Source: a virus
Taxonomy: Duplodnaviria > Caudoviricetes
Virus record (IMG/VR): IMGVR_UViG_3300036851_000122
Coordinates: 1-58,054 of that record
Length of the DNA stretch: 58,054 nt
Strand: one strand, 5' to 3'
A model generated the notes under the pieces. That model saw only the letters and a list, made by a program, of their open reading frames with translations. It did not search any database and was not told the origin of the DNA. Position 1 is the first letter of the stretch; every line of letters begins with the position of its first letter. A program made the position numbers and the translations under genes. This document shows, one piece after another, positions 1 to 58,054 of this stretch.

Positions 1-23
1 GCGTGCGATAGCTACCGCGTGGG

Positions 24-30
24 AGGACCC
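24..30 (-). other. cosQ-like packaging signal (GGGTCCT)
   Basis: The minus strand reads GGGTCCT followed by exactly 23 nt to the window end. This is the same sequence and spacing as lambda cosQ relative to the lambda genome end, and the genome encodes a GpA-like terminase. Confidence 0.5.
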
Positions 31-685
31 CCACCCCAGAGGGATGGATGCAAAACTCCCTCTCAGAGGGGACAGGTAGACATCACCACCTGACGGAGGG
101 TGTCGCATAGTCATACACTCCCCCTGAGACCCCCGCAAGAGGGAGGCAGTAGGGTAGGGGGCAGGTCGGTAGCACACATCCCCTCAATGTAGGGTATGGT
201 AGCTAGGGCAGGCAAGGGCGGGCAAGCGGCCCGTAGGTATTTGAGGTACAGCCCCCTAGCAGGCAGTTGCCTCTAATGGCTTGACCCTTGGGTCATACCT
301 GCCTATAGGCGTGTACAGACTTCCAGCCAACTAGGCAGGTAGCTCGGCAGCTAGGTAGGTGGCATGGGCGAGCGGGTAGGTAACACGTCAGCCAAAAGGC
401 TGCCAGGGCGAGGGCAAAATAGCCGGGGCAATAGGGGGCTGGCGGTTATTTTGGCGTTTATTAGCAAATATTTTGCACGCCAGAAGTTAGAAGTGGCAAA
501 GGGTTTATGGCGTGTACGGGGGGCAGTTTGCAGGTGGCATCCCCTCAAGTGGGGGTTGGCATGTTTGGCGGGCTGGTCGATACTGCCCCACGTTGACGCC
601 TAGCACGTTAGTTGCCCCCGCATTTTCGCTCGCCCTAGTGGGCAGCACGGTAGGGCTTACTAGCAGCTAGGGTTACACAAGGGGA

Positions 686-1159
686 ATGACAATGGCTAAG
701 GCTTCTTTCAAGGTTGCAGTGCTACCGGAGCTACGTAGCAAGGTGCTCGACAAGGAACGCCACGACGGGGCGACCGCAGGCAAGACAACTGGTCTCAAGC
801 TGGTTCACTACGTAACGTGCTTGCTGGCAGGCAACGAATCGGCCAAGCTGGACGACGATGCCCTAGCAGCTATGCTGCGGGCTGAATTTCCCAAGCCCCG
901 CAATGGGCAGCATCAGGCCATACCTACTTGGCGGGCTTACTATAACGGCAGCAAGCACGGCATGAACGAGAAGGGTCGCCATAGCACTCGCTACGGCAGC
1001 GATGGGCAGCCCGCTCGTAGGGCGATTGGCGAGGGCAAAGCGAAGGGCAAGGGCAAAGGTGCCAAGGCGAAGGCGAACGGTAAGCCCGCTGGTAAGGGCA
1101 AGGCTAAGGCAGCCCGCAAGCCCAAGGCAGCCACCAGCGAACCCGTAGCCGCTGAGTAG
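686..1159 (+). CDS. Hypothetical protein with Lys/Ala/Gly-rich histone H1-like C-terminus, possible DNA-binding early protein
   Basis: 157 aa ORF with purine-rich RBS ACAAGGGGA, KAKGKGK repeats and a downstream terminator. Confidence 0.65.
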   Translation: MTMAKASFKVAVLPELRSKVLDKERHDGATAGKTTGLKLVHYVTCLLAGNESAKLDDDALAAMLRAEFPKPRNGQHQAIPTWRAYYNGSKHGMNEKGRHSTRYGSDGQPARRAIGEGKAKGKGKGAKAKANGKPAGKGKAKAARKPKAATSEPVAAE

Positions 1160-1194
1160 TGTCCCCTTGTGGTTGCCCACTCGCGGCAAGCACG

Positions 1195-1230
1195 ACCCCG
1201 CCAGTAGCCCTAGTGCTGGCGGGGTTTTTT
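1195..1230 (+). terminator. Intrinsic terminator
   Basis: ACCCCGCCAG/CTGGCGGGGT stem followed by a T run, after gene 686-1159. Confidence 0.85.
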
Positions 1231-1450
1231 CGTAGGCTGACAAGATGCCAGCCAGCTACTAGCAGATATCCCACCATCGGGCAGGCGGCAAATAGCCTGC
1301 CATTTTGGCAGCCCGTATAAACGCCTAGGCAGCCCGCTGGCGGGCTTTTGTGGGAAAAGGTACCTAAGTAGCCACCTAGGCCGGCGAGGGCTACAGCGGG
1401 GCTGCTAGGGGCCTAGGCGGGCAAACCGTGGCAAGGGCTACCCGCCAACG

Positions 1451-1478
1451 AAAACAGCCAGCGGGTTAGGCTGGCTGT
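1451..1478 (-). terminator. Intrinsic terminator
   Basis: ACAGCCAGC/GCTGGCTGT stem with AAAA on its left (U tail on the minus strand), downstream of ORF 1510-1737. Confidence 0.65.
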
Positions 1479-1509
1479 AGGGCGGATCGGTTGTAGGGTA
1501 GGGCTAGGG

Positions 1510-1737
1510 CTAGTGGTGATAATCGGCAAGGGCCGCACGTATGGTAGCCGCACCATCAGGCACCTCGCTAATCATCAGCACGGCAGCAACAAGCGACTGC
1601 GAGCTAGATAGTGCTGCCCAAGTCGCAAATTGCTGAGGGCAACACCAGGGGCATGGCCACTCGTACTGCCCATCGTCACCAATCTGCCTGTTATCGCAAA
1701 CGTGACAGGTGGTCCTTGAAGCCGTTTTCATTGTCAT
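1510..1737 (-). CDS. Small Zn-ribbon-like hypothetical protein
   Basis: CHVC...CPWC; its 20-nt start region is identical to that of gene 686. Confidence 0.6.
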   Translation of the reverse strand: MTMKTASRTTCHVCDNRQIGDDGQYEWPCPWCCPQQFATWAALSSSQSLVAAVLMISEVPDGAATIRAALADYHH

Positions 1738-2207
1738 TCCCCTTGTGTTTTGGTAGCGGCTACCGCAAGCGAAAGCCCGCAGCTAAGCACTACCAATCGG
1801 CTAATGGTAGGGTAAGCAATAGGTGTTGTCAAGCGGGTGGCAACAAAGCCACGCGGGGCTGACGGTCAGTAGGGCAAGCAACACGCCGCACGGGGCTGAG
1901 CACCACGATTAATGCACACCCTCACAGCGGAGGGAAGGCGGTGGATTAGGAAGGATACCCCACTTTGAGGTGCCTGGTGGGAAGGAGCCCTAACCAGGGG
2001 AGGGAAGCATGTAGCAGAACAATACACCAGGGAGGGAATGGCTGATATCCCACCTAGGAGGGGTGCCTCTTGGGAACCCCCACTTTGGAGGGAGGTTACC
2101 CATACTCCCCCATTGTAGGTAAGAGGTCCGCAATAGGAAAAGGAGGTTTTGCTGTACGGGGGATATAGCGTTTTGAATCTGTAAAAAATTCCCCGATTTT
2201 CGAAACG

Positions 2208-2238
2208 CAAACCCTCGGGGGATTCCCAAAGGGTTTTT
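2208..2238. terminator. Possible bidirectional terminator hairpin
   Basis: AAACCCT...AGGGTTT stem with a T run, at the end of the leftward replication operon. Confidence 0.5.
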
Positions 2239-2268
2239 GGAGTTTATTAGCAAACTAGGGGCCGGGCC

Positions 2269-2460
2269 TCAGTGCGTATCAGCCAGGGCAGAAGACTGCG
2301 TGTCACGCTGACCAATACATGACTCCAGTTCTACTATCTTCTTCTCAGCAGCCAAGAGGCGGGCATTCAAGTCCACCACCATCTTGGAGAGGGCCATAAA
2401 CTTGTCAGGCGTCATATCCTCAAAGCTGGCTTCCAGGTCTTTATAAATCTGTTGGTCCAT
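2269..2460 (-). CDS. Hypothetical coiled-coil protein
   Basis: MDQQIY start with GGAG RBS; heptad-like LNARLLAAEKKIVELE. Confidence 0.6.
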   Translation of the reverse strand: MDQQIYKDLEASFEDMTPDKFMALSKMVVDLNARLLAAEKKIVELESCIGQRDTQSSALADTH

Positions 2461-2510
2461 TGCAATTCTCCGATAGTCATGAAGGTTGGCGAGCAGAAAT
2501 CCACGTGGTG

Positions 2511-2723
2511 TCATGTTTTCAGGTCTGGCAGCCCCTCCGCTGGTGGTGCGTTCCTTCTGCTTTCACGTTGTACAGCCTCCCACACCTCCTGCCTGTGAAT
2601 GGGTACGCTATCGGGGGCTTCGATGCCGAGGCGTACCTTGTTACCACGGATATCAACGATGGTGACGGTTATGTTATCACCGATTTTGATGCTTTCGTCT
2701 CGGTGTCTGCTTAGTACGAGCAT
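2511..2723 (-). CDS. csrA: Carbon storage regulator CsrA/RsmA (RNA-binding translational regulator)
   Basis: MLVLSRHRDESIKIGDNITVTIVDIRGNKVRLGIEAPDSVPIHRQE is the canonical CsrA pattern. Confidence 0.97.
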   Translation of the reverse strand: MLVLSRHRDESIKIGDNITVTIVDIRGNKVRLGIEAPDSVPIHRQEVWEAVQRESRRNAPPAEGLPDLKT

Positions 2724-2973
2724 TCTTTTCCTCCTTACGTTTGAGTTTGATCCACTCGGCCATTTTCAGAATTCTGTCGTCTATGTCCACCCGTTCAGAA
2801 GGGTCCGTAATCTTCTGTGGCTCATAACCCAGTTCAAGAGCTACAAGAACTTCAGACTTTGGGACAACGTCACACGTAATAGAACTCATCCCGTCTGACA
2901 AGTAGGTCTTGTAATTCCTAAGCCTTAGAACGTCTGCCACGTTTGGCTCCTTTAGCAGTAGTAGGTAGTCCAT
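2677..2973 (-). CDS. Hypothetical protein (start uncertain)
   Basis: ORF fills the gap between primase and csrA and overlaps both. Confidence 0.35.
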   Translation of the reverse strand: MDYLLLLKEPNVADVLRLRNYKTYLSDGMSSITCDVVPKSEVLVALELGYEPQKITDPSERVDIDDRILKMAEWIKLKRKEEKNARTKQTPRRKHQNR

Positions 2974-5278
2974 TAGTCAGCCCATACACATTTGCCCAGA
3001 GGGCTGCCATCTGTGGGGAAAGAACCCATCTATGCCGGTCGCGGCCTCTCTGCCCGGAGTTGTTAGGTTCCGTCTGACGTTTGATGATGCCGAACTCTAG
3101 CAAGTCGCCTAGCATTCGACGGGTGGTGGTTTCTGGAGCAGCAATGACCGAACAGAGCTCGCGTTGGTCGAGACCAATGGATAGCGAAGCAAAACCATTG
3201 GTGGCCTTCCCGTCCGCGAAGTGTACGCTTGCTAGTTGGGAGACAATCTCGTACTGGAACCCCATGCTGGTATCGTTGACAATCTTCAATAGCAGTCGAA
3301 CTATCTCATCGTCGTATTCGTCATGTCCAAGGACCAGTGCGAGGAAGAACCCCATCTTTGTCAGCTGGGAACAGATTCGAGTTCCGAACTCAGTTCGAGG
3401 TTTATAGATAGGATCATCGGTTTTTTGGAGTCGTGCTCGCATTTTAGCAACGAACTGACCCATTGCTTCAAGGTGGAGCTCTCGATCACTAGAGAGACGG
3501 GGGATCGGAAACGTCTTGAGGTTTTCCTTGAGATACTTGATGAATCCGTACGTGACTTGTTTGATGAACTCTGGGGCATCGGCTTTGTCCTCATCTGCAA
3601 TAGGTTGGAAACCGTCTAGTAAGGAGGCATAGGTATTCTTGATGGACCGCTTGAGGTACAGCCCATTGTCTGTTTCGTCACGACTGACAATCTCACAGTC
3701 GAGGAACCGCTCGCCTAGGAAAGTGCGATTGAGAGCTCGCAGACTATCTGTGCCACAGAGGATGAATGTCATGCGGATGTTTTCAAAATCGTCCCCTGTT
3801 TTGTTGCGGTACTCAGAGCGGCTGGTGCCGTCGTACAGGTCACGTAGCTCACGGAGGATTTGGTCGCGGTTGGGGCTGTTGCTGAGCGTGTCGGCATCCT
3901 TCATGACAACAGTATGATTGTTATACTTAGGGATAAGACTGGCGGTTTCACCAGAACCGCTGGGGTCCACAAAGCCTGAATGGAATCCAGTAATTACGGA
4001 TTTTGGCATGACCCATTCGCGGGCGGCAGACACAGCTTCAGCGAGGGTGGACTTTAGCGAACCGGGGGGGCCGATTACACGTAGCCAGAGATGGTTGGTC
4101 TTCTCGGCTTCTGTGCTAAGGATTGCTGCCAGCATGATCGCGAGGGTGTCTTTGATGTTTTGGGTAAAGTGATAGACCTTCTCGTAGTCCTGACAGAGCT
4201 CATCGAAGCTAGTGCGTTCAATCGGTTTGACCTTGGGTTCTTCTTGGGCCGCTGCTTTTGTGGGAGAAGTGAAGGAGACTTCCTTGAGCATGGCAAGCAA
4301 ACCGGCAAGGCCAAGCGGGAAACCTCTGGGCACGCCTTTGGCTTCGGCGTCCCGTGGTAAGTGTGTGGTCAGGTGGTCACGCACATCCCAACCGTCGGGC
4401 AGGTCAGGGTTGTGCCCGCCGTCAGTATGCCAATGAAGAGTTCGCAGGCGGATAGGCTGCTTGGCAGATTTGCAGAGCAAACTGCGGATACGTTCCATTC
4501 CATCCCAGCCAGGACGGACGTGCTTGCCACGTACGACCATAAGCTCACCAGCCTTCTCATGATCGGCTGGATAGAGCTTGGGGTGGTCATTATCAAAGAG
4601 GAGATCGACTTCCTTACCGTCGAGGTACTCGAACCATTCAAGCTGGAAGTTGTTGGCACCGGGAGCTGCCAGGATGGCGGTACTGGCATAGAGCACCTTG
4701 GCCGGGTCGCTGGATTTTATTAGCTTACCTTTGCCCGCGTCCCGATGGGTGGTCAAGGCGTCGTACATGGCACACCCGTCCCACAGCCCTTCGTTGACTG
4801 CCAGCTTGCTTTTGGCCGGTTGCCTCCTATATTCTGCAAGGCCAAAGGGGTGAATCTTGCAGGTGGGGGTTCCTCGCAGTGCCCAAATGTCTCCAGCTAC
4901 GTTTACGTAGCGATAGAGATTGGATAGGACACCCTTTGTGTTGTGGGCTGGAACAATCCACTCGTTGGTGATTATGGATTTGGCAAGCTCGAACGTGCGG
5001 AGACTTTCAACAGAGACCCCTTTCCACTGGGCTAGTTTCTCATAATCCTGTTGGGTGGTTTTAGTGAAGCTGGTTTCATGAAGCATTGCCAGGAAGGTGT
5101 ACACGTTTCCCTCGGCCATGCACCGCTGGCACTTCATGCGACCGTCTTCTACTTTGACAAAGAAGTGGTTGTTTTTGAGGCAGAAGGGGCAGGTGCCTAA
5201 GGCCCACTCTTTGTCTTTCCAGTCGAGGGTGATGCCATGGAATTCATACGGGCGGAGTTTTTCAGGTGCTTGCGTCAT
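2918..5278 (-). CDS. Primase-helicase: Zn finger + TOPRIM + AAA+ (MCM-like) ATPase
   Basis: CPFC..CQRC Zn finger; NEGLWDG, FDND and DVRD TOPRIM motifs; Walker A GPPGSLKST; Walker B VVMKD; LRDLYDG. Confidence 0.85.
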   Translation of the reverse strand: MTQAPEKLRPYEFHGITLDWKDKEWALGTCPFCLKNNHFFVKVEDGRMKCQRCMAEGNVYTFLAMLHETSFTKTTQQDYEKLAQWKGVSVESLRTFELAKSIITNEWIVPAHNTKGVLSNLYRYVNVAGDIWALRGTPTCKIHPFGLAEYRRQPAKSKLAVNEGLWDGCAMYDALTTHRDAGKGKLIKSSDPAKVLYASTAILAAPGANNFQLEWFEYLDGKEVDLLFDNDHPKLYPADHEKAGELMVVRGKHVRPGWDGMERIRSLLCKSAKQPIRLRTLHWHTDGGHNPDLPDGWDVRDHLTTHLPRDAEAKGVPRGFPLGLAGLLAMLKEVSFTSPTKAAAQEEPKVKPIERTSFDELCQDYEKVYHFTQNIKDTLAIMLAAILSTEAEKTNHLWLRVIGPPGSLKSTLAEAVSAAREWVMPKSVITGFHSGFVDPSGSGETASLIPKYNNHTVVMKDADTLSNSPNRDQILRELRDLYDGTSRSEYRNKTGDDFENIRMTFILCGTDSLRALNRTFLGERFLDCEIVSRDETDNGLYLKRSIKNTYASLLDGFQPIADEDKADAPEFIKQVTYGFIKYLKENLKTFPIPRLSSDRELHLEAMGQFVAKMRARLQKTDDPIYKPRTEFGTRICSQLTKMGFFLALVLGHDEYDDEIVRLLLKIVNDTSMGFQYEIVSQLASVHFADGKATNGFASLSIGLDQRELCSVIAAPETTTRRMLGDLLEFGIIKRQTEPNNSGQRGRDRHRWVLSPQMAALWANVYGLTNGLPTTAKGAKRGRRSKA

Positions 5279-5279
5279 G

Positions 5280-5561
5280 TTATCCGTTGTATCCCATAAA
5301 TGCGGCTAGGAGGGTGTTGAACTCTCCGGAGCGTAGTCTTCGGGCGACTTCTGGACAGTGGGGGTGGTGGCCATACTTTGTTTCTGAAGACTGAGCCAGT
5401 TCTTCTGCATACTGCTGAGGAGATAGGCCACGTTGAGCGGCCGACTCTGGGCTGCCTGAGTCTTGCTGGCGGGCGTACCTCAGTGCTTCGGCTATGTCCT
5501 CGTATGTTAGTATAGTATCTCCATGCCTAGCTCTTTGGTGTGCCGGTAGATAATGTCCCAA
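5280..5561 (-). CDS. Hypothetical protein (start uncertain)
   Basis: ORF abuts the primase start in the operon orientation. Confidence 0.35.
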   Translation of the reverse strand: MGHYLPAHQRARHGDTILTYEDIAEALRYARQQDSGSPESAAQRGLSPQQYAEELAQSSETKYGHHPHCPEVARRLRSGEFNTLLAAFMGYNG

Positions 5562-5851
5562 CCGCTAGAGATACAGTTTTCTCCGACGGCGGGGTGGACA
5601 AGGACCAAGTAGGCCCCTTCCTTGCGTACGATCTCGAGGAACTTGGCTATGTCGGAAAATCGGTAAACGTGGAGACAGTAATACAAAGGTTCCTCCGAGC
5701 ATTGAGGCTGTTTAGCTCCTGCTTGGACCTCAAGCACCTCCGTGTCCTGGGCGAGCAACAAACCGCTAGGGAGTTCTTCAACAGCACCGCGTACAACTTT
5801 GCGAAGTGGTTGGGAAGGAGTAGGATTACAGTAGGGACGTTCAGGCGGCAT
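5507..5851 (-). CDS. Hypothetical protein
   Basis: MPPERP start with AAAGGA RBS, coupled to the upstream HAD gene. Confidence 0.5.
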   Translation of the reverse strand: MPPERPYCNPTPSQPLRKVVRGAVEELPSGLLLAQDTEVLEVQAGAKQPQCSEEPLYYCLHVYRFSDIAKFLEIVRKEGAYLVLVHPAVGENCISSGWDIIYRHTKELGMEILY

Positions 5852-6503
5852 TGCAGTTCCTTTCTGCAAAGTACCTCTTGATGAATGCCAGGGGGTTATT
5901 AGCAAACTGATAGTTTACGTTCCAGGGCTGGGGAAACACAAGGGCATTGCCGGGCTTGCTGTAGCGGGCTTGACACTCCATCATCCAGGCGTTGATGTTC
6001 TTTTCGTAATCATCGATGAGCAGAGAGTCTGGAGCAACTAGCCGCCACTTGTTGGCTGGAACGTCCAGACCGGATATGGTTATAAGCTCCAGGTCCTGCA
6101 TACCATACTGGTTTAGTAGATGGCGTGCTCCAGCGTTGGCGTGAGGATGCCAGTCGCTATGAGACAGGATGCATAGATGCTTGCAGTTATCCTTGAGGAA
6201 GCCTACAAGCAGTTGGTTCCAGGTGTAAGGCAGAAGCCGTTTCCAGAACGTTGGGTCTGTCCTGGTGGGCCGCATGAACTCTTCGTTGTCTGGGAAGAGG
6301 TTCTTACCGTTGGAGTTGGATAGGTACTTCTGTAAGGTCTGGCCTACTGGCCAGTTCTTGTAGAGAACGCCGCGACTCAGCATCTCTGGGCCGTTTTGGT
6401 GGATATGCGAAAGGTCCATCCCTTCGCGTTGGTGCATACGTGCTGCTTCCGTATGGAAGTCAAACAGTACGCCGTACAGGTCTAGGAAGATGGTGTGGAA
6501 CAT
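5841..6503 (-). CDS. HAD-family 5'(3')-deoxyribonucleotidase-like protein
   Basis: IFLDLYGVLFDF motif I, LLIDD motif IV, VFPQPWN tail. Confidence 0.75.
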   Translation of the reverse strand: MFHTIFLDLYGVLFDFHTEAARMHQREGMDLSHIHQNGPEMLSRGVLYKNWPVGQTLQKYLSNSNGKNLFPDNEEFMRPTRTDPTFWKRLLPYTWNQLLVGFLKDNCKHLCILSHSDWHPHANAGARHLLNQYGMQDLELITISGLDVPANKWRLVAPDSLLIDDYEKNINAWMMECQARYSKPGNALVFPQPWNVNYQFANNPLAFIKRYFAERNCNAA

Positions 6504-6539
6504 TTTGGGACGGGCCTAAATTCTGTGGGAGAAAGGATG

Positions 6540-7184
6540 TTACTGACGAGACACACCAAAGAAATCGCAGAGGGCCTGAACGTGAGGGGCGATTCTAACA
6601 CCATCAAGGGTTGCTGCATATCGCATGAAGAACCTAGCAGCATCTTGGGCGTTTCTGAATCGCACCCTTGATTCCTCGGCGTTCCGTTGAGAGCGGAGGC
6701 TAGCTGCTAGGTCATCGCTGTCTATTGCGTCCTTCATTTCCTTCGACATCCGAGCGGCAGGTCTGGCGGCTTCAACCTTAGTGACTATTTCACCGTCTGT
6801 CAGGGGGCGGTTTGGAACTGTACCACCGCGGTCCACCTGCTTGCGGTGTTCAATCTCTGCTTCCACCAATAGCAAGTAGCGGCGGAGATCGCGAAGGGTT
6901 TCCAGAATGGACTCGCTGCCGCCTACGCCGGCTTCAATGCGAGCGAAGATATCGTACTCAGGGATTTCCTTCTGCCACTCTGGTCCAGGTGGGATACGAT
7001 AGGTGGCTTTGGCAGGAACCTTCAGTTGCTCCTCCAGACGGTCCCACTTACGGGCGATGCCTTGGTGGAAGGCTCCTGTACCTCCACGCTTCTTCCAGGA
7101 GGAGCCGTACTCAGCATCCTTCTTGATGAGGGTTTGGATGTCAATGCTGGCGATGGTTTCGAGTGTCAGTTGCAGATTGTTCAT
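6540..7184 (-). CDS. Nucleotide-modification-associated domain 1 (Nmad1/DUF1599-like all-alpha protein)
   Basis: KDAEYGSSWKKRG...RKWDRL...ETLRDLRRYLLL pattern; lies in the modification cluster. Confidence 0.7.
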   Translation of the reverse strand: MNNLQLTLETIASIDIQTLIKKDAEYGSSWKKRGGTGAFHQGIARKWDRLEEQLKVPAKATYRIPPGPEWQKEIPEYDIFARIEAGVGGSESILETLRDLRRYLLLVEAEIEHRKQVDRGGTVPNRPLTDGEIVTKVEAARPAARMSKEMKDAIDSDDLAASLRSQRNAEESRVRFRNAQDAARFFMRYAATLDGVRIAPHVQALCDFFGVSRQ

Positions 7185-7501
7185 TTTCCGTCGTCCTTAC
7201 GCATAGTTTTGTCAACGGGCTTTCCGCATACTGGGCAGAACGAGCCGAACACGGTCTTCTTGCTTCCCTTTAACTTGGGGTTGATTTTGGCTGTTGGCAG
7301 AGGCAGGGCAACGCGGTAGGTGCCGTCCTTGAAGTTTATCACGAGCTCTGTTTCCAGACAGGTGTTGTACTTCGCGAGCTCTTTGTCAATCTGCTGTATG
7401 CACTTGCACCCCTTCTTAGCTGGCTTTCGTACTTTGGGTTTTGTCTTCATAGTCTTCACGCATGGGACGGGGACGCAGTAAGGTATCTTGGACGTACTCA
7501 A
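7181..7501 (-). CDS. Hypothetical Cys-containing protein
   Basis: CKCI...FCPVCG; stop overlaps the next start. Confidence 0.55.
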   Translation of the reverse strand: MSTSKIPYCVPVPCVKTMKTKPKVRKPAKKGCKCIQQIDKELAKYNTCLETELVINFKDGTYRVALPLPTAKINPKLKGSKKTVFGSFCPVCGKPVDKTMRKDDGK

Positions 7502-7715
7502 GTTCTCCTGTGCAACTATGGCGGATGAGTGTGAAACGTGTGCAAGCTACAACTCCGGAGACTGTGGGTACTTGGTCCACTATACGACGGATGGGAACCA
7601 GAATGTTGGGCATAGCTGGATCAGACACTAGGACTATTCGTCCCGTCTTGTAGCCACCATCTTTGGCAGACGTCCATTCGACCTCGAGTGCTCTTCGGGC
7701 AGTATCGATCGTCAT
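7416..7715 (-). CDS. Hypothetical protein
   Basis: ATGA overlap with the upstream small ORF. Confidence 0.45.
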   Translation of the reverse strand: MTIDTARRALEVEWTSAKDGGYKTGRIVLVSDPAMPNILVPIRRIVDQVPTVSGVVACTRFTLIRHSCTGELEYVQDTLLRPRPMREDYEDKTQSTKAS

Positions 7716-7825
7716 ATCAGCCCTCCAAAGAAGAGAACGAATGCCAGTATAGCCATCAGGATGACCATCAGGCAGCTTTGGAAGCAGAAGTGCAACAGGT
7801 CTTTAATCAGTTCGTAGAGAGGCAT
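7712..7825 (-). CDS. Small membrane protein
   Basis: MPLYELIK..., one hydrophobic helix, AAAGGA RBS. Confidence 0.4.
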   Translation of the reverse strand: MPLYELIKDLLHFCFQSCLMVILMAILAFVLFFGGLI

Positions 7826-8942
7826 TAGTGTTCCTTTCCTGCCAGGCATAGGCACGACGTTCAATCCAGGAGCCGCAAGCCATTGACCAATCTGGACTGG
7901 CGATCTCCAAACAGTGAGCGAGAGCACGAGTGTAGTTGCGTGCCTTGTGGTCGTTCCAGGCGAGCAGCATTGGGCGGACGGTGTGCTGGAGAAATTTGTT
8001 GCTGAACTCACTGGAGTAGCAGTTGTACTCCTTAGTGAAGTCTGGTGCATGGAACAAAAAGCCAAGTTCAGTCATGAAATCTTTGCTGTCCTCCGTAAGC
8101 TGAAAGAGGCTTTGAGGACGCAGATGCTGACGGACGTATGGATCAGCAAGTTCACCACTCTTGAGCAGCTTCTCAGGAGACCATTTACCAGACCAGAGAC
8201 CATTGGCTCCTGCATACACATGGAGGTTGTTAGTTATCTGGCTATAGACGTTGGGTTTGAACCCGGTTGCCAGGGACATGTACTCCAGGAGGAAGGAGAA
8301 TGTGACGTAGTTGCTCCCAAGAGCTCCCAGGATCATATCGTTGCTGCGGTTGATAACAGTAAGATCGAGGAAGTCCCCACGTGGGAGGAGCATCACGTCC
8401 AGGTTACAGGGGACGTCTTTGCAAGTGGGAAAATTTTCGACTCTCTTGAGGTCCGTGTGCTCCCACATGCTGAGTACCACACGGCGACAGCTACGGTCTC
8501 TTCTGAGGATGTTGATGGCAGACTCAAGTTGGTGTACCTTCTGCCACCGCTTTCCGTAAGCACCATGCCACGTTATCCCGTCATCGGAGAATTCCCTTAC
8601 CTTGGGAGTAAAGTGCTCGAGGTAGGAAATCTCATCCTTGCCAGCTAGAACCCAGAGGGCCTCAAACAGGTGAAAGAAGGGGTTGGCGTCCCGTTCGTAG
8701 TTGAACAAGCAACGCTCAAGAGGGTTGGTGTAGGTGATGGTTACTGGTTCGTTGATGACCAACACTTCTCCATAGCGGCTGGGGGAATGGGAGATAGGTG
8801 GCTCATAACTCACAGGGAGTTGTTGGCGTTTGTTGAAAGCGTAGGTGTTTGGGTAGATTGCCATTCCCGAGAACCTTCCACTATTGAACCCCTTGCAGAG
8901 TTCAGTAAAGGCGTCGTTGACGTTGCGGTAGTATAGGTGCAT
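7803..8942 (-). CDS. Thymidylate synthase homolog, probable dUMP hydroxymethyltransferase
   Basis: RDANPFFHLFEALW, FSDDG..HGAYG.RW, catalytic KDVPCN, NRSND..LG..SN (Asn typical of dUMP specificity), NNLHVY; resembles the type found in hmdU phages. Confidence 0.8.
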   Translation of the reverse strand: MHLYYRNVNDAFTELCKGFNSGRFSGMAIYPNTYAFNKRQQLPVSYEPPISHSPSRYGEVLVINEPVTITYTNPLERCLFNYERDANPFFHLFEALWVLAGKDEISYLEHFTPKVREFSDDGITWHGAYGKRWQKVHQLESAINILRRDRSCRRVVLSMWEHTDLKRVENFPTCKDVPCNLDVMLLPRGDFLDLTVINRSNDMILGALGSNYVTFSFLLEYMSLATGFKPNVYSQITNNLHVYAGANGLWSGKWSPEKLLKSGELADPYVRQHLRPQSLFQLTEDSKDFMTELGFLFHAPDFTKEYNCYSSEFSNKFLQHTVRPMLLAWNDHKARNYTRALAHCLEIASPDWSMACGSWIERRAYAWQERNTNASLRTD

Positions 8943-9230
8943 CTTGTTTCCTTTGTGAACGAAATCTAGCAACAGTTTGGTGACGCTCCTCCTTCAGCAT
9001 CTCTGTGTACCACTCAGCTATACGTACCTCCTGTGGCTTCATGGTTTTTGTGTATGGCATCCATTCCCAGGCAGTGCAGTCGTGGATGTCTGCCTGTTTG
9101 GGCTGCTTGTCCAAAGCCGCCCCAATGAGGCGGGTGGCGTTTATTAGGTTTTGGGTCCATACTTCGGCGGCGTACCCAGCACCAGAGCGGTGGGGGAGGA
9201 ACAGGGCGAATAGGCGGAGGTTAGCGTGTA
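8902..9230 (-). CDS. Hypothetical protein (3' part of ORF 8902-9510, start uncertain)
   Basis: Fills the gap between the MazG-like and TS-like genes. Confidence 0.3.
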
Positions 9231-10084
9231 TCCCCTTCTTCCCCGTGGACTTGATCTTCGTACTCTGCCTTCGAGGCTGTTGATTCTCCAAGACGAGTGG
9301 ACTCGTCCTTGATTTCGTTTTCGAGGTCCGTGATGGAGCCAATGCGTGGCTCTTCTTCGATCTGCTCTTCAAGCCTCGCGAGGCTGGCGTTCCAGTTGGC
9401 ACGATTAGTCTCCTGTTCAGATATCCGCATAGCCTCGTTGATGATAGCGTGAATCTTCTCATCTGGGGGCACCCAGCTTGGAGGCTTCCTGGCTTTGCCG
9501 GCTCCATCATAGACGGCGTAGCAGCGAGTGGCTTCAGGCCCAGTCAAGACGAGCGGGGCTCCCTCTGGGGCTACACACTTGGCTGACCAACCTTCCTTAC
9601 GTTTCTCGGTAATGGTCTGACATTCCTCGTATGTCCACAGCTTGGACATGTTGGCGTCCTGGACTGCCTGCCAGACCTTCGCGAGAGGAACGCCATACTC
9701 CAGTGCCCAGCCGATCGCGTAGTAAATCAGATCGACAATAGCATCGGCCATGCCAGCCATGTCCTGTTTCTCGTAGGCTTCGTCGAACTCATCGAGTTCC
9801 TCGTGCAGAACAGCCTTGCGGAATTCCTGGCGATTCTGTGGGGGAAAGGCACAGGTCTTGAGGACAGGGTGATGAAACGCTTTGTGAAACTCGAACACAT
9901 CGCCGAGTAAGTCAGGGACGCAACCGCCAAAGAGGTCGAGCTGCATCTTCTGACTCTGGCGATTGAACTCGTAGGCACTTTTGGTGCCGAACATTTGCTC
10001 CGTGATCTCCTTGGCGATCTGCCGCTCGCCAATTTGGTTAGGTTCTGGGTAACGATTGCCATCGAGGACGTTTGGATCAGCCAT
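9221..10084 (-). CDS. MazG-like (PRA-PH/DR2231-type) NTP pyrophosphohydrolase
   Basis: VFEFHKAF, EELDEF, ADAIVDLIYYAIG, VQDANMSK. Confidence 0.85.
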   Translation of the reverse strand: MADPNVLDGNRYPEPNQIGERQIAKEITEQMFGTKSAYEFNRQSQKMQLDLFGGCVPDLLGDVFEFHKAFHHPVLKTCAFPPQNRQEFRKAVLHEELDEFDEAYEKQDMAGMADAIVDLIYYAIGWALEYGVPLAKVWQAVQDANMSKLWTYEECQTITEKRKEGWSAKCVAPEGAPLVLTGPEATRCYAVYDGAGKARKPPSWVPPDEKIHAIINEAMRISEQETNRANWNASLARLEEQIEEEPRIGSITDLENEIKDESTRLGESTASKAEYEDQVHGEEGDTR

Positions 10085-10115
10085 GAGTGGTGTCTCCCAA
10101 ATGTGGTTGAGGAAC

Positions 10116-10409
10116 TTACGCTTGTGAAGTGCGGTCGTGTCCGAAACACTTCTTGTAGATGCAGACAACAGCCTCTTCGATCTGCTCCTTTGCTTTGAGG
10201 GCTTCTGCTGTCCATTCATAAAAGATCTCCGGAGGACGTTCTCCTGTTGGATCAATGTGTACGGAGAACTTGAGGTTGTCCATTATTCGCCCGAGCAGAT
10301 CGAATAGTGGCTTAGTAGCACGTTGGTAGTCGTGTAACTGACGAATGGTGGGTCTTTCAAACCCCCTTATACTTCCGTTTGCTCTGCTTGGGGTTGGCTC
10401 CTGGTTCAT
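10116..10409 (-). CDS. Hypothetical protein
   Basis: ORF with GGAGG RBS filling a gap in the operon. Confidence 0.4.
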   Translation of the reverse strand: MNQEPTPSRANGSIRGFERPTIRQLHDYQRATKPLFDLLGRIMDNLKFSVHIDPTGERPPEIFYEWTAEALKAKEQIEEAVVCIYKKCFGHDRTSQA

Positions 10410-11682
10410 AATCTTCCTCCGCGATAGGATAGGCAACACGCATGTACTTGTCAAACTCACATAGTGAAGATTCTACCTCGCGGAGCTCAAATAGGGGAAC
10501 GGCTGGTTTGGCTCCTGGGTAGAAAGGTAGTGGCTTGATGAGCGATTCAAGAGCTCCTCCCTTCTTGAGTTCTGGCTGACACAGGTTGAACAGTTGCTTC
10601 ATCTCCGACAACCAGTTGTAGCTTTCCTTCTGAAAGTACATAGGGCGACCGAACAGTCGATTGAGACCACGCATGGCTCCAGGCCCGGCATTGGCCCATT
10701 GGAGAGAATCATCATGCGAAATGGCGTTTGTGAACCTTAAGTCGCAGACAATCTCGTAGGCCAGGAAGCGACCGATAGCCGGGAAGCTCTGCAAGTATCC
10801 CCAAGCCGCTTGCATTTTGCGGATGCCAATATCCTCCACGTCTAACCCCTGAGCTACGTTGTCAATGCAGGTGATGACAGAGTTCAGCTTGTTAGAGCCG
10901 ACTCCGCTGGCAACTACATGAGCTCCAGTGAAGCATTGCTTGTGGTCCTTTAGGAGCTCATAGGCACGCTTGCCGTCCCAGTTGGTGAACAGGGAACCCT
11001 TTAACCAACGAGTAGCAGTCTTGGCATCAGGAACTTGATCACCAAGCTTCCAGTCAGTTTCTGTGTTGCTGCCAGTCAGCAAACTGATCGCCGTAGGTAC
11101 ATGGTTGAACCATCTAAAGATAACGGTGGCCAAAACCACAGCCGGGTTCCTCTGCAATGGGTTGCGGACAAATTCTCGGAACCATGTGGTATTCTTGTCA
11201 AGTTCCCGGAACACGTTACAGAAGAAGTTATCGCGGAGGGTAACGTCCTTTGTCCAGGGCTTAGGAGCACCAGCCATCCGTAGATGTTGCATCTGGTGAC
11301 GTTCGTTCATCCAATAGAAGAACTTGGCCAGTTTGTCTGGGTCTATCTTCTGGTTGGGGTCAGGTTTGAAGTGTCTCCTCTGGCGGGGCTCGCCATTCTG
11401 TGGGGAATGGGAACCGATACGGGTAGTCGTAACAGCCTTGGCGGAAAGGGCACGCTTGGGGAGGGAGATCTCGTCTCCCCATTCGCCGTCGAGAGAGTAC
11501 AAAGGGAAGAAAGTAAAGTCGTAGCGATTCTTGTTTCCTTCCTGGGTAAGAACTTTAGCAGCTAACCCATCGTTGTCCACCACCTCTGTAGGTTGCCAAG
11601 GAGATTCAGGAGACAGGCGATACCAATACCAGCCTGGGCTATTTGGTAGCGTGCGACTTACGACCTGAGTTGCTAGAGGCAT
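10357..11682 (-). CDS. aGPT-Pplase1 family (5-hmdU DNA-kinase helical-domain-like) DNA base-hypermodification protein, copy 1, with small N-terminal PGWYW domain
   Basis: FFYWMNERH, PWTKD..L...FFCNVFRELD, HhH-like IGRFLAYEIVCDL, GPGAMRGL, EVESSLCEFDKY. Confidence 0.85.
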   Translation of the reverse strand: MPLATQVVSRTLPNSPGWYWYRLSPESPWQPTEVVDNDGLAAKVLTQEGNKNRYDFTFFPLYSLDGEWGDEISLPKRALSAKAVTTTRIGSHSPQNGEPRQRRHFKPDPNQKIDPDKLAKFFYWMNERHQMQHLRMAGAPKPWTKDVTLRDNFFCNVFRELDKNTTWFREFVRNPLQRNPAVVLATVIFRWFNHVPTAISLLTGSNTETDWKLGDQVPDAKTATRWLKGSLFTNWDGKRAYELLKDHKQCFTGAHVVASGVGSNKLNSVITCIDNVAQGLDVEDIGIRKMQAAWGYLQSFPAIGRFLAYEIVCDLRFTNAISHDDSLQWANAGPGAMRGLNRLFGRPMYFQKESYNWLSEMKQLFNLCQPELKKGGALESLIKPLPFYPGAKPAVPLFELREVESSLCEFDKYMRVAYPIAEEDYEPGANPKQSKRKYKGV

Positions 11683-11896
11683 GATTGTTCTCCGAAGGTA
11701 GAAAGCCAATATGGTAAGGTTCAGTAACATACTCCAACTCTTCTGGATGTAACCACTGCTCGTAGCGAGTAGTTCCATCCCACCAGGAGCATTTGTACTT
11801 GATGCAGTCATCTGAAGAGATCAATACTTCCACGACAATAACGGTAAGGTGGTTTCCAGATTGTATGCGACTGCCCGGACGGTGGACGTTAAGCAT
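11639..11896 (-). CDS. Small YodC/DUF2158-like SH3-fold protein
   Basis: KYKCSWWDG....WLHPEELE pattern; GAGG RBS. Confidence 0.45.
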   Translation of the reverse strand: MLNVHRPGSRIQSGNHLTVIVVEVLISSDDCIKYKCSWWDGTTRYEQWLHPEELEYVTEPYHIGFLPSENNHASSNSGRKSHATK

Positions 11897-11898
11897 AA

Positions 11899-12600
11899 CT
11901 ACCTCATACAAAAGATCAGCCTGTCATAGAAGCCGGGGTACTTGTCACCTTCGTACTTCTGGTCCAGACTGGGGATATAACTGACAGTTCGGAACTGTGA
12001 CCGCAGGAACTTCATGCGACGGCGAAAGTTCTTCATACATGGGTCTTTGGTTAGGTGGTACTCCATGCAGACCTTGCGGGCTGGAGGGCACCACTCATCG
12101 TCTAGCATGAGGAGCTCGCTGCCCTCAATGTCTAACTTGCAGCCGTCCCACTGGTTGTAGCCGCGATCCTTGAACAGTTGGGAAACGTGTATGTTCGGTA
12201 CGATAGCATAGGGGCGGGTGGATTTTATTGCCGTATAACGATAGCGGTCATCAGCACGGGTGCCCTTGTAGAACTGGATAGTGTCTGCTTCGTGAACCGT
12301 CACAGCGGAGTTGTGGGCTGTGAAGCCCTTGAGCCCTTGGAGGTTTTTGCAGAGGATTTCAAAGTTTTCCCCATCTGGTTCGTAGCAGTCAGCAGTAGCA
12401 CCTAGGAAGTGGCAGTAAAGAGCAAACGCCCCAATGTTGGCACCTAGGTCTAACCAGTGTTCGCCTTCTTCTACCTCGAAGCCCAGCATGGCTTTCCGGT
12501 AGCACTGGCCATCTATCACCTCCTTGAGGACGCGTTCGTCGGAGGTGTCTGGGCGGTAGCGGACAGGTCTGTCGCGGATGGTTTGGACGGCTATCATCAT
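11899..12600 (-). CDS. FkbM-family SAM-dependent methyltransferase
   Basis: WLDLGANIGAF, YEPDGENF, KLDIEGSE. Confidence 0.9.
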   Translation of the reverse strand: MMIAVQTIRDRPVRYRPDTSDERVLKEVIDGQCYRKAMLGFEVEEGEHWLDLGANIGAFALYCHFLGATADCYEPDGENFEILCKNLQGLKGFTAHNSAVTVHEADTIQFYKGTRADDRYRYTAIKSTRPYAIVPNIHVSQLFKDRGYNQWDGCKLDIEGSELLMLDDEWCPPARKVCMEYHLTKDPCMKNFRRRMKFLRSQFRTVSYIPSLDQKYEGDKYPGFYDRLIFCMR

Positions 12601-12782
12601 CTGGTTCCTCTAAATCCTTCGGACCACTCTTTAGCCTGCCAAGGGGCATAGCTCCCCACATAAGGATTCGCCTGTTCATTCTTACCAGAATAGTAAGCCT
12701 CCACTCCCTCATAATATTCCTTCTGCTGGTTGTTAGCCTTTGGGAACAAAATTATCCAGAGTCTAGTAAAGAATTCCATCAC
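12597..12782 (-). CDS. Small hypothetical protein
   Basis: Overlapping start/stop with both neighbours; EG..AY....NPY....EW..GF pattern. Confidence 0.5.
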   Translation of the reverse strand: MMEFFTRLWIILFPKANNQQKEYYEGVEAYYSGKNEQANPYVGSYAPWQAKEWSEGFRGTR

Positions 12783-13768
12783 CTTACTCCTTGGTAGTTG
12801 CGTTTGATGTTACCGTCACACAAGCGGGCACGTTCGTACTTATCAAATTCGCAGAGGCTGTGTTCTATCTCCCGCATCTCCAGTACAGGCATCTTGGGGA
12901 TTATGTATGTTTTGCGTGGTGCTTTAACTTGACGCCCACCTATCTTTAGAGAATGTATAATCGGTTCCCCTTCCACCTGCCACTGCTTCGAGGGAAGGTA
13001 ATCCTTGCTAAGCCGCAATAGCTCACGCATCTTTTGGAGGGCACCTGGGAACTTTGGCGTTTCACCGCGAGCGTAGGAGACCATTGGGGTAGGGAACACT
13101 CTGTATAGTCCACGGTTGGCACCTGGGCCGAGGTTAGCCCACGTCAGCTTGTCAGGTGCGTTCTCCAAGATGTGCGTGTAGCGGAGGTCGCATACCACCT
13201 CGTAGGACATGAAAGGTCCCATTTGGGGGTATTGCATAAGCCGACTGGTAGCAACTTCCAGGCTCATTGGGTGAGACTTTGGGTTGTTGTCCACGAGGTC
13301 CAGGTATAACTGCTCGCGGTCCCTCCACACAAGGCTGAGGATATCAACGGCTGCCTCGATCTTGGGCATACCGTTGTAGAGCTTGATGATGTAGGCTCCT
13401 GTGAATACTTGCTTCTTGGCTGCCACCAGCTTGCGGAGTTCCTTCAGACAGACATGAGATTGCCAGGAATTCAGTAGGTTGTACTCCAGCAGCATGTTGC
13501 CGGTGCTAATCAGGTTGAATAGACGGAAGGCCAGGGTGCCAAAGAGGACATTCTTGTGGTCCTTCCACTTGTCGCGGTAGGCTTCACGGAACCAGACTGT
13601 TGTGCGGTCCATCTCCCTGTAGGGGTTGGTGAAGAAGACGGATTGCATGACAGGGTCTTTGCTCCAGGGCTTTGGGCAACCCTGCTGGCGGAGATGGTGG
13701 ATTTGGTAGCGTTCCTGTGTCCAGTAGAAGAAACGCTCTAGGGGGTCTTTGGGGATGCTAGGCAACAT
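12779..13768 (-). CDS. aGPT-Pplase1 family DNA base-hypermodification protein, copy 2
   Basis: FFYWTQERY, PWSKDP, FTNPYREMD, MGPFMSYEVVCDL, GPGANRGL, EIEHSLCEFDKY. Confidence 0.85.
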   Translation of the reverse strand: MLPSIPKDPLERFFYWTQERYQIHHLRQQGCPKPWSKDPVMQSVFFTNPYREMDRTTVWFREAYRDKWKDHKNVLFGTLAFRLFNLISTGNMLLEYNLLNSWQSHVCLKELRKLVAAKKQVFTGAYIIKLYNGMPKIEAAVDILSLVWRDREQLYLDLVDNNPKSHPMSLEVATSRLMQYPQMGPFMSYEVVCDLRYTHILENAPDKLTWANLGPGANRGLYRVFPTPMVSYARGETPKFPGALQKMRELLRLSKDYLPSKQWQVEGEPIIHSLKIGGRQVKAPRKTYIIPKMPVLEMREIEHSLCEFDKYERARLCDGNIKRNYQGVR

Positions 13769-16094
13769 TGAACTCCACTCCTTCATCAGCCTTCGACCAG
13801 TTCTGGCTATGGCGGCTGATCTCAACTGGGGTAGGGATGCCAATGGCGTCTCCGCTAGAGGCCATAATGCGGCCGATCTCTTCGATCACCTGTTTGTTAC
13901 GCTGGTGCTTGGGGAAATCGAAGTCCAGCTCGTCGTGGATGGTCATGATCATACGGTAGGTAGGTTCCCCTGCCTTGGGGCCTCCCCTACGAATGCGTTC
14001 GTTCAACGTCTTGAGGTACGTGTGGACACGATTTATGGCGAGAACCATGCACCATCCGGCAGTACCCTGGACATAGTAATTGACAGCAACGTGAGGTTCG
14101 GTGGGCGGAACCCAGAGACGGTATCCACCTTCGCACGTGATATAACCGTATGCCTTAGCCTCAGCATCCTTTTTCGCAAGGAAGTAATCGACCCGCGGAA
14201 GGTTTTTGCGGATGGCATCGTATCCTCCTGGACGGTGGTAAGTGCTATCAGCTTTATCACGACCTGCTCCGTACAGCAGAGCGAAGTTTCCGTTCTTGGT
14301 CCACTGGTAGAAAGTGGTCTTGTACTTCTTCTTGAAGAGGTCACCGGCCTTGTGGGTATCTCCACTAGCTTCCTTTCTGCACGCCGCGAACTCTGTGGGG
14401 AAAAGGATCTCAGCAAACACTAAGTGAACCGCGTAGCCGGTCTCGAACGTCTCGATCAGCTTTTGGTCCTCTGCCTTGTAGCTGAAGATTCTCATTTCAA
14501 TGTTGCTGTAGTCGATAGAGAACCACTCCCTGCCGGGCATTGGTCCAAAGATTTCTCGAAGGCTCGGAATCGGGTCATCATCTCGCTTACCGCCCTTTCC
14601 GATGTTCTGAGCATTGGGCTGGGAAGAGGAGAAACGTGTAGTGTCTGTTCCCGTTGGATTAAAAGATGGGTGTAGTAGGAGCCAGCCGGTGCCGTTGGGC
14701 ATTCCCCGAAGGATGTATTCTTCAAGGTAATCTCGGGACTTTTCTCTTCCTCTGAAGGCAAGCAGCTTCCAGATAAACTCATGCTGAAGCGTTCCTTGTA
14801 GCTCGGGGCGAATGAGGAGACTTTCGAGTGTCTTGGCGTCAGTGCTGTAGCCAGTAGCGGTACGCTTCCCAGGGCGTATCTTCCAAGTGCCATAGAGGAG
14901 ACCTTCTAACTGCTTCCAGGAAGCTAGATTGTCTATTTTGGCAACAGGGCGGTGGGCAAACCCCTTCTTGGGTTTGGCACCAGGAGCAGGAGCCTCACGG
15001 GCAATTTCAAAGCAGCGGCTCTCCAGAGTGGCAGCTTCCTTGGCCAGCTTTTTGTCCATTGATGAAAGGCGTTGGCGGCTGGCGGTTACGCCCATATGCT
15101 CCATCTCGTAGATGGCTTCTAGCAAACGACGGCGTTCTTCGTAGAGTGGTAGAAGGCCCTGTTGCTCCAGGGCTTCTAGCTGTAACCACCAGAGACCGTA
15201 GGTACGCTCAGCATCACGGAGGGCGTAGGTTTCCAGAACCGTCCACCAGGGATGGTCTTCTGGGTAGTTGTAGAAACGAGCTACTGCTCGCGGGAGCCAA
15301 GTGTCGAAGACCCACCAGCCAGCTTTGGGAGCCTTACGGGTAGCTGGGAAGTGAGGGTGGCCTCCATCCTGGGCTATGGCCCAACCTAACTTGCGACCGA
15401 TAAGGCGGGCTTCGTTGGTGGCATCCCGTAAGTCTTGTTGGTCGTCGTCACGGATGTTGAGATACTGTAGTCCTAGCTCTTTGAGACCGTGGGACTCGTT
15501 GGAGCAAAGTACATGGCTGGCAATGAGAGTGTCCTGACAGGTGCCTAAGTTAATGCGAGGCAGCCCCAGCATCTCTAGAGCACGAACGTCGAACTTTGTA
15601 TTGTGGAGTATAAAGTGATGTTCGGCTATTAGCTTCTTGAGCTCAGCTTTATCTGCTTTAGGTGGACCGTTTATCCACTTGTTGCAGGACATAAGGGCGT
15701 AGGGATTAGTAGGCAGCCCTTGGGGATTTGCCCAGTAGCCGACTTCTCGTGTCTTGGGGTTTACGTCCCACTGCCAGAAGGTTAGCTCACCTTCCTCGTC
15801 ACAAGTAGATACAAAGAAGGGTTTGCAGCCGTGCCACAAGTCAACGCCAGTGGTTTCAGTGTCGAGGGCAAGCTGCCGAAATAGTTGGCGTTTATTAGTT
15901 AACAGGGGGGCCGGGGCTTTTGTGGGAGAAAGACCAATACCGCCTTTGAGGGGTTTGGCAGTTTTGGGTGTGTGGCTCAGTTCTTTTTGTAGTTGATACA
16001 GCAGCTCCCCAACCCCTTCTGGGGTCAATGGCTTAGGAGCACGCTGGTCATCGGGCTTGGGATAGCGGAGCTTCTGGGCTGGTTTGGTTTTCAT
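13758..16094 (-). CDS. polA: Family A DNA polymerase with 3'-5' exonuclease, no 5'-3' exonuclease
   Basis: ExoI LDTETTG, HNTKFD; TTRFSSSQPNAQNI; motif A DYSNIEMR; motif B KNGNFALLYG; motif C TIHDEL. Confidence 0.95.
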   Translation of the reverse strand: MKTKPAQKLRYPKPDDQRAPKPLTPEGVGELLYQLQKELSHTPKTAKPLKGGIGLSPTKAPAPLLTNKRQLFRQLALDTETTGVDLWHGCKPFFVSTCDEEGELTFWQWDVNPKTREVGYWANPQGLPTNPYALMSCNKWINGPPKADKAELKKLIAEHHFILHNTKFDVRALEMLGLPRINLGTCQDTLIASHVLCSNESHGLKELGLQYLNIRDDDQQDLRDATNEARLIGRKLGWAIAQDGGHPHFPATRKAPKAGWWVFDTWLPRAVARFYNYPEDHPWWTVLETYALRDAERTYGLWWLQLEALEQQGLLPLYEERRRLLEAIYEMEHMGVTASRQRLSSMDKKLAKEAATLESRCFEIAREAPAPGAKPKKGFAHRPVAKIDNLASWKQLEGLLYGTWKIRPGKRTATGYSTDAKTLESLLIRPELQGTLQHEFIWKLLAFRGREKSRDYLEEYILRGMPNGTGWLLLHPSFNPTGTDTTRFSSSQPNAQNIGKGGKRDDDPIPSLREIFGPMPGREWFSIDYSNIEMRIFSYKAEDQKLIETFETGYAVHLVFAEILFPTEFAACRKEASGDTHKAGDLFKKKYKTTFYQWTKNGNFALLYGAGRDKADSTYHRPGGYDAIRKNLPRVDYFLAKKDAEAKAYGYITCEGGYRLWVPPTEPHVAVNYYVQGTAGWCMVLAINRVHTYLKTLNERIRRGGPKAGEPTYRMIMTIHDELDFDFPKHQRNKQVIEEIGRIMASSGDAIGIPTPVEISRHSQNWSKADEGVEFNVA

Positions 16095-16125
16095 TGGAGC
16101 GAATGTCCATCGTTTGAGTAGAAAT

Positions 16126-16368
16126 TTACTTCAGTTCTTCTAAGCCAGAACGGAGGCGTTGTGTAGCCTTGGTCGCGTCTTTACCAGCAGCTATAGACTC
16201 CCCAGCTAACAGTCGATCCATCGTCTCCGTGCTTTCGCCATCTACAGTCCACACTAACCCTAGAAGCATTCCTGAAAGGAGTTGCAGTTGCCCATCTGAG
16301 AGCCCTTCTCTGAGTATCTTCTGACGAATAGTCTTCCGGGCATCATTGATCTGCTGTTCAGTTTTCAC
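16126..16368 (-). CDS. Hypothetical protein
   Basis: ATG ORF coupled to its neighbour. Confidence 0.55.
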   Translation of the reverse strand: MKTEQQINDARKTIRQKILREGLSDGQLQLLSGMLLGLVWTVDGESTETMDRLLAGESIAAGKDATKATQRLRSGLEELK

Positions 16369-16712
16369 TTCACTTCCTCCACGTTAGCAACAGGTTCGTA
16401 GTGGAAACGGCGGCCAAAGGCGTTCTCCTCTGGCAGTTTGATTATCAGGTACTCCCCGTCTTTGTTGGTGTCACCGTGGCAAGAATCGGCACCAGTAACC
16501 ACGCCCTGGATTGGCTTGTCCTTCACCTTTACCTTCTTACCGTGCCACTGGTCATACAGGTCGGAAATTGGACCTAGCTGGGGTTTGGCATCATCCAAAC
16601 TAGGTGGTGGTTGGATAACTGTATATGGAGGTAGCGTGGCTCCACAGTCACGGCATTCAACCTCCCCGTTGAGAGGGAACGTGCGGCACACTTGGCAGTG
16701 GGGACGGGACAT
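16365..16712 (-). CDS. Hypothetical Zn-ribbon protein
   Basis: CQVC...CRDC N-terminus. Confidence 0.55.
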   Translation of the reverse strand: MSRPHCQVCRTFPLNGEVECRDCGATLPPYTVIQPPPSLDDAKPQLGPISDLYDQWHGKKVKVKDKPIQGVVTGADSCHGDTNKDGEYLIIKLPEENAFGRRFHYEPVANVEEVK

Positions 16713-16715
16713 TGA

Positions 16716-17174
16716 TCAACCCTCAAGGTCAAAACGGTAGTTGGAAGCGATATTAGCAGCAGCTAGGAAATCAGGAAATGGGCCACTTAGGTCAAAGGGA
16801 CTGATGATCGTTCGGCTATAGACCTTGGCCAGTGCTTGACCTCGCCTATAGTCCAGGACACAGCAAATGATCGGGTGATCTAACACCCTACGAGCGAATA
16901 GTTGGAGCACTGCTTCGTATTCTGGGGAAATCATGGCGGGCTTCACTTCAAAGTACATAGTGACCTTCTGACCGTCCGTGTAGAAGACCACTTTGAAATC
17001 GGGGGTGTAGGTCCAGCCTTTCTGTGGGAGAAGAAACTCCTTAGGTTCGTAGGTGAACGATAAGACATTAGTGCAGTTGTCCAACGTACAAGCAAACCGA
17101 GCCTCCAGGCGACTGCGATAGAGAATACCGCGGTAGCGGGTTGGCTTCGGCTCTATGTGGAGTTTCCTAGACAT
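16716..17174 (-). CDS. PD-(D/E)XK endonuclease
   Basis: YRSRLEARFA, YEP, YTPDF, YFEVKP. Confidence 0.8.
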   Translation of the reverse strand: MSRKLHIEPKPTRYRGILYRSRLEARFACTLDNCTNVLSFTYEPKEFLLPQKGWTYTPDFKVVFYTDGQKVTMYFEVKPAMISPEYEAVLQLFARRVLDHPIICCVLDYRRGQALAKVYSRTIISPFDLSGPFPDFLAAANIASNYRFDLEG

Positions 17175-17265
17175 AATAAGAAGCCCCGTTTGGGGACGTG
17201 CTACGGGACCAGAGCACGCTATGACCGCGAGTACGGCCGTCCCACCAACAGACAGCCCATCAGCC

Positions 17266-18117
17266 CTACGCTTCCAGCTTCTCAAAGCGGACGTTGTTCA
17301 GCACCAGAGGCTTCTGGCCCTTCTTGGGCTTGGCCTTCTGGGTAAGCTGGACCTTCCCCTTCTCCTCGTTAACCTTGGTGACGGTGAACCGCTGGGTTTC
17401 TCCCTTATAGGTGTAACCGTACTCGTCCTTCAGTTGTGGGACGTAGCCAGCATCATCGTCGTTGGCGGGCACAACACCATCATCTTCTGCAACTACGTCG
17501 TCAGCAGGGTCGGGTTCTGTTGGAGCAGCGGGGGCAGCTCTACGTTTTGAGCCGCCGCCAGAACCGTTGGCAGAGGTGGCTGGAGCGGCACGGCGGGATT
17601 CACGGCCGGCATCCTCACCGGCTCCCTGTTGTGGTTCGTCAGCGTAACCGTCGGCTGGTCCCTGGATGAACACGTTGGGGGCCTTGCCACCCTTCCGTTC
17701 GGCACCCGTATTGAGGAGCAGGTGGACACCACGTTCGCAGAGGTCGTCAAGGCAGGCGGGAATCTGGTCGATGTCATCGGGGAGCTCAACACCTGCCAGG
17801 GCGAGGTCGTTGGCCATCATTTCGAGGCATTCGTCAACCGTGTTGTACTCCGAATCGTTGATGAACCAAGAGATGGTTGCCCGGCGGCCTTCCAGTTCTG
17901 CGTCATCCTTGATGATGCACGTGAGGGTAAAGTACGGGTCTCCCTTCTGAGTGGCGGCAAACTTCCAGTGTTTGCAGACGCCAACGATGTTCTTCAAGCG
18001 AGGGGGGAGACCGCCTCCTCCTCGGGCTTTAGGTTCCACATTGCGGGCTTGCTCCCAGCCACCCTTGGACTTACGCTTGAGGTCGTTGAGCAGTTGGGCA
18101 CGAGTCTTTTCAGCCAT
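17266..18117 (-). CDS. Putative single-stranded DNA-binding protein (DUF669-like)
   Basis: Follows the AAA_24 ATPase; OB-like beta strands (KGDPYFTLTCII) and an acidic/Ala-Pro linker. Confidence 0.55.
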   Translation of the reverse strand: MAEKTRAQLLNDLKRKSKGGWEQARNVEPKARGGGGLPPRLKNIVGVCKHWKFAATQKGDPYFTLTCIIKDDAELEGRRATISWFINDSEYNTVDECLEMMANDLALAGVELPDDIDQIPACLDDLCERGVHLLLNTGAERKGGKAPNVFIQGPADGYADEPQQGAGEDAGRESRRAAPATSANGSGGGSKRRAAPAAPTEPDPADDVVAEDDGVVPANDDDAGYVPQLKDEYGYTYKGETQRFTVTKVNEEKGKVQLTQKAKPKKGQKPLVLNNVRFEKLEA

Positions 18118-18155
18118 GTTAATAAACTCCAGAATGGTAACAAGGAACAGTAAAA

Positions 18156-18270
18156 GGAGCCTCCCACTGTGCAGCTCGATCCGCGGTTTGCTCGGCATAC
18201 GCCGATAACACAGAGGCCGAAGAACGTCGTGGACCCAATCATCTGCTTGACGGTGCCGAAGCGAGGCTCC
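18156..18270 (-). promoter_or_regulatory. Structured RNA leader upstream of the SSB-like gene
   Basis: GGAGCCTC/GAGGCTCC closing stem with internal GC-TTCG-GC, TCGGC-GTAT-GCCGA and CTGTG/CACAG helices. Confidence 0.5.
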
Positions 18271-18293
18271 AGAATAGAAACAGGAAATAGAGC

Positions 18294-19184
18294 CTACCGC
18301 AAACCAGCCGCCTTCTTGTACGCTTTGCAGAAGGCGTTGTACGCATCTAGGGAACTTTCCCCAGCGTTGAGGATTTCTTCCATACCCCACCAATTCTTGG
18401 CTTCGTAGAGTGGGTTGGGGGCGGTGTAGATCAGCCGACGGATGGTATCTTCTTGTGCTTTACCTTTACCTCCTTCTTTCTTCACTTCGACGTACTGGTT
18501 GTAGAAGAACACGGCGTTGGCCCAACGGCAGACTTGAGCCCAGCTTTCCTTATCCAAGTAGGGGATGTACTTGTCGTAGTTGACCCCGTGAGGATTGCTG
18601 AAGGTCTTCACTTGGCTGTGCCCGAGGACCACTACGTTGATGCCGGCCCGGCGGACATCGTCTAGATCGCTGAGAATATCTGGCCAGTCAGTCTTGGCGG
18701 CGTTCTTGGGGCCAGCCTGGAAGGCGTAGAACCCATCCTTGGACCAGTTGTCCTCGAACTGCTCGTGGCAGTGGTGGTGGAAACAGAGCTTCTCGAAGCC
18801 TGTGAGGGAGTCCAGCACCAGGGATTTGATCTTGAACTTCCCGGTACAGGCATCCGCCAGCAGGTTGCGGGTTTCCTGCCAGTTACCAGCTTCTTCGATC
18901 ATGCGAGGTTTGGGAACACGCTTGAACGTGACCAAGTTGTGGATACCTTGCTCCTGTGGATCGTGGATGAACCCCACGTCAGGGAGGTGTGCCCACATGG
19001 ACGTTTTGCCAATACCGGGGATACCGTGCATGACGATGGTAAAGGGAGGCAGACCGAATAGGCCGTTATCCTGGTCGATGATCAGCCCCTCATCAGGTTT
19101 TGGTGCTCCGTTAGGAGGGGCTTTCCTGTTTGCCGGGGGAGGTGCCCCCTTGCGGATGGGTCGTTGTTGAGTGGTTGTAGCCAT
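18294..19184 (-). CDS. AAA_24 / Sak4-like ATPase (ssDNA annealing)
   Basis: Walker A GIPGIGKTS, LVLDSL Walker B, VVLGHS, YEAKNW. Confidence 0.85.
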   Translation of the reverse strand: MATTTQQRPIRKGAPPPANRKAPPNGAPKPDEGLIIDQDNGLFGLPPFTIVMHGIPGIGKTSMWAHLPDVGFIHDPQEQGIHNLVTFKRVPKPRMIEEAGNWQETRNLLADACTGKFKIKSLVLDSLTGFEKLCFHHHCHEQFEDNWSKDGFYAFQAGPKNAAKTDWPDILSDLDDVRRAGINVVVLGHSQVKTFSNPHGVNYDKYIPYLDKESWAQVCRWANAVFFYNQYVEVKKEGGKGKAQEDTIRRLIYTAPNPLYEAKNWWGMEEILNAGESSLDAYNAFCKAYKKAAGLR

Positions 19185-19222
19185 GTACTTAGTATCCTGA
19201 TAATGGTCGGAGTCGTGGTCGC

Positions 19223-19636
19223 CTAACATACACGTTCCGTTGTGTCAGCTTCAGCAGGTTCCAAATCAGCGAAGCGTGGCAGTCGCTCTTTTACTTGATT
19301 GTAGAGAGTAAGAGGTTCTATCTCTCTACCGTGAGGTTCAATAGCCGTTTTCAATGTCTCTTCCTTAAGGAACCCTAGTTGCACCGCTCGTAGTACAGCT
19401 ATAGTCAACACAAGAGACTGGTTACAGATATACTTATAGAGTATCCAGATTCTCGAGCCGTAGATGCCAAGGGAATCCAGTGCTAGGATCGGCCCAATTC
19501 CACCTAGCATTGAATCTGGGTCTATACGTTCACCTTCCTTTAGAAGGTTAATACAGACATTCAGAGCCCCAGGATTACCCTCGGACATCTTCAGAAGAGC
19601 GGACGTAGGATTGTCATGCAGTTCTATGCGGCTCAT
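19223..19636 (-). CDS. Conserved-type phage hypothetical protein
   Basis: MSEGNPGAL...LDSLGIYGSRIW pattern. Confidence 0.6.
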   Translation of the reverse strand: MSRIELHDNPTSALLKMSEGNPGALNVCINLLKEGERIDPDSMLGGIGPILALDSLGIYGSRIWILYKYICNQSLVLTIAVLRAVQLGFLKEETLKTAIEPHGREIEPLTLYNQVKERLPRFADLEPAEADTTERVC

Positions 19637-19681
19637 GATCTGGTGTCTTTCTGTGGGAGAAGAAGGTAAACAAACCACTGA

Positions 19682-19924
19682 CTAGTCGGTGTCATCCTCT
19701 TTGTCTTCAGTCAGCATTCTGGTAACAAAGATGAGGGCAGCCTTATAAGCGACATCCTCCTCAGTAGTTAGATGAAGAGCAGCAGTCTCCTTTAGAGCCG
19801 CACCTTTCATGTACATTACGTTTTCGATGAGGCAGCTTGCCGTTTTGGCGAGAAGCTCAGAGTTGTCCGTTGGGCCACCAAGATGCATCATTTGTACTTC
19901 GCCCATGCCAGGAATGTGTACCAT
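19682..19924 (-). CDS. Hypothetical protein
   Basis: ACAAGGA RBS and ATG start. Confidence 0.6.
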   Translation of the reverse strand: MVHIPGMGEVQMMHLGGPTDNSELLAKTASCLIENVMYMKGAALKETAALHLTTEEDVAYKAALIFVTRMLTEDKEDDTD

Positions 19925-20034
19925 GTTAATTTCCTTGTGAGTCAGGCGGAAGGGTAATCATTTCTCCTGTGCCTATGTTGAGCTCAATGCCCTGTAAGGC
20001 CAAGAGATGCTGGATAGTAACCAGCGTGCGGAGG

Positions 20035-20190
20035 TCACACGTCAGTAGGTAGTTTACTATTGCCTCCGGGGTTGCAGAAATCAGAGTTTCGGCCATTCGC
20101 TATTCTCCTTAGTTCGGGGAGTATACGGAACTCCAGAATGGCGGAGATAGCAATCAGCATGAGCCAAATTGCAAATTCGCCGCTGGTCAT
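20035..20190 (-). CDS. Small membrane protein
   Basis: MTSGEFAIWLMLIAISAIL, overlapping the stop of the exonuclease. Confidence 0.4.
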   Translation of the reverse strand: MTSGEFAIWLMLIAISAILEFRILPELRRIANGRNSDFCNPGGNSKLPTDV

Positions 20191-21599
20191 CCTGTTAGCT
20201 CCGGGTAAAGGTTCTTGATCTTCTTCAGACCAGCCTGACTGCCAGTAGTCAGGTAGCCAAAGTAGTCGCCTCTGTAGCCCTGTCCGAGGGTGTCGTACAC
20301 TCCCCAGGGGGCTTGGAAGTGGAGGGTGTTGTTCACGGGCAGAGGGGAAAGGCGAGTTATCAGACGTGGACGCCAGGGGTCCGCTGGGTCGGCGGCTATC
20401 CATTCCCACCAGTCGCAGAGGGTTTCCAGGATTGGGTGGAACACGCGGACCTTGAAGCGTTCAATGTCCTCGTCAGTCAGAATGATCTTCCATCGCTTGA
20501 AGTAGTGTTCGGGTTTTTCATCGATCTGGCTGCCAAGTCGTTCGTAGAACTGTTTGGGCGTTTCGGCTACCTTCTGCTTGATGGCGTATCTGTCGGATAG
20601 TGGACGACGGATCACATTATAGAGAACGCCAACGAGAGGGAAGCCTAGTTGAACCGCACCCCGTAAAGCAGTGAAGTCCTCATGGTCTGGTATCCCCTGG
20701 CGAATCATCTCGCGGAGGGCTATTTGGTAGAGACATGTTTGCAGGTTCCTGTCTGTAGTCTTCAGCAAGCCCTCCTCGTCAATTTCACCTTTTGTCTTGT
20801 TTTCCTGATTGGATATTCCCTTTTTGGCTTTAGGCCAGTTAGCCATCCAGGCTTTATAGAGCTCGGAGTCGCGGTTTTTGTGGGGAAAGTCAAGAAGCAT
20901 AATGGCATCCCACTTACCCCGCAGGCGGATGGTCCTTCCGCTAGGAAGGGTATAGGGGACGCAGAACGCCTTCTCCTCCAGCAGGGGCTTACGGCTCTTC
21001 TCGTCGCCGTGGGTCCTCCAGTATTCCAGATAACGGGGGAATTGTTGGAGGGCTACGTTGTACCACTTGTTGATCAACGCTTCGCTTCCTCCGTATGTTT
21101 TGATCAGGTGGTTGTAATACTTCTTGAGGGCGGGCTGCCAGGGATGCCCACCGCAGAAGGCTTCTTCCGCAGCGTGCCAGAGTGAGCCATATTCCATAGA
21201 GTGGTTGAAGCCTTGATCTTCCACGAGGCCGTGGACCACTCGTAGGTAGAAGCGATGGCGGCAGTTGATCCACTTGCTCAGGAGGCTGAAGGTTATCCCG
21301 TCCTCCTGTGGGCCTTTCCAGAGCTTCTGGGTCTTGGTTGGTGTAGAGGTAGGTTGGTTCACCGAGCTCTGGTGCTGGTGGGTTTGACCAAACGTAGACC
21401 TCTCCCCAAGGGTAGGTGGTCCTGGTGTAGTGGAGACCTCCGAAGCAGCCCTCGCTTTTGATTCCCTCTTCCGGCGGGCCAGGCTGGCAGCCAACACCTC
21501 CGACGGTTTGGGGGCTATATGATCCTTCGGTCGTGTGGCCCTTGAGGGCAGGATGCCCGAATGGCTGACTGTTCGGCGTGTTTGGGCTGTTTGGGTCAT
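20187..21599 (-). CDS. PD-(D/E)XK RecB/Cas4-like exonuclease
   Basis: FSLLSKWINC..RFYL, YGSLWH, LRGKWD, ENKT, QTCLY. Confidence 0.8.
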   Translation of the reverse strand: MTQTAQTRRTVSHSGILPSRATRPKDHIAPKPSEVLAASLARRKRESKARAASEVSTTPGPPTLGERSTFGQTHQHQSSVNQPTSTPTKTQKLWKGPQEDGITFSLLSKWINCRHRFYLRVVHGLVEDQGFNHSMEYGSLWHAAEEAFCGGHPWQPALKKYYNHLIKTYGGSEALINKWYNVALQQFPRYLEYWRTHGDEKSRKPLLEEKAFCVPYTLPSGRTIRLRGKWDAIMLLDFPHKNRDSELYKAWMANWPKAKKGISNQENKTKGEIDEEGLLKTTDRNLQTCLYQIALREMIRQGIPDHEDFTALRGAVQLGFPLVGVLYNVIRRPLSDRYAIKQKVAETPKQFYERLGSQIDEKPEHYFKRWKIILTDEDIERFKVRVFHPILETLCDWWEWIAADPADPWRPRLITRLSPLPVNNTLHFQAPWGVYDTLGQGYRGDYFGYLTTGSQAGLKKIKNLYPELTG

Positions 21600-21727
21600 A
21601 GTTGGCTGGCAATCGTAGGTTGTGGAGTTTATTAGCTGGGCAAGGTAGCGTGCTGGCTCCGCGGCACGCAGGGTTTGGACAGCGGTGGGAAAGCCAGATG
21701 TCCTCGCACTTGGGACAGAAGCGATAG

Positions 21728-22420
21728 TCAGGCATCTTTCAACTCCTTCAACGCTTTGAGAGCGTCTCCCATGTTGAGCAGCCAACGCTTCTCCTGGAGG
21801 GACTGGGAAGAAAGAGCCTCGTTGCGGAGGATGGCTGCCGGGTGCAGGAACGTCCGTAAGGGTATCTGTAGTTTGAGTTTGGCGTAGTAGCGTTCAGCTA
21901 TGTTGCCGAGACAGATGACCATCTTGGGCTTGGCGATTTCTATCAGTTGGGCCAAGCGGGGACGACAGGCGGCTGCTTCGTCTTTGGTAGGTGGGCGGAT
22001 GGAGCCGCTACCCAAGGCTTCCTCATCTGGTTGGATGGGAATGCAGGCGACTATGTTGGTGATACCAATCTTACAGAGAGCACAAGGACAACCGCAAGCA
22101 GAACACTGGTTGGAATACACAGTCCTCCCGCAGAGGCTACACTCAGGCGGGCAGTCCTCGTAGGGGGCCATGAGGGCAGAGTTCAGCAGCTTATCGAAAT
22201 ACTTGCCCGCCTCTCCGATGAAGGGGTAGCCGATAGCGTCCTCACCCTCGCCGGGGGCTTCTCCAATGAACAGGATGTCGCAGGGCAGGTAGCCTCGAAA
22301 GAGGACCACCTTCTTGCGGGTTTGGCAAAGTTGACAGAGTTGGCAGTCGAACCAGGAAACCTCGTGGTTGAGAAAGGCGGTGTGAACCTTCTTGTCTGCG
22401 AATGAGACGTAGTCGAGCAT
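21728..22420 (-). CDS. Uracil-DNA glycosylase family 4 (Fe-S) with a Cys-rich insertion
   Basis: CQLCQL, FIGEAPG..ED..G.PF.G.AG, TNIVACIP, HPAAILR. Confidence 0.9.
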   Translation of the reverse strand: MLDYVSFADKKVHTAFLNHEVSWFDCQLCQLCQTRKKVVLFRGYLPCDILFIGEAPGEGEDAIGYPFIGEAGKYFDKLLNSALMAPYEDCPPECSLCGRTVYSNQCSACGCPCALCKIGITNIVACIPIQPDEEALGSGSIRPPTKDEAAACRPRLAQLIEIAKPKMVICLGNIAERYYAKLKLQIPLRTFLHPAAILRNEALSSQSLQEKRWLLNMGDALKALKELKDA

Positions 22421-22422
22421 CT

Positions 22423-22812
22423 TTATCTCCGGTTGGAGTAGTAATCAGAGTATAAGCCATCACCTGTTCCTGCATGAGGAATATCTTCAAGGTCCACTTC
22501 TATCTCTTTAGTGAGCCAGCACTCCCACATTCCTTGAATAATAGTGATCGCTAGAGTGCCAAAGAAAGCAACTCCAGCAGTTCCGGCTATCAAGCAAGCG
22601 AAAGCACCGCAGAATTGGTCTATGAAATCTGGGTCGGAGTCCGGAACAAGAGAAGGCAGTTTCCAGCCGAAGTAGATGAGACCAACCAGATAGGAGAAGC
22701 CTACAATCGTCCAACCGATTCCTTTCCAGTTGAGAACACGGATAGTAACCTTATCTTCTTTCAGTGGTTTTCCAATGTCTGTCATTTTACACGTCCACAA
22801 TTTTGAGTCCAC
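22423..22812 (-). CDS. Two-TM membrane protein
   Basis: Two hydrophobic segments. Confidence 0.5.
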   Translation of the reverse strand: MDSKLWTCKMTDIGKPLKEDKVTIRVLNWKGIGWTIVGFSYLVGLIYFGWKLPSLVPDSDPDFIDQFCGAFACLIAGTAGVAFFGTLAITIIQGMWECWLTKEIEVDLEDIPHAGTGDGLYSDYYSNRR

Positions 22813-23122
22813 GGGCGGCTAGGAACTCCTCACAGACAGTGTAGAAGTCTGCGGAGTGTACAACCAGAATACAGCCGGGGATGTCTCTACGGAACAGCCC
22901 CACAACAGCGGTGCGACCCTCTGCCTTCGCTTTCTCGCGGCTATCCTGGCAGAGGGTCATTATGGGCAGACCCTTGGAGTATTTGCTGTCGAGGAACAGC
23001 TTGGGGTGGAGGCTGTCGTCCCTTCCCGTCTTGCTGTTTCCCCCGCTTAGCGGACGGCGGGTGCTTCCGAAGAGTTTGGCGAGAGTCTCCTCCTTCCGCT
23101 TCCAGGTTTTGGATGAGCTCAT
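22787..23122 (-). CDS. Putative Holliday junction resolvase (PD-(D/E)XK type)
   Basis: WK..E..LAK, R.PLSG, D..H..LF.D.K pattern. Confidence 0.6.
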   Translation of the reverse strand: MSSSKTWKRKEETLAKLFGSTRRPLSGGNSKTGRDDSLHPKLFLDSKYSKGLPIMTLCQDSREKAKAEGRTAVVGLFRRDIPGCILVVHSADFYTVCEEFLAARGLKIVDV

Positions 23123-23615
23123 CGGTGGTTTTCCGCTTCTTCGGTGGAAGTATAGGCGTCATGGCCAATGGACCACGGCTAATAGCAGCAACAGTTGGAC
23201 CGCTGGCGGCTTTCTGTGGGGAAAAGGCAGAAGCTGGAGCAGGCCGCAGAACCTCATGACCCAGAACCCTAAACACGGGACGTCCATCTTGGTCAACAGA
23301 CATGAGCTTCGCGTCCGTCACACGGAGTACAGGCTCCTGAGGGCGGTTCATCCGTGCGAGGTTTTCCAGGGGGACGCCCTTCCCGTAGCCCTCAAAGCAC
23401 AGGGAGCAGACTTTGAGCTCCTTGGCGATTTCCTTGCGGGTAGCAGTTCCATCGTGGACACGCAGTTGTTCCTTACGGTAGCCGAAGCCGGGAACAAAGC
23501 GGTCAACCATTGCCAGGCGAAACTTGGGAACTTCCAGCTCCCTGTAAATACGAATTAGGAGGGCTGGCCCTTTGGCGGAGTGGACGCGGTCGCAGACTTG
23601 GCAGCAGTAGCACAC
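22941..23615 (-). CDS. Hypothetical Cys-containing protein
   Basis: CQVC...CSLC; 3' end overlaps the resolvase. Confidence 0.4.
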   Translation of the reverse strand: MCYCCQVCDRVHSAKGPALLIRIYRELEVPKFRLAMVDRFVPGFGYRKEQLRVHDGTATRKEIAKELKVCSLCFEGYGKGVPLENLARMNRPQEPVLRVTDAKLMSVDQDGRPVFRVLGHEVLRPAPASAFSPQKAASGPTVAAISRGPLAMTPILPPKKRKTTDELIQNLEAEGGDSRQTLRKHPPSAKRGKQQDGKGRQPPPQAVPRQQILQGSAHNDPLPG

Positions 23616-23929
23616 GGTTTTGGTCCCGAATGGTTGTTAGCCGAACGGGATGCAGGAGTGCGGATCTGACCTACGTAGAACATGACAATATGCTCTACGG
23701 TTGGGAACATACTTACGCGGATGCCAGCTTTAGTGGCTTCCTTACGGAGACGGTTTTCCATGGACTCGGAGCTGCACGTGTAGTCAACTCCGCGGACTAG
23801 CTTGAGGCCCTTGCCAGCTTGGAAGTCCGTTTCTTTGCGTGCTTTCTCGAACCAGGAAGCGATGGGGTACTTGCTCGACACCCGACCGCGAGGTTTGGGC
23901 CTCTTAAAGTTTTTGATGATCTGGGGCAT
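23555..23929 (-). CDS. Basic hypothetical protein, possible DNA-binding regulator
   Basis: RGR..KYP..WF, LVRGVDY; first gene of the leftward operon. Confidence 0.55.
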   Translation of the reverse strand: MPQIIKNFKRPKPRGRVSSKYPIASWFEKARKETDFQAGKGLKLVRGVDYTCSSESMENRLRKEATKAGIRVSMFPTVEHIVMFYVGQIRTPASRSANNHSGPKPCATAAKSATASTPPKGQPS

Positions 23930-24032
23930 GTTGCACAATAAACTCTAAAGGAGCGTCTAGGGTTCCAGCTTTTCCACCACAGGGCGGGCTACTCTGCAAG
24001 AGAGAATCACCGTCTTGGACGCATCTACGAAC

Positions 24033-24081
24033 GGGGGGTCATCAGGTAAAGCTGATGTCTGGCCTTACGGCTTGAGCCCCC
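24033..24081 (-). ncRNA. Small three-way-junction RNA element
   Basis: GGGGG/CCCCC enclosing GCC-GTAA-GGC (GNRA loop) and CATCAG/CTGATG. Confidence 0.4.
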
Positions 24082-24111
24082 AACCCCTTTACAGGCTGGG
24101 CCTCCCAAAGT

Positions 24112-24194
24112 TGGCGGTACGGAAGTCCGTGGTGTGGTCACGCTGCGGAGTGGAACCTGACAGACCGCCTACCTACAGGCGGGACTTCCGTACC
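24112..24194 (-). ncRNA. CCA-ended structured RNA with a 13-bp terminal helix
   Basis: GGTACGGAAGTCC/GGACTTCCGTACC perfect stem followed by GCCA; internal CGCCT/AGGCG hairpin. Confidence 0.55.
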
Positions 24195-24196
24195 AA

Positions 24197-24327
24197 GGAT
24201 GCCGAAGGGGACTCGAACCCCCACACCCTCCGTAAGCGAGGTTGCAAGACCTTTAGGTCTGTAACCAGGAAGGCCCTGAGGCCACCTGCCGCTGGGAGGT
24301 ACACTGCCAATTGTGTTACCGGCATCC
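24197..24327 (-). ncRNA. tRNA-like RNA with a 63-nt insert replacing the anticodon loop
   Basis: Acceptor ATGCCGG/TCGGCAT, TA, D arm ACAC-AATTGGCA-GTGT, anticodon stem CCTCC/GGAGG, T arm GGGGG-TTCGAGT-CCCCT. Confidence 0.8.
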
Positions 24328-24604
24328 GTTGCATTCGCGTGGTTCTGTGGCTGACATCTCTACTTCATTAGACTTCCTCCTATGGGGTATGTGGGTGGTT
24401 GCTGTTGCTGCCAACCCCCAGCCTACCAGCAGAGGGCAGGGGGCAAGCTAGGGGTGGCGTTTATTAGCGTAAAGCATTGGCGGGTAAGGGTTTGTGGCAA
24501 ACTTGGCGGGTGTGCTTGTGCTGGCAGCCCCTATACGTATATATTGGGTGGCAAGTGCGGGGTGGCAGTGTGCTGCCTCAGAGTTTAACACAAGGAGTTT
24601 GGAC

Positions 24605-24958
24605 ATGGCTACGAATCGTGTGAAGGGTTACTGGTTGCAGATTAAGGAGATTCAACAGGAGAAGGGCTGCACGAAGGAGGAGGCCCAGGCGTGGTATAAG
24701 TCGCAGAAGAATGGAGCAGTTCCGGCAGAGAAGAAGCCTGTGGGAAAGAGCTTCCAAAACACGTTTGACCATCCTGGCGTGGTGGTCGAGTTCGCAGAAG
24801 CCAAGTTGCAGGAAATAGGGGATCAGGTTCGACTGTTGGAACTCCAACTAGAACAGCTTCGTTCCCAGGTGGCTGGTTGGGACCGGATTGCCAAGTCACT
24901 GGTTGACGACTCCAGCCCGGCGGCCATTGAGGCAGCCTACAGTCGAGCGGCCAAGTAG
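24605..24958 (+). CDS. Hypothetical coiled-coil protein
   Basis: ACAAGGAG RBS, MATNRV start. Confidence 0.65.
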   Translation: MATNRVKGYWLQIKEIQQEKGCTKEEAQAWYKSQKNGAVPAEKKPVGKSFQNTFDHPGVVVEFAEAKLQEIGDQVRLLELQLEQLRSQVAGWDRIAKSLVDDSSPAAIEAAYSRAAK

Positions 24959-25013
24959 CCAACACCACAACGGCGGGGGTGTGAGCCCCGCCTCTTTTGT
25001 AAGGAATAGTTAG

Positions 25014-25388
25014 ATGTCTGATAAATCTTTGATGAACCTTTGGGCCAGCTTTCTGGCAAATCACAAGCTTACAGCAGAACGAACAGGTAACTTGGAAGTC
25101 CTGCTGAGCTTGTGTAAACTTCTGGCAGCTATAGAAGGGCCGAAGGTAAAGCCACATACGGCTCGTCTGAGAAGTAGAAGACTAGTTTGCCTAACAGCTA
25201 TGGAAGCTGGAATCGACCTTACAGCCCTGAAGTGCCATGGGAAAGTAGCTATGGCACGGGGGCTGTTGGATATGTGGAACGCTTGCTACCAAGAACGCTA
25301 CGGTGGAACCTATGGAACCGCTCGAGCGAAGGAAGTTTCGCGTCGTGGCGTTAAGACCAAGTTGGCAGAACGTAACATGGAGGTCTAA
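25014..25388 (+). CDS. Hypothetical protein
   Basis: AAGGA RBS, operon context. Confidence 0.55.
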   Translation: MSDKSLMNLWASFLANHKLTAERTGNLEVLLSLCKLLAAIEGPKVKPHTARLRSRRLVCLTAMEAGIDLTALKCHGKVAMARGLLDMWNACYQERYGGTYGTARAKEVSRRGVKTKLAERNMEV

Positions 25389-25390
25389 CA

Positions 25391-25621
25391 ATGGTTCAGA
25401 TTGTCAGTACCGAGTTTGTGCCCGACGTCAGGGAACTTGGGCGGCTGTTCGTCAGCGATACAAACGGGTGGCAGTGGCCTGAGGACCAGTTTTCCAGTCT
25501 CCCCATACGACAGGCAATAGCTGCCAGGAAGAAGTTGCAGGAACAGGCGGCCAAGAAGTCGAGTGCGTTCTACAAGAAGAGATATCGTAGGCGTAAAGCC
25601 AGAAAGACAGGCAGGCGGTGA
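25391..25621 (+). CDS. Basic hypothetical protein
   Basis: GGAGG RBS, Arg/Lys-rich C-terminus. Confidence 0.55.
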   Translation: MVQIVSTEFVPDVRELGRLFVSDTNGWQWPEDQFSSLPIRQAIAARKKLQEQAAKKSSAFYKKRYRRRKARKTGRR

Positions 25622-25677
25622 TCTCTGTGGGGGAAGGGAAGAAGTGGTAACATCCACATTTCACAAGGAAGACAGTC

Positions 25678-27270
25678 ATGCAGAAAACAGCAGTCAAACC
25701 ACGAAACCGACCCAGCGTCCTCGAAGGTGGGCTTTCAGACGAGGCGGTTAAAGCCATGCGGGGGAAGATACGGCCGGAGCCGCTAGGAGGGCATCCGCAG
25801 AAGACGGTAGTCAGAACGAAGCCAGCAAAGCGGGAGCGAGTGTACAAGGAGGTTACGGCCACCGTGCGGCAGGGGAAGAATGCCCTGACGGTCGAAGAGG
25901 CAATGGAGCTAATTGGTTGGACCCCGGTAGATGAAGGGGAGTTCCACCTGCGGGACATCCACGGGGTGAAGGTATTTCTGAAGAATAATGCCACCAACCG
26001 TCCATTTAGGGATGGGCTGGCTAAACGGTATGCCAGCGAGATTCTACGTAACAAGTGGAAGCTCAACGGGGAGACGATGGTCTTCGACTGGTTCGGAGAC
26101 GCACAGTCCTGCCAGCACCGTTTGGTGGCGTTCATTCTGGCAGAACAAATGCGAAGGGAGGATGTTGGCAAGAAGGGCGGCGGGCAGGGCTGGAAGGATA
26201 AGTGTAAGGTTTACTGGGGACATGGCGGCCCGTTGACTATGGAGGTCATCCTAGTGCGGGGAATCAACCCCAGCCCGGAGGTTATCGACACGTTGGACCT
26301 TGGACAGAAGCGTACGCTGGGGGACCTGTTCTACAGGGAGGAAAGGTTTGCCGGCCCTTCTTCTGTGGAGGAAGAGAAGCAGAACGGAAAGCAGATGGCC
26401 ACGCCCAGAGTGTCCACCTCCACACGCAGGCAGTTGTGCAACATCCTAGCCAATGCCACGAGACTGGTTTGGCTGCGGGCGGGGGGTAAGTCAATTAGCG
26501 ATGCACCACACTTCCCCCATAGCGAAGCGTTGGATTTTATTAACGCACACAAACGTATTGAAGACTGTATCCTCTATATCTGGGGACTAGAAGGTGGTAT
26601 GGGGAAAGGGGGCAAGCATATTTCCAGGTTCCTCAGCCTAGGGTATGCGGCTGGGTTGCTATATCTGATGTCCACCAGCACCACCGAGCCGGATGACTTT
26701 GTGGAAAAAGGTGTGGAAGCCCTAGACTTCAAGCTGGAAAAGAAAGCAAAGGAGTTCTGGGCCAAAGTGGCCAGTGGAGCAAAGCTAGAAACAGGAGACC
26801 CGATCCTAGTGTTGCGGGAAGCACTGCCCAAGGTGGATGCTGGTAGCGGGTTGGGTAGGGATGAAATCGTGGGAATGGTCATCAAGGCGTTCAACCTCTG
26901 GGTGGATGGCCAGAAGAAGGTGCAGGATAAAGATGTAGCCATGAAGAAGCGGACGGATGACCTGGACCGCCCCAAGCTGGCGGAGGAGCCGAGGCTGGGT
27001 GGCATTGATGTGGCCGGTCCGGAGAAGCCCGATCCGTTGGACATTTTGACGGTGGACGATAATAGGGAGGGGCACCAGCAGCGGAAGGACAAAACGTGGT
27101 CGGAGGGGGATACCTGTTGGGTGCGGGATGCGGATGGGGAACACTGGTTCGGAACGATTGACGAAGTGGTGAAGGGTCCGTCAGGAACGGTAGCCAACAT
27201 TACGGATGTTGATACAGGCATCCAGTGGGAAGAGGCGTTGAAGAATCTGTGGTTGAAGTATCCAGGTTAG
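25678..27270 (+). CDS. ParB/Srx-like (DGQHR-type) domain protein
   Basis: N.TNRP....RYA..I....W.LNGE...FD.....SCQHRL.A, a variant of DGQHRL; D.G.KRTLGD. Confidence 0.7.
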   Translation: MQKTAVKPRNRPSVLEGGLSDEAVKAMRGKIRPEPLGGHPQKTVVRTKPAKRERVYKEVTATVRQGKNALTVEEAMELIGWTPVDEGEFHLRDIHGVKVFLKNNATNRPFRDGLAKRYASEILRNKWKLNGETMVFDWFGDAQSCQHRLVAFILAEQMRREDVGKKGGGQGWKDKCKVYWGHGGPLTMEVILVRGINPSPEVIDTLDLGQKRTLGDLFYREERFAGPSSVEEEKQNGKQMATPRVSTSTRRQLCNILANATRLVWLRAGGKSISDAPHFPHSEALDFINAHKRIEDCILYIWGLEGGMGKGGKHISRFLSLGYAAGLLYLMSTSTTEPDDFVEKGVEALDFKLEKKAKEFWAKVASGAKLETGDPILVLREALPKVDAGSGLGRDEIVGMVIKAFNLWVDGQKKVQDKDVAMKKRTDDLDRPKLAEEPRLGGIDVAGPEKPDPLDILTVDDNREGHQQRKDKTWSEGDTCWVRDADGEHWFGTIDEVVKGPSGTVANITDVDTGIQWEEALKNLWLKYPG

Positions 27271-27272
27271 TA

Positions 27273-27289
27273 ACACACACACACACACA
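27273..27289 (+). repeat. (AC)8 microsatellite directly before an RBS
   Basis: acacacacacacacaca followed by GGAG. Confidence 0.9.
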
Positions 27290-27300
27290 GGAGAATGAAC

Positions 27301-27774
27301 ATGGGCTGTGACATACATATTCACCTTGAGCGGAAAGTAAAGTATAAGTGGGTCCACCTTCACGAGCTCGAAGAGCCACTGAAGTGGCGGAGCTATGATT
27401 ATTTTGGTGTGTTGGCTGGAGTTCGCAACTATGCGGCTAACCCGCCAATCTGCGAACCAAGAGGTCTCCCGCCAGATGTCTCGGAAGGTGTACAGCAGGA
27501 AGCCGACAATTGGGATTGTGACGGACATACCCATTCCTGGTTCCTGGTAAGCGAACTGCTAGCATTTGACTGGAACAAACCAGTGGAGGATAGAAGGGTA
27601 ACGCGACAGATTTCTCCGAATTACACAGATGGAGGATGTACCTGTGAGCCGGGTGAGGGTCGGATGACTACCTATAGGGAAATGTTTGGGGTCAGCAGAC
27701 TGGCAGCTCTGCAAGAGTTGTCAGAAGCAAACCCTGGTCAAAAGTTGCGTTTGGTTTTCTGGTTTGATAGTTAA
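27301..27774 (+). CDS. Conserved-type phage protein (MGCDIH N-terminus)
   Basis: MGCDIH, R.Y..F..LAGVRN, RGLP.D, H.HSW, RLVFWFD. Confidence 0.75.
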   Translation: MGCDIHIHLERKVKYKWVHLHELEEPLKWRSYDYFGVLAGVRNYAANPPICEPRGLPPDVSEGVQQEADNWDCDGHTHSWFLVSELLAFDWNKPVEDRRVTRQISPNYTDGGCTCEPGEGRMTTYREMFGVSRLAALQELSEANPGQKLRLVFWFDS

Positions 27775-27815
27775 CCCGTGCCCCACGCTTTCTGTGGGAG
27801 AAAGGAGAAAGTGCT

Positions 27816-28022
27816 ATGTACGTGGACCCAAATTTTCAGACGAAGAAGGCTTTCAAAGAAGCAGTGGCTCGTGGGGATATGGTGGAATTCTTCCAGCCAG
27901 GGTTAGGCCCGCCTGCTCCAAAGGATGGAAAGATTTTAGTAGAAGGCCCGCACTATCCGAAGCCGCACAGTTGGTATGCGAGCGTAGAGCTGCGTGGCGG
28001 GAAGGTTGCCAAAATTTCCTGA
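27816..28022 (+). CDS. Small conserved-type phage protein
   Basis: AAGGAG RBS; NF.TKK..KEA, EGPHYPKPH.WYA. Confidence 0.7.
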   Translation: MYVDPNFQTKKAFKEAVARGDMVEFFQPGLGPPAPKDGKILVEGPHYPKPHSWYASVELRGGKVAKIS

Positions 28023-28053
28023 GCCGCCTATAATACAAGCGTCCCCCTTGTGG

Positions 28054-28096
28054 CCCCCTCTGGTAGAATGGTCTGCCAGCAGGGGGTTTTCTTTTT
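28054..28096 (+). terminator. Intrinsic terminator of the rightward operon
   Basis: CCCCCT-CTGGTAGA/TCTGCCAG-AGGGGG followed by TTTTCTTTTT. Confidence 0.8.
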
Positions 28097-28562
28097 GGCA
28101 GGGTGCTAGGAATGGGGTTGGCGTTTATTAGTTTACCGCTCAGTAGGGTGTATTCCCACAGAAGAATATAAGCCACCTAGCATAGTTGGCGTTTATTGCC
28201 ATAAGGCATTCAACCTTCGGAGGTTGCCACCAACTAGGTGCCAGTGCTTCCTGTTAAGCTGGGTAAGCTAGGCAAAAGCGTAAACTGGGCAAGTTGGGGT
28301 GTATGCCCGTAAAGCCCCACAATAGGGCCTAGCGGGCAGCCGAGCGGCTAAGGGTGCTGGGTGCCAGCTAGGGGCGGCGAGGGCTGCCAAGCTGCGGCTA
28401 GGCGTGCTGGCTAAGGCGGCTGCTAGGCTGGCCGAGCAGCGTGGGCGCGGGTTAATTGCCAGTAGCGGGCTGGGGTTTACGTATCCCGCGAGCGTTCAAC
28501 CGCCAGCCGGACCAGGGATGGCAGCGGGTCGGTTCAATCGAGCTGGAAGGCGAGGCCGGTGG

Positions 28563-28877
28563 TTAGGGCGGCGAGTAGTCGGGGCATGTCGCACAGCACG
28601 CCAACCCGTCCAGCTTCTTGCCAAGCGTGCAGTCGCCATAGATGGTGCAGCCAAAGATCTTGATTCGCTGCTTGCCGGCACAGGTGTCACAAACCTGCTG
28701 GCGAACTTCGGGGCCGAGGTGAACGCAGGTGGCGGGCGGCTTCACGACAGTCGGCGGAGGTTCCAGCTCCACGCCCCCAAACGACACCAGCCGGCGGCAG
28801 ATGCACGTATAGGGGCACTCGCTTTCGAGTAGCCGAACGCGAAAGCCGCAGCCGGGGCAGCGGATGACTCGTTTCAT
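28563..28877 (-). CDS. Cys-rich small protein at the end of the tail operon
   Basis: Multiple CxxC pairs; start overlaps the upstream stop. Confidence 0.55.
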   Translation of the reverse strand: MKRVIRCPGCGFRVRLLESECPYTCICRRLVSFGGVELEPPPTVVKPPATCVHLGPEVRQQVCDTCAGKQRIKIFGCTIYGDCTLGKKLDGLACCATCPDYSPP

Positions 28878-30319
28878 GGGCTGCCAACACTGACAGTTGT
28901 GCTTGTGAAATCCAGCTCTGCATGTCCTGAATCAGAGATATAGGCGAGCGAAACATCGCCACCGCTCCAGCTAAGACAGTCTCCGTCCCAATCCGCCTGG
29001 AACCAGGCATTGCCGTTAATGAAGGTTACCGTCGAGCCGCAGGATGTGAAATCCAAATCCCCCCATGCATACGGCGGCGATGCTCCGCCGTTGACTGTGT
29101 GATCTAGCATCGTGGTGATGTTTCGGACTGTCACTTGAGCAACAATCTTAAAACCTGTCCCGCCTGATAGCTTAACCAGCCAGATAGTGGAAAGAATTTC
29201 CAAAGGGACAGTGTGCCAAGTAAGGGCGGAGCAGCTCATATCCGACAGGGAAGGACTGCATGGAGTGTTGAAACACCCATTAAACGATAGTGGGCGTTCG
29301 CCTTGGTTGTAGATCATTCCTTGCGTTACAACCCTGTCACTGAATCCCCTTGAGTAACTAACAGCATCGCCGTTGTAATTATTCGGGGACAGATTGGTCA
29401 CAGCCCCGCAACTCGCGAATGGAATTATGTAGGTTCCATCTAGAGCAGGGACATCCCACGTACGATCGTCAACGCCATTACTCCCAGCTTCTACGTCATA
29501 GATGTCACCTGCACCAAACGCACTGCAATTTACGACGGCAACACTCTTCCAGCGTGTGTTGTCAGTAAATCCCTCCAGCAGATTCGCGACTGATATTTTA
29601 ATGTTGGGCAGCGCTTTGTTGGGTCGTGTAGCGTCCGAATTGGTACAAGGCCCTGTGCATGGTTGCAGAACATCGCAGTTTGCACAGGCCAACGAGCCGC
29701 CGAGTCGCGATAGCTCAGCATCATCGAAATAGGCATTTGTACTGACACCGATAGTTTCAAAGCCCACCTTCGTTCCGCCGTTTAGTGTAACGCTGTAATC
29801 CCATGAACTTTCAATGACCCCATCGGGATCAACAGAAGCGACAATCTCACCCTCCGTTACGTTGACGCACACCGACACTACGTTGTCATCGCGTCGGTCG
29901 AAGCCAGGGATAGGTGTTGCCACGTTTAAGGCTGTCGGCGTCCCGGCAGACATAGAGAATAGCTGGATCGTTGCCGATGCAAGTGCGGTCGCCGTGAACT
30001 CTAGGTAGTGGTATGTGTCGTCGCTTGCGTCATCGACCCAGTCAACCTTGAATCGCACTGTCCCATTTGCGTTACCAAAGTTGAACGTGACTTTCCAACG
30101 ATAGCCGTCCGTTGATGTTGTTGGTACAGACTGAACCAAACGAATATCACCATCGGTCGGTGGTTTAAGATGAGAGCCGTTTGTAGGCCAAGCACCGTCT
30201 AGTTCCTCCCAATCAGCGCCAGGGCCAGCGGCCGTGCGTGTGAAGTTGTCAAGTTTAACGAGACAGGCAACAATCTCGCAGCCGCAGTTGGGACAGCGGA
30301 TAGCACGAGGGAAAGTCAT
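28874..30319 (-). CDS. Cys-rich tail tip/fibre-like protein
   Basis: Position after the distal tail genes; beta-rich, CPNCGC N-terminus. Confidence 0.55.
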   Translation of the reverse strand: MTFPRAIRCPNCGCEIVACLVKLDNFTRTAAGPGADWEELDGAWPTNGSHLKPPTDGDIRLVQSVPTTSTDGYRWKVTFNFGNANGTVRFKVDWVDDASDDTYHYLEFTATALASATIQLFSMSAGTPTALNVATPIPGFDRRDDNVVSVCVNVTEGEIVASVDPDGVIESSWDYSVTLNGGTKVGFETIGVSTNAYFDDAELSRLGGSLACANCDVLQPCTGPCTNSDATRPNKALPNIKISVANLLEGFTDNTRWKSVAVVNCSAFGAGDIYDVEAGSNGVDDRTWDVPALDGTYIIPFASCGAVTNLSPNNYNGDAVSYSRGFSDRVVTQGMIYNQGERPLSFNGCFNTPCSPSLSDMSCSALTWHTVPLEILSTIWLVKLSGGTGFKIVAQVTVRNITTMLDHTVNGGASPPYAWGDLDFTSCGSTVTFINGNAWFQADWDGDCLSWSGGDVSLAYISDSGHAELDFTSTTVSVGSP

Positions 30320-31015
30320 TTAAGCCACCGGGCACTTGAGGCCGGCTACGAGTGGGAGACCGTTGGGGAAAGCAACAGTAACAGGTTTCATGTTGTCGAT
30401 ATCTACTGACAGATTTGTACAGTCCTCGATAGTCTGGCCAGTTAACCCAGTTCCCAACGCCTTGCGGACTTTCACGGTTCCGGTTGTGGCGTCTTCTAGA
30501 ATATCACCGTCTGCTTCTCCATAGACCACAGCAGGGAACTGTTGAGTGGCACGAAGATAGACTGACCCGTCTTCGGTTAGGGTGCCACCGCTGGCTAGGA
30601 AGCCGGGACAGTCCTTGAACACTTTCCATTCACCGGCGTTTGGCCCCCACATTTGTCCAGGGAGCGGAGTGCCAGTAGCGTCGCGTAGTATCCAGTCAGC
30701 TTCGTAGAGATAAGTAGCCCATCCATACTTCTGGTCTTCTATCTCATGTAGAGCAACTAGGTAACGTAGCTGGAAGACTGCATCTGGCTTGTCGAACGAG
30801 CAGACCAAACCTTCTTTTGTTACTTCTTCTTCACCCAGAACCTTGAGGCAGCCTCCCTTTGGGGCTGTTTCACTAGCTTCGTTGAAGACGCGAATAATCT
30901 CGGCAGTGCGGGGGCGATTCTGTGGGAGAAAGAGGTTAAAGGGTTCATGACGATGGTAGAAATCACGCTTTAGCCCTTCAGCTACCCGGCGGTCTTTGAA
31001 TGCATAGGCGGGCAT
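30320..31015 (-). CDS. Putative tail protein
   Basis: Synteny after the TMP. Confidence 0.5.
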   Translation of the reverse strand: MPAYAFKDRRVAEGLKRDFYHRHEPFNLFLPQNRPRTAEIIRVFNEASETAPKGGCLKVLGEEEVTKEGLVCSFDKPDAVFQLRYLVALHEIEDQKYGWATYLYEADWILRDATGTPLPGQMWGPNAGEWKVFKDCPGFLASGGTLTEDGSVYLRATQQFPAVVYGEADGDILEDATTGTVKVRKALGTGLTGQTIEDCTNLSVDIDNMKPVTVAFPNGLPLVAGLKCPVA

Positions 31016-31990
31016 CTAAAACTCCAGGTTCAAGGGGCCGAAGTCGGTATAGGGGAACTCGTGAAACTTCAGGAATTGGGCATCAGCGTTTTCTTCAAGG
31101 AGTGTGCCACCAGCAAACAGTGGACCGTTTGGGTCACTAGTGTCAACTTTCAAATTGACGCGAGCGGGCTGTTTAGTTTTAGGGTCAATGTACATCTGAG
31201 GATCGTCGCCAGCTTCAGGGCGATACATAAACCCTTGGTGCAGGACTTCGACCATCCAGCCATCCTCTTGTGGTGTGGAGTCCACATCTGATGTCTGTGG
31301 ATCATCGTACTGACGGATTTTGAACTTGAGGCGGTAGATAACCTTCGCGTACACGTTCCCGTTCACAATAACTTCTTCATCTTCCATCTCGGCGAGCCAG
31401 GCACACCCGCGAGGGGCTCCCATGAAGGGGCCGGAGTTAGTGTGGTTCACGTAGTCAAGATACTTCTGGCCGTCGAGTGGGAACGGCTCGAACCTTTCTA
31501 TCTCAACCACGTAAATGGCTTGATGCTTCTCAGCCTGGATAGGCTCCCCTGCTTGCGTAACAACTGGAAGGCCGGTGCTAGCATCACGAGTTAGGGCTTC
31601 TTTCTCTTGCTCTACGTAGCGGCGACGCTTGGGCCGCATGTCAGTCGGGTCTTCTGTGTTGCCAGTGCCACCACCCTCACCGTCCCCACCTGGGTAGCGT
31701 GAATCATAAGATACTTCCACTTCCCACAAGGTGGCTAGAACGCCAGTAACTGGATGGCGTACCGTGTTCATCTCCTTGAACTTACGGCCTACAACGTGCG
31801 TGCCGTTCTTCTCGTCGTCGATCTGAGGAAGTTCATCAAAGTCACCAACGTCGTCTTCTGTATCGTCAATAGTGTCACTTAGTACATAGTGACAGTCCTG
31901 GAAAGTCTTTCGCTTGAGGTAGCCGGCTTCCTCCTGTTCCATCCGAATGTAGGCATTACGTTCCCCTTCTTTGGTACCGAGAAGAATCAT
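31016..31990 (-). CDS. Putative distal tail/baseplate hub protein
   Basis: First gene after the TMP. Confidence 0.5.
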   Translation of the reverse strand: MILLGTKEGERNAYIRMEQEEAGYLKRKTFQDCHYVLSDTIDDTEDDVGDFDELPQIDDEKNGTHVVGRKFKEMNTVRHPVTGVLATLWEVEVSYDSRYPGGDGEGGGTGNTEDPTDMRPKRRRYVEQEKEALTRDASTGLPVVTQAGEPIQAEKHQAIYVVEIERFEPFPLDGQKYLDYVNHTNSGPFMGAPRGCAWLAEMEDEEVIVNGNVYAKVIYRLKFKIRQYDDPQTSDVDSTPQEDGWMVEVLHQGFMYRPEAGDDPQMYIDPKTKQPARVNLKVDTSDPNGPLFAGGTLLEENADAQFLKFHEFPYTDFGPLNLEF

Positions 31991-31995
31991 TAGGG

Positions 31996-34173
31996 CTATA
32001 CTCCCACTAAGGCATTGCGAGTGTTGACTTCAATCATGGCCAGTTTCTCGTCCTGGTCCCCGGCGAGGGCTACTAGCTTCTCTAGCTCCTTGCCAAAGGC
32101 AGAGAACTTGTTCTCCTGGAACTGTTTGGCTGCTTCGGTGGAGTGACGTAAGGCGGCAGGGTTCCCGTGTGGGGCCACGCGACCAGTGTCCACTGCTTGG
32201 CCGGGTGTGATCAGGTTCTGAGCAGCTTTTAGGAGAGCATCGGCTTGGGTCTGAGCGTTGACTTCTGGGCTGGTAGCAAAGGGGCTGGGAGTTTCGGTAA
32301 GAAGCTGTCGGAAGATTTCGGCACCACCTTTTAGGGTTTCGAGCTCGGTCCTCAGCTTTTCCAGCTCTGCATTGCGAGCAGTACGGGCAGCCTCAGTAGC
32401 TGGATCGTGGGCCAGTTCCAGCAACGAGCCCTCCATCGTTTCTTTCAAAGATCGGACGTATTCTCGTTGCTGCTCAATCGCTCCTGGTCTGAACTTTCCA
32501 GCAGGTGCTTTTTCCATTTCGGCCAGCCATCCTTCAGCAATCATTAGAACGGCGTCTTGACCAACAGTCATGAAGCCAGCCTTGGGAGCCTTCTTCAAAT
32601 CTTCCCAGATGGTTAGTAGGGCATTAACACCTTCCTTCCAGATGACTGCCAGTTGAGCAAACATTAGCTTGGCAGCCTCTTCAATCTGACCTTGACCCAG
32701 ATACATAGCAATATCATTCATTACTGTTTGAAAACTCTTGCCTAGTTCTGTCACTTTGGATGCTGAGTTGGTGGCCATGTCCGCAAAGGCTTGGCGGACT
32801 TGTGGGAGAAGGGAAATGAGTAGTATAGCACCAGCGATGATGGCACCACCTGGGATAAAGAGTAGACCGATGAGTTGCAAAGGAACAATAGCCAGGAAGC
32901 TGAGTCCGCTGAGCATATGTAGGGACTGCCCTAGTAGGACCAGGGAGACTCCCAGTAACCCAATGCCGGCAACGGTAGCCACTGTCATGACTATCCATCC
33001 ACGGTGGGCGTTGATGAAGTCGCGGATGGAACCAAGGGTATGTTCGGTGTGGAGGCCGAGATTGCGGATAGCCAAGTCTAGAGATTCACCAATGGCAATG
33101 GCGACTGCTTCGGCTGCTGATTCGAGCAAGCGGAAGGTTCCGCCGATACCAGTTTCCATCTGGTCATGCGTACGTTTGGCTGTACCGGCTACGTCTGCCA
33201 GAACGGTGCGCATACGAGCGAGAGTGTCTACTGATTTGCCGAGACCCATTGCTGGAACAGTAGCACGAGTCTCGAACAGTTGGGTAAGCAGATCGCTGGC
33301 TTCGAGGTTGCCTACACCTTCCAGAGCCTTGGAGATGCCAACTAGCATCTCGAGCGGGTTTACGAGATTTCCGGCTGCATCGGTGAACTCAATAGTGTTT
33401 CCAGTGAGCTCCTGTAACTTCTTGTTGAAGTCCTCCCGCTCCTTTGCTTGAGAGACATAGAGGAGCATGTTGCGAAAGGCAGTGCCAGCAATGGAAGCAT
33501 CAACACCGAGCTCACGGATGCCTGCCAGCCCGGCGAGCAAGTCGGTTAGAGGGACGTTGAAGTTCTTGGCGATTGGAGCGGCGTACTGAAGTGCTGTGGA
33601 CATCTCCTCCAGCGAGAATTTGGAGTTGTTTACAGCAGCCGTTAGAAGGTCTGCTACATTGGCTGTCTCTGCTGTTTCTAAACGGTAGGCAGCCAGGACC
33701 TGAGTAACAGCATCCGTGGACTGGATGATATCCATGCCTAGGTCTTCACCTGTTCCTCCAGCACGAGCGAGGAGCATAATAGGTTCGACCATCTTGGCAA
33801 TATCACTGCGGCTCTTTCCAAACTGAGCCAAGCGAGCCATTAGCTGTCCAATGTGTGTGGCCGTGAAGGCCGTGGTAGCTCCTAATGTTTTGGCTTGCTC
33901 GCGGAGGTTCTGCATCTCTTCGGCAGTGCCTCTTGTACGAGCTTCAACAATCCGCATGGAGTCGTCGAACTTTGCATATACTCCTAGGGAAAGGCCAGCA
34001 GGGGTTAGAGCGGCTGCTGCTCGGAGGGCCATTGTGGTTCCGATCTGGGAGATCTCAGAACCGAACCTGCCAATGCGGTTGCGGATTTGGTTCAGAATCT
34101 TGGCAGTCATGTCAACTGCTTCGATGAGAACGAACGCCTTGCCTGCTTTGATTCCGTGTGTTGTGGCAGCCAT
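31996..34173 (-). CDS. Tail tape measure protein (TP901-type core)
   Basis: LGATTAFTA, ALQYAAP, AGTAFRN; helical with a hydrophobic segment. Confidence 0.92.
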   Translation of the reverse strand: MAATTHGIKAGKAFVLIEAVDMTAKILNQIRNRIGRFGSEISQIGTTMALRAAAALTPAGLSLGVYAKFDDSMRIVEARTRGTAEEMQNLREQAKTLGATTAFTATHIGQLMARLAQFGKSRSDIAKMVEPIMLLARAGGTGEDLGMDIIQSTDAVTQVLAAYRLETAETANVADLLTAAVNNSKFSLEEMSTALQYAAPIAKNFNVPLTDLLAGLAGIRELGVDASIAGTAFRNMLLYVSQAKEREDFNKKLQELTGNTIEFTDAAGNLVNPLEMLVGISKALEGVGNLEASDLLTQLFETRATVPAMGLGKSVDTLARMRTVLADVAGTAKRTHDQMETGIGGTFRLLESAAEAVAIAIGESLDLAIRNLGLHTEHTLGSIRDFINAHRGWIVMTVATVAGIGLLGVSLVLLGQSLHMLSGLSFLAIVPLQLIGLLFIPGGAIIAGAILLISLLPQVRQAFADMATNSASKVTELGKSFQTVMNDIAMYLGQGQIEEAAKLMFAQLAVIWKEGVNALLTIWEDLKKAPKAGFMTVGQDAVLMIAEGWLAEMEKAPAGKFRPGAIEQQREYVRSLKETMEGSLLELAHDPATEAARTARNAELEKLRTELETLKGGAEIFRQLLTETPSPFATSPEVNAQTQADALLKAAQNLITPGQAVDTGRVAPHGNPAALRHSTEAAKQFQENKFSAFGKELEKLVALAGDQDEKLAMIEVNTRNALVGV

Positions 34174-34379
34174 AGGTTTTGGATTTTATTAGCGATTGTA
34201 CCCGTTAGGGTCAAACGCTAGTGAGCGAAGCGAATGTAGCTGGAGACTTCTAGTCTCCAAACTGGGCAATAAGCCAAGGTAGCAGAACAGCTATAGTAAG
34301 TAGGAGAAGAATAGCAACCAGGACCAAGGCTGAAGGAATCCAGTCAGGGGGTGGGTCGCTCTTCTGTGGGGAAAGATGA

Positions 34380-35009
34380 TCAACCACGATAGCCCAGGCT
34401 GTTGAACCAGAGTTTAGGAAGGCGACGGCGGGCACGCATGAGAGCCGGCATCATAAAGGCCCGCTGGGGATAGTGGACCATAGCCGACTTGAACATGGTA
34501 GCCTTCTTTCCATAACGACCACTCTTGAGGCGACGTTGTCCTAATTGGGTGAATACTTTGCGGCGGGCTGTTCCACCATGTTCATGGAGACCTGGAACGG
34601 CTGGACCGATCTTTCGGTAGCCAACCATACCGACCATGACTCCAGTGCCTAGACGTATGGGCACTGAGAAGATTTGCTTAAAAGGCGGTGTGCGTCCTAT
34701 ATAGCGACCACGGCGAGTAGTCCTCCCTCTTCCGTATTTGTTGCTCGGAGTGTTGGCGTGAGAGTAGGGCGGCCTTCCTGGTGGGGATGTTGTCTTGTGG
34801 CTGCGACGTTTGATACTACCGCGAGCAATCCTCATGACGAGGTTGCCAGCGTGCATAAGAGGATCGCGGTTGAACTTGGGCCACCGAGTCTTGATTATAC
34901 TCCGGTCAAAGAACTGAATCTGTACTCGAGGCTTTATACGAAAAAGACTCCCGGCCCTAGCAGAGCCGGAAGTCAGTCTTGCTCCAGATAGTGAGCGAGC
35001 GATGTACAT
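34380..35009 (-). CDS. HK97 gp10-like/virion morphogenesis tail-completion protein
   Basis: S.PG.PP.SH, LHEHGG, YPQRAFM.PAL. Confidence 0.65.
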   Translation of the reverse strand: MYIARSLSGARLTSGSARAGSLFRIKPRVQIQFFDRSIIKTRWPKFNRDPLMHAGNLVMRIARGSIKRRSHKTTSPPGRPPYSHANTPSNKYGRGRTTRRGRYIGRTPPFKQIFSVPIRLGTGVMVGMVGYRKIGPAVPGLHEHGGTARRKVFTQLGQRRLKSGRYGKKATMFKSAMVHYPQRAFMMPALMRARRRLPKLWFNSLGYRG

Positions 35010-35033
35010 GGTTTGACCTTCAGGTCACACCTT

Positions 35034-35276
35034 CTACGTCCGATCGTCCAATGCAGACGCGATCTCGGCACCGCGAGCAGCTTGGTCTTCGGGAAGACCG
35101 GCCTCGACCAGCTTGGTCTTGACCTTCTTGGCTTCCGCAGTGAGCTCGCCGGACATTGCTACGGGTTTGCCGCCGTTGACCTTCGTCAGCATCTGACTGA
35201 GTAGTTCAATCAGTTGCATGATTTCGGGGGCCAAGTCTTTGAACTTGGTGAGGGCAGCAAGAAGTTTGAGCCACAT
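35034..35276 (-). CDS. Hypothetical protein
   Basis: GGAG RBS, ATG start. Confidence 0.55.
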   Translation of the reverse strand: MWLKLLAALTKFKDLAPEIMQLIELLSQMLTKVNGGKPVAMSGELTAEAKKVKTKLVEAGLPEDQAARGAEIASALDDRT

Positions 35277-35295
35277 GGTAACTGGTCTCCTGAAG

Positions 35296-35796
35296 CTAGT
35301 GTTTGGAAAGTGCAGCGGCGAGTAGCTTCAGCACGCCGATGTTCTTTGCAGTAACTTTCATGCCCTCGAGAGGGGTATCACGGTAGGGATGGAAGTAAGC
35401 TGCTGTTCTTGGCTTGACTTTGGACCTGCCTGTAATGTTGAGGACGATTACAGAGAGGTTATGTAGGGCAGCGTGGATTGTTGATGTGTGGTCCCACTCC
35501 TTGAGGACCATAGCATCGTGGCAGACGATCAAGTCGCGTAGGGTTACCCCTGGACGCCAGAGCTCGTTCAGTGGCCAGCCGGCAAGAGTTGCGAGGATTG
35601 CAACATTTCTCCAACTCGTTCGCCTTGGGTCTTCTTTAGCCTTTCCCGTATCTGGCTGACTGCCAGGTCCATGTCCTCGTTCAGCAGTGTCTCCAGCAGC
35701 GGTTCGGTCTCCAATACGCTTTGACTGATCTTGTTGCTCAAGTTCCGTAGCTGCCGGTCTAATGTAGATAAGACGGTCTTGAGCTCGGGGAAAAAA
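35296..35796 (-). CDS. Tail assembly chaperone GT extension (-1 frame)
   Basis: The -1 frame is open from slippery T TTT TTC (35790-35796) to the stop at 35296 and contains TLRDL. Confidence 0.7.
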   Translation of the reverse strand, partial: FFPRAQDRLIYIRPAATELEQQDQSKRIGDRTAAGDTAERGHGPGSQPDTGKAKEDPRRTSWRNVAILATLAGWPLNELWRPGVTLRDLIVCHDAMVLKEWDHTSTIHAALHNLSVIVLNITGRSKVKPRTAAYFHPYRDTPLEGMKVTAKNIGVLKLLAAALSKH

Positions 35797-36140
35797 TCTC
35801 CTATCGACTCCAGAAAGGCTTGCTGGCCGTCTAGCTTCGCCTTGGCGTTGATGCCACTAACGAATTCTAGCTCGGCAGCTTCTGGGTCGGTATCAGGGTC
35901 GATGGGAAAGGTGCCAGCTTTGTGCATCTCTTTTGCCTGGGGTTGCACGATCGCCCAGATGACAGCAAAGGTAAAGGGGGACTTCAGGACGATGTCCCGC
36001 AGCACTTCCTTTTTGAGGTCGAGGATAGAGAATGGTTCTTTGAAGTAGGCTTTGAAGTCAGAAGCGTCGATGCGTCGGCAGGTGAGCAGGTCGAGCTCTG
36101 TATCCCATTCTCGTCCTTTCTTATCTTTGAAGGTTTTCAT
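35568..36140 (-). CDS. Tail assembly chaperone G
   Basis: MKTFKD..GREW, DFF slippery codons, upstream of the TMP. Confidence 0.75.
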   Translation of the reverse strand: MKTFKDKKGREWDTELDLLTCRRIDASDFKAYFKEPFSILDLKKEVLRDIVLKSPFTFAVIWAIVQPQAKEMHKAGTFPIDPDTDPEAAELEFVSGINAKAKLDGQQAFLESIGDFFPELKTVLSTLDRQLRNLSNKISQSVLETEPLLETLLNEDMDLAVSQIRERLKKTQGERVGEMLQSSQLLPAGH

Positions 36141-36146
36141 TCTGGT

Positions 36147-36527
36147 CTAGTCTTTCTTGGTGGTCGGGTTTACCTGTTCTTTAACCGTGCCAATCTCTTC
36201 TTTGATCTTTTCTAGTTCCTCCTTTAATTCTGCGGTGTTCTTGACTCTCTGCTTAGCTGCTGCTTCTTCCAACTTCTTAATTTCGATTCTGGCTTTCTTG
36301 ACTTCGGCTCTGTGCCCGGTTAGCCCTATTGTGAGCAGAACTATCCAGAGCACCACAAGGAGGAAGGCTGCGGCAGTGCCAGCAGTAAGAATGACAATGA
36401 GTCCGCTTGTAACTCGGACTACCCACACGGGAACCCGAACCATCTTGATGTATGCGGGAGCTGTGCTTCCGTTTTTGTCAAGACTGTTCGGCTGATTCGT
36501 CGGTTGGTTTTCGCTTCCTCCTGCCAT
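36147..36527 (-). CDS. Membrane-anchored coiled-coil protein (holin/spanin-like candidate)
   Basis: Long hydrophobic helix followed by a charged coiled coil; AGGAG RBS. Confidence 0.45.
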   Translation of the reverse strand: MAGGSENQPTNQPNSLDKNGSTAPAYIKMVRVPVWVVRVTSGLIVILTAGTAAAFLLVVLWIVLLTIGLTGHRAEVKKARIEIKKLEEAAAKQRVKNTAELKEELEKIKEEIGTVKEQVNPTTKKD

Positions 36528-36993
36528 AGCCATTCTCCTGGTCTTCCTCGATTTCAGAGCCCCCATCGAATATAGGATCATATGTACCGCTACGCAGAGC
36601 TCTCTTCGCATTTTTGAGATGCGAGATAACGTCGCTGTTAATGCCAAGTTTACTCTGGTTCTCTGATACATAGGAATCGAAGGCTGCAACTAGCTCAATG
36701 GTAGCCTCATGGGTTGATCCATTTCTTCTGAATAGTGCAATAACCAATTTTGAGAGGCGTGAGACCCCTTTGGATACTTGCCTGTGACTGTCGATGCTTG
36801 CCTGGAACCATTTAGGAGCCCACTCTCTAAGAACGCTGACTGTGCTCATTGCTACCCACAGGAAGAGCAGTAGAACGCAGACCAGAAATACCGTTCCTAT
36901 TCCGTAAATGGCTCCGTGCTTGAGAAATTGCTCGACTGCTGTCTGTCCATTCATCTCGTTCTCCAACAACCGGGTATCCGACGAACTTAGCAA
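36478..36993 (-). CDS. Membrane protein (holin-like candidate)
   Basis: N-terminal TM segment YGIGTVFLVCVLLLFLW. Confidence 0.5.
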   Translation of the reverse strand: MLSSSDTRLLENEMNGQTAVEQFLKHGAIYGIGTVFLVCVLLLFLWVAMSTVSVLREWAPKWFQASIDSHRQVSKGVSRLSKLVIALFRRNGSTHEATIELVAAFDSYVSENQSKLGINSDVISHLKNAKRALRSGTYDPIFDGGSEIEEDQENGYGRRKRKPTDESAEQS

Positions 36994-37430
36994 CTACCTA
37001 GGCCAAACAAACCACGTCCCCCAGAACGACGGGCTGCTCGACGTTCGGCACCACGGGAGAAGAAACCTCTAAAGACTGAGCCGGAACCTCGTCCACGAAA
37101 GATACCACGCCTGGGAGCCTCATCACAAGTGAACTCAGCTTGTTGGTGCTTGTGAGCATACTGAACAGGAGCCTGGGTTGGCTGTGGCTTCTGTGGGGGA
37201 AGGTGATGTTCATGTACCTGGGCCGGCGATTGGGCTGGTGAAGGGGAAGCAGAGAAATCATCAGGATAGCTACGTTGTATGGGATAGCTTCCATCAGGTC
37301 GTACCTGGGTAGCTACAAAGAACTCCGCGTGAACGGCCGGGGCGGTACTGAACATTGAGGCTGAAATGTCCTGTCCACAGCATAGACCGCAGCACGCGAT
37401 AACCAACGAGATTGCAAGTAGATTCTTCAT
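36987..37430 (-). CDS. Signal-peptide protein
   Basis: MKNLLAISLVIACCG N-terminus; low-complexity tail. Confidence 0.55.
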   Translation of the reverse strand: MKNLLAISLVIACCGLCCGQDISASMFSTAPAVHAEFFVATQVRPDGSYPIQRSYPDDFSASPSPAQSPAQVHEHHLPPQKPQPTQAPVQYAHKHQQAEFTCDEAPRRGIFRGRGSGSVFRGFFSRGAERRAARRSGGRGLFGLGSC

Positions 37431-37483
37431 TGTTTTTCTTCCACAAGGGTAAGGTAACAGGAAACACTTGAACAGAGGTGTGG

Positions 37484-37687
37484 TTACTTCGCAAACAACG
37501 CGAGGATCATTAGGATGATCTCAATAATTGCTGCGAAGTCGAAACCGGCGGCCCCAGAGCTGTACTTCTGGTGCATGGTTTCCATGACGGCTTCAGAAGC
37601 CTCATCGTGATCCTTGCCAGAGGCACGAGCGGCTTTGTAGGCTTGGATGACTTCACGATTGAGACGGAGACGATCGATCAGACGCAT
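37484..37687 (-). CDS. Small protein with hydrophobic C-terminus
   Basis: GGAG RBS; DFAAIIEIILMILALF. Confidence 0.6.
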   Translation of the reverse strand: MRLIDRLRLNREVIQAYKAARASGKDHDEASEAVMETMHQKYSSGAAGFDFAAIIEIILMILALFAK

Positions 37688-37696
37688 GAAATACTC

Positions 37697-38899
37697 CTAG
37701 GTAGCGAGGGCATTAAAGTCAGCAGCCGAGATGGCTTGCTCGACGATTTTCTCTTGACGAGTCTTGAAGTAATCTTGTATAGTGGAGTCCTGCATCTGCT
37801 TGATAAAATCAAGTGTGACGAAGGCTTCCCAGGTAACACGTTCGAAGCCCCATACGGAGCAGATGGCATAGCTGTCATCACCGCTGAGCATACGGGCGAC
37901 GACGGAGCCTTTTGCGTAGAAGGAACCTGTGGGCATGTCCGGGGCTCCAGGTGGCTTACCGCTGCGGCTGTTCCAGTTGCCCCAGGAGTTCTGGATCATT
38001 GGGCAGATGTCATCGTGCTTGGCGGCCCAAGCGTTGTTGATGCTTGCTGGGGAGCACATGGCGTGAGACCATCCACCAGAAGCTTTTGCGACTCCTTCGT
38101 TGTCAGTGCCGCTGCTAAAGCCTTGGCCTGAGCAGATATTCGTGCCAAAGCCCATTGCGTGAGCATCGCGGAGCTCTTCAAGCGTGCGGATCGGGATGAT
38201 CCACTTTGCCTTGTTCTTGGCAGATTCGGCTTCCAGCCATGATGGCACACCGGCTTTCCCGTTGCTCTGCCACGAGGAGTTATACTTCGTGAGGTCAACT
38301 TTCTCGCTGCCATTTTCATAGACCTTGCGGTAGAGGAGACCACCTTTCCCATTTGGACCGATGTAGGCACATGGAGCCTCGCAAGACCAGCCATCTCCAT
38401 TGAAGCCGCGAGAGCGGTAGATGTTCTCGAAAGCAAGTTGGCCGAGGAACTTGGCCTGTCCCCAGAGGGAATCGTTGCAGTAGTCCACTTCTGCTGCGTG
38501 TTGGGTTCCGTGTACTGTGCAGTCACCCTGTACCTGAGCGTTGAGACCTCCCCAGCCAGGAATCTGCTTGAGGTTGGCTAGGTAAGGAGTGTTGATACGC
38601 CCCTTGCCAATGTCGCGTGCCCAGGGGAATACTTCGTAGAGGGTGGGTGAAGCAGCCCGCCACTCACGATACTTACGGTGCTCCTCAGGAATAAGAGAGT
38701 CGGTGCGTATGCCCTGGAAGCCACGGTTGTAGATGTCCAGGATTTCAGCGGGCTTGGGAAGAGTGACGAAGTCGGAAGCGTCAACGTCGTCTCCCTTGTC
38801 GTTTGGCTTCGTGAGCTCCTGAACGGGAACGCCTCTCACGCGGGCGAGGCATTGTTCGAACTGGAGGCCAACGAACTCTTTTGCTCTGGTTACGGGCAT
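37697..38899 (-). CDS. Papain-like (C1 family) cysteine peptidase
   Basis: Q..GDC (catalytic Cys), WSHAM (His), QNSWG (Asn). Confidence 0.85.
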   Translation of the reverse strand: MPVTRAKEFVGLQFEQCLARVRGVPVQELTKPNDKGDDVDASDFVTLPKPAEILDIYNRGFQGIRTDSLIPEEHRKYREWRAASPTLYEVFPWARDIGKGRINTPYLANLKQIPGWGGLNAQVQGDCTVHGTQHAAEVDYCNDSLWGQAKFLGQLAFENIYRSRGFNGDGWSCEAPCAYIGPNGKGGLLYRKVYENGSEKVDLTKYNSSWQSNGKAGVPSWLEAESAKNKAKWIIPIRTLEELRDAHAMGFGTNICSGQGFSSGTDNEGVAKASGGWSHAMCSPASINNAWAAKHDDICPMIQNSWGNWNSRSGKPPGAPDMPTGSFYAKGSVVARMLSGDDSYAICSVWGFERVTWEAFVTLDFIKQMQDSTIQDYFKTRQEKIVEQAISAADFNALAT

Positions 38900-38922
38900 G
38901 GTTCATTTCCTGGTCAGGAATG

Positions 38923-39138
38923 TTAAGCAGATTTTCCTAGGTAACTGGAAGGTGGGTATCCTCCAAGGTCCATCAGGATTCCGGTGAGGACGAATACAGC
39001 ACCAACAGCTATAACGCCCATCGCAATCTTGTTAAATGGCTGAGGAAGACCAATGAATCCCACAAGCCACCAGAGGAGCCAACAGACTGCTCCGGTAATG
39101 ATAATTAGACCAACAGCACGGACAAGTTTGGGAAGCAT
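38923..39138 (-). CDS. Small two-TM membrane protein (holin-like candidate)
   Basis: Two TM helices joined by LPQPF. Confidence 0.55.
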   Translation of the reverse strand: MLPKLVRAVGLIIITGAVCWLLWWLVGFIGLPQPFNKIAMGVIAVGAVFVLTGILMDLGGYPPSSYLGKSA

Positions 39139-39148
39139 AACGAGTTTC

Positions 39149-39955
39149 CTAAAAGACGGCTGCTCTTATGGCAGTAGCTGTGTCCCGCCAGAGTTGAGCG
39201 ATGCCTGGAATGTTTGTGGTCGTCAGATTTCTGGCTTTGAAGAGGTTTGCTTGATACTGGGACAGTCCTGGATCAAAGAACTTTGGTCCCCAAATAGCCG
39301 CTTCGTCTGGCGTGAACAGGCGACCATTTTCAACAGAGGTCAAAAGCGTAAAGTCTTGCAGGCTTCTGACTTCATTTGTGGCTACTGCTTTGGAAGCTAC
39401 GCCTTCGTAGTTGTCAGCGATCTTGAGAGCCTTTTCCTTGGAGTAGGAAGGACCAAGTGCTTTGAGAAGTGTAAACAAGTGCTTAGCGAACGGATCAGAA
39501 GGACCGGGGCCAGGAATAGGGTCCGGGTCTGGATCAGGAGTTGGGTCGGGGCCAGGTCCAGGTGGAACGGGTGTCCCGCCAACCTTGTAGTCCTTCTTGT
39601 ATTGCTGGATATCTATCCCAGAGATCACCCTGCGGTCAACAACAATTCTTTTGGACTGGTCAGCCGGATCGGGAATAGAGACCTGGAGGAGCTCGTAGGT
39701 TTTGACCAGTACAGTGGCTTCGATCCAGTGTGGGCCGGGTGGTGCCCATACGTGGAGTTTATTACCGTTTTCGGCGGTAACGGTCTTGGCAGCATTATCC
39801 ACTCTCCATAGGAACATAGCTTCCCCATCCTTGGGGATTATGCAGTTGCATCCTGCAACAATCGGATCGTATGGAGCTACAACGTCTGGCACTTGAATCT
39901 GTGCCAGTGCTGAGGAAGTGAACAGGAGGAACAGTAGGCAGCTAACTCTGGTCAT
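39149..39955 (-). CDS. Secreted protein with a Pro-Asp linker
   Basis: Signal peptide ending ALA-Q; PGPDPTPDPDPDP linker. Confidence 0.65.
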   Translation of the reverse strand: MTRVSCLLFLLFTSSALAQIQVPDVVAPYDPIVAGCNCIIPKDGEAMFLWRVDNAAKTVTAENGNKLHVWAPPGPHWIEATVLVKTYELLQVSIPDPADQSKRIVVDRRVISGIDIQQYKKDYKVGGTPVPPGPGPDPTPDPDPDPIPGPGPSDPFAKHLFTLLKALGPSYSKEKALKIADNYEGVASKAVATNEVRSLQDFTLLTSVENGRLFTPDEAAIWGPKFFDPGLSQYQANLFKARNLTTTNIPGIAQLWRDTATAIRAAVF

Positions 39956-40040
39956 GGTCGGGCGGCTTTCTGTGGGAGAAGGGAAGTGTATAGATGCTTG
40001 CGTCTAAACACCCTTGAGGACACGAGGTCCGAATGGGTGA

Positions 40041-40541
40041 TTAGGTACGCTTGGTCCCCGGCGAGGAGAACCTGTCGCGGCGTTCCTCGCCAGCGTTGGT
40101 GTCAGATGCCGGGCCTTCGTTCTTGCCGGAGTTGGGGAGGCTTGTATTCTCAGGTGAGAAACGTGAACCCTGGCGTTCCGGCTTCTTGTATTCCTTACCG
40201 AGACGCTTTACTTGGAAGTTGGCTGGAAGTTTCATACCATCAATCTCCGTTTCTCCAGACTCGGTGATGAGCTCGACTTCCTTATTGTCGATCATGGCCT
40301 GGAGATCGATCTTCTCGATGATCAGCGGTTCATCAGGAGGATTCTTCTTGACTGCTTTGGCGTATGCCTGAGCAACAGGGTGATCCGGGTTCTTGGCTAT
40401 AACAGCCGCGAGCTCCCGACAGGTTAGAGTGAATGTTTCACCCTTTTGGACCTTTATGTATCCAAGCTCAGGAGTTGCTTGTTCCTCTTTGGGCTTGTTC
40501 ATCCTGGAGAGGACAGAGTCGGCGAGTGATTCATCGGGCAT
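40041..40541 (-). CDS. Hypothetical protein
   Basis: ATG ORF after the major tail gene. Confidence 0.55.
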   Translation of the reverse strand: MPDESLADSVLSRMNKPKEEQATPELGYIKVQKGETFTLTCRELAAVIAKNPDHPVAQAYAKAVKKNPPDEPLIIEKIDLQAMIDNKEVELITESGETEIDGMKLPANFQVKRLGKEYKKPERQGSRFSPENTSLPNSGKNEGPASDTNAGEERRDRFSSPGTKRT

Positions 40542-40637
40542 GTGGCACCTATGGAGTAACCACTCCAGAGGCAGGGAGCCGACGAGGCGACCGTACCTTT
40601 GGAGTTTATTGGCAAAATGGGGGCTACGGGTTAGTGG

Positions 40638-41105
40638 CTATGCGACCACGAACCAGGATGGATCAACTTCAACAGCGGAGGCCACCATATATCCAATAGC
40701 CAAACGGATGTCGTGGCCTGCAACGTCTTCGAGGGGTTGGTCAAAGGGGAACTGTTCCACGAGGACAGGGCACCGGAGTCCCTCCACACCTGGGTCAGTA
40801 ATCAGGCCGCCCATGAAGGCCCACTCCTCAACGCTGCCAGCAAAGAAGGCGGTTCGGATGGCTGTATAGGCAGTAGCACCAAGACCGTAGTGGAGGCGGA
40901 ACTCGATGGCAATAGATTGGATAAGCGTGGGAAGGTTCTTGGTGAAGTCCTTTGCACGACGCTTGAGCTCGGCTAGGCCACGAGCTAGATCGGAAATCGA
41001 TAGGTCTCCGATTTCGGAGACAAGAGCCCAGACAGGAACAGCAGGCGTTCCCGTGTTACGGTACGCCTTCATTCGATGCCCGGTGAGCGGTTCAAAACCA
41101 GCCAT
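40638..41105 (-). CDS. Major tail (tube) protein
   Basis: Synteny; KAYRNTGT...PVW, F...QPLED. Confidence 0.65.
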   Translation of the reverse strand: MAGFEPLTGHRMKAYRNTGTPAVPVWALVSEIGDLSISDLARGLAELKRRAKDFTKNLPTLIQSIAIEFRLHYGLGATAYTAIRTAFFAGSVEEWAFMGGLITDPGVEGLRCPVLVEQFPFDQPLEDVAGHDIRLAIGYMVASAVEVDPSWFVVA

Positions 41106-41114
41106 AGAGTCCTC

Positions 41115-41612
41115 CTAGAGGTTAGGGACCATGCGAGTGTAGAAAGCTGTAAAGTACGCTTCGAAGGTCTGTGCCTTCCTCTGCATTATAAAGCTGAGGG
41201 GCATACCTTCTGGGTCTAAGGCATACTCGAGACGGGAGAACGAGAACGGGGGGAGGTTCACCAGCTTCTGGCAAACGTCTTCCAGTTCTTGCATAAACGA
41301 TAGGTAAGAGTCGATTTCAGCATCGTCTTGTGGATTCAGGATAACTATCTGGAATCCAAGCATGACTCCATGGTCGCGAGGACCGGCTGTATTGTTGCGG
41401 GAGCGGTTGATCAGGTCTCCAGGCCGGCCTCCCATTACGTACACTTTGCCGTGTGGGAACTGTTCTGGGTCCGCTAGGTCTTCTAGGTACTCAAAGGGCT
41501 TCCAGGTCTTTTCAAGAATGAAGTTATTGGCAAAGGTGAACTCTTCGGCAGCCTTGCGTACTCCTATACGGAGGTGGACTTCGTCTCTGATAAGTGTGAC
41601 TGGGTGGGGCAT
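41115..41612 (-). CDS. Tail terminator-like protein
   Basis: Synteny between the head-tail joining and tube genes. Confidence 0.5.
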   Translation of the reverse strand: MPHPVTLIRDEVHLRIGVRKAAEEFTFANNFILEKTWKPFEYLEDLADPEQFPHGKVYVMGGRPGDLINRSRNNTAGPRDHGVMLGFQIVILNPQDDAEIDSYLSFMQELEDVCQKLVNLPPFSFSRLEYALDPEGMPLSFIMQRKAQTFEAYFTAFYTRMVPNL

Positions 41613-41676
41613 GGTTTGATGTTTACATCAAAACTAAAGGAGCGTAAGCGACTGCACAGTGAGACTTTCAGTCTCG

Positions 41677-42060
41677 CTAGTATCCCCTGGAGTCTCTGTG
41701 AGTGTGAACCAGAATACGTTCGCGGTTGGAGGTGGTGTGCTGGAAAGGCGGTTCGTCCATCCCCATTGAAGCGGCTGTAAACCTCTCGTGTGTGTCGAGG
41801 CGTTCTACTTTGTCGCCTTCTAGCGGTGGGTAGAGATTCTTGAGGTGTATGACTTCGATTCCAAAATCCTGGTACTCCAATCTGGTGGCTGAAGCGTTGC
41901 CTGGAGTGATCTCATCAGAAGATATCAGGATAGGCTGTACGTCTAGAGGAATCCTGTAGGTGACGCCGGAACGTATTCCTACATAGACCGCCCGGACCGT
42001 GTTGGTCTGGGTCATCCGTTGCCCAACGTGTCGCAATCTGTTTTGGAAGATATAAGCCAC
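41677..42060 (-). CDS. Head-tail joining/closure protein
   Basis: Synteny; P..GD..., C-terminal LVHT. Confidence 0.55.
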   Translation of the reverse strand: MAYIFQNRLRHVGQRMTQTNTVRAVYVGIRSGVTYRIPLDVQPILISSDEITPGNASATRLEYQDFGIEVIHLKNLYPPLEGDKVERLDTHERFTAASMGMDEPPFQHTTSNRERILVHTHRDSRGY

Positions 42061-42072
42061 AAGGATTTCTCC

Positions 42073-42112
42073 GCCTTCCCCGGATCGCCAGGGGGACTGG
42101 TCCGGGGAAGGC
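42073..42112. terminator. Strong hairpin after the capsid cement gene (terminator or mRNA stabiliser)
   Basis: GCCTTCCCCGGA/TCCGGGGAAGGC 12-bp perfect stem. Confidence 0.55.
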
Positions 42113-42132
42113 AGCCAACGAAACTACGACCG

Positions 42133-42522
42133 TTAGGTCATAGTAGTAACCTGGGGGAGAATCTTGTTGATGTCCGTCTTAACGTGGTCATCACCGTCAA
42201 TGGCAGGTTCGTCTGCGATGCCCGCGTAGATGATGTTGGCACCGGCAGCAGCAACAGCAGTAAAGTTCACTGTATCCCAAAAGACTTTGGAGGATTGGGC
42301 AAACGTGACGCCTCCGCCAACAGCCTTCTTTAGCTTGAAGACATTGGCCTTTGCTACTGATCCCAATTTGCCATCGGTCAAACCTTCCGGGCTGGTAACG
42401 ATACCAATGTCACCACCCAGATCGATGACCTTACCAACGCCAGGGGAGGAACCGGAAGGTGTGAAGTCTCCCCGGTTCTGGTCATTCCCTCGGTAGAATA
42501 CAGCTTCAAGTGTCTGTGCCAT
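42133..42522 (-). CDS. Capsid cement/decoration protein (DUF2190-like)
   Basis: DFTP, G.LGSV....VF.L.K, VFWD. Confidence 0.75.
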   Translation of the reverse strand: MAQTLEAVFYRGNDQNRGDFTPSGSSPGVGKVIDLGGDIGIVTSPEGLTDGKLGSVAKANVFKLKKAVGGGVTFAQSSKVFWDTVNFTAVAAAGANIIYAGIADEPAIDGDDHVKTDINKILPQVTTMT

Positions 42523-42577
42523 GATTGGCTCCTAATTGTTGGTTGTGGGGCTCTTTGTGAAGGAAAGGGAAGAAGAC

Positions 42578-43033
42578 CTACTTCTTGGGCTTATCACCCT
42601 CACCGGCAGGAACCGTGCTGGCTTCAGCAGCCTCAGGCTTGGTGGTCTCCCGATGGACACGGCCGACGGAGTCGCTGTCCCGAGTAACACGTTCGCCGAG
42701 CTTCTTCTCCAGTCGGCTGCGGCCTTGTGGACGAGGAGCCATGCGAGGAGGCTCGTTGGCTTCCCGCTTGTGCTTGCCACGAGGCTTCTTGCCTGTGGCT
42801 TCATCAACTTCGGGTTCCTCGAACATGCAGTCACAGAGGTCTTCACAGGGAACCTCTATGGCTCCTGCTCCGGTTTCAGCAACATCATCCATGTTGCCAC
42901 CAAGCTTCTCATAGATATCAGCGAGCTCGGAGTTGATGGTCACGAACCCTTGGGAGCCTTCGACGCCACGGGCAATGTCTTCCAACTCCTTGATCTTGTT
43001 GACGTCGATTTCTTCGTGTTTGCGTTTGGCCAT
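42578..43033 (-). CDS. Hypothetical protein
   Basis: AAGGA RBS, directly after the capsid gene. Confidence 0.55.
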   Translation of the reverse strand: MAKRKHEEIDVNKIKELEDIARGVEGSQGFVTINSELADIYEKLGGNMDDVAETGAGAIEVPCEDLCDCMFEEPEVDEATGKKPRGKHKREANEPPRMAPRPQGRSRLEKKLGERVTRDSDSVGRVHRETTKPEAAEASTVPAGEGDKPKK

Positions 43034-43182
43034 TGTTGATTTTCCTTCTTAATGGTAGGTCAGGAGGGCAGGGAGAACAGTTAGGTAGCTAATCTTTCTG
43101 CCTCCCTACCCAGCCCGACCAGAGTGGTGGAGTCTGGAACAACTGTCGATTGAAGCTGCGGGCAACGAGTCCGCAAGCGAAG

Positions 43183-45564
43183 CTAGGCTCCAGCACTCTT
43201 AAGAGCCATTTGGGTAATGTGCATGGCGAGACCGAAGTCAAAGTAGCCACGCATCTGGATGCCACCGGGGATGTTGAACTGGGTTTCCTCCTGGTCGAAG
43301 AATGGAGTCTGACGACCATTGAGAAAACCGATAACCAGAGCAGCACCCTGAGGAGCGTTGGGGGAAGCAATCAGATACCACTGAGTTGCTGACTGCCCGC
43401 TGATCGCACGACCATCCTGGTCGGTGATCGAAGTGTTGTTGAGATAGCCGCTGCCAATTGGACGGTAGCGTCCAACAAACGGGTTGTTTGCGAATTGGGG
43501 GACGTTCGCGGTGGTGGTTACTTCTAGGTTGGACTGGCTGAAGATTCGGCCAGCCAAAACCTCGTTGGTGGTTCCAACCAGGAGGATCGACGGGGCCACC
43601 GAGATCGGCTTGCCGTTGATTACCTGATTTCGGAAGGAAACCTGTGCAGTCTCGATGGAAGTGAGACCAAGAGCCGAAGCGGCTCCTGTGAGCAGGTTGC
43701 CGTTGCCAGCAGCGAAGAAGGAGCCAGGGTTGCTGAGGAGTAAGACGAAGAGGGCTTCCTCGATACGTTGAGCACCGAGGGAACCGAAGCCCTGTGCCTG
43801 ACTCATCACGAGACCGAGATCGTCGTTAATCCGGGTCTTGCGATCAATCGTCAGCATTGCACCAAACGTCTCTGCCTGGATGGTTTTCTTCGTGTCAACC
43901 AAGCTGAGGTGCTTGAGCTCGCCGTCAGGAGCCACCTTGCGGAAATGCCCCTGGTAGTCCAAGCGGTAGAGAGCGTGAATCTTGAAGTCATTGAGGGAAC
44001 GGACAGAGGAGATTTGCCGCCAGACTCCCTCAGTGGCTACGAAGCCGAGCATGGCGGCTTTGTGCATCACGTTCTCGAGGACTTGAACCACGTTGATGGT
44101 GGAAAAGCCAGAAGCCTTGAGCTCCTTAGCCTTCACCCAGGCACCGTGAGCTTCGGCCTGGATGTTGGATTCTCCACGCAAGTAGCCGAGATTCTTACCG
44201 GCTGCAACAATTTGCAAACGGTAGAGGTTCTCGATGCTGTTGTTAATCCGATACTGCTGCTTCTCCGAGGCGGTAAGCACCTTCTCGTTGTAAATGTGTT
44301 CCAGGCCGTATTTGGTGCCAGACTTCACATTCACTTCGTTGAGAGGCATCATTGCCTGCCGGAGGATGGCACACTCGAGAGCTTCGTTCTCGACTTCCTT
44401 GTTGACAATATGGATGGCAGGACCGCCTGCTTCCAAGTCGACACGAGAGGCACGCCGACATTCGAGCTCAAACTGGTCGGCTTCCCAGCCCTCACGGATA
44501 GCATGGGAACGTGCAGCTTCGAAGGTGAGCTCTTTGCCACCGATCTTCATCTTGGTGATGCCCGCTTCCGAAAAGCGATTGGCAACCGCCACGATGGAAC
44601 CGCGACGCTCATCTTCTTCAGCGTCAAGTTGGCGACGCTTGGTCACGTACTCCTTGAGATCGAAGTTGTTGGAAGCACGTACGCGACGGCTAGCAGGAGG
44701 ATCATCGTCCGGCGGGTCTTCGTCGTCGGGAGGGTCGTCATCGTCGTCCTTCGGTTGAGCCTTGAGACGCTTTCCCTTCTTCGCATTCTTTTTGGGCGGC
44801 TCAGAGCCCTTCCAGAGTTGGCGATACTTGGCTTCGATTTCGGGCGTCATGCCTTCCAGCGTCAGGCCAAGGTCTTTGAGGAATTCTTCAAACTCCATGT
44901 CAATCTCCTTTTTCAAGCGAGACGCGACAATCGTTTCCGTATTGCCATCGGCTCCTAGAACGGTTACAGAAAGTTCACGTATAGAGCTCCTTGTCGCAAC
45001 GATGATCGGACCTTCATAGGTCTTCCCATTGACATCCACCTCTTCGTCTTCATCTACGAAGGTGGCTGCCAGTACCTTGGCACCAATTGAGACTTGGAAC
45101 GGAAAGCCCTTCCTGGCGTCAGTAACAATCCCTTTCGCGATTTCCATGTCGGATGATCTAACCCCTCTTGCTCCAATAAAGGGACCTATCACCTTCTTGT
45201 CACCTAGCAGACTCTTTTCTCCGGCCTTAAGGATGAGTTGTTCAGTCGTATGGCCAATACGATTGCTCGTCTTGTGATCAGCAATAATAGGAGTCTTGTT
45301 CTTGTGGAACCTGGCTCCCTTCATGTCAACAACAACAGGATAGGGAAACCCCGCAAGGTCCATCGGAACCCCAGTGTTCGCCATGAGGGTTAGCTGGGGT
45401 TCTTTGTCACCTTCACTTGAAGCAGCGGCAACATCTAGGTTGCCAACAAACTCAAAGTCGGCCTTTTCGAGTTTCAGAGCTCGAGTACCGCAAATGGTGC
45501 CAGGGATTATGAGGTGTTTAGGCATTTGGATTTTATTAGCTGGGGGCAGCCTTCTAGGAGCCAT
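43183..45564 (-). CDS. Prohead protease-major capsid protein fusion (Mu gpT-like HK97 fold)
   Basis: Protease motifs DH...IG, FQVSIGA, ELSV..LGAD; acidic linker; capsid motifs DFK, ETFG.M..I.R...INDDLG, DFG. The start may be at 45525. Confidence 0.85.
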   Translation of the reverse strand: MAPRRLPPANKIQMPKHLIIPGTICGTRALKLEKADFEFVGNLDVAAASSEGDKEPQLTLMANTGVPMDLAGFPYPVVVDMKGARFHKNKTPIIADHKTSNRIGHTTEQLILKAGEKSLLGDKKVIGPFIGARGVRSSDMEIAKGIVTDARKGFPFQVSIGAKVLAATFVDEDEEVDVNGKTYEGPIIVATRSSIRELSVTVLGADGNTETIVASRLKKEIDMEFEEFLKDLGLTLEGMTPEIEAKYRQLWKGSEPPKKNAKKGKRLKAQPKDDDDDPPDDEDPPDDDPPASRRVRASNNFDLKEYVTKRRQLDAEEDERRGSIVAVANRFSEAGITKMKIGGKELTFEAARSHAIREGWEADQFELECRRASRVDLEAGGPAIHIVNKEVENEALECAILRQAMMPLNEVNVKSGTKYGLEHIYNEKVLTASEKQQYRINNSIENLYRLQIVAAGKNLGYLRGESNIQAEAHGAWVKAKELKASGFSTINVVQVLENVMHKAAMLGFVATEGVWRQISSVRSLNDFKIHALYRLDYQGHFRKVAPDGELKHLSLVDTKKTIQAETFGAMLTIDRKTRINDDLGLVMSQAQGFGSLGAQRIEEALFVLLLSNPGSFFAAGNGNLLTGAASALGLTSIETAQVSFRNQVINGKPISVAPSILLVGTTNEVLAGRIFSQSNLEVTTTANVPQFANNPFVGRYRPIGSGYLNNTSITDQDGRAISGQSATQWYLIASPNAPQGAALVIGFLNGRQTPFFDQEETQFNIPGGIQMRGYFDFGLAMHITQMALKSAGA

Positions 45565-45607
45565 GTTGAAGTTTAGGTGGTCGGCTTCCTCTCAAGCAAC
45601 AGTATAT

Positions 45608-47236
45608 TTAGCGGGCTGGTTTCTTAGCCGGCTTCTTCTTTGTGGAAGAAGATGAACCGGGCTTGGCCGGAGCGGGAGCGTTGTCAACCTTGTAGGTATC
45701 CTCCGGGTTGACAGGCTTCAACTTGCCACGGAACTGCTCATCCTCTAGGAGCTCCTCACGCCAATCGTCAACGTCACGGTTGTAGTGGCCTTCTTGAATG
45801 TCGGCATCTGTTAGGAACCGCTTATCATGTAGCGTCTTCAGAGCGGCGGCCACTTTGTCAGGATCGGTGTGGTCGAGGCCAACACGGTCCCATCTCCAGC
45901 GATGAGCAATATATCCCATCCTGTCGCTAGAGAGCATATTGTCGCCGAGGTAGTTTCGAACAAGGATGGCTTCTTCCCACCACATGGGGAAGGCAATGTT
46001 GAGCACGTCCTCTTCGGAACTGGTGCGTTCGGAATGCTGACCGCCTTTGTAGATATGCTGGTCTAGGACACCAGCAGACATGTTGGAGTCCTTGGAGGTG
46101 CCGGCGGCCATGTTGTAGGGGGCTAGAATGGGACGGACAATCTCGCGTAGCAGGGCTCCCACAAAAGCGTCGTACTGTTGCCCAAGGGGGACGGATTCTA
46201 GTTGCTTGGCCTTGTAGCCTAAGGGAAGATTGGACATCATTCCCATGTCGATTGGCCAAACAGCAAAGGGGTCATCAATCAAGTTGCCATAAGCGTCCAT
46301 ATTGAACGGGGCTGGCGAGGCTGGATTGTCAGTCTCCAGAAGGATAGTAAAGTCGGCGACCACTTCAGCGTGGCGGATGATCGAGAGCGTGTACCTACGA
46401 AGAAGGGCACACAGAGGTAGAGAGGGTGTGAGCTCAGGGATGCCACGAAGCCAGCCTCGATCTTGACGGAACCAATGGATTACCTGTTTGGCATCCACCC
46501 ACTTCCCATCATTGCGTTCAGAAGCAGGTGCAAAGGGGTTACGAGCAGAGCCGCCTGGATGACGGTAGAGAATATGATACTGAGTTGGCTGCTCGTAGGA
46601 ATCGAACCGTACGCCGTCGATTTCTCCTATGCGGCGTCTCGGGTCTGGGGCCGGCTCTTCGGAGGAGATGCGGTCGGTTTCTATAATGTGAAAGTCGAGT
46701 AATACCTTGTGATCTATCCTCCGGTTGCGATTGGTAAAGGGGATAAGGAAGCTCTCTCCATCCGTGATCTTTGCCATACGCATACGCCATAGCTTCTGCC
46801 GGAAGCGTGAGACTTCACACCACTCGTTCCAACGCTTCTCAATGGCTCGACGGCGGGCTGGAGAGAACCGCTTGTCTGTAATCTGGAGCTTGGGACCGGT
46901 TCCTACGAAGTCGTTGGCAAGCGTAAGTAGTGTACCCTTCAAGTAGGGATTGTTCTCCATAACTTCATAACGGGAACGGGAACGCAGTGTGCGACGTACG
47001 GCTAGAGAAGCTGCTTGGTGAGGGTCGAGATGGTCAGCGTTTGCCCAGTGGTTCTCGTTGGATGTGAATGTCTGAGCAGCATCGTATTTTGCACGGAGCT
47101 CTCTACGTTGTTGAATAAGCTGGTTGAGAGCCCTGGCATACTGAGCTGCTAACTCAGGAGGTAGTGGGCGTGGCGTTTCTGTGGGAGAAATACCACTCAT
47201 AGGCCGCCCGGAAGCATCAAGAAGTTGACCGTGCAT
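45608..47236 (-). CDS. Portal protein, lambda family
   Basis: LRSRSRYE..NN, DGE.F, DGV.FD, RGIP, DP.K. Confidence 0.9.
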   Translation of the reverse strand: MHGQLLDASGRPMSGISPTETPRPLPPELAAQYARALNQLIQQRRELRAKYDAAQTFTSNENHWANADHLDPHQAASLAVRRTLRSRSRYEVMENNPYLKGTLLTLANDFVGTGPKLQITDKRFSPARRRAIEKRWNEWCEVSRFRQKLWRMRMAKITDGESFLIPFTNRNRRIDHKVLLDFHIIETDRISSEEPAPDPRRRIGEIDGVRFDSYEQPTQYHILYRHPGGSARNPFAPASERNDGKWVDAKQVIHWFRQDRGWLRGIPELTPSLPLCALLRRYTLSIIRHAEVVADFTILLETDNPASPAPFNMDAYGNLIDDPFAVWPIDMGMMSNLPLGYKAKQLESVPLGQQYDAFVGALLREIVRPILAPYNMAAGTSKDSNMSAGVLDQHIYKGGQHSERTSSEEDVLNIAFPMWWEEAILVRNYLGDNMLSSDRMGYIAHRWRWDRVGLDHTDPDKVAAALKTLHDKRFLTDADIQEGHYNRDVDDWREELLEDEQFRGKLKPVNPEDTYKVDNAPAPAKPGSSSSTKKKPAKKPAR

Positions 47237-47240
47237 GATA

Positions 47241-47618
47241 CTAGCTCTCTAAAACGTAAACCTGAATAGGCGAAGTGGCTAGGCTGGACTTGAAAGCAAG
47301 AACAGCACCAGCTTTCATACGAAATGAAGCCTGATCCCCAGGGTTTAGTGTTCCGATTGGATGGAGTGTTGCAGCAACAACAGGTCCCCAGTCAACTACA
47401 GCGGCAGCATCTACGTTCTTGAAGTAGATCAGACCAAGCGTAGTGACTCCAGTTGTCACCAAATTTGCTCCTTGTGCAGCATTGGTCGCAATGTGCTGAC
47501 CAGGAACACCGCCGCCTTGTCCGGTCTGGTTTAACTGTATGGAGCTGCCAACTCGGGGGAGGGTGAATGTTCCCTTCTTAGCAGACAGGGTAACATTGTG
47601 GGTGATCTCATTGGCCAT
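47241..47618 (-). CDS. Putative virion protein
   Basis: Beta-rich, located in the head module. Confidence 0.5.
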   Translation of the reverse strand: MANEITHNVTLSAKKGTFTLPRVGSSIQLNQTGQGGGVPGQHIATNAAQGANLVTTGVTTLGLIYFKNVDAAAVVDWGPVVAATLHPIGTLNPGDQASFRMKAGAVLAFKSSLATSPIQVYVLES

Positions 47619-47666
47619 AGGACACCGTACTAGTGGAGTTTATTGACAAAAGTGTGGCTGCGGTTC

Positions 47667-47900
47667 TTATCCCACCCCGTACAAGGCAACGATAGAAGTC
47701 GCTGTGGTTCCCGTACCACGTACACGGGATACGTGAATATCAAGTTGGGTGCCGGCCGGAACGCCTGTGAAAGTGACCGTTTGGCCTCCTTGCATAACAA
47801 CAGACAGATTTCCAGCACCGCCTACCCAGAGAGCATCTGTGGTCCCGGAAACGGTATCATTCGTGTCGTGAGGCGTGACAGCTTCGGCAGAACGAAACAT
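47667..47900 (-). CDS. Head spike base protein (RcGTA Rcc01079-like)
   Basis: AVTP.D, ALWVGGAGNL.V.M..G..VTF..VPAG..L......V..TGTTA..IVAL. Confidence 0.75.
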   Translation of the reverse strand: MFRSAEAVTPHDTNDTVSGTTDALWVGGAGNLSVVMQGGQTVTFTGVPAGTQLDIHVSRVRGTGTTATSIVALYGVG

Positions 47901-47921
47901 TGGTTGGTTTCCTAATGAGTG

Positions 47922-48458
47922 TTATGAACAGGTGCCAGGAGGTTTAGTGCGAGCAGTTCGGATGCCCCACGGGACGGTAGTAAGATCAGCAGCTTTGGCA
48001 TAGCGGTCTGCCTTGATGAGGTCATCAATGCTACGCTCTTCGACCGTTCCTTCTACAGTACGTGTACGGCGGGGTGACTTGGCTAGATCGATAAACTCTT
48101 GGGTGGTGATGCCTGGAACAGGCGGAGTACGGACGGCTGCGGGGTCGAATATCTCAATCTCGATGCCTTCGTCTTCAGACGGGTAGGTATCTGGTTCGGC
48201 ACCAACATATGCCTTGAAGAAGCCGATGTAGTTGCCGGCGACTGCTACTCCTGCTGGTTGGAAGTCATAATCCACCCAACCGTTGACGGCGTCTGTGATA
48301 GTGGCAGGAGTTTCAGCAATTGCCAGAGCTCCGTCCAGATCGTACATGACGAAGTTGACAGTATGCCCAGTGAGGTTAACTGGAGCACCGCCTCTCTGGA
48401 GTTGTATTCCAAATGGGGAGAGGGTGTCCCCAACTGCTCGTTCGTGACGGTAGGTCAT
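47922..48458 (-). CDS. BppU-N-like domain fused to a head-completion (gpW-position) peptide
   Basis: GDT.......PVNLTG.TV.F.M...DA.NG.V.Y...TYP N-terminus; C-terminal G.VEERSIDDLIKADRY. Confidence 0.55.
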   Translation of the reverse strand: MTYRHERAVGDTLSPFGIQLQRGGAPVNLTGHTVNFVMYDLDGALAIAETPATITDAVNGWVDYDFQPAGVAVAGNYIGFFKAYVGAEPDTYPSEDEGIEIEIFDPAAVRTPPVPGITTQEFIDLAKSPRRTRTVEGTVEERSIDDLIKADRYAKAADLTTVPWGIRTARTKPPGTCS

Positions 48459-51400
48459 TATACTTCTCCGCTTTCGAGCTCAATAACCAGACGGCCTGTT
48501 ACGTTGATGATAAGACGCTCTCGTGGGGTCACTTGGGCTTCATCAAACGAGGGGCTGAGTATAGTTATCACTGAGGGAGTGACTGGTTGTATCTTTGAAG
48601 AAAGCAAGGGGCTACTTGCTACGTTGAGTATTCCAGGCAGTAAGGTGGACCCTGTTAGTATCTCTGGAGAGACGCTGGAGACTGAAACATCGTCAGCTGG
48701 AACATCAGCAGACTTGTGGAGAGTTATACTAGAGCTCGTGACAGAGATTACAACAGAAGTGAGGGTGTCTCCCAGAGTAGCTAGTATTTCAGCCGCAGTA
48801 ATTGTTTCTGCTACGGATGGCACGCTTGATACTTTTATTGTTTTCAGACTAGTTACTGTTTCGGAAACTGCAACAGATGGAACAGATACACTACCTGCCG
48901 ATTCAAGGATAATTCCTGTGACTACAACAACTGAAGTGATGAGCGGAACCCCGTGCACAGAGGACAGGTTTATGGATTCTACTAGCACGGAGGACGTTGG
49001 AACGCTGATGATTCTGCCTGCTCCTAGCGAAGAAGCAGTCACGGTGACTTCTGTGGGGGAAAGGAGGCTTTGCTTACCAGTGGATAAAGCAGGGGCTGAT
49101 ACTACTAGAGCCTGTGGATCAACGGGAACTGAAGAGAAAGCATTAAGAGCAGCAGCTGAAACGGTGATACTTGCGGTAGGTACATCTGCAATAATTTCCT
49201 CTTTGAAATTGCTGGAATGTAAGATGGTTCCATTGGCCCAGTGGGCTTCAATGTTTTGCTGTGTGGCAACAACACCCTTCCACAGACAAGACTGACCAAC
49301 CCCGCCAGCGTAACGGCCTAAAGCGTGATTGAAACTAAGTATTGCTGTCCCATTGAGAGCATCCCCAGAGCCTGCACTTACATCGACCTCAACCCTACCG
49401 GCCCAATTGCCATTTTTGACTGCTCCGTACACCTGCCGCACCTTATCATAAAACTGATGAACGAGGTAGAGCGTGCTAATTGAGACTGCACCCAAGTCGA
49501 TGTCACGAAGGGAGCCATTAATGGTAGCATAGGCATGTAGGTTGCCTCCTGTGACATAGTACCCATATTCTCTATTGGTACTAAAGTCATCTTTAGCAAG
49601 CATGATTGGTGTTCCGGCCACCGAATTAAGAGAAAATAGATAGGAGTGGACGTAGCTACCTGTTCCAAGTTGCACTTGTGCGGAGTTCGAGACTGTAAAT
49701 CCCTTAGTGCTATCGACTACCTGTACCCTGAGTCGGGTTCCAAAATCGTCTGTAACACCGACTTGAGTAGCTACTGTGCTCAAGACCTTATCTACTGGAG
49801 CGGCTCCCCCAATTTCATTCATTTCCCAACAATACGCAAGACCATCAGACAGTGTGTTTGCTGGGACGTCAAAGCGGCTGACATCAAATGTTGTTATCGG
49901 TTCTAAGTAAAGATCATAGGGCATGAAGACTGGCCGCGAATCGGCCATCGTCGTCTTGTTCCAGTAATCGAACATGCCCATTAGGCCGTGCTCAAACTTC
50001 AAGACGCATGTTACTTGAGCGTTGAATACTGTTCCTACAGGGCTGGCCAACATTGAATCTTGAGCCGGTCGATACGTACCTGTGGGCGTGAGTGACAATG
50101 AGTGCCTAGGACGAAACGAAACCGCTCCTCCACTATCATAGTAAATCGGGAATGAGTGAGCCAACCCAACAACTCCATCCGTGAAGTCAGCCATTGCTGG
50201 TGCCTCCCAGGTGCCTGTAACGGCAGTAATGGGAGCAGCGGCTGTGTCATTTTCGTAGTCAGCAGTTAACTGGGTAACACGAATATCAATCCCATCATCT
50301 TTGTTGTATGGGCGATATCCAACATCATCATAGTCAACGTACAGATTTGCGTCCCAGCCTCCGTCTCCATCAATCTGCATACCTGTAGGGTAAATGTCAG
50401 CCCAACCACCTAACTGTTCAATGTCAGCAGAAGTCATAACAAAGTAGGCATCGTTATCTCTAGCTGGACGATATCCGAAGAACCATAGCACAAACTTATC
50501 ATCGCTAGGCCGCTGACGAATGTGCGGACGGATGACGTACTTACGATTGGCAGGAACGGCAGCAATAATCCCAACTGGGTCCCAATTGTAGAAGTCGTCA
50601 GGCTCGAGGTTTGCACAACGATAAAGATTTATACCGTTAATGCCGTTAGCGTCCTTTCCGGCGGCTACATTACTAAAGAAATTGCAACTGGTTCCGAGCA
50701 GGTACTTGAAGCCGTCTATGATTAGAGGAGCACCACCTTGACCACTAACTATTTCTCCGCAGTGAGCCTCCAACGAGTTGCCCTCGGTGTCATACCACTT
50801 GTCGGCAGCGTCAAGTGAGTTTTTGAAGCCGTACGGGTGGTAGGGCCGAGTTATAACAACGTCTGACCCAGGTGTTGATAATGAGTTATCAAACGTCTTG
50901 AGTCTGACAGTAACCGCACCCCCCGATGCGTCCAGCGTTGCTGGAGGCCAGACAGAATCACTTTCGGTTGGATCGGTGGCATCTGTTCTGTAGTACGTCG
51001 TTCCCGATGTTGTCCAATTTGTATTGGTTGGATGGAACAGCCCATCAGTTTTCCGCCCACCGTTCGGGTATGGTCGAGGAGGGGCTGGTTTCACACTAGT
51101 TGGCCCGCCAGCCTCCACAAAGAACTTTATCTCAGCAATGTTGCATCTGCTGCCTGTGGGGCCTAAGTAGCGAACGTATCGCCTACTAGGAGCACCAACA
51201 ATATCGACGTAAGTGAATTGGAGGGAGTGGTAAACAGGGAACGTGGGGATTGTATAGATATCTGTAACGCCTGTAGCGAATGTCGGATCGTCAGAGACCT
51301 GAAACTTGCCGCCTCCCAAACGCTTCTCGTATTCGCTTTCATCGGCTGGCGTTGAATCTGTACGTCGAGGGGCAAACCCTACTTTCTTAACAACACCAGC

Positions 51401-51565
51401 CGATCCCAAATCCTTCCCCACCCAATCCCCAGAGACATTTGCAGCACTGAAGAAGGTCGTGAAGCTACCATCAAACACCTTGTCCTTCTCGTCCGCAGCA
51501 GTCCCACTCTCGGAGCCTGTGCTTCCGATAATGGTCCCAATAGCCTCAACAATCCCAGTAGCCAT
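48458..51565 (-). CDS. Multidomain glycan-binding/glycosidase virion protein: F5/8C (CBM32)-like + Fn3-like + GH43-like propeller + LamG + Ser/Val/Thr-rich stalk
   Basis: FDG...TFF, WVG.DLG, RYVRY, IAEIKF; EAH.G, RP, D..LYVD.D, EAPAM; LAYCWEMNE. Confidence 0.65.
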   Translation of the reverse strand: MATGIVEAIGTIIGSTGSESGTAADEKDKVFDGSFTTFFSAANVSGDWVGKDLGSAGVVKKVGFAPRRTDSTPADESEYEKRLGGGKFQVSDDPTFATGVTDIYTIPTFPVYHSLQFTYVDIVGAPSRRYVRYLGPTGSRCNIAEIKFFVEAGGPTSVKPAPPRPYPNGGRKTDGLFHPTNTNWTTSGTTYYRTDATDPTESDSVWPPATLDASGGAVTVRLKTFDNSLSTPGSDVVITRPYHPYGFKNSLDAADKWYDTEGNSLEAHCGEIVSGQGGAPLIIDGFKYLLGTSCNFFSNVAAGKDANGINGINLYRCANLEPDDFYNWDPVGIIAAVPANRKYVIRPHIRQRPSDDKFVLWFFGYRPARDNDAYFVMTSADIEQLGGWADIYPTGMQIDGDGGWDANLYVDYDDVGYRPYNKDDGIDIRVTQLTADYENDTAAAPITAVTGTWEAPAMADFTDGVVGLAHSFPIYYDSGGAVSFRPRHSLSLTPTGTYRPAQDSMLASPVGTVFNAQVTCVLKFEHGLMGMFDYWNKTTMADSRPVFMPYDLYLEPITTFDVSRFDVPANTLSDGLAYCWEMNEIGGAAPVDKVLSTVATQVGVTDDFGTRLRVQVVDSTKGFTVSNSAQVQLGTGSYVHSYLFSLNSVAGTPIMLAKDDFSTNREYGYYVTGGNLHAYATINGSLRDIDLGAVSISTLYLVHQFYDKVRQVYGAVKNGNWAGRVEVDVSAGSGDALNGTAILSFNHALGRYAGGVGQSCLWKGVVATQQNIEAHWANGTILHSSNFKEEIIADVPTASITVSAAALNAFSSVPVDPQALVVSAPALSTGKQSLLSPTEVTVTASSLGAGRIISVPTSSVLVESINLSSVHGVPLITSVVVVTGIILESAGSVSVPSVAVSETVTSLKTIKVSSVPSVAETITAAEILATLGDTLTSVVISVTSSSITLHKSADVPADDVSVSSVSPEILTGSTLLPGILNVASSPLLSSKIQPVTPSVITILSPSFDEAQVTPRERLIINVTGRLVIELESGEV

Positions 51566-51576
51566 GGATTAAACTC

Positions 51577-53355
51577 TCACTTGCTGCGGGGGAGCGTCTG
51601 ACGGATTTCGATCCTGTCTTCGAAGACTTCTACAGTTTGGTGCTCGTTGGCATACCTAAGAGGAAACTGAATAACAGGGTTCGGCGGAGGTGGGATGGGG
51701 ATGGTGTCTTTTCCTACCCTTGTGGTAATGCTCGTCCTGTTCGGTGTATCGGAGGACAACCTCATCATCCACCAGCCTTCTTCACTGGCAGACATATAAG
51801 TGCCGACGTTAACATTTTTGACTTCGAGCTCTTTTGAGCGGTAGGGAGCATCACTTGTGATCTTTACAGGAGTGCCGCTATCAAGAAGGTAGATAAACCC
51901 GTCTGGTGTTTCGGTTGGTTCGCGTTTACTGTGAAATGTCTGTTCCCAGTTGTGCTTTCTGCTACTAATGGCAGCACTGTCCCAACTGTAGTATCTATCT
52001 AATCTGGTCGGCTCTGTGCCCTCGAAGTCGTCTCGGATTTCCAGTTCTGTTCCGTAGAGTATTGTACGTCTCCAAAGAGTTAAAAAGGCAGGCGGAGGGT
52101 CCCAGTACGGCTGGTTGTATCTCTCCCCTTTTGTTTCCATTATGATCTTGGCCTTACCTTCTATGACGTCAGCAGATACAGTCTTGCGATCTGCCATAGG
52201 ACCGAGACCGAAGACCTTGCCACTGTTGAACACTCCCCAAGGAGCGTAGCATAGAGGGTGATCGAGGAGCCACTCTCCGTCTTTGTACAGACGAACGTCC
52301 CAATCGTTCATCTGATGGTCCACCCCTACAGGATTTGCCGAGAAGGTGTTTAGGAAGTCGTCGCCTTTACGGAAGATGGTGAGACCTGGTCCTGTGGTCC
52401 TGATGCCTTGCGGATTATCAGCAAGTGGGTTGGCCTGTAGCAGACTAGAATCAAAGACCCAGTATGTGCGATACAGTGTATGATAGAGGTCAATGGGTTT
52501 GTACTGCTGAGCCAATCGAGAAAGCAGAGCCAGAAGCTTTCCATCTTGGTCTCCACCCAAGCCAACAACTAGGGCCATTAGGGGAAGTCTGGAATGTGCA
52601 AGAATGTCTCTTGGATGCTCGATGTCTCCCCAATGGGCTGGTTGCTTTAGGTTGGATGTTATATTCCATTGCAACTGCTTTGCTAGTTCTGGAAGCCAGG
52701 CTTTGATTTCTGGGAATCTTGAAAGGTCGGGGGACACTGACCAGGCACCCATCAGGAGTATCTGGGAAGTCCCCTCGTTGTAGCCAACTGCTGCTTCTAT
52801 CCATTCCCCGTTTTTGGCGTGGACTAAGAAGGAAAGAATCGCTTCCCACATTTGGGGAACGATTGGATTGCTAGAATATGTTGTTCCTAGCAACCCGTCG
52901 GTTTTGAGAATAGGGAAGTAATGACCGACAACAACGTCTGAGTCGTTCAGGCGAGTGTTACTTACCATAAACTGAGACCAACTGCTCAGTTTGGTTTTCC
53001 ATTCTTCACGCTCCTTGGCTGTCATGTCCCCCTGGAGAGCTTCGTAGAGGACAGGCCAAACGTGAGCGTACTCCCTAGAGTCGTTCAGGTCCGACGGTAG
53101 GGGCTTGAAGGCAGCACTAGCAGCATCAATCGCTCGGCGAGCGTAGGACTTGTTTCCAGTCTGCTTGAAGACAATAGCTTCCCACTGGCCGAAGTCCCCG
53201 TATGGTGGAGGTTCCCTGTCTGCAAACTGTTTTGGAAACTCTTGCCACTCTTTGGCAACAGGGGAAACCTCCACTAGGAAGCTGGAAGCTACCCACAAAG
53301 CTAGAGCAGTAGCAACTCCCGCTGCGGAGGTTCCGGCAATGGTTCTGGTCTTCAT
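51577..53355 (-). CDS. Putative polysaccharide lyase (heparinase II/III-like) with N-terminal signal/TM segment
   Basis: Helical N-half with GEW.E...YN and WGD; C-half DH....D..LY..GEWLLD. Confidence 0.5.
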   Translation of the reverse strand: MKTRTIAGTSAAGVATALALWVASSFLVEVSPVAKEWQEFPKQFADREPPPYGDFGQWEAIVFKQTGNKSYARRAIDAASAAFKPLPSDLNDSREYAHVWPVLYEALQGDMTAKEREEWKTKLSSWSQFMVSNTRLNDSDVVVGHYFPILKTDGLLGTTYSSNPIVPQMWEAILSFLVHAKNGEWIEAAVGYNEGTSQILLMGAWSVSPDLSRFPEIKAWLPELAKQLQWNITSNLKQPAHWGDIEHPRDILAHSRLPLMALVVGLGGDQDGKLLALLSRLAQQYKPIDLYHTLYRTYWVFDSSLLQANPLADNPQGIRTTGPGLTIFRKGDDFLNTFSANPVGVDHQMNDWDVRLYKDGEWLLDHPLCYAPWGVFNSGKVFGLGPMADRKTVSADVIEGKAKIIMETKGERYNQPYWDPPPAFLTLWRRTILYGTELEIRDDFEGTEPTRLDRYYSWDSAAISSRKHNWEQTFHSKREPTETPDGFIYLLDSGTPVKITSDAPYRSKELEVKNVNVGTYMSASEEGWWMMRLSSDTPNRTSITTRVGKDTIPIPPPPNPVIQFPLRYANEHQTVEVFEDRIEIRQTLPRSK

Positions 53356-53393
53356 GACGGTTCGGCAGATAAGTGGTTGAGGTTGGAGAAGAG

Positions 53394-54437
53394 TTAGCCG
53401 GTCATCTGCATGATGCCGTCGGTGGCTGAGAAGTCGAAGGTGAAGTTGGAACCGTCAGGTGTTTTGTTGGAAGCAAACTCGATCCAGTGGAGGGGTAGAG
53501 AGCCGGCGGTGTTCACGACGAACTTTCCGAGGCCAACACCTTGGATGGGACGTGTGCCTGCTCCCAGATTGGCGACCACCTCATCGTCCGCAGAGAACTC
53601 AGCACGATCGTTTGCATCGTCCACCGCAACAGCTTGATTGTCCAGGGCTAGACCGCCAGCAGAGTAGTTGGCTCCATCAAACTCGTCGGCGGTAATGTCG
53701 CTAAAGGTGTCCACCGCATCCCGGATAGTGTCCAGGGTGGTGTTGGTCATCAACGGCCAGATGCGAATATCATCTGAAACGAGGTTTATGGCACCTGTCC
53801 AGTATTGCGTGAAGGCAAACTGGAGACCATGAGAAGCGTTCTGGATGCCGGAGCCAGTGAGGTCAGCGACCTCCCTCGTGAGGGCTTCAACGTACTTGAG
53901 GGCTTTGGGGTTTCCCTTCTTGTGCTCACCTTCCCACTGTTCTAGTTGCTTTTCACGCTGCTTGATGAGGGCAGTACGGTTTGCGAGCCACTCGGCATCA
54001 CAGTCATGTTTGGGAGCAATAAGTCGCTCCTTCCGCTGAGCAGTATCCAGGCCCTTTAGATGCCCACGGTTCAGATAGAGCTCGATAGCACGTTTCTCAT
54101 CAGTACGTGAAGCCAGCTTCCTTTGTGCGGACGTGTAGGCGTTGATACCGCCGGACTTGAAGCCGGCTGGGTTTACGCCGCCAGGAATCCTAGCTTCCTG
54201 GATAGCCCTTATCCGCCTTTCTATCACGTAGGCGGCCATATCATGAGCCAGCTTGTCAGCTTTGGGAGCGAGGTCCTTTCCGGCCTTCTCGCCATCAGCA
54301 ACCAGCAGATCAAAAGCCTTCTTGAGGAACTGTTTTGGGTCAACTGTAACCTCAGCATCAACGCCGTCGATCAGAAGAGCGTAGTGACCAGAACGCCGCT
54401 GGTCACCTCCTCGCTGATAAATTTCGAATTTGGGCAT
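53394..54437 (-). CDS. Two-domain protein with a virion-structural-type C-terminal domain
   Basis: C-terminal INL..D.IR..L, E..G.NY.AGG..L, P.G.NFT..F...GI. Confidence 0.55.
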   Translation of the reverse strand: MPKFEIYQRGGDQRRSGHYALLIDGVDAEVTVDPKQFLKKAFDLLVADGEKAGKDLAPKADKLAHDMAAYVIERRIRAIQEARIPGGVNPAGFKSGGINAYTSAQRKLASRTDEKRAIELYLNRGHLKGLDTAQRKERLIAPKHDCDAEWLANRTALIKQREKQLEQWEGEHKKGNPKALKYVEALTREVADLTGSGIQNASHGLQFAFTQYWTGAINLVSDDIRIWPLMTNTTLDTIRDAVDTFSDITADEFDGANYSAGGLALDNQAVAVDDANDRAEFSADDEVVANLGAGTRPIQGVGLGKFVVNTAGSLPLHWIEFASNKTPDGSNFTFDFSATDGIMQMTG

Positions 54438-54523
54438 AAGTGCCTCCGAGTGTAAGGGTGCAACCGGCTACTTTGGATTTTATTAGTTCATACGGGTCAC
54501 AAGCCAGGGCATATTTAGCAGTG

Positions 54524-54940
54524 CTATTTCTTCCTCCGTAAGTGCTTACTCTGACGTTTGGGCGGCTTTTCTGTGGGGAAAGGTCGTGAAGAAGGCTCCT
54601 TAGCCGCGGGCAATGGAGGGTAAGGGTTGCCATTGGCTTGGGCCTCCGCTGGTGAGAGTAGCCCGTTAATAATCTCCAGGTTGCCAGCAGCCCGTCCTAG
54701 GTCGTAGGCGGGCCGCATGGCCGAATCGTGGGGTATGGATGGCGACTTTACGAGGTCTTCGTGTTGGAACTCGACCGTAGTGAAGGTTATCCCACAGTTG
54801 CGGCACTGTCGCCGTCGTTTGATGGTGGTGATCTTCTTCTTGCGGAATTCACGCTCGATGACCTCGGTGCCCGTCACTTTGGACTGCTTGCATCCGCAGT
54901 AGCGACATTCGAATTTGTCGGTTGGTTCGCCGAGTGGCAT
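54524..54940 (-). CDS. NrdR-N/Ogr-like Zn-ribbon protein
   Basis: CRYCG...SKV...RRRQCRNCG..FTTVE; no ATP cone. Confidence 0.7.
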   Translation of the reverse strand: MPLGEPTDKFECRYCGCKQSKVTGTEVIEREFRKKKITTIKRRRQCRNCGITFTTVEFQHEDLVKSPSIPHDSAMRPAYDLGRAAGNLEIINGLLSPAEAQANGNPYPPLPAAKEPSSRPFPTEKPPKRQSKHLRRKK

Positions 54941-54959
54941 TGGTTTTCTTCCACAAGGG

Positions 54960-55223
54960 TTAAGTATCAGTCAAATTCCGGAAAGGCTTTACAGTCGTCA
55001 ACCAGACTGGAGGCATAGTTACACCGAGGACACCGAGCCACACGCGACCAGTGCGGTTGATCTCCTCGAGCTCCTCTTTGGTGAGCTTCCAGCAGGAGAT
55101 GACTGTGGGGCGGTGTTGAGTATCATTACCACGCCAGATGGACAGGGAATAGACCTCGTCTTCCGTCATTCCAGCAGGCGGACCTAGAAACGTGTTGGAC
55201 TCGTCGAAGGAGCAGGCTTCCAT
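54960..55223 (-). CDS. Conserved-type phage hypothetical protein
   Basis: ISCWKLT.EELEEI..TGRVWL....MPPV. Confidence 0.65.
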   Translation of the reverse strand: MEACSFDESNTFLGPPAGMTEDEVYSLSIWRGNDTQHRPTVISCWKLTKEELEEINRTGRVWLGVLGVTMPPVWLTTVKPFRNLTDT

Positions 55224-55229
55224 AGGACT

Positions 55230-55472
55230 CTACCTCCGGTAGTTGTTCAACTCTTGCTTATACTTATCCAGGTCAGCATGAGCAGAGAGGGTTCTGGCGA
55301 ATTGCACGTTTGTCTGTTGCTTCCAATAGTCAACTTCACGTTTGAGCTGCTTGATCTCAACGTCCTTCTGCTTGAGGAGGTTAGTGGCTGTACGGTCGGC
55401 GGCTATCCCCCACCAGAGGAAGCATAGTGACAAGGTTAAGAAGAACAGGGATTGTAGGTTGTGTCTCATCAC
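55230..55472 (-). CDS. Membrane-anchored coiled-coil protein
   Basis: N-terminal TM segment; overlaps the TerL stop. Confidence 0.5.
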   Translation of the reverse strand: MMRHNLQSLFFLTLSLCFLWWGIAADRTATNLLKQKDVEIKQLKREVDYWKQQTNVQFARTLSAHADLDKYKQELNNYRR

Positions 55473-58012
55473 GCTCTCAGCTTGTGGGGACGGTTAGAAG
55501 GTACAGAGGCACCACGGCGGGAGTTGTACACCTGGGATAGGTTCCGGCGGATAGGCTTAAAGTCCTCGTCGGACGTTTTGACAGACGCACCCAAGGAGGA
55601 GGCGAGGGCCATACAGCCGGCTGCTCCGTCTAACCAGTCGTTGTCGTAGGCAGTCCCTTCGCGGACTGTCCACTGGTTCTTTACGATTCCTCGTGCTCCA
55701 ACTGGTTCGGGGTACTCGCTAGAGCAAATATGATTAACAAAGAGCTCATGGTAGTCAGCAGGAGCAGAATGTAGAGACACGCAACCGGGTGCCCCCATAG
55801 GAGTTCCCAGACGAGAGAACAGAAAGTCTTTGAGCCGGTTGACGTCGGCTTGCATGTAGTACATTCCATCGGGATTGGGACGTGTGACCCACTTTGGCTC
55901 TCGGACATTCGGGTGTAGCATGTTCTCAAAGAACCAACCGTCACGGCGTTCGTACTCCTCCAGTTGGCGATTCGTCGGTGGGAAGGCAGCACCGTAATAG
56001 GGAACAATATGGGGGTTCTTTGTTTCACGGATAAACCTCTTGATTACTTCGGATGCTTGCCCCCAGCGAGTGTCTATGCCGAGGCGTTGAATCTTCATAC
56101 GCCGTTTGGAGCTGTCCTGGCGGATGTATTCGCGTCCTAGGAGCATGGTGGTACACTGATTGAGGGCGTAATAGAGCTTGGCCTCTAGTGGAGCACGTAC
56201 CTTGCCAGCAGAATTGCGGATGGCTTTGGACCTGTACTTCATGAATTCGGGCTGTTGGAAGAACAAGCTAGTGATCATCGACCATGAAGAGGTTTGTTGC
56301 TTGGTGAAATAGGAGTGTTTTGTGTCTGGCCAAGTGCCATAGTCGATAAATGTGCCGTTGAAGTCAACATCACAGGCAAATACCACATAATAGAGGATTT
56401 CGTCCTGAATATCAAGGAAACAGGTGACATATTCGTGGTTTGGAGCCAATTCTCCACGTTTTGTGTCAACCATTTTCTTAAGAAGTTGGTCAGCAGTAAT
56501 GAGAACTTCGCTAGTTTCAACCAGCCGGCGGCCAATATTCTGGTATTCTGATAGAAACATCGGCCCGAGCTGGAGCCGCAGGTTCATTGCGTTCTGCTGA
56601 GCAGAGATTTCTGAGCGGGTATCGAACCTACTGGCCCAGGAAACCTCAAAACCCTTATCCATCACCTTCCGATTGGCGGGTTTGGCGTAGAATTCAGTAG
56701 CTAGGGAGATGTTTTTCTTGTCTCTAAGCGAAACACGCCTCAGTTCTTCGTATTCTCCCCACTTCTTGCCGGCTGGGGTGTTCTTCGTGATTTCGTAGTC
56801 GGTTATGCCTTCTGGCCAAGAATTGACCATTCGGCACCTTTCCCCCTGGAAATCAGGCTTTAGGAGAGGATTTAGGTAGGTGTCTGCTGCATCACCTTCG
56901 CGGATGACGGTACAGGGCATAAGAACATCAATATGGCGGCCTTCTCCAGCGAGGCCGGCAACAGCACCGTCGATCAGGCGAATGAGTTTTTCGCAGAGAA
57001 GTGGGGAATCAGCCTTTTGGTCCTTTTGCACGTCGTCTAGGATGACCAAGTCGGGGCGTGGTTGGGTCAGCCAGACTGGGTCAGCTTCGGCTTCACCACG
57101 GATAGAACCGTCGATGCCAGCCGAGCGGAGGATAACGCCTCCGTTTGTAGGCACCCAGATATTGAGGTGTTCGACGTGTTTGACAGATTCTGGGTCATGT
57201 TCAAGGTAGTGGTCCCGGTATTCTGTGGGAAAAGAGAGGATGGGGAACCTAACGTCATCATCGCCCCAGTTAATGTGAGTGGGTTGGCCTAAGAAGAGCT
57301 GACCACGCGATAGTCGGTTGGAACCTTCGAGCTGATAGGCAGCCCAGCAGACCTCGGGGAAGTCCTGGCGGACTAGTGGATTGTTCACCAGATGGGTTTT
57401 GACCATCTTCAGCGTTTGGAGGGCCATCTGCTCCTTGCTGCCAATGTTGTAGATGAACCGCTTGAGAGCGTAGAGCACCGCCCAGAGAGTAGCTCCGCGG
57501 ACTATGGCAGTCTTCCCGCCAGCACGAGGCATGGCAATAGCGAACTTGCCACCTTCCATGACGACTGTTTGGGCCTTGTTAACGCAGACGAGTTGGTCGG
57601 TGGACCACTCTTTGGAAAAGATGCCCTTGAGGTACGTTTCGTTGAACAGGCGGAGATTGGCTTTACAGGCGAGGCGGCGTTCCCAGTTGATATCTAGGGG
57701 GAACTCGCCGATGTCTCGCTGCATCGGGCGGTTGGTACGCTTCCACTTGTCAGCGTGGGCTCGCTGGGCAGCAGCCTTCTCCTCAATGGTGTGGAACTTT
57801 GTGTTTGCTAAAGGACCAGCTTTCCTCCACAGTTCGCGTTGCTCGGCTACGGGCATACGCTTTGGCTTCGGGCTAGGAGGCGGCCTAGGAGGCAGAGCAA
57901 CCCGCATAGAGGCCCAGGAGGCTATTGGCCCCTCTTGGAGAGGAGTTTCCGAGGTCTCTGGAGGGGGCTTCCTGCTCTTCGTGAGTGAGGGACGTTTGAC
58001 AGGAGCTTTCAT
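55469..58012 (-). CDS. terL: Terminase large subunit (GpA-like)
   Basis: Walker A PRAGGKT, Walker B VILDD, nuclease motifs FLDIQ, GIDTRW, NDWLD. Confidence 0.9.
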   Translation of the reverse strand: MKAPVKRPSLTKSRKPPPETSETPLQEGPIASWASMRVALPPRPPPSPKPKRMPVAEQRELWRKAGPLANTKFHTIEEKAAAQRAHADKWKRTNRPMQRDIGEFPLDINWERRLACKANLRLFNETYLKGIFSKEWSTDQLVCVNKAQTVVMEGGKFAIAMPRAGGKTAIVRGATLWAVLYALKRFIYNIGSKEQMALQTLKMVKTHLVNNPLVRQDFPEVCWAAYQLEGSNRLSRGQLFLGQPTHINWGDDDVRFPILSFPTEYRDHYLEHDPESVKHVEHLNIWVPTNGGVILRSAGIDGSIRGEAEADPVWLTQPRPDLVILDDVQKDQKADSPLLCEKLIRLIDGAVAGLAGEGRHIDVLMPCTVIREGDAADTYLNPLLKPDFQGERCRMVNSWPEGITDYEITKNTPAGKKWGEYEELRRVSLRDKKNISLATEFYAKPANRKVMDKGFEVSWASRFDTRSEISAQQNAMNLRLQLGPMFLSEYQNIGRRLVETSEVLITADQLLKKMVDTKRGELAPNHEYVTCFLDIQDEILYYVVFACDVDFNGTFIDYGTWPDTKHSYFTKQQTSSWSMITSLFFQQPEFMKYRSKAIRNSAGKVRAPLEAKLYYALNQCTTMLLGREYIRQDSSKRRMKIQRLGIDTRWGQASEVIKRFIRETKNPHIVPYYGAAFPPTNRQLEEYERRDGWFFENMLHPNVREPKWVTRPNPDGMYYMQADVNRLKDFLFSRLGTPMGAPGCVSLHSAPADYHELFVNHICSSEYPEPVGARGIVKNQWTVREGTAYDNDWLDGAAGCMALASSLGASVKTSDEDFKPIRRNLSQVYNSRRGASVPSNRPHKLRA

Positions 58013-58054
58013 GAGTCCTCAATCCATACACTAACCAGAAACCCTTAAAGCGGT

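Follow-up and report, generated by a model that had tools for sequence, protein, structure and literature searches.

A perfect 13-bp helix abutting an insertion-bearing tRNA-like gene in the replication-operon leader of an uncultured soil phage

Introduction

Stem-loops at the 5' terminus stabilise bacterial mRNAs, and hairpins also guard mRNA ends that are made by tRNA excision. In phage T4, the tRNA cluster encodes stable non-tRNA RNAs of unknown function that are matured by tRNA-processing enzymes.

Theta ribozymes, which are minimal HDV-like ribozymes, map to within +/-5 nt of the 3' ends of phage tRNAs and have been proposed to define the tRNA 3' trailer (Kienbeck et al. 2023, bioRxiv 10.1101/2023.06.13.544163). 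RNase P, for its part, accepts substrates other than tRNAs, and these include a minihelix built of acceptor and T stem, the tmRNA precursor and the C4 antisense RNA of phages P1 and P7 (PMC3858429). Soil bacteria have been found to carry polycistrons of irregular tRNAs and allo-tRNAs, among them a 'G-1 tRNA1' species (Mukai et al. 2017, PMC5389517).

Here we describe a locus in which an insertion-bearing tRNA-like gene (element 1) is followed, after a 2-nt spacer, by a perfect 13-bp helix with a branched interior (element 2). Theta ribozymes are its closest parallel in position, both being compact structured RNAs a few nucleotides from the 3' end of a phage tRNA or tRNA-like gene. Theta ribozymes form a nested double pseudoknot and come from gut phages, whereas element 2 folds as a nested 13-bp helix and comes from a soil phage; moreover, element 2 is known from one sequence, for which a conserved catalytic core like that of the theta ribozymes is not definable. 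The RNase P minihelix substrates resemble element 2 approximately in helix length (12 compared with 13 bp), in the purine-CCA that follows, in being phage-encoded and in lying beside a tRNA-like structure. Element 2 differs in that it is one pair longer, carries no T-loop or D-loop mimic above chance level and is a putative target of cleavage. The likeness to the irregular soil tRNAs is that of element 1, which shares with them a soil origin, a non-canonical gene and a G-1 opposite C73 like that of 'G-1 tRNA1'; element 2 lacks a cloverleaf, and the setting is a phage mRNA leader rather than a toxin-antitoxin or tRNA cluster. With the 5' stabiliser stem-loops, element 2 has in common a strong helix 0-3 nt from a predicted new 5' end, the difference being that in the relatives of this phage hairpins lie mainly 5' of the tRNA and that the 5' end in our locus is predicted only. 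The stable RNAs of T4 are cluster-encoded, whereas element 2 is a single orphan in an mRNA leader, and the two are likened by location, not by sequence or structure.

Results

The window, by which we mean the whole stretch of DNA analysed, is a 58,054-nt virus record of a tailed phage with an estimated completeness of 82% (IMG/VR). Its features are collected in Table 1; the minus-strand replication block (24-2.9 kb) additionally holds a thymidine-hypermodification set. Elements 1 and 2 are minus-strand features of the non-coding DNA between ~24640 and the p124 ATG. This DNA belongs to a ~1-kb control region that separates the divergent p530 (ParB-like) and replication operons. The first-pass annotation had assigned them to the leader of the replication operon, and this location is confirmed. 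Of 90 sources searched with tblastn, 25 (the window itself included) have a match to the gene directly downstream, p124, which belongs to no Pfam or PHROG family.

Read along the minus strand, the leader presents in order a 13-nt motif, a long hairpin, an AGGAGG with a two-codon ORF, element 1, UU, element 2, GCCA and a group of small hairpins (24111-24020), from which it is a further ~90 nt to the p124 start. The motif, CTAATAAACGCCA, occurs 15 times in the window at two or fewer mismatches (0.92 expected), with 14 copies on the minus strand; its copies mostly sit just 5' of gene starts and are sense-biased in the nearest relatives too (4:0 in locus L004 and 6:0 in L005). We take the motif region of the leader as the likely start of its transcript, a reading based on sequence. 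The whole leader (24345-23930) folds with z = -1.74, which does not stand out from chance. The control region is rich in short repeats, both CCGCCAA and TTGCCMC-like.

ORFs that overlap the leader (24015-24371 and 24494-24958 on the plus strand, 24173-24334 and 24642-25157 on the minus strand) have no homologue in the related loci. Those at 24015-24371 and 24173-24334, which overlap elements 1 and 2, were treated as non-coding; the other two overlap the far upstream edge of the leader only.

Table 1. Coordinates of genes, leader features and structural elements in the 58,054-nt window
Feature	Position	Strand	Remarks
Structural genes	58-28 kb	minus	lambda-type large terminase, portal, capsid, tape-measure
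Short block of genes	25.0-28.0 kb	plus	includes 530-aa protein, PHROG 5931
Replication block	24-2.9 kb	minus	UDG, PD-(D/E)XK exonuclease, Sak4-like ATPase, family-A DNA polymerase, primase
Replication operon, gene order		minus	p124, p224, UDG, PD-(D/E)XK exonuclease, Sak4-like, PolA
p124, first replication-operon gene	23555..23929	minus	ATG at 23929; conserved across clade
Promoter-like clade motif CTAATAAACGCCA	24455..24467	minus	~130 nt upstream of tRNA-like element
Long hairpin directly 3' of the CTAATAAACGCCA motif	24410..24458	minus	read from sequence
AGGAGG Shine-Dalgarno and two-codon ORF (ATG AAG TAG)	24381-24376 and 24368-24360	minus	read from sequence
Element 1, insertion-bearing tRNA-like gene	24197..24327	minus	z = -2.94; ARAGORN with introns c[24197,24325]
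UU spacer	24195..24196	minus	U24195 can wobble-pair with G24115 (helix then 14)
5' arm of 13-bp helix, GGUACGGAAGUCC	24182..24194	minus	sequence, inverted-repeat search
Element 2 interior	24129..24181	minus	hairpin C GCCUG-UAGG-UAGGC G; weak GUCA..UGAC arm with GG-UUCCACU-CC
3' arm of 13-bp helix, GGACUUCCGUACC	24116..24128	minus	sequence, inverted-repeat search
GCCA directly 3' of helix	24112..24115	minus	G 24115, CCA 24114-24112
Downstream hairpin cluster ('GNRA junction')	24020..24111	minus	CCCAGCC/GGUUGGG, GCC-GUAA-GGC, CAUCAG-CUUUAC-CUGAUG

In the collections searched, the window has distant relatives only. In the phage database, a 'distant' blastn search with 23900-24500 gave no match, and the best DNA-polymerase match was 23% identical. 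Single-protein locus searches of IMG/VR found none for p124 and none for p171, and the exonuclease search gave 2 loci at 41%. Alignment-based searches yielded 53 loci from IMG/VR and 36 from metagenomes, with protein identities of 48-50% at best, and the phages nearest to the window reach only 41-50% protein identity. In these relatives the gene order is kept (p530 divergent, leader, p124, p224, UDG, exonuclease).

Element 1 is clearly, judged from its predicted fold, a genuine tRNA-derived element, and its description as a tRNA mimic in the first-pass annotation stands. The 7-bp acceptor stem (A1-G7/U66-U72) is lengthened to 9 bp by G-1:C73 and G-2:C74 and leads, through U8-A9, into a D arm (ACAC-AAUUGGCA-GUGU) that carries GG. 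At the place expected for the anticodon loop, a 5-bp stem (CCUCC/GGAGG) encloses a 61-nt insert, beyond which come a variable region of 5 nt and the T arm (GGGGG-UUCGAGU-CCCCU). The trailer reads C73-C74-U75-U76, with the discriminator C73 at 24198. ARAGORN misses element 1 at default settings, where it reports 0 genes in the window, and calls it once introns are allowed; a strict acceptor/T-arm scan of both strands of the window returned element 1 as the sole match. Its processing by tRNA-maturation enzymes is plausible. A pattern scan of IMG/VR for the T arm and acceptor of element 1 gave 2 matches, both inside coding sequences of unrelated high-GC contigs and attributable to chance.

By its predicted architecture, element 1 is a member of a class of insertion-bearing tRNA-like genes of this clade. 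Such genes, 95-140 nt long and with canonical acceptor, D and T arms, recur among the relatives (for example in L002, L009, L020 (two), L029, L049 (two) and L054). ARAGORN calls seven of the nine insertion-bearing genes only with introns allowed, and that of L029 (9835-9951) is uncalled even then. We assembled a set of 23 tRNA or tRNA-like genes, comprising element 1 and 22 genes in the relatives, and found that CCA is encoded in 0 of the 23. The third base past the acceptor stem is U in 22 of 23, usually as N73-C-U, and element 1, with C73-C-U-U, has the same arrangement. This trailer pattern fits a CCA-less, RNase Z-type 3' maturation, as far as sequence can suggest it.

Element 2 is defined by its two arms, GGUACGGAAGUCC and GGACUUCCGUACC, which lie 53 nt apart and form 13 of 13 Watson-Crick pairs with zero G-U pairs. 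The helix begins 2 nt past the 9-bp-extended acceptor helix of element 1, that is 4 nt past the discriminator C73. A perfect 13-bp helix two nucleotides beyond the tRNA mimic, ending in G-CCA, had been reported from first reading, and this is borne out. We simulated the 58-kb window 200 times with a first-order Markov model; 5% of the simulated sequences held a perfect inverted repeat of 13 nt or more within 150 nt (mean 0.05 per sequence), compared with 1 observed. Element 2 (86 nt) folds at -39.5 kcal/mol with z = -4.27 (200 dinucleotide shuffles), and the helix is kept in both the MFE and the centroid folds of the whole leader. The 13-bp helix is non-random and statistically unusual. Because the opposite strand is nearly as stable (z = -3.21), the signal is the Watson-Crick inverted repeat itself, which specifies neither the strand nor whether RNA or DNA is the acting molecule. 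A repeat search found no further copies of the helix arms in the window.

The features within and around the helix are less distinctive. The first-pass annotation had recognised in the interior a CGCCT/AGGCG hairpin and a T-loop-like GG-TTCCACT-CC; the letters are there, but the 53-nt interior alone folds at chance level (z = -0.16, with 85 of 200 shuffles equally stable). The T-loop consensus is UUCRANY, closed by 5 bp that stack on the acceptor stem, and the loop UUCCACU has C at the purine position; it is also closed by just 2 pairs and does not adjoin the 3' acceptor strand. The GCCA lies within CCGCCAA(C)UUUG, a near-repeat of 24509-24498, and the CCGCCAA motif has 18 copies compared with 8.63 expected, three of them at 24111-24509. 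An N-CCA after a helix has a chance of 1 in 64, and this one was noticed post hoc. The downstream hairpin cluster (24112-24020) folds at chance level on either strand (z = -0.53 for minus, -0.40 for plus), and the proposal of a structured GNRA junction at 24081-24033 is not sustained. As a 74-nt cloverleaf-like four-way junction, the same cluster has shuffle-level stability and no tRNA signature.

We compared element 2 with the RNA families that its position and form bring to mind. ARAGORN reports 0 genes in the window at default settings and, with introns allowed and an 80% threshold, makes no sense-strand call over 24194-24109. The acceptor-type helix is indeed followed by a discriminator (G24115) and CCA; since 0 of the 23 clade genes encode CCA, an encoded GCCA is not diagnostic here and is an unlikely mark of a tRNA-type gene. 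The proposed second CCA-ended RNA of tRNA type thus finds no support, given the chance-level interior, the absence of any ARAGORN call and the CCA-less genes of the clade. Compared with the RNase P minihelix (~12 bp plus RCCA), element 2 has 13 bp (14 with the U-G pair) and GCCA, and carries a 53-nt branched interior where the minihelix substrate has a loop.

Rfam gave 0 matches at the gathering threshold over the whole window. Over 23600-24700 at E<=10, the only match was a sub-threshold mir-4451 look-alike outside element 2, which falls on the long hairpin at 24410..24458 and is a chance resemblance (24.8 bits, compared with a gathering score of 100). The first nucleotide of element 2, G24194, lies 4 nt past C73 (24198) and so within the +/-5 nt of theta ribozymes. 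An HDV-like or theta fold is nonetheless incompatible with the structure, in which the two 13-mers form one nested helix rather than a double pseudoknot (P1, P1.1, P2, P3 and P4, with a catalytic C in J4/2); such a fold would need 59 nt as P3/L3, with P1 and P2 nested rather than knotted. A hammerhead would need CUGANGA and GAAA cores left unpaired at a three-way junction, together with an NUH cleavage site. The CUGAUGA at 24045-24039 is paired, as the 3' side of the CAUCAG/CUGAUG hairpin, and at E<=10 there is no match to a hammerhead model. A scan of 23500-25800 found no intrinsic terminator on the minus strand, where the helix is followed by GCCAACUUUG, which has no U-run.

Homologues of element 2 were sought in the relatives. 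Even the nearest of them share no conserved leader sequence with the window and gave no alignable leader, and blastn (word 7) and nhmmer searches with the leader against all loci found no homologue of element 2. Matches of other kinds in these searches were a 16-nt promoter-motif match in L005, a 16-nt match of the T arm to a tRNA in L027 and short chance ones. A covariance model (R1), built from the single element 2 sequence and run over 823,059 nt from 85 sources (84 related loci and the window), returned element 2 itself, its own opposite strand (E 0.18) and one row at E 6.8; in 4 whole relative records it gave no significant match. A search of sequencing runs found the stretch in a sole run, probably the source DNA sample, as one identical contig with 0 variants, and in no RNA run. 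Among the loci searched, element 2 is by these comparisons a single orphan sequence. A covariance model search of the kind suggested in the first-pass annotation produced no homologue in these sources, and the refuting condition named there, a lack of compensatory changes in homologues, is without power because no relatives closer than ~50% protein identity were found.

The surroundings of the clade's tRNA(-like) genes are more informative. The 5' flanks of the 23 genes (100 nt each) have a mean folding energy of -33.1 kcal/mol, and 400 random windows one of -26.9 kcal/mol (Mann-Whitney p = 0.0009), whereas structure in the 3' flanks is not significant (p = 0.17). A contiguous helix scoring at least 8 and starting no more than 8 nt downstream is present at 6 of the 23 genes, compared with 8.8% of 1500 random positions. 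In the relatives, tRNA(-like) genes come after protein genes, with the hairpin on the 5' side. A perfect closing stem of 14 bp in L004 (3979-4099) stops 3 nt short of a tRNA-like element, one that lacks a D arm and sits between the p124 and p224 homologues. In L005 a 13-bp perfect stem (3658-3724) lies in the leader and is followed by UUU and a copy of the AATAAAC motif. That locus contains a second perfect 13-bp inverted repeat (9463-9539) inside a coding sequence, so that such repeats in the clade are not always RNA elements. A relaxed scan of 25 regions for tRNA-like elements near p124 homologues gave 7 sense and 7 antisense matches; with equal numbers on the two strands and only the window's match convincing, a tRNA-like element near p124 is not a general feature.

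Discussion

Four things are read directly from the sequences: the helix, its position next to element 1, element 1's tRNA character and the trailer pattern of the clade. Building on these observations, we tentatively prefer a reading to which we nevertheless give less than an even chance: element 2 may be a structural hairpin in the mRNA leader of the replication operon, capping the 5' end left by excision of element 1. Transcription of the leader would proceed on the minus strand, probably from the motif at its upstream end. Host tRNA-maturation enzymes would recognise element 1, with RNase P cleaving at its 5' side and an RNase Z-type activity cutting after C73 at its 3' side. The downstream mRNA would then begin with CUU and pass directly into the perfect helix of 13-14 bp. 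Placed near a monophosphorylated 5' end, the helix would shield the mRNA of p124 and the replication genes from decay that depends on the 5' end. In the relatives, a hairpin on the 5' side would instead guard the new 3' end of the upstream mRNA; the window's hairpin may lie on the 3' side because element 1 sits in a leader, where the genes in need of protection are downstream only. This scheme presupposes RNase P and RNase Z in the host.

Several observations favour this stabilising role. The non-random helix begins just 4 nt past C73 of a tRNA-derived element, which, because it ends in C73-C74-U75 like the clade's genes, looks like a substrate of CCA-less 3' processing. The clade's habit of placing strong hairpins against tRNA(-like) genes, the 14-bp stem beside the tRNA-like element of L004 and the promoter-like motif upstream on the same strand point the same way. 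Other observations argue against it. Element 2 has no homologue among the loci searched and thus no covariation; the arrangement is atypical, since the enrichment of structure in the clade is on the 5' side; the helix is free of G-U pairs and almost equally stable on both strands, so that a DNA palindrome fits equally well; and the 13-bp repeat of L005 lies inside a gene. With low confidence, we regard element 2 as a variant of tRNA punctuation with flanking hairpins.

It is also conceivable, although unlikely, that element 2 has no function and is a by-product, either of a local inverted duplication or of the rearrangement that created element 1, its pairing being still perfect on account of its youth. 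That it is an orphan among the related loci (0.82 Mb) and 4 whole relative records, and that the nearest relatives do not conserve the leader, would fit such a by-product, as would a partial direct repeat in which the 5' part of element 2 (24174-24189) matches the next hairpin (24090-24105) at 81%. A perfect inverted repeat of this kind does arise in 5% of simulated windows; chance is, however, unlikely to have put a repeat so infrequent per genome within 2 nt of the sole tRNA-like element of the 58-kb window, and analogous perfect stems stand at comparable places in L004 and L005.

We consider it quite unlikely that the repeat acts in double- or single-stranded DNA, where it might bind a protein or form a cruciform and so serve replication initiation, recombination or regulation. 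The all-Watson-Crick pairing of its 13 pairs, the similar stability of the two strands and its position in a repeat-rich control region between divergent operons would suit a DNA site, and the repeat inside the L005 gene indicates that RNA function is not required for such repeats. The arms are, however, 53 bp apart, which is unusual for a dimeric operator, the region is not AT-rich at ~60% G+C, and the arms have no further copies in the window. The exact abutment to a tRNA-like element, with a similar case in L004, points instead to RNA processing.

The cassette that the first-pass annotation had envisaged, in which element 2 would be a separate stable RNA released by RNase P at G24194, trimmed at the CCA and made polycistronically with element 1, we regard as improbable. 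A 13-bp helix with R-CCA does resemble the acceptor/T-stem stack plus RCCA, described as a minimal E. coli RNase P substrate, and the phage RNAs that this enzyme matures include ones with tRNA-like elements, for instance the P1/P7 C4 RNA (PMC3858429). Tandem irregular tRNA-like transcripts are likewise described from soil metatranscriptomes (PMC5389517), and just 2 nt separate elements 1 and 2. Set against this are the silence of ARAGORN on element 2 even with introns and the 80% threshold, an interior at chance level (z -0.16) whose T-loop-like heptamer lacks the conserved purine, the absence of encoded CCA from all 23 clade genes, the lack of an Rfam match, and the post hoc 1-in-64 nature of an N-CCA whose GCCA belongs to the recurring CCGCCAA leader motif.

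Other roles in RNA seem to us more doubtful still. Element 2 might be a double-strand-specific (RNase III-type) site, a structure for antitermination or attenuation in cis, or a self-cleaving RNA of unrecognised type by which the 3' end of element 1 would be freed, in the manner of theta ribozymes with phage tRNAs. With 13 bp, the helix is short for a classical RNase III site. In the whole-leader fold, an alternative pairing joins CCUCCCAG of element 1 to UUUGGGAGG, which lies just past element 2, and might serve as a switch, and there is no U-tract that would make a terminator. The location, within +/-5 nt of a tRNA 3' end, is that of theta ribozymes (bioRxiv 10.1101/2023.06.13.544163), but the nested helix is incompatible with an HDV-like double pseudoknot, and no Rfam ribozyme matches at E<=10.

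Highly improbable is a two-part mimic of tRNA ends in early infection, in which a histidine-type (G-1:C73), anticodon-less RNA and a CCA-ended 13-bp minihelix, both set free by tRNA-processing enzymes, would act as decoys or sponges for host factors that work on tRNA acceptor ends; if true, the targets might be, for example, defence toxins that modify or cut CCA ends, or the CCA-adding or RNase P machinery, and the pair would represent a class of RNA-based counter-defence with no described family.

Should the hairpin indeed cap an mRNA end made by excision of element 1, the 5' end of a phage replication mRNA would owe its making to the logic of tRNA punctuation. One of the odd tRNA-like genes with insertions that recur in this uncultured soil-phage clade would then have a function. 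The practical value of the finding is as a pointer to the clade's unusual tRNA-like genes and their flanking hairpins, and those genes are a more interesting subject than the hairpin itself.

Insertion-bearing tRNA-like genes and closing stems

tRNA-like genes of 95–140 nt are recurrent in the phage clade of the window. Their acceptor, D and T arms are canonical, and they either contain large inserts or have expanded anticodon and variable regions. Among the nine genes of this insertion-bearing class in relatives, ARAGORN calls seven only with the intron option, under which anticodon assignments are unreliable, and the gene in the related locus L029 receives no ARAGORN call at all. In the window's own copy, which lies in the leader of the replication operon, G-1 is found opposite C73, a histidine-type identity feature. 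Some relatives possess a tRNA with a CUA (amber suppressor-type) anticodon, labeled tRNA-Pyl by ARAGORN, and in the tRNA-like genes of others the "anticodon" comprises 4 nt or 2 nt.

Perfect closing stems of 13–14 bp are found in L004 and L005, the loci of the two nearest relatives. The L004 stem ends 3 nt from a downstream tRNA-like element that lacks a D arm. One of the two L005 stems is located within the leader and is closely followed by an AATAAAC motif; the other is inside coding sequence.

Control signals and gene content

The window's leader also contains a perfect AGGAGG box 7 nt 5′ of a two-codon ORF (ATG AAG TAG), and the tRNA-like element follows ~35 nt further downstream. Two-codon minigenes are known from phage lambda, and the arrangement is reminiscent of them. 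Neither the 171-aa nor the 154-aa ORF belongs to a family or has a homolog in any related locus, a terminator-like hairpin is present, and the non-coding control region may reach ~1.1 kb, taking in positions 24640–25014.

The 13-nt motif CTAATAAAC(G/T)CCA occurs 15 times in the window when up to two mismatches are permitted, against 0.92 copies expected, and 14 of these copies are on the coding strand. Gene starts are found directly downstream of most copies, in some cases with the ATG 1–7 nt away, and the motif core, YYAATAAA[CA], has a sense-to-antisense ratio of 4:0 in L004 and 6:0 in L005. The motif probably acts as a promoter, or as some other signal for transcription, that is specific to the clade. 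At 28.1–28.2 kb, two of the copies are directed into the 3′ end of the short plus-strand gene block at 25.0–28.0 kb.

The window additionally carries a thymidine-hypermodification gene set, consisting of two 5-hmdU DNA kinase homologs, a thymidylate-synthase-like gene, a MazG/PRA-PH-like pyrophosphatase and an FkbM-type methyltransferase, and the phage DNA is probably hypermodified.

Coordinates of features in the window and in loci of related phages (L numbers)
Feature	Locus	Position	Strand
tRNA-like gene, 95–140 nt	Window	24327-24197	−
tRNA-like genes, 95–140 nt	L002	9680-9774	
	L009	9991-10100	
	L020	9653-9765, 9840-9958	
	L029	9835-9951	
	L049	10996-11095, 11173-11311	
	L054	10324-10428	
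CUA-anticodon tRNAs, or tRNA-like genes whose "anticodon" has 4 nt or 2 nt	L012/L013/L016	10044-10115	
	L047	12365-12452	
	L042/L043/L046	2222-2299	−
Closing-stem region	L004	3979-4190	
Closing-stem region, leader	L005	3658-3740	
Closing-stem region, coding	L005	9463-9539	
AGGAGG box and two-codon ORF	Window	24381-24360	−
171-aa ORF	Window	24642-25157	−
154-aa ORF	Window	24494-24958	+
Terminator-like hairpin	Window	24972-24992	+
13-nt motif	Window	452-464, 2238-2250, 4711-4723, 9135-9147, 15886-15898, 21623-21635, 24455-24467, 28119-28131, 28187-28199, 34180-34192, 39753-39765, 40600-40612, 45527-45539, 54474-54486	−
13-nt motif	Window	18119-18131	+
Thymidine-hypermodification genes	Window	12779-13843, 10357-11811, 7803-8972, 9221-10255, 11899-12600	−

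3′ trailers

Among 23 tRNA and tRNA-like genes compared from the window and its relatives, none encodes CCA. The 3′ trailers are near-uniform: counting from the end of the acceptor stem, 22 genes have U as the third base and 14 have C as the second. This near-uniformity of CCA-less trailers suggests that the hosts of the clade share one common CCA-less 3′-processing rule.
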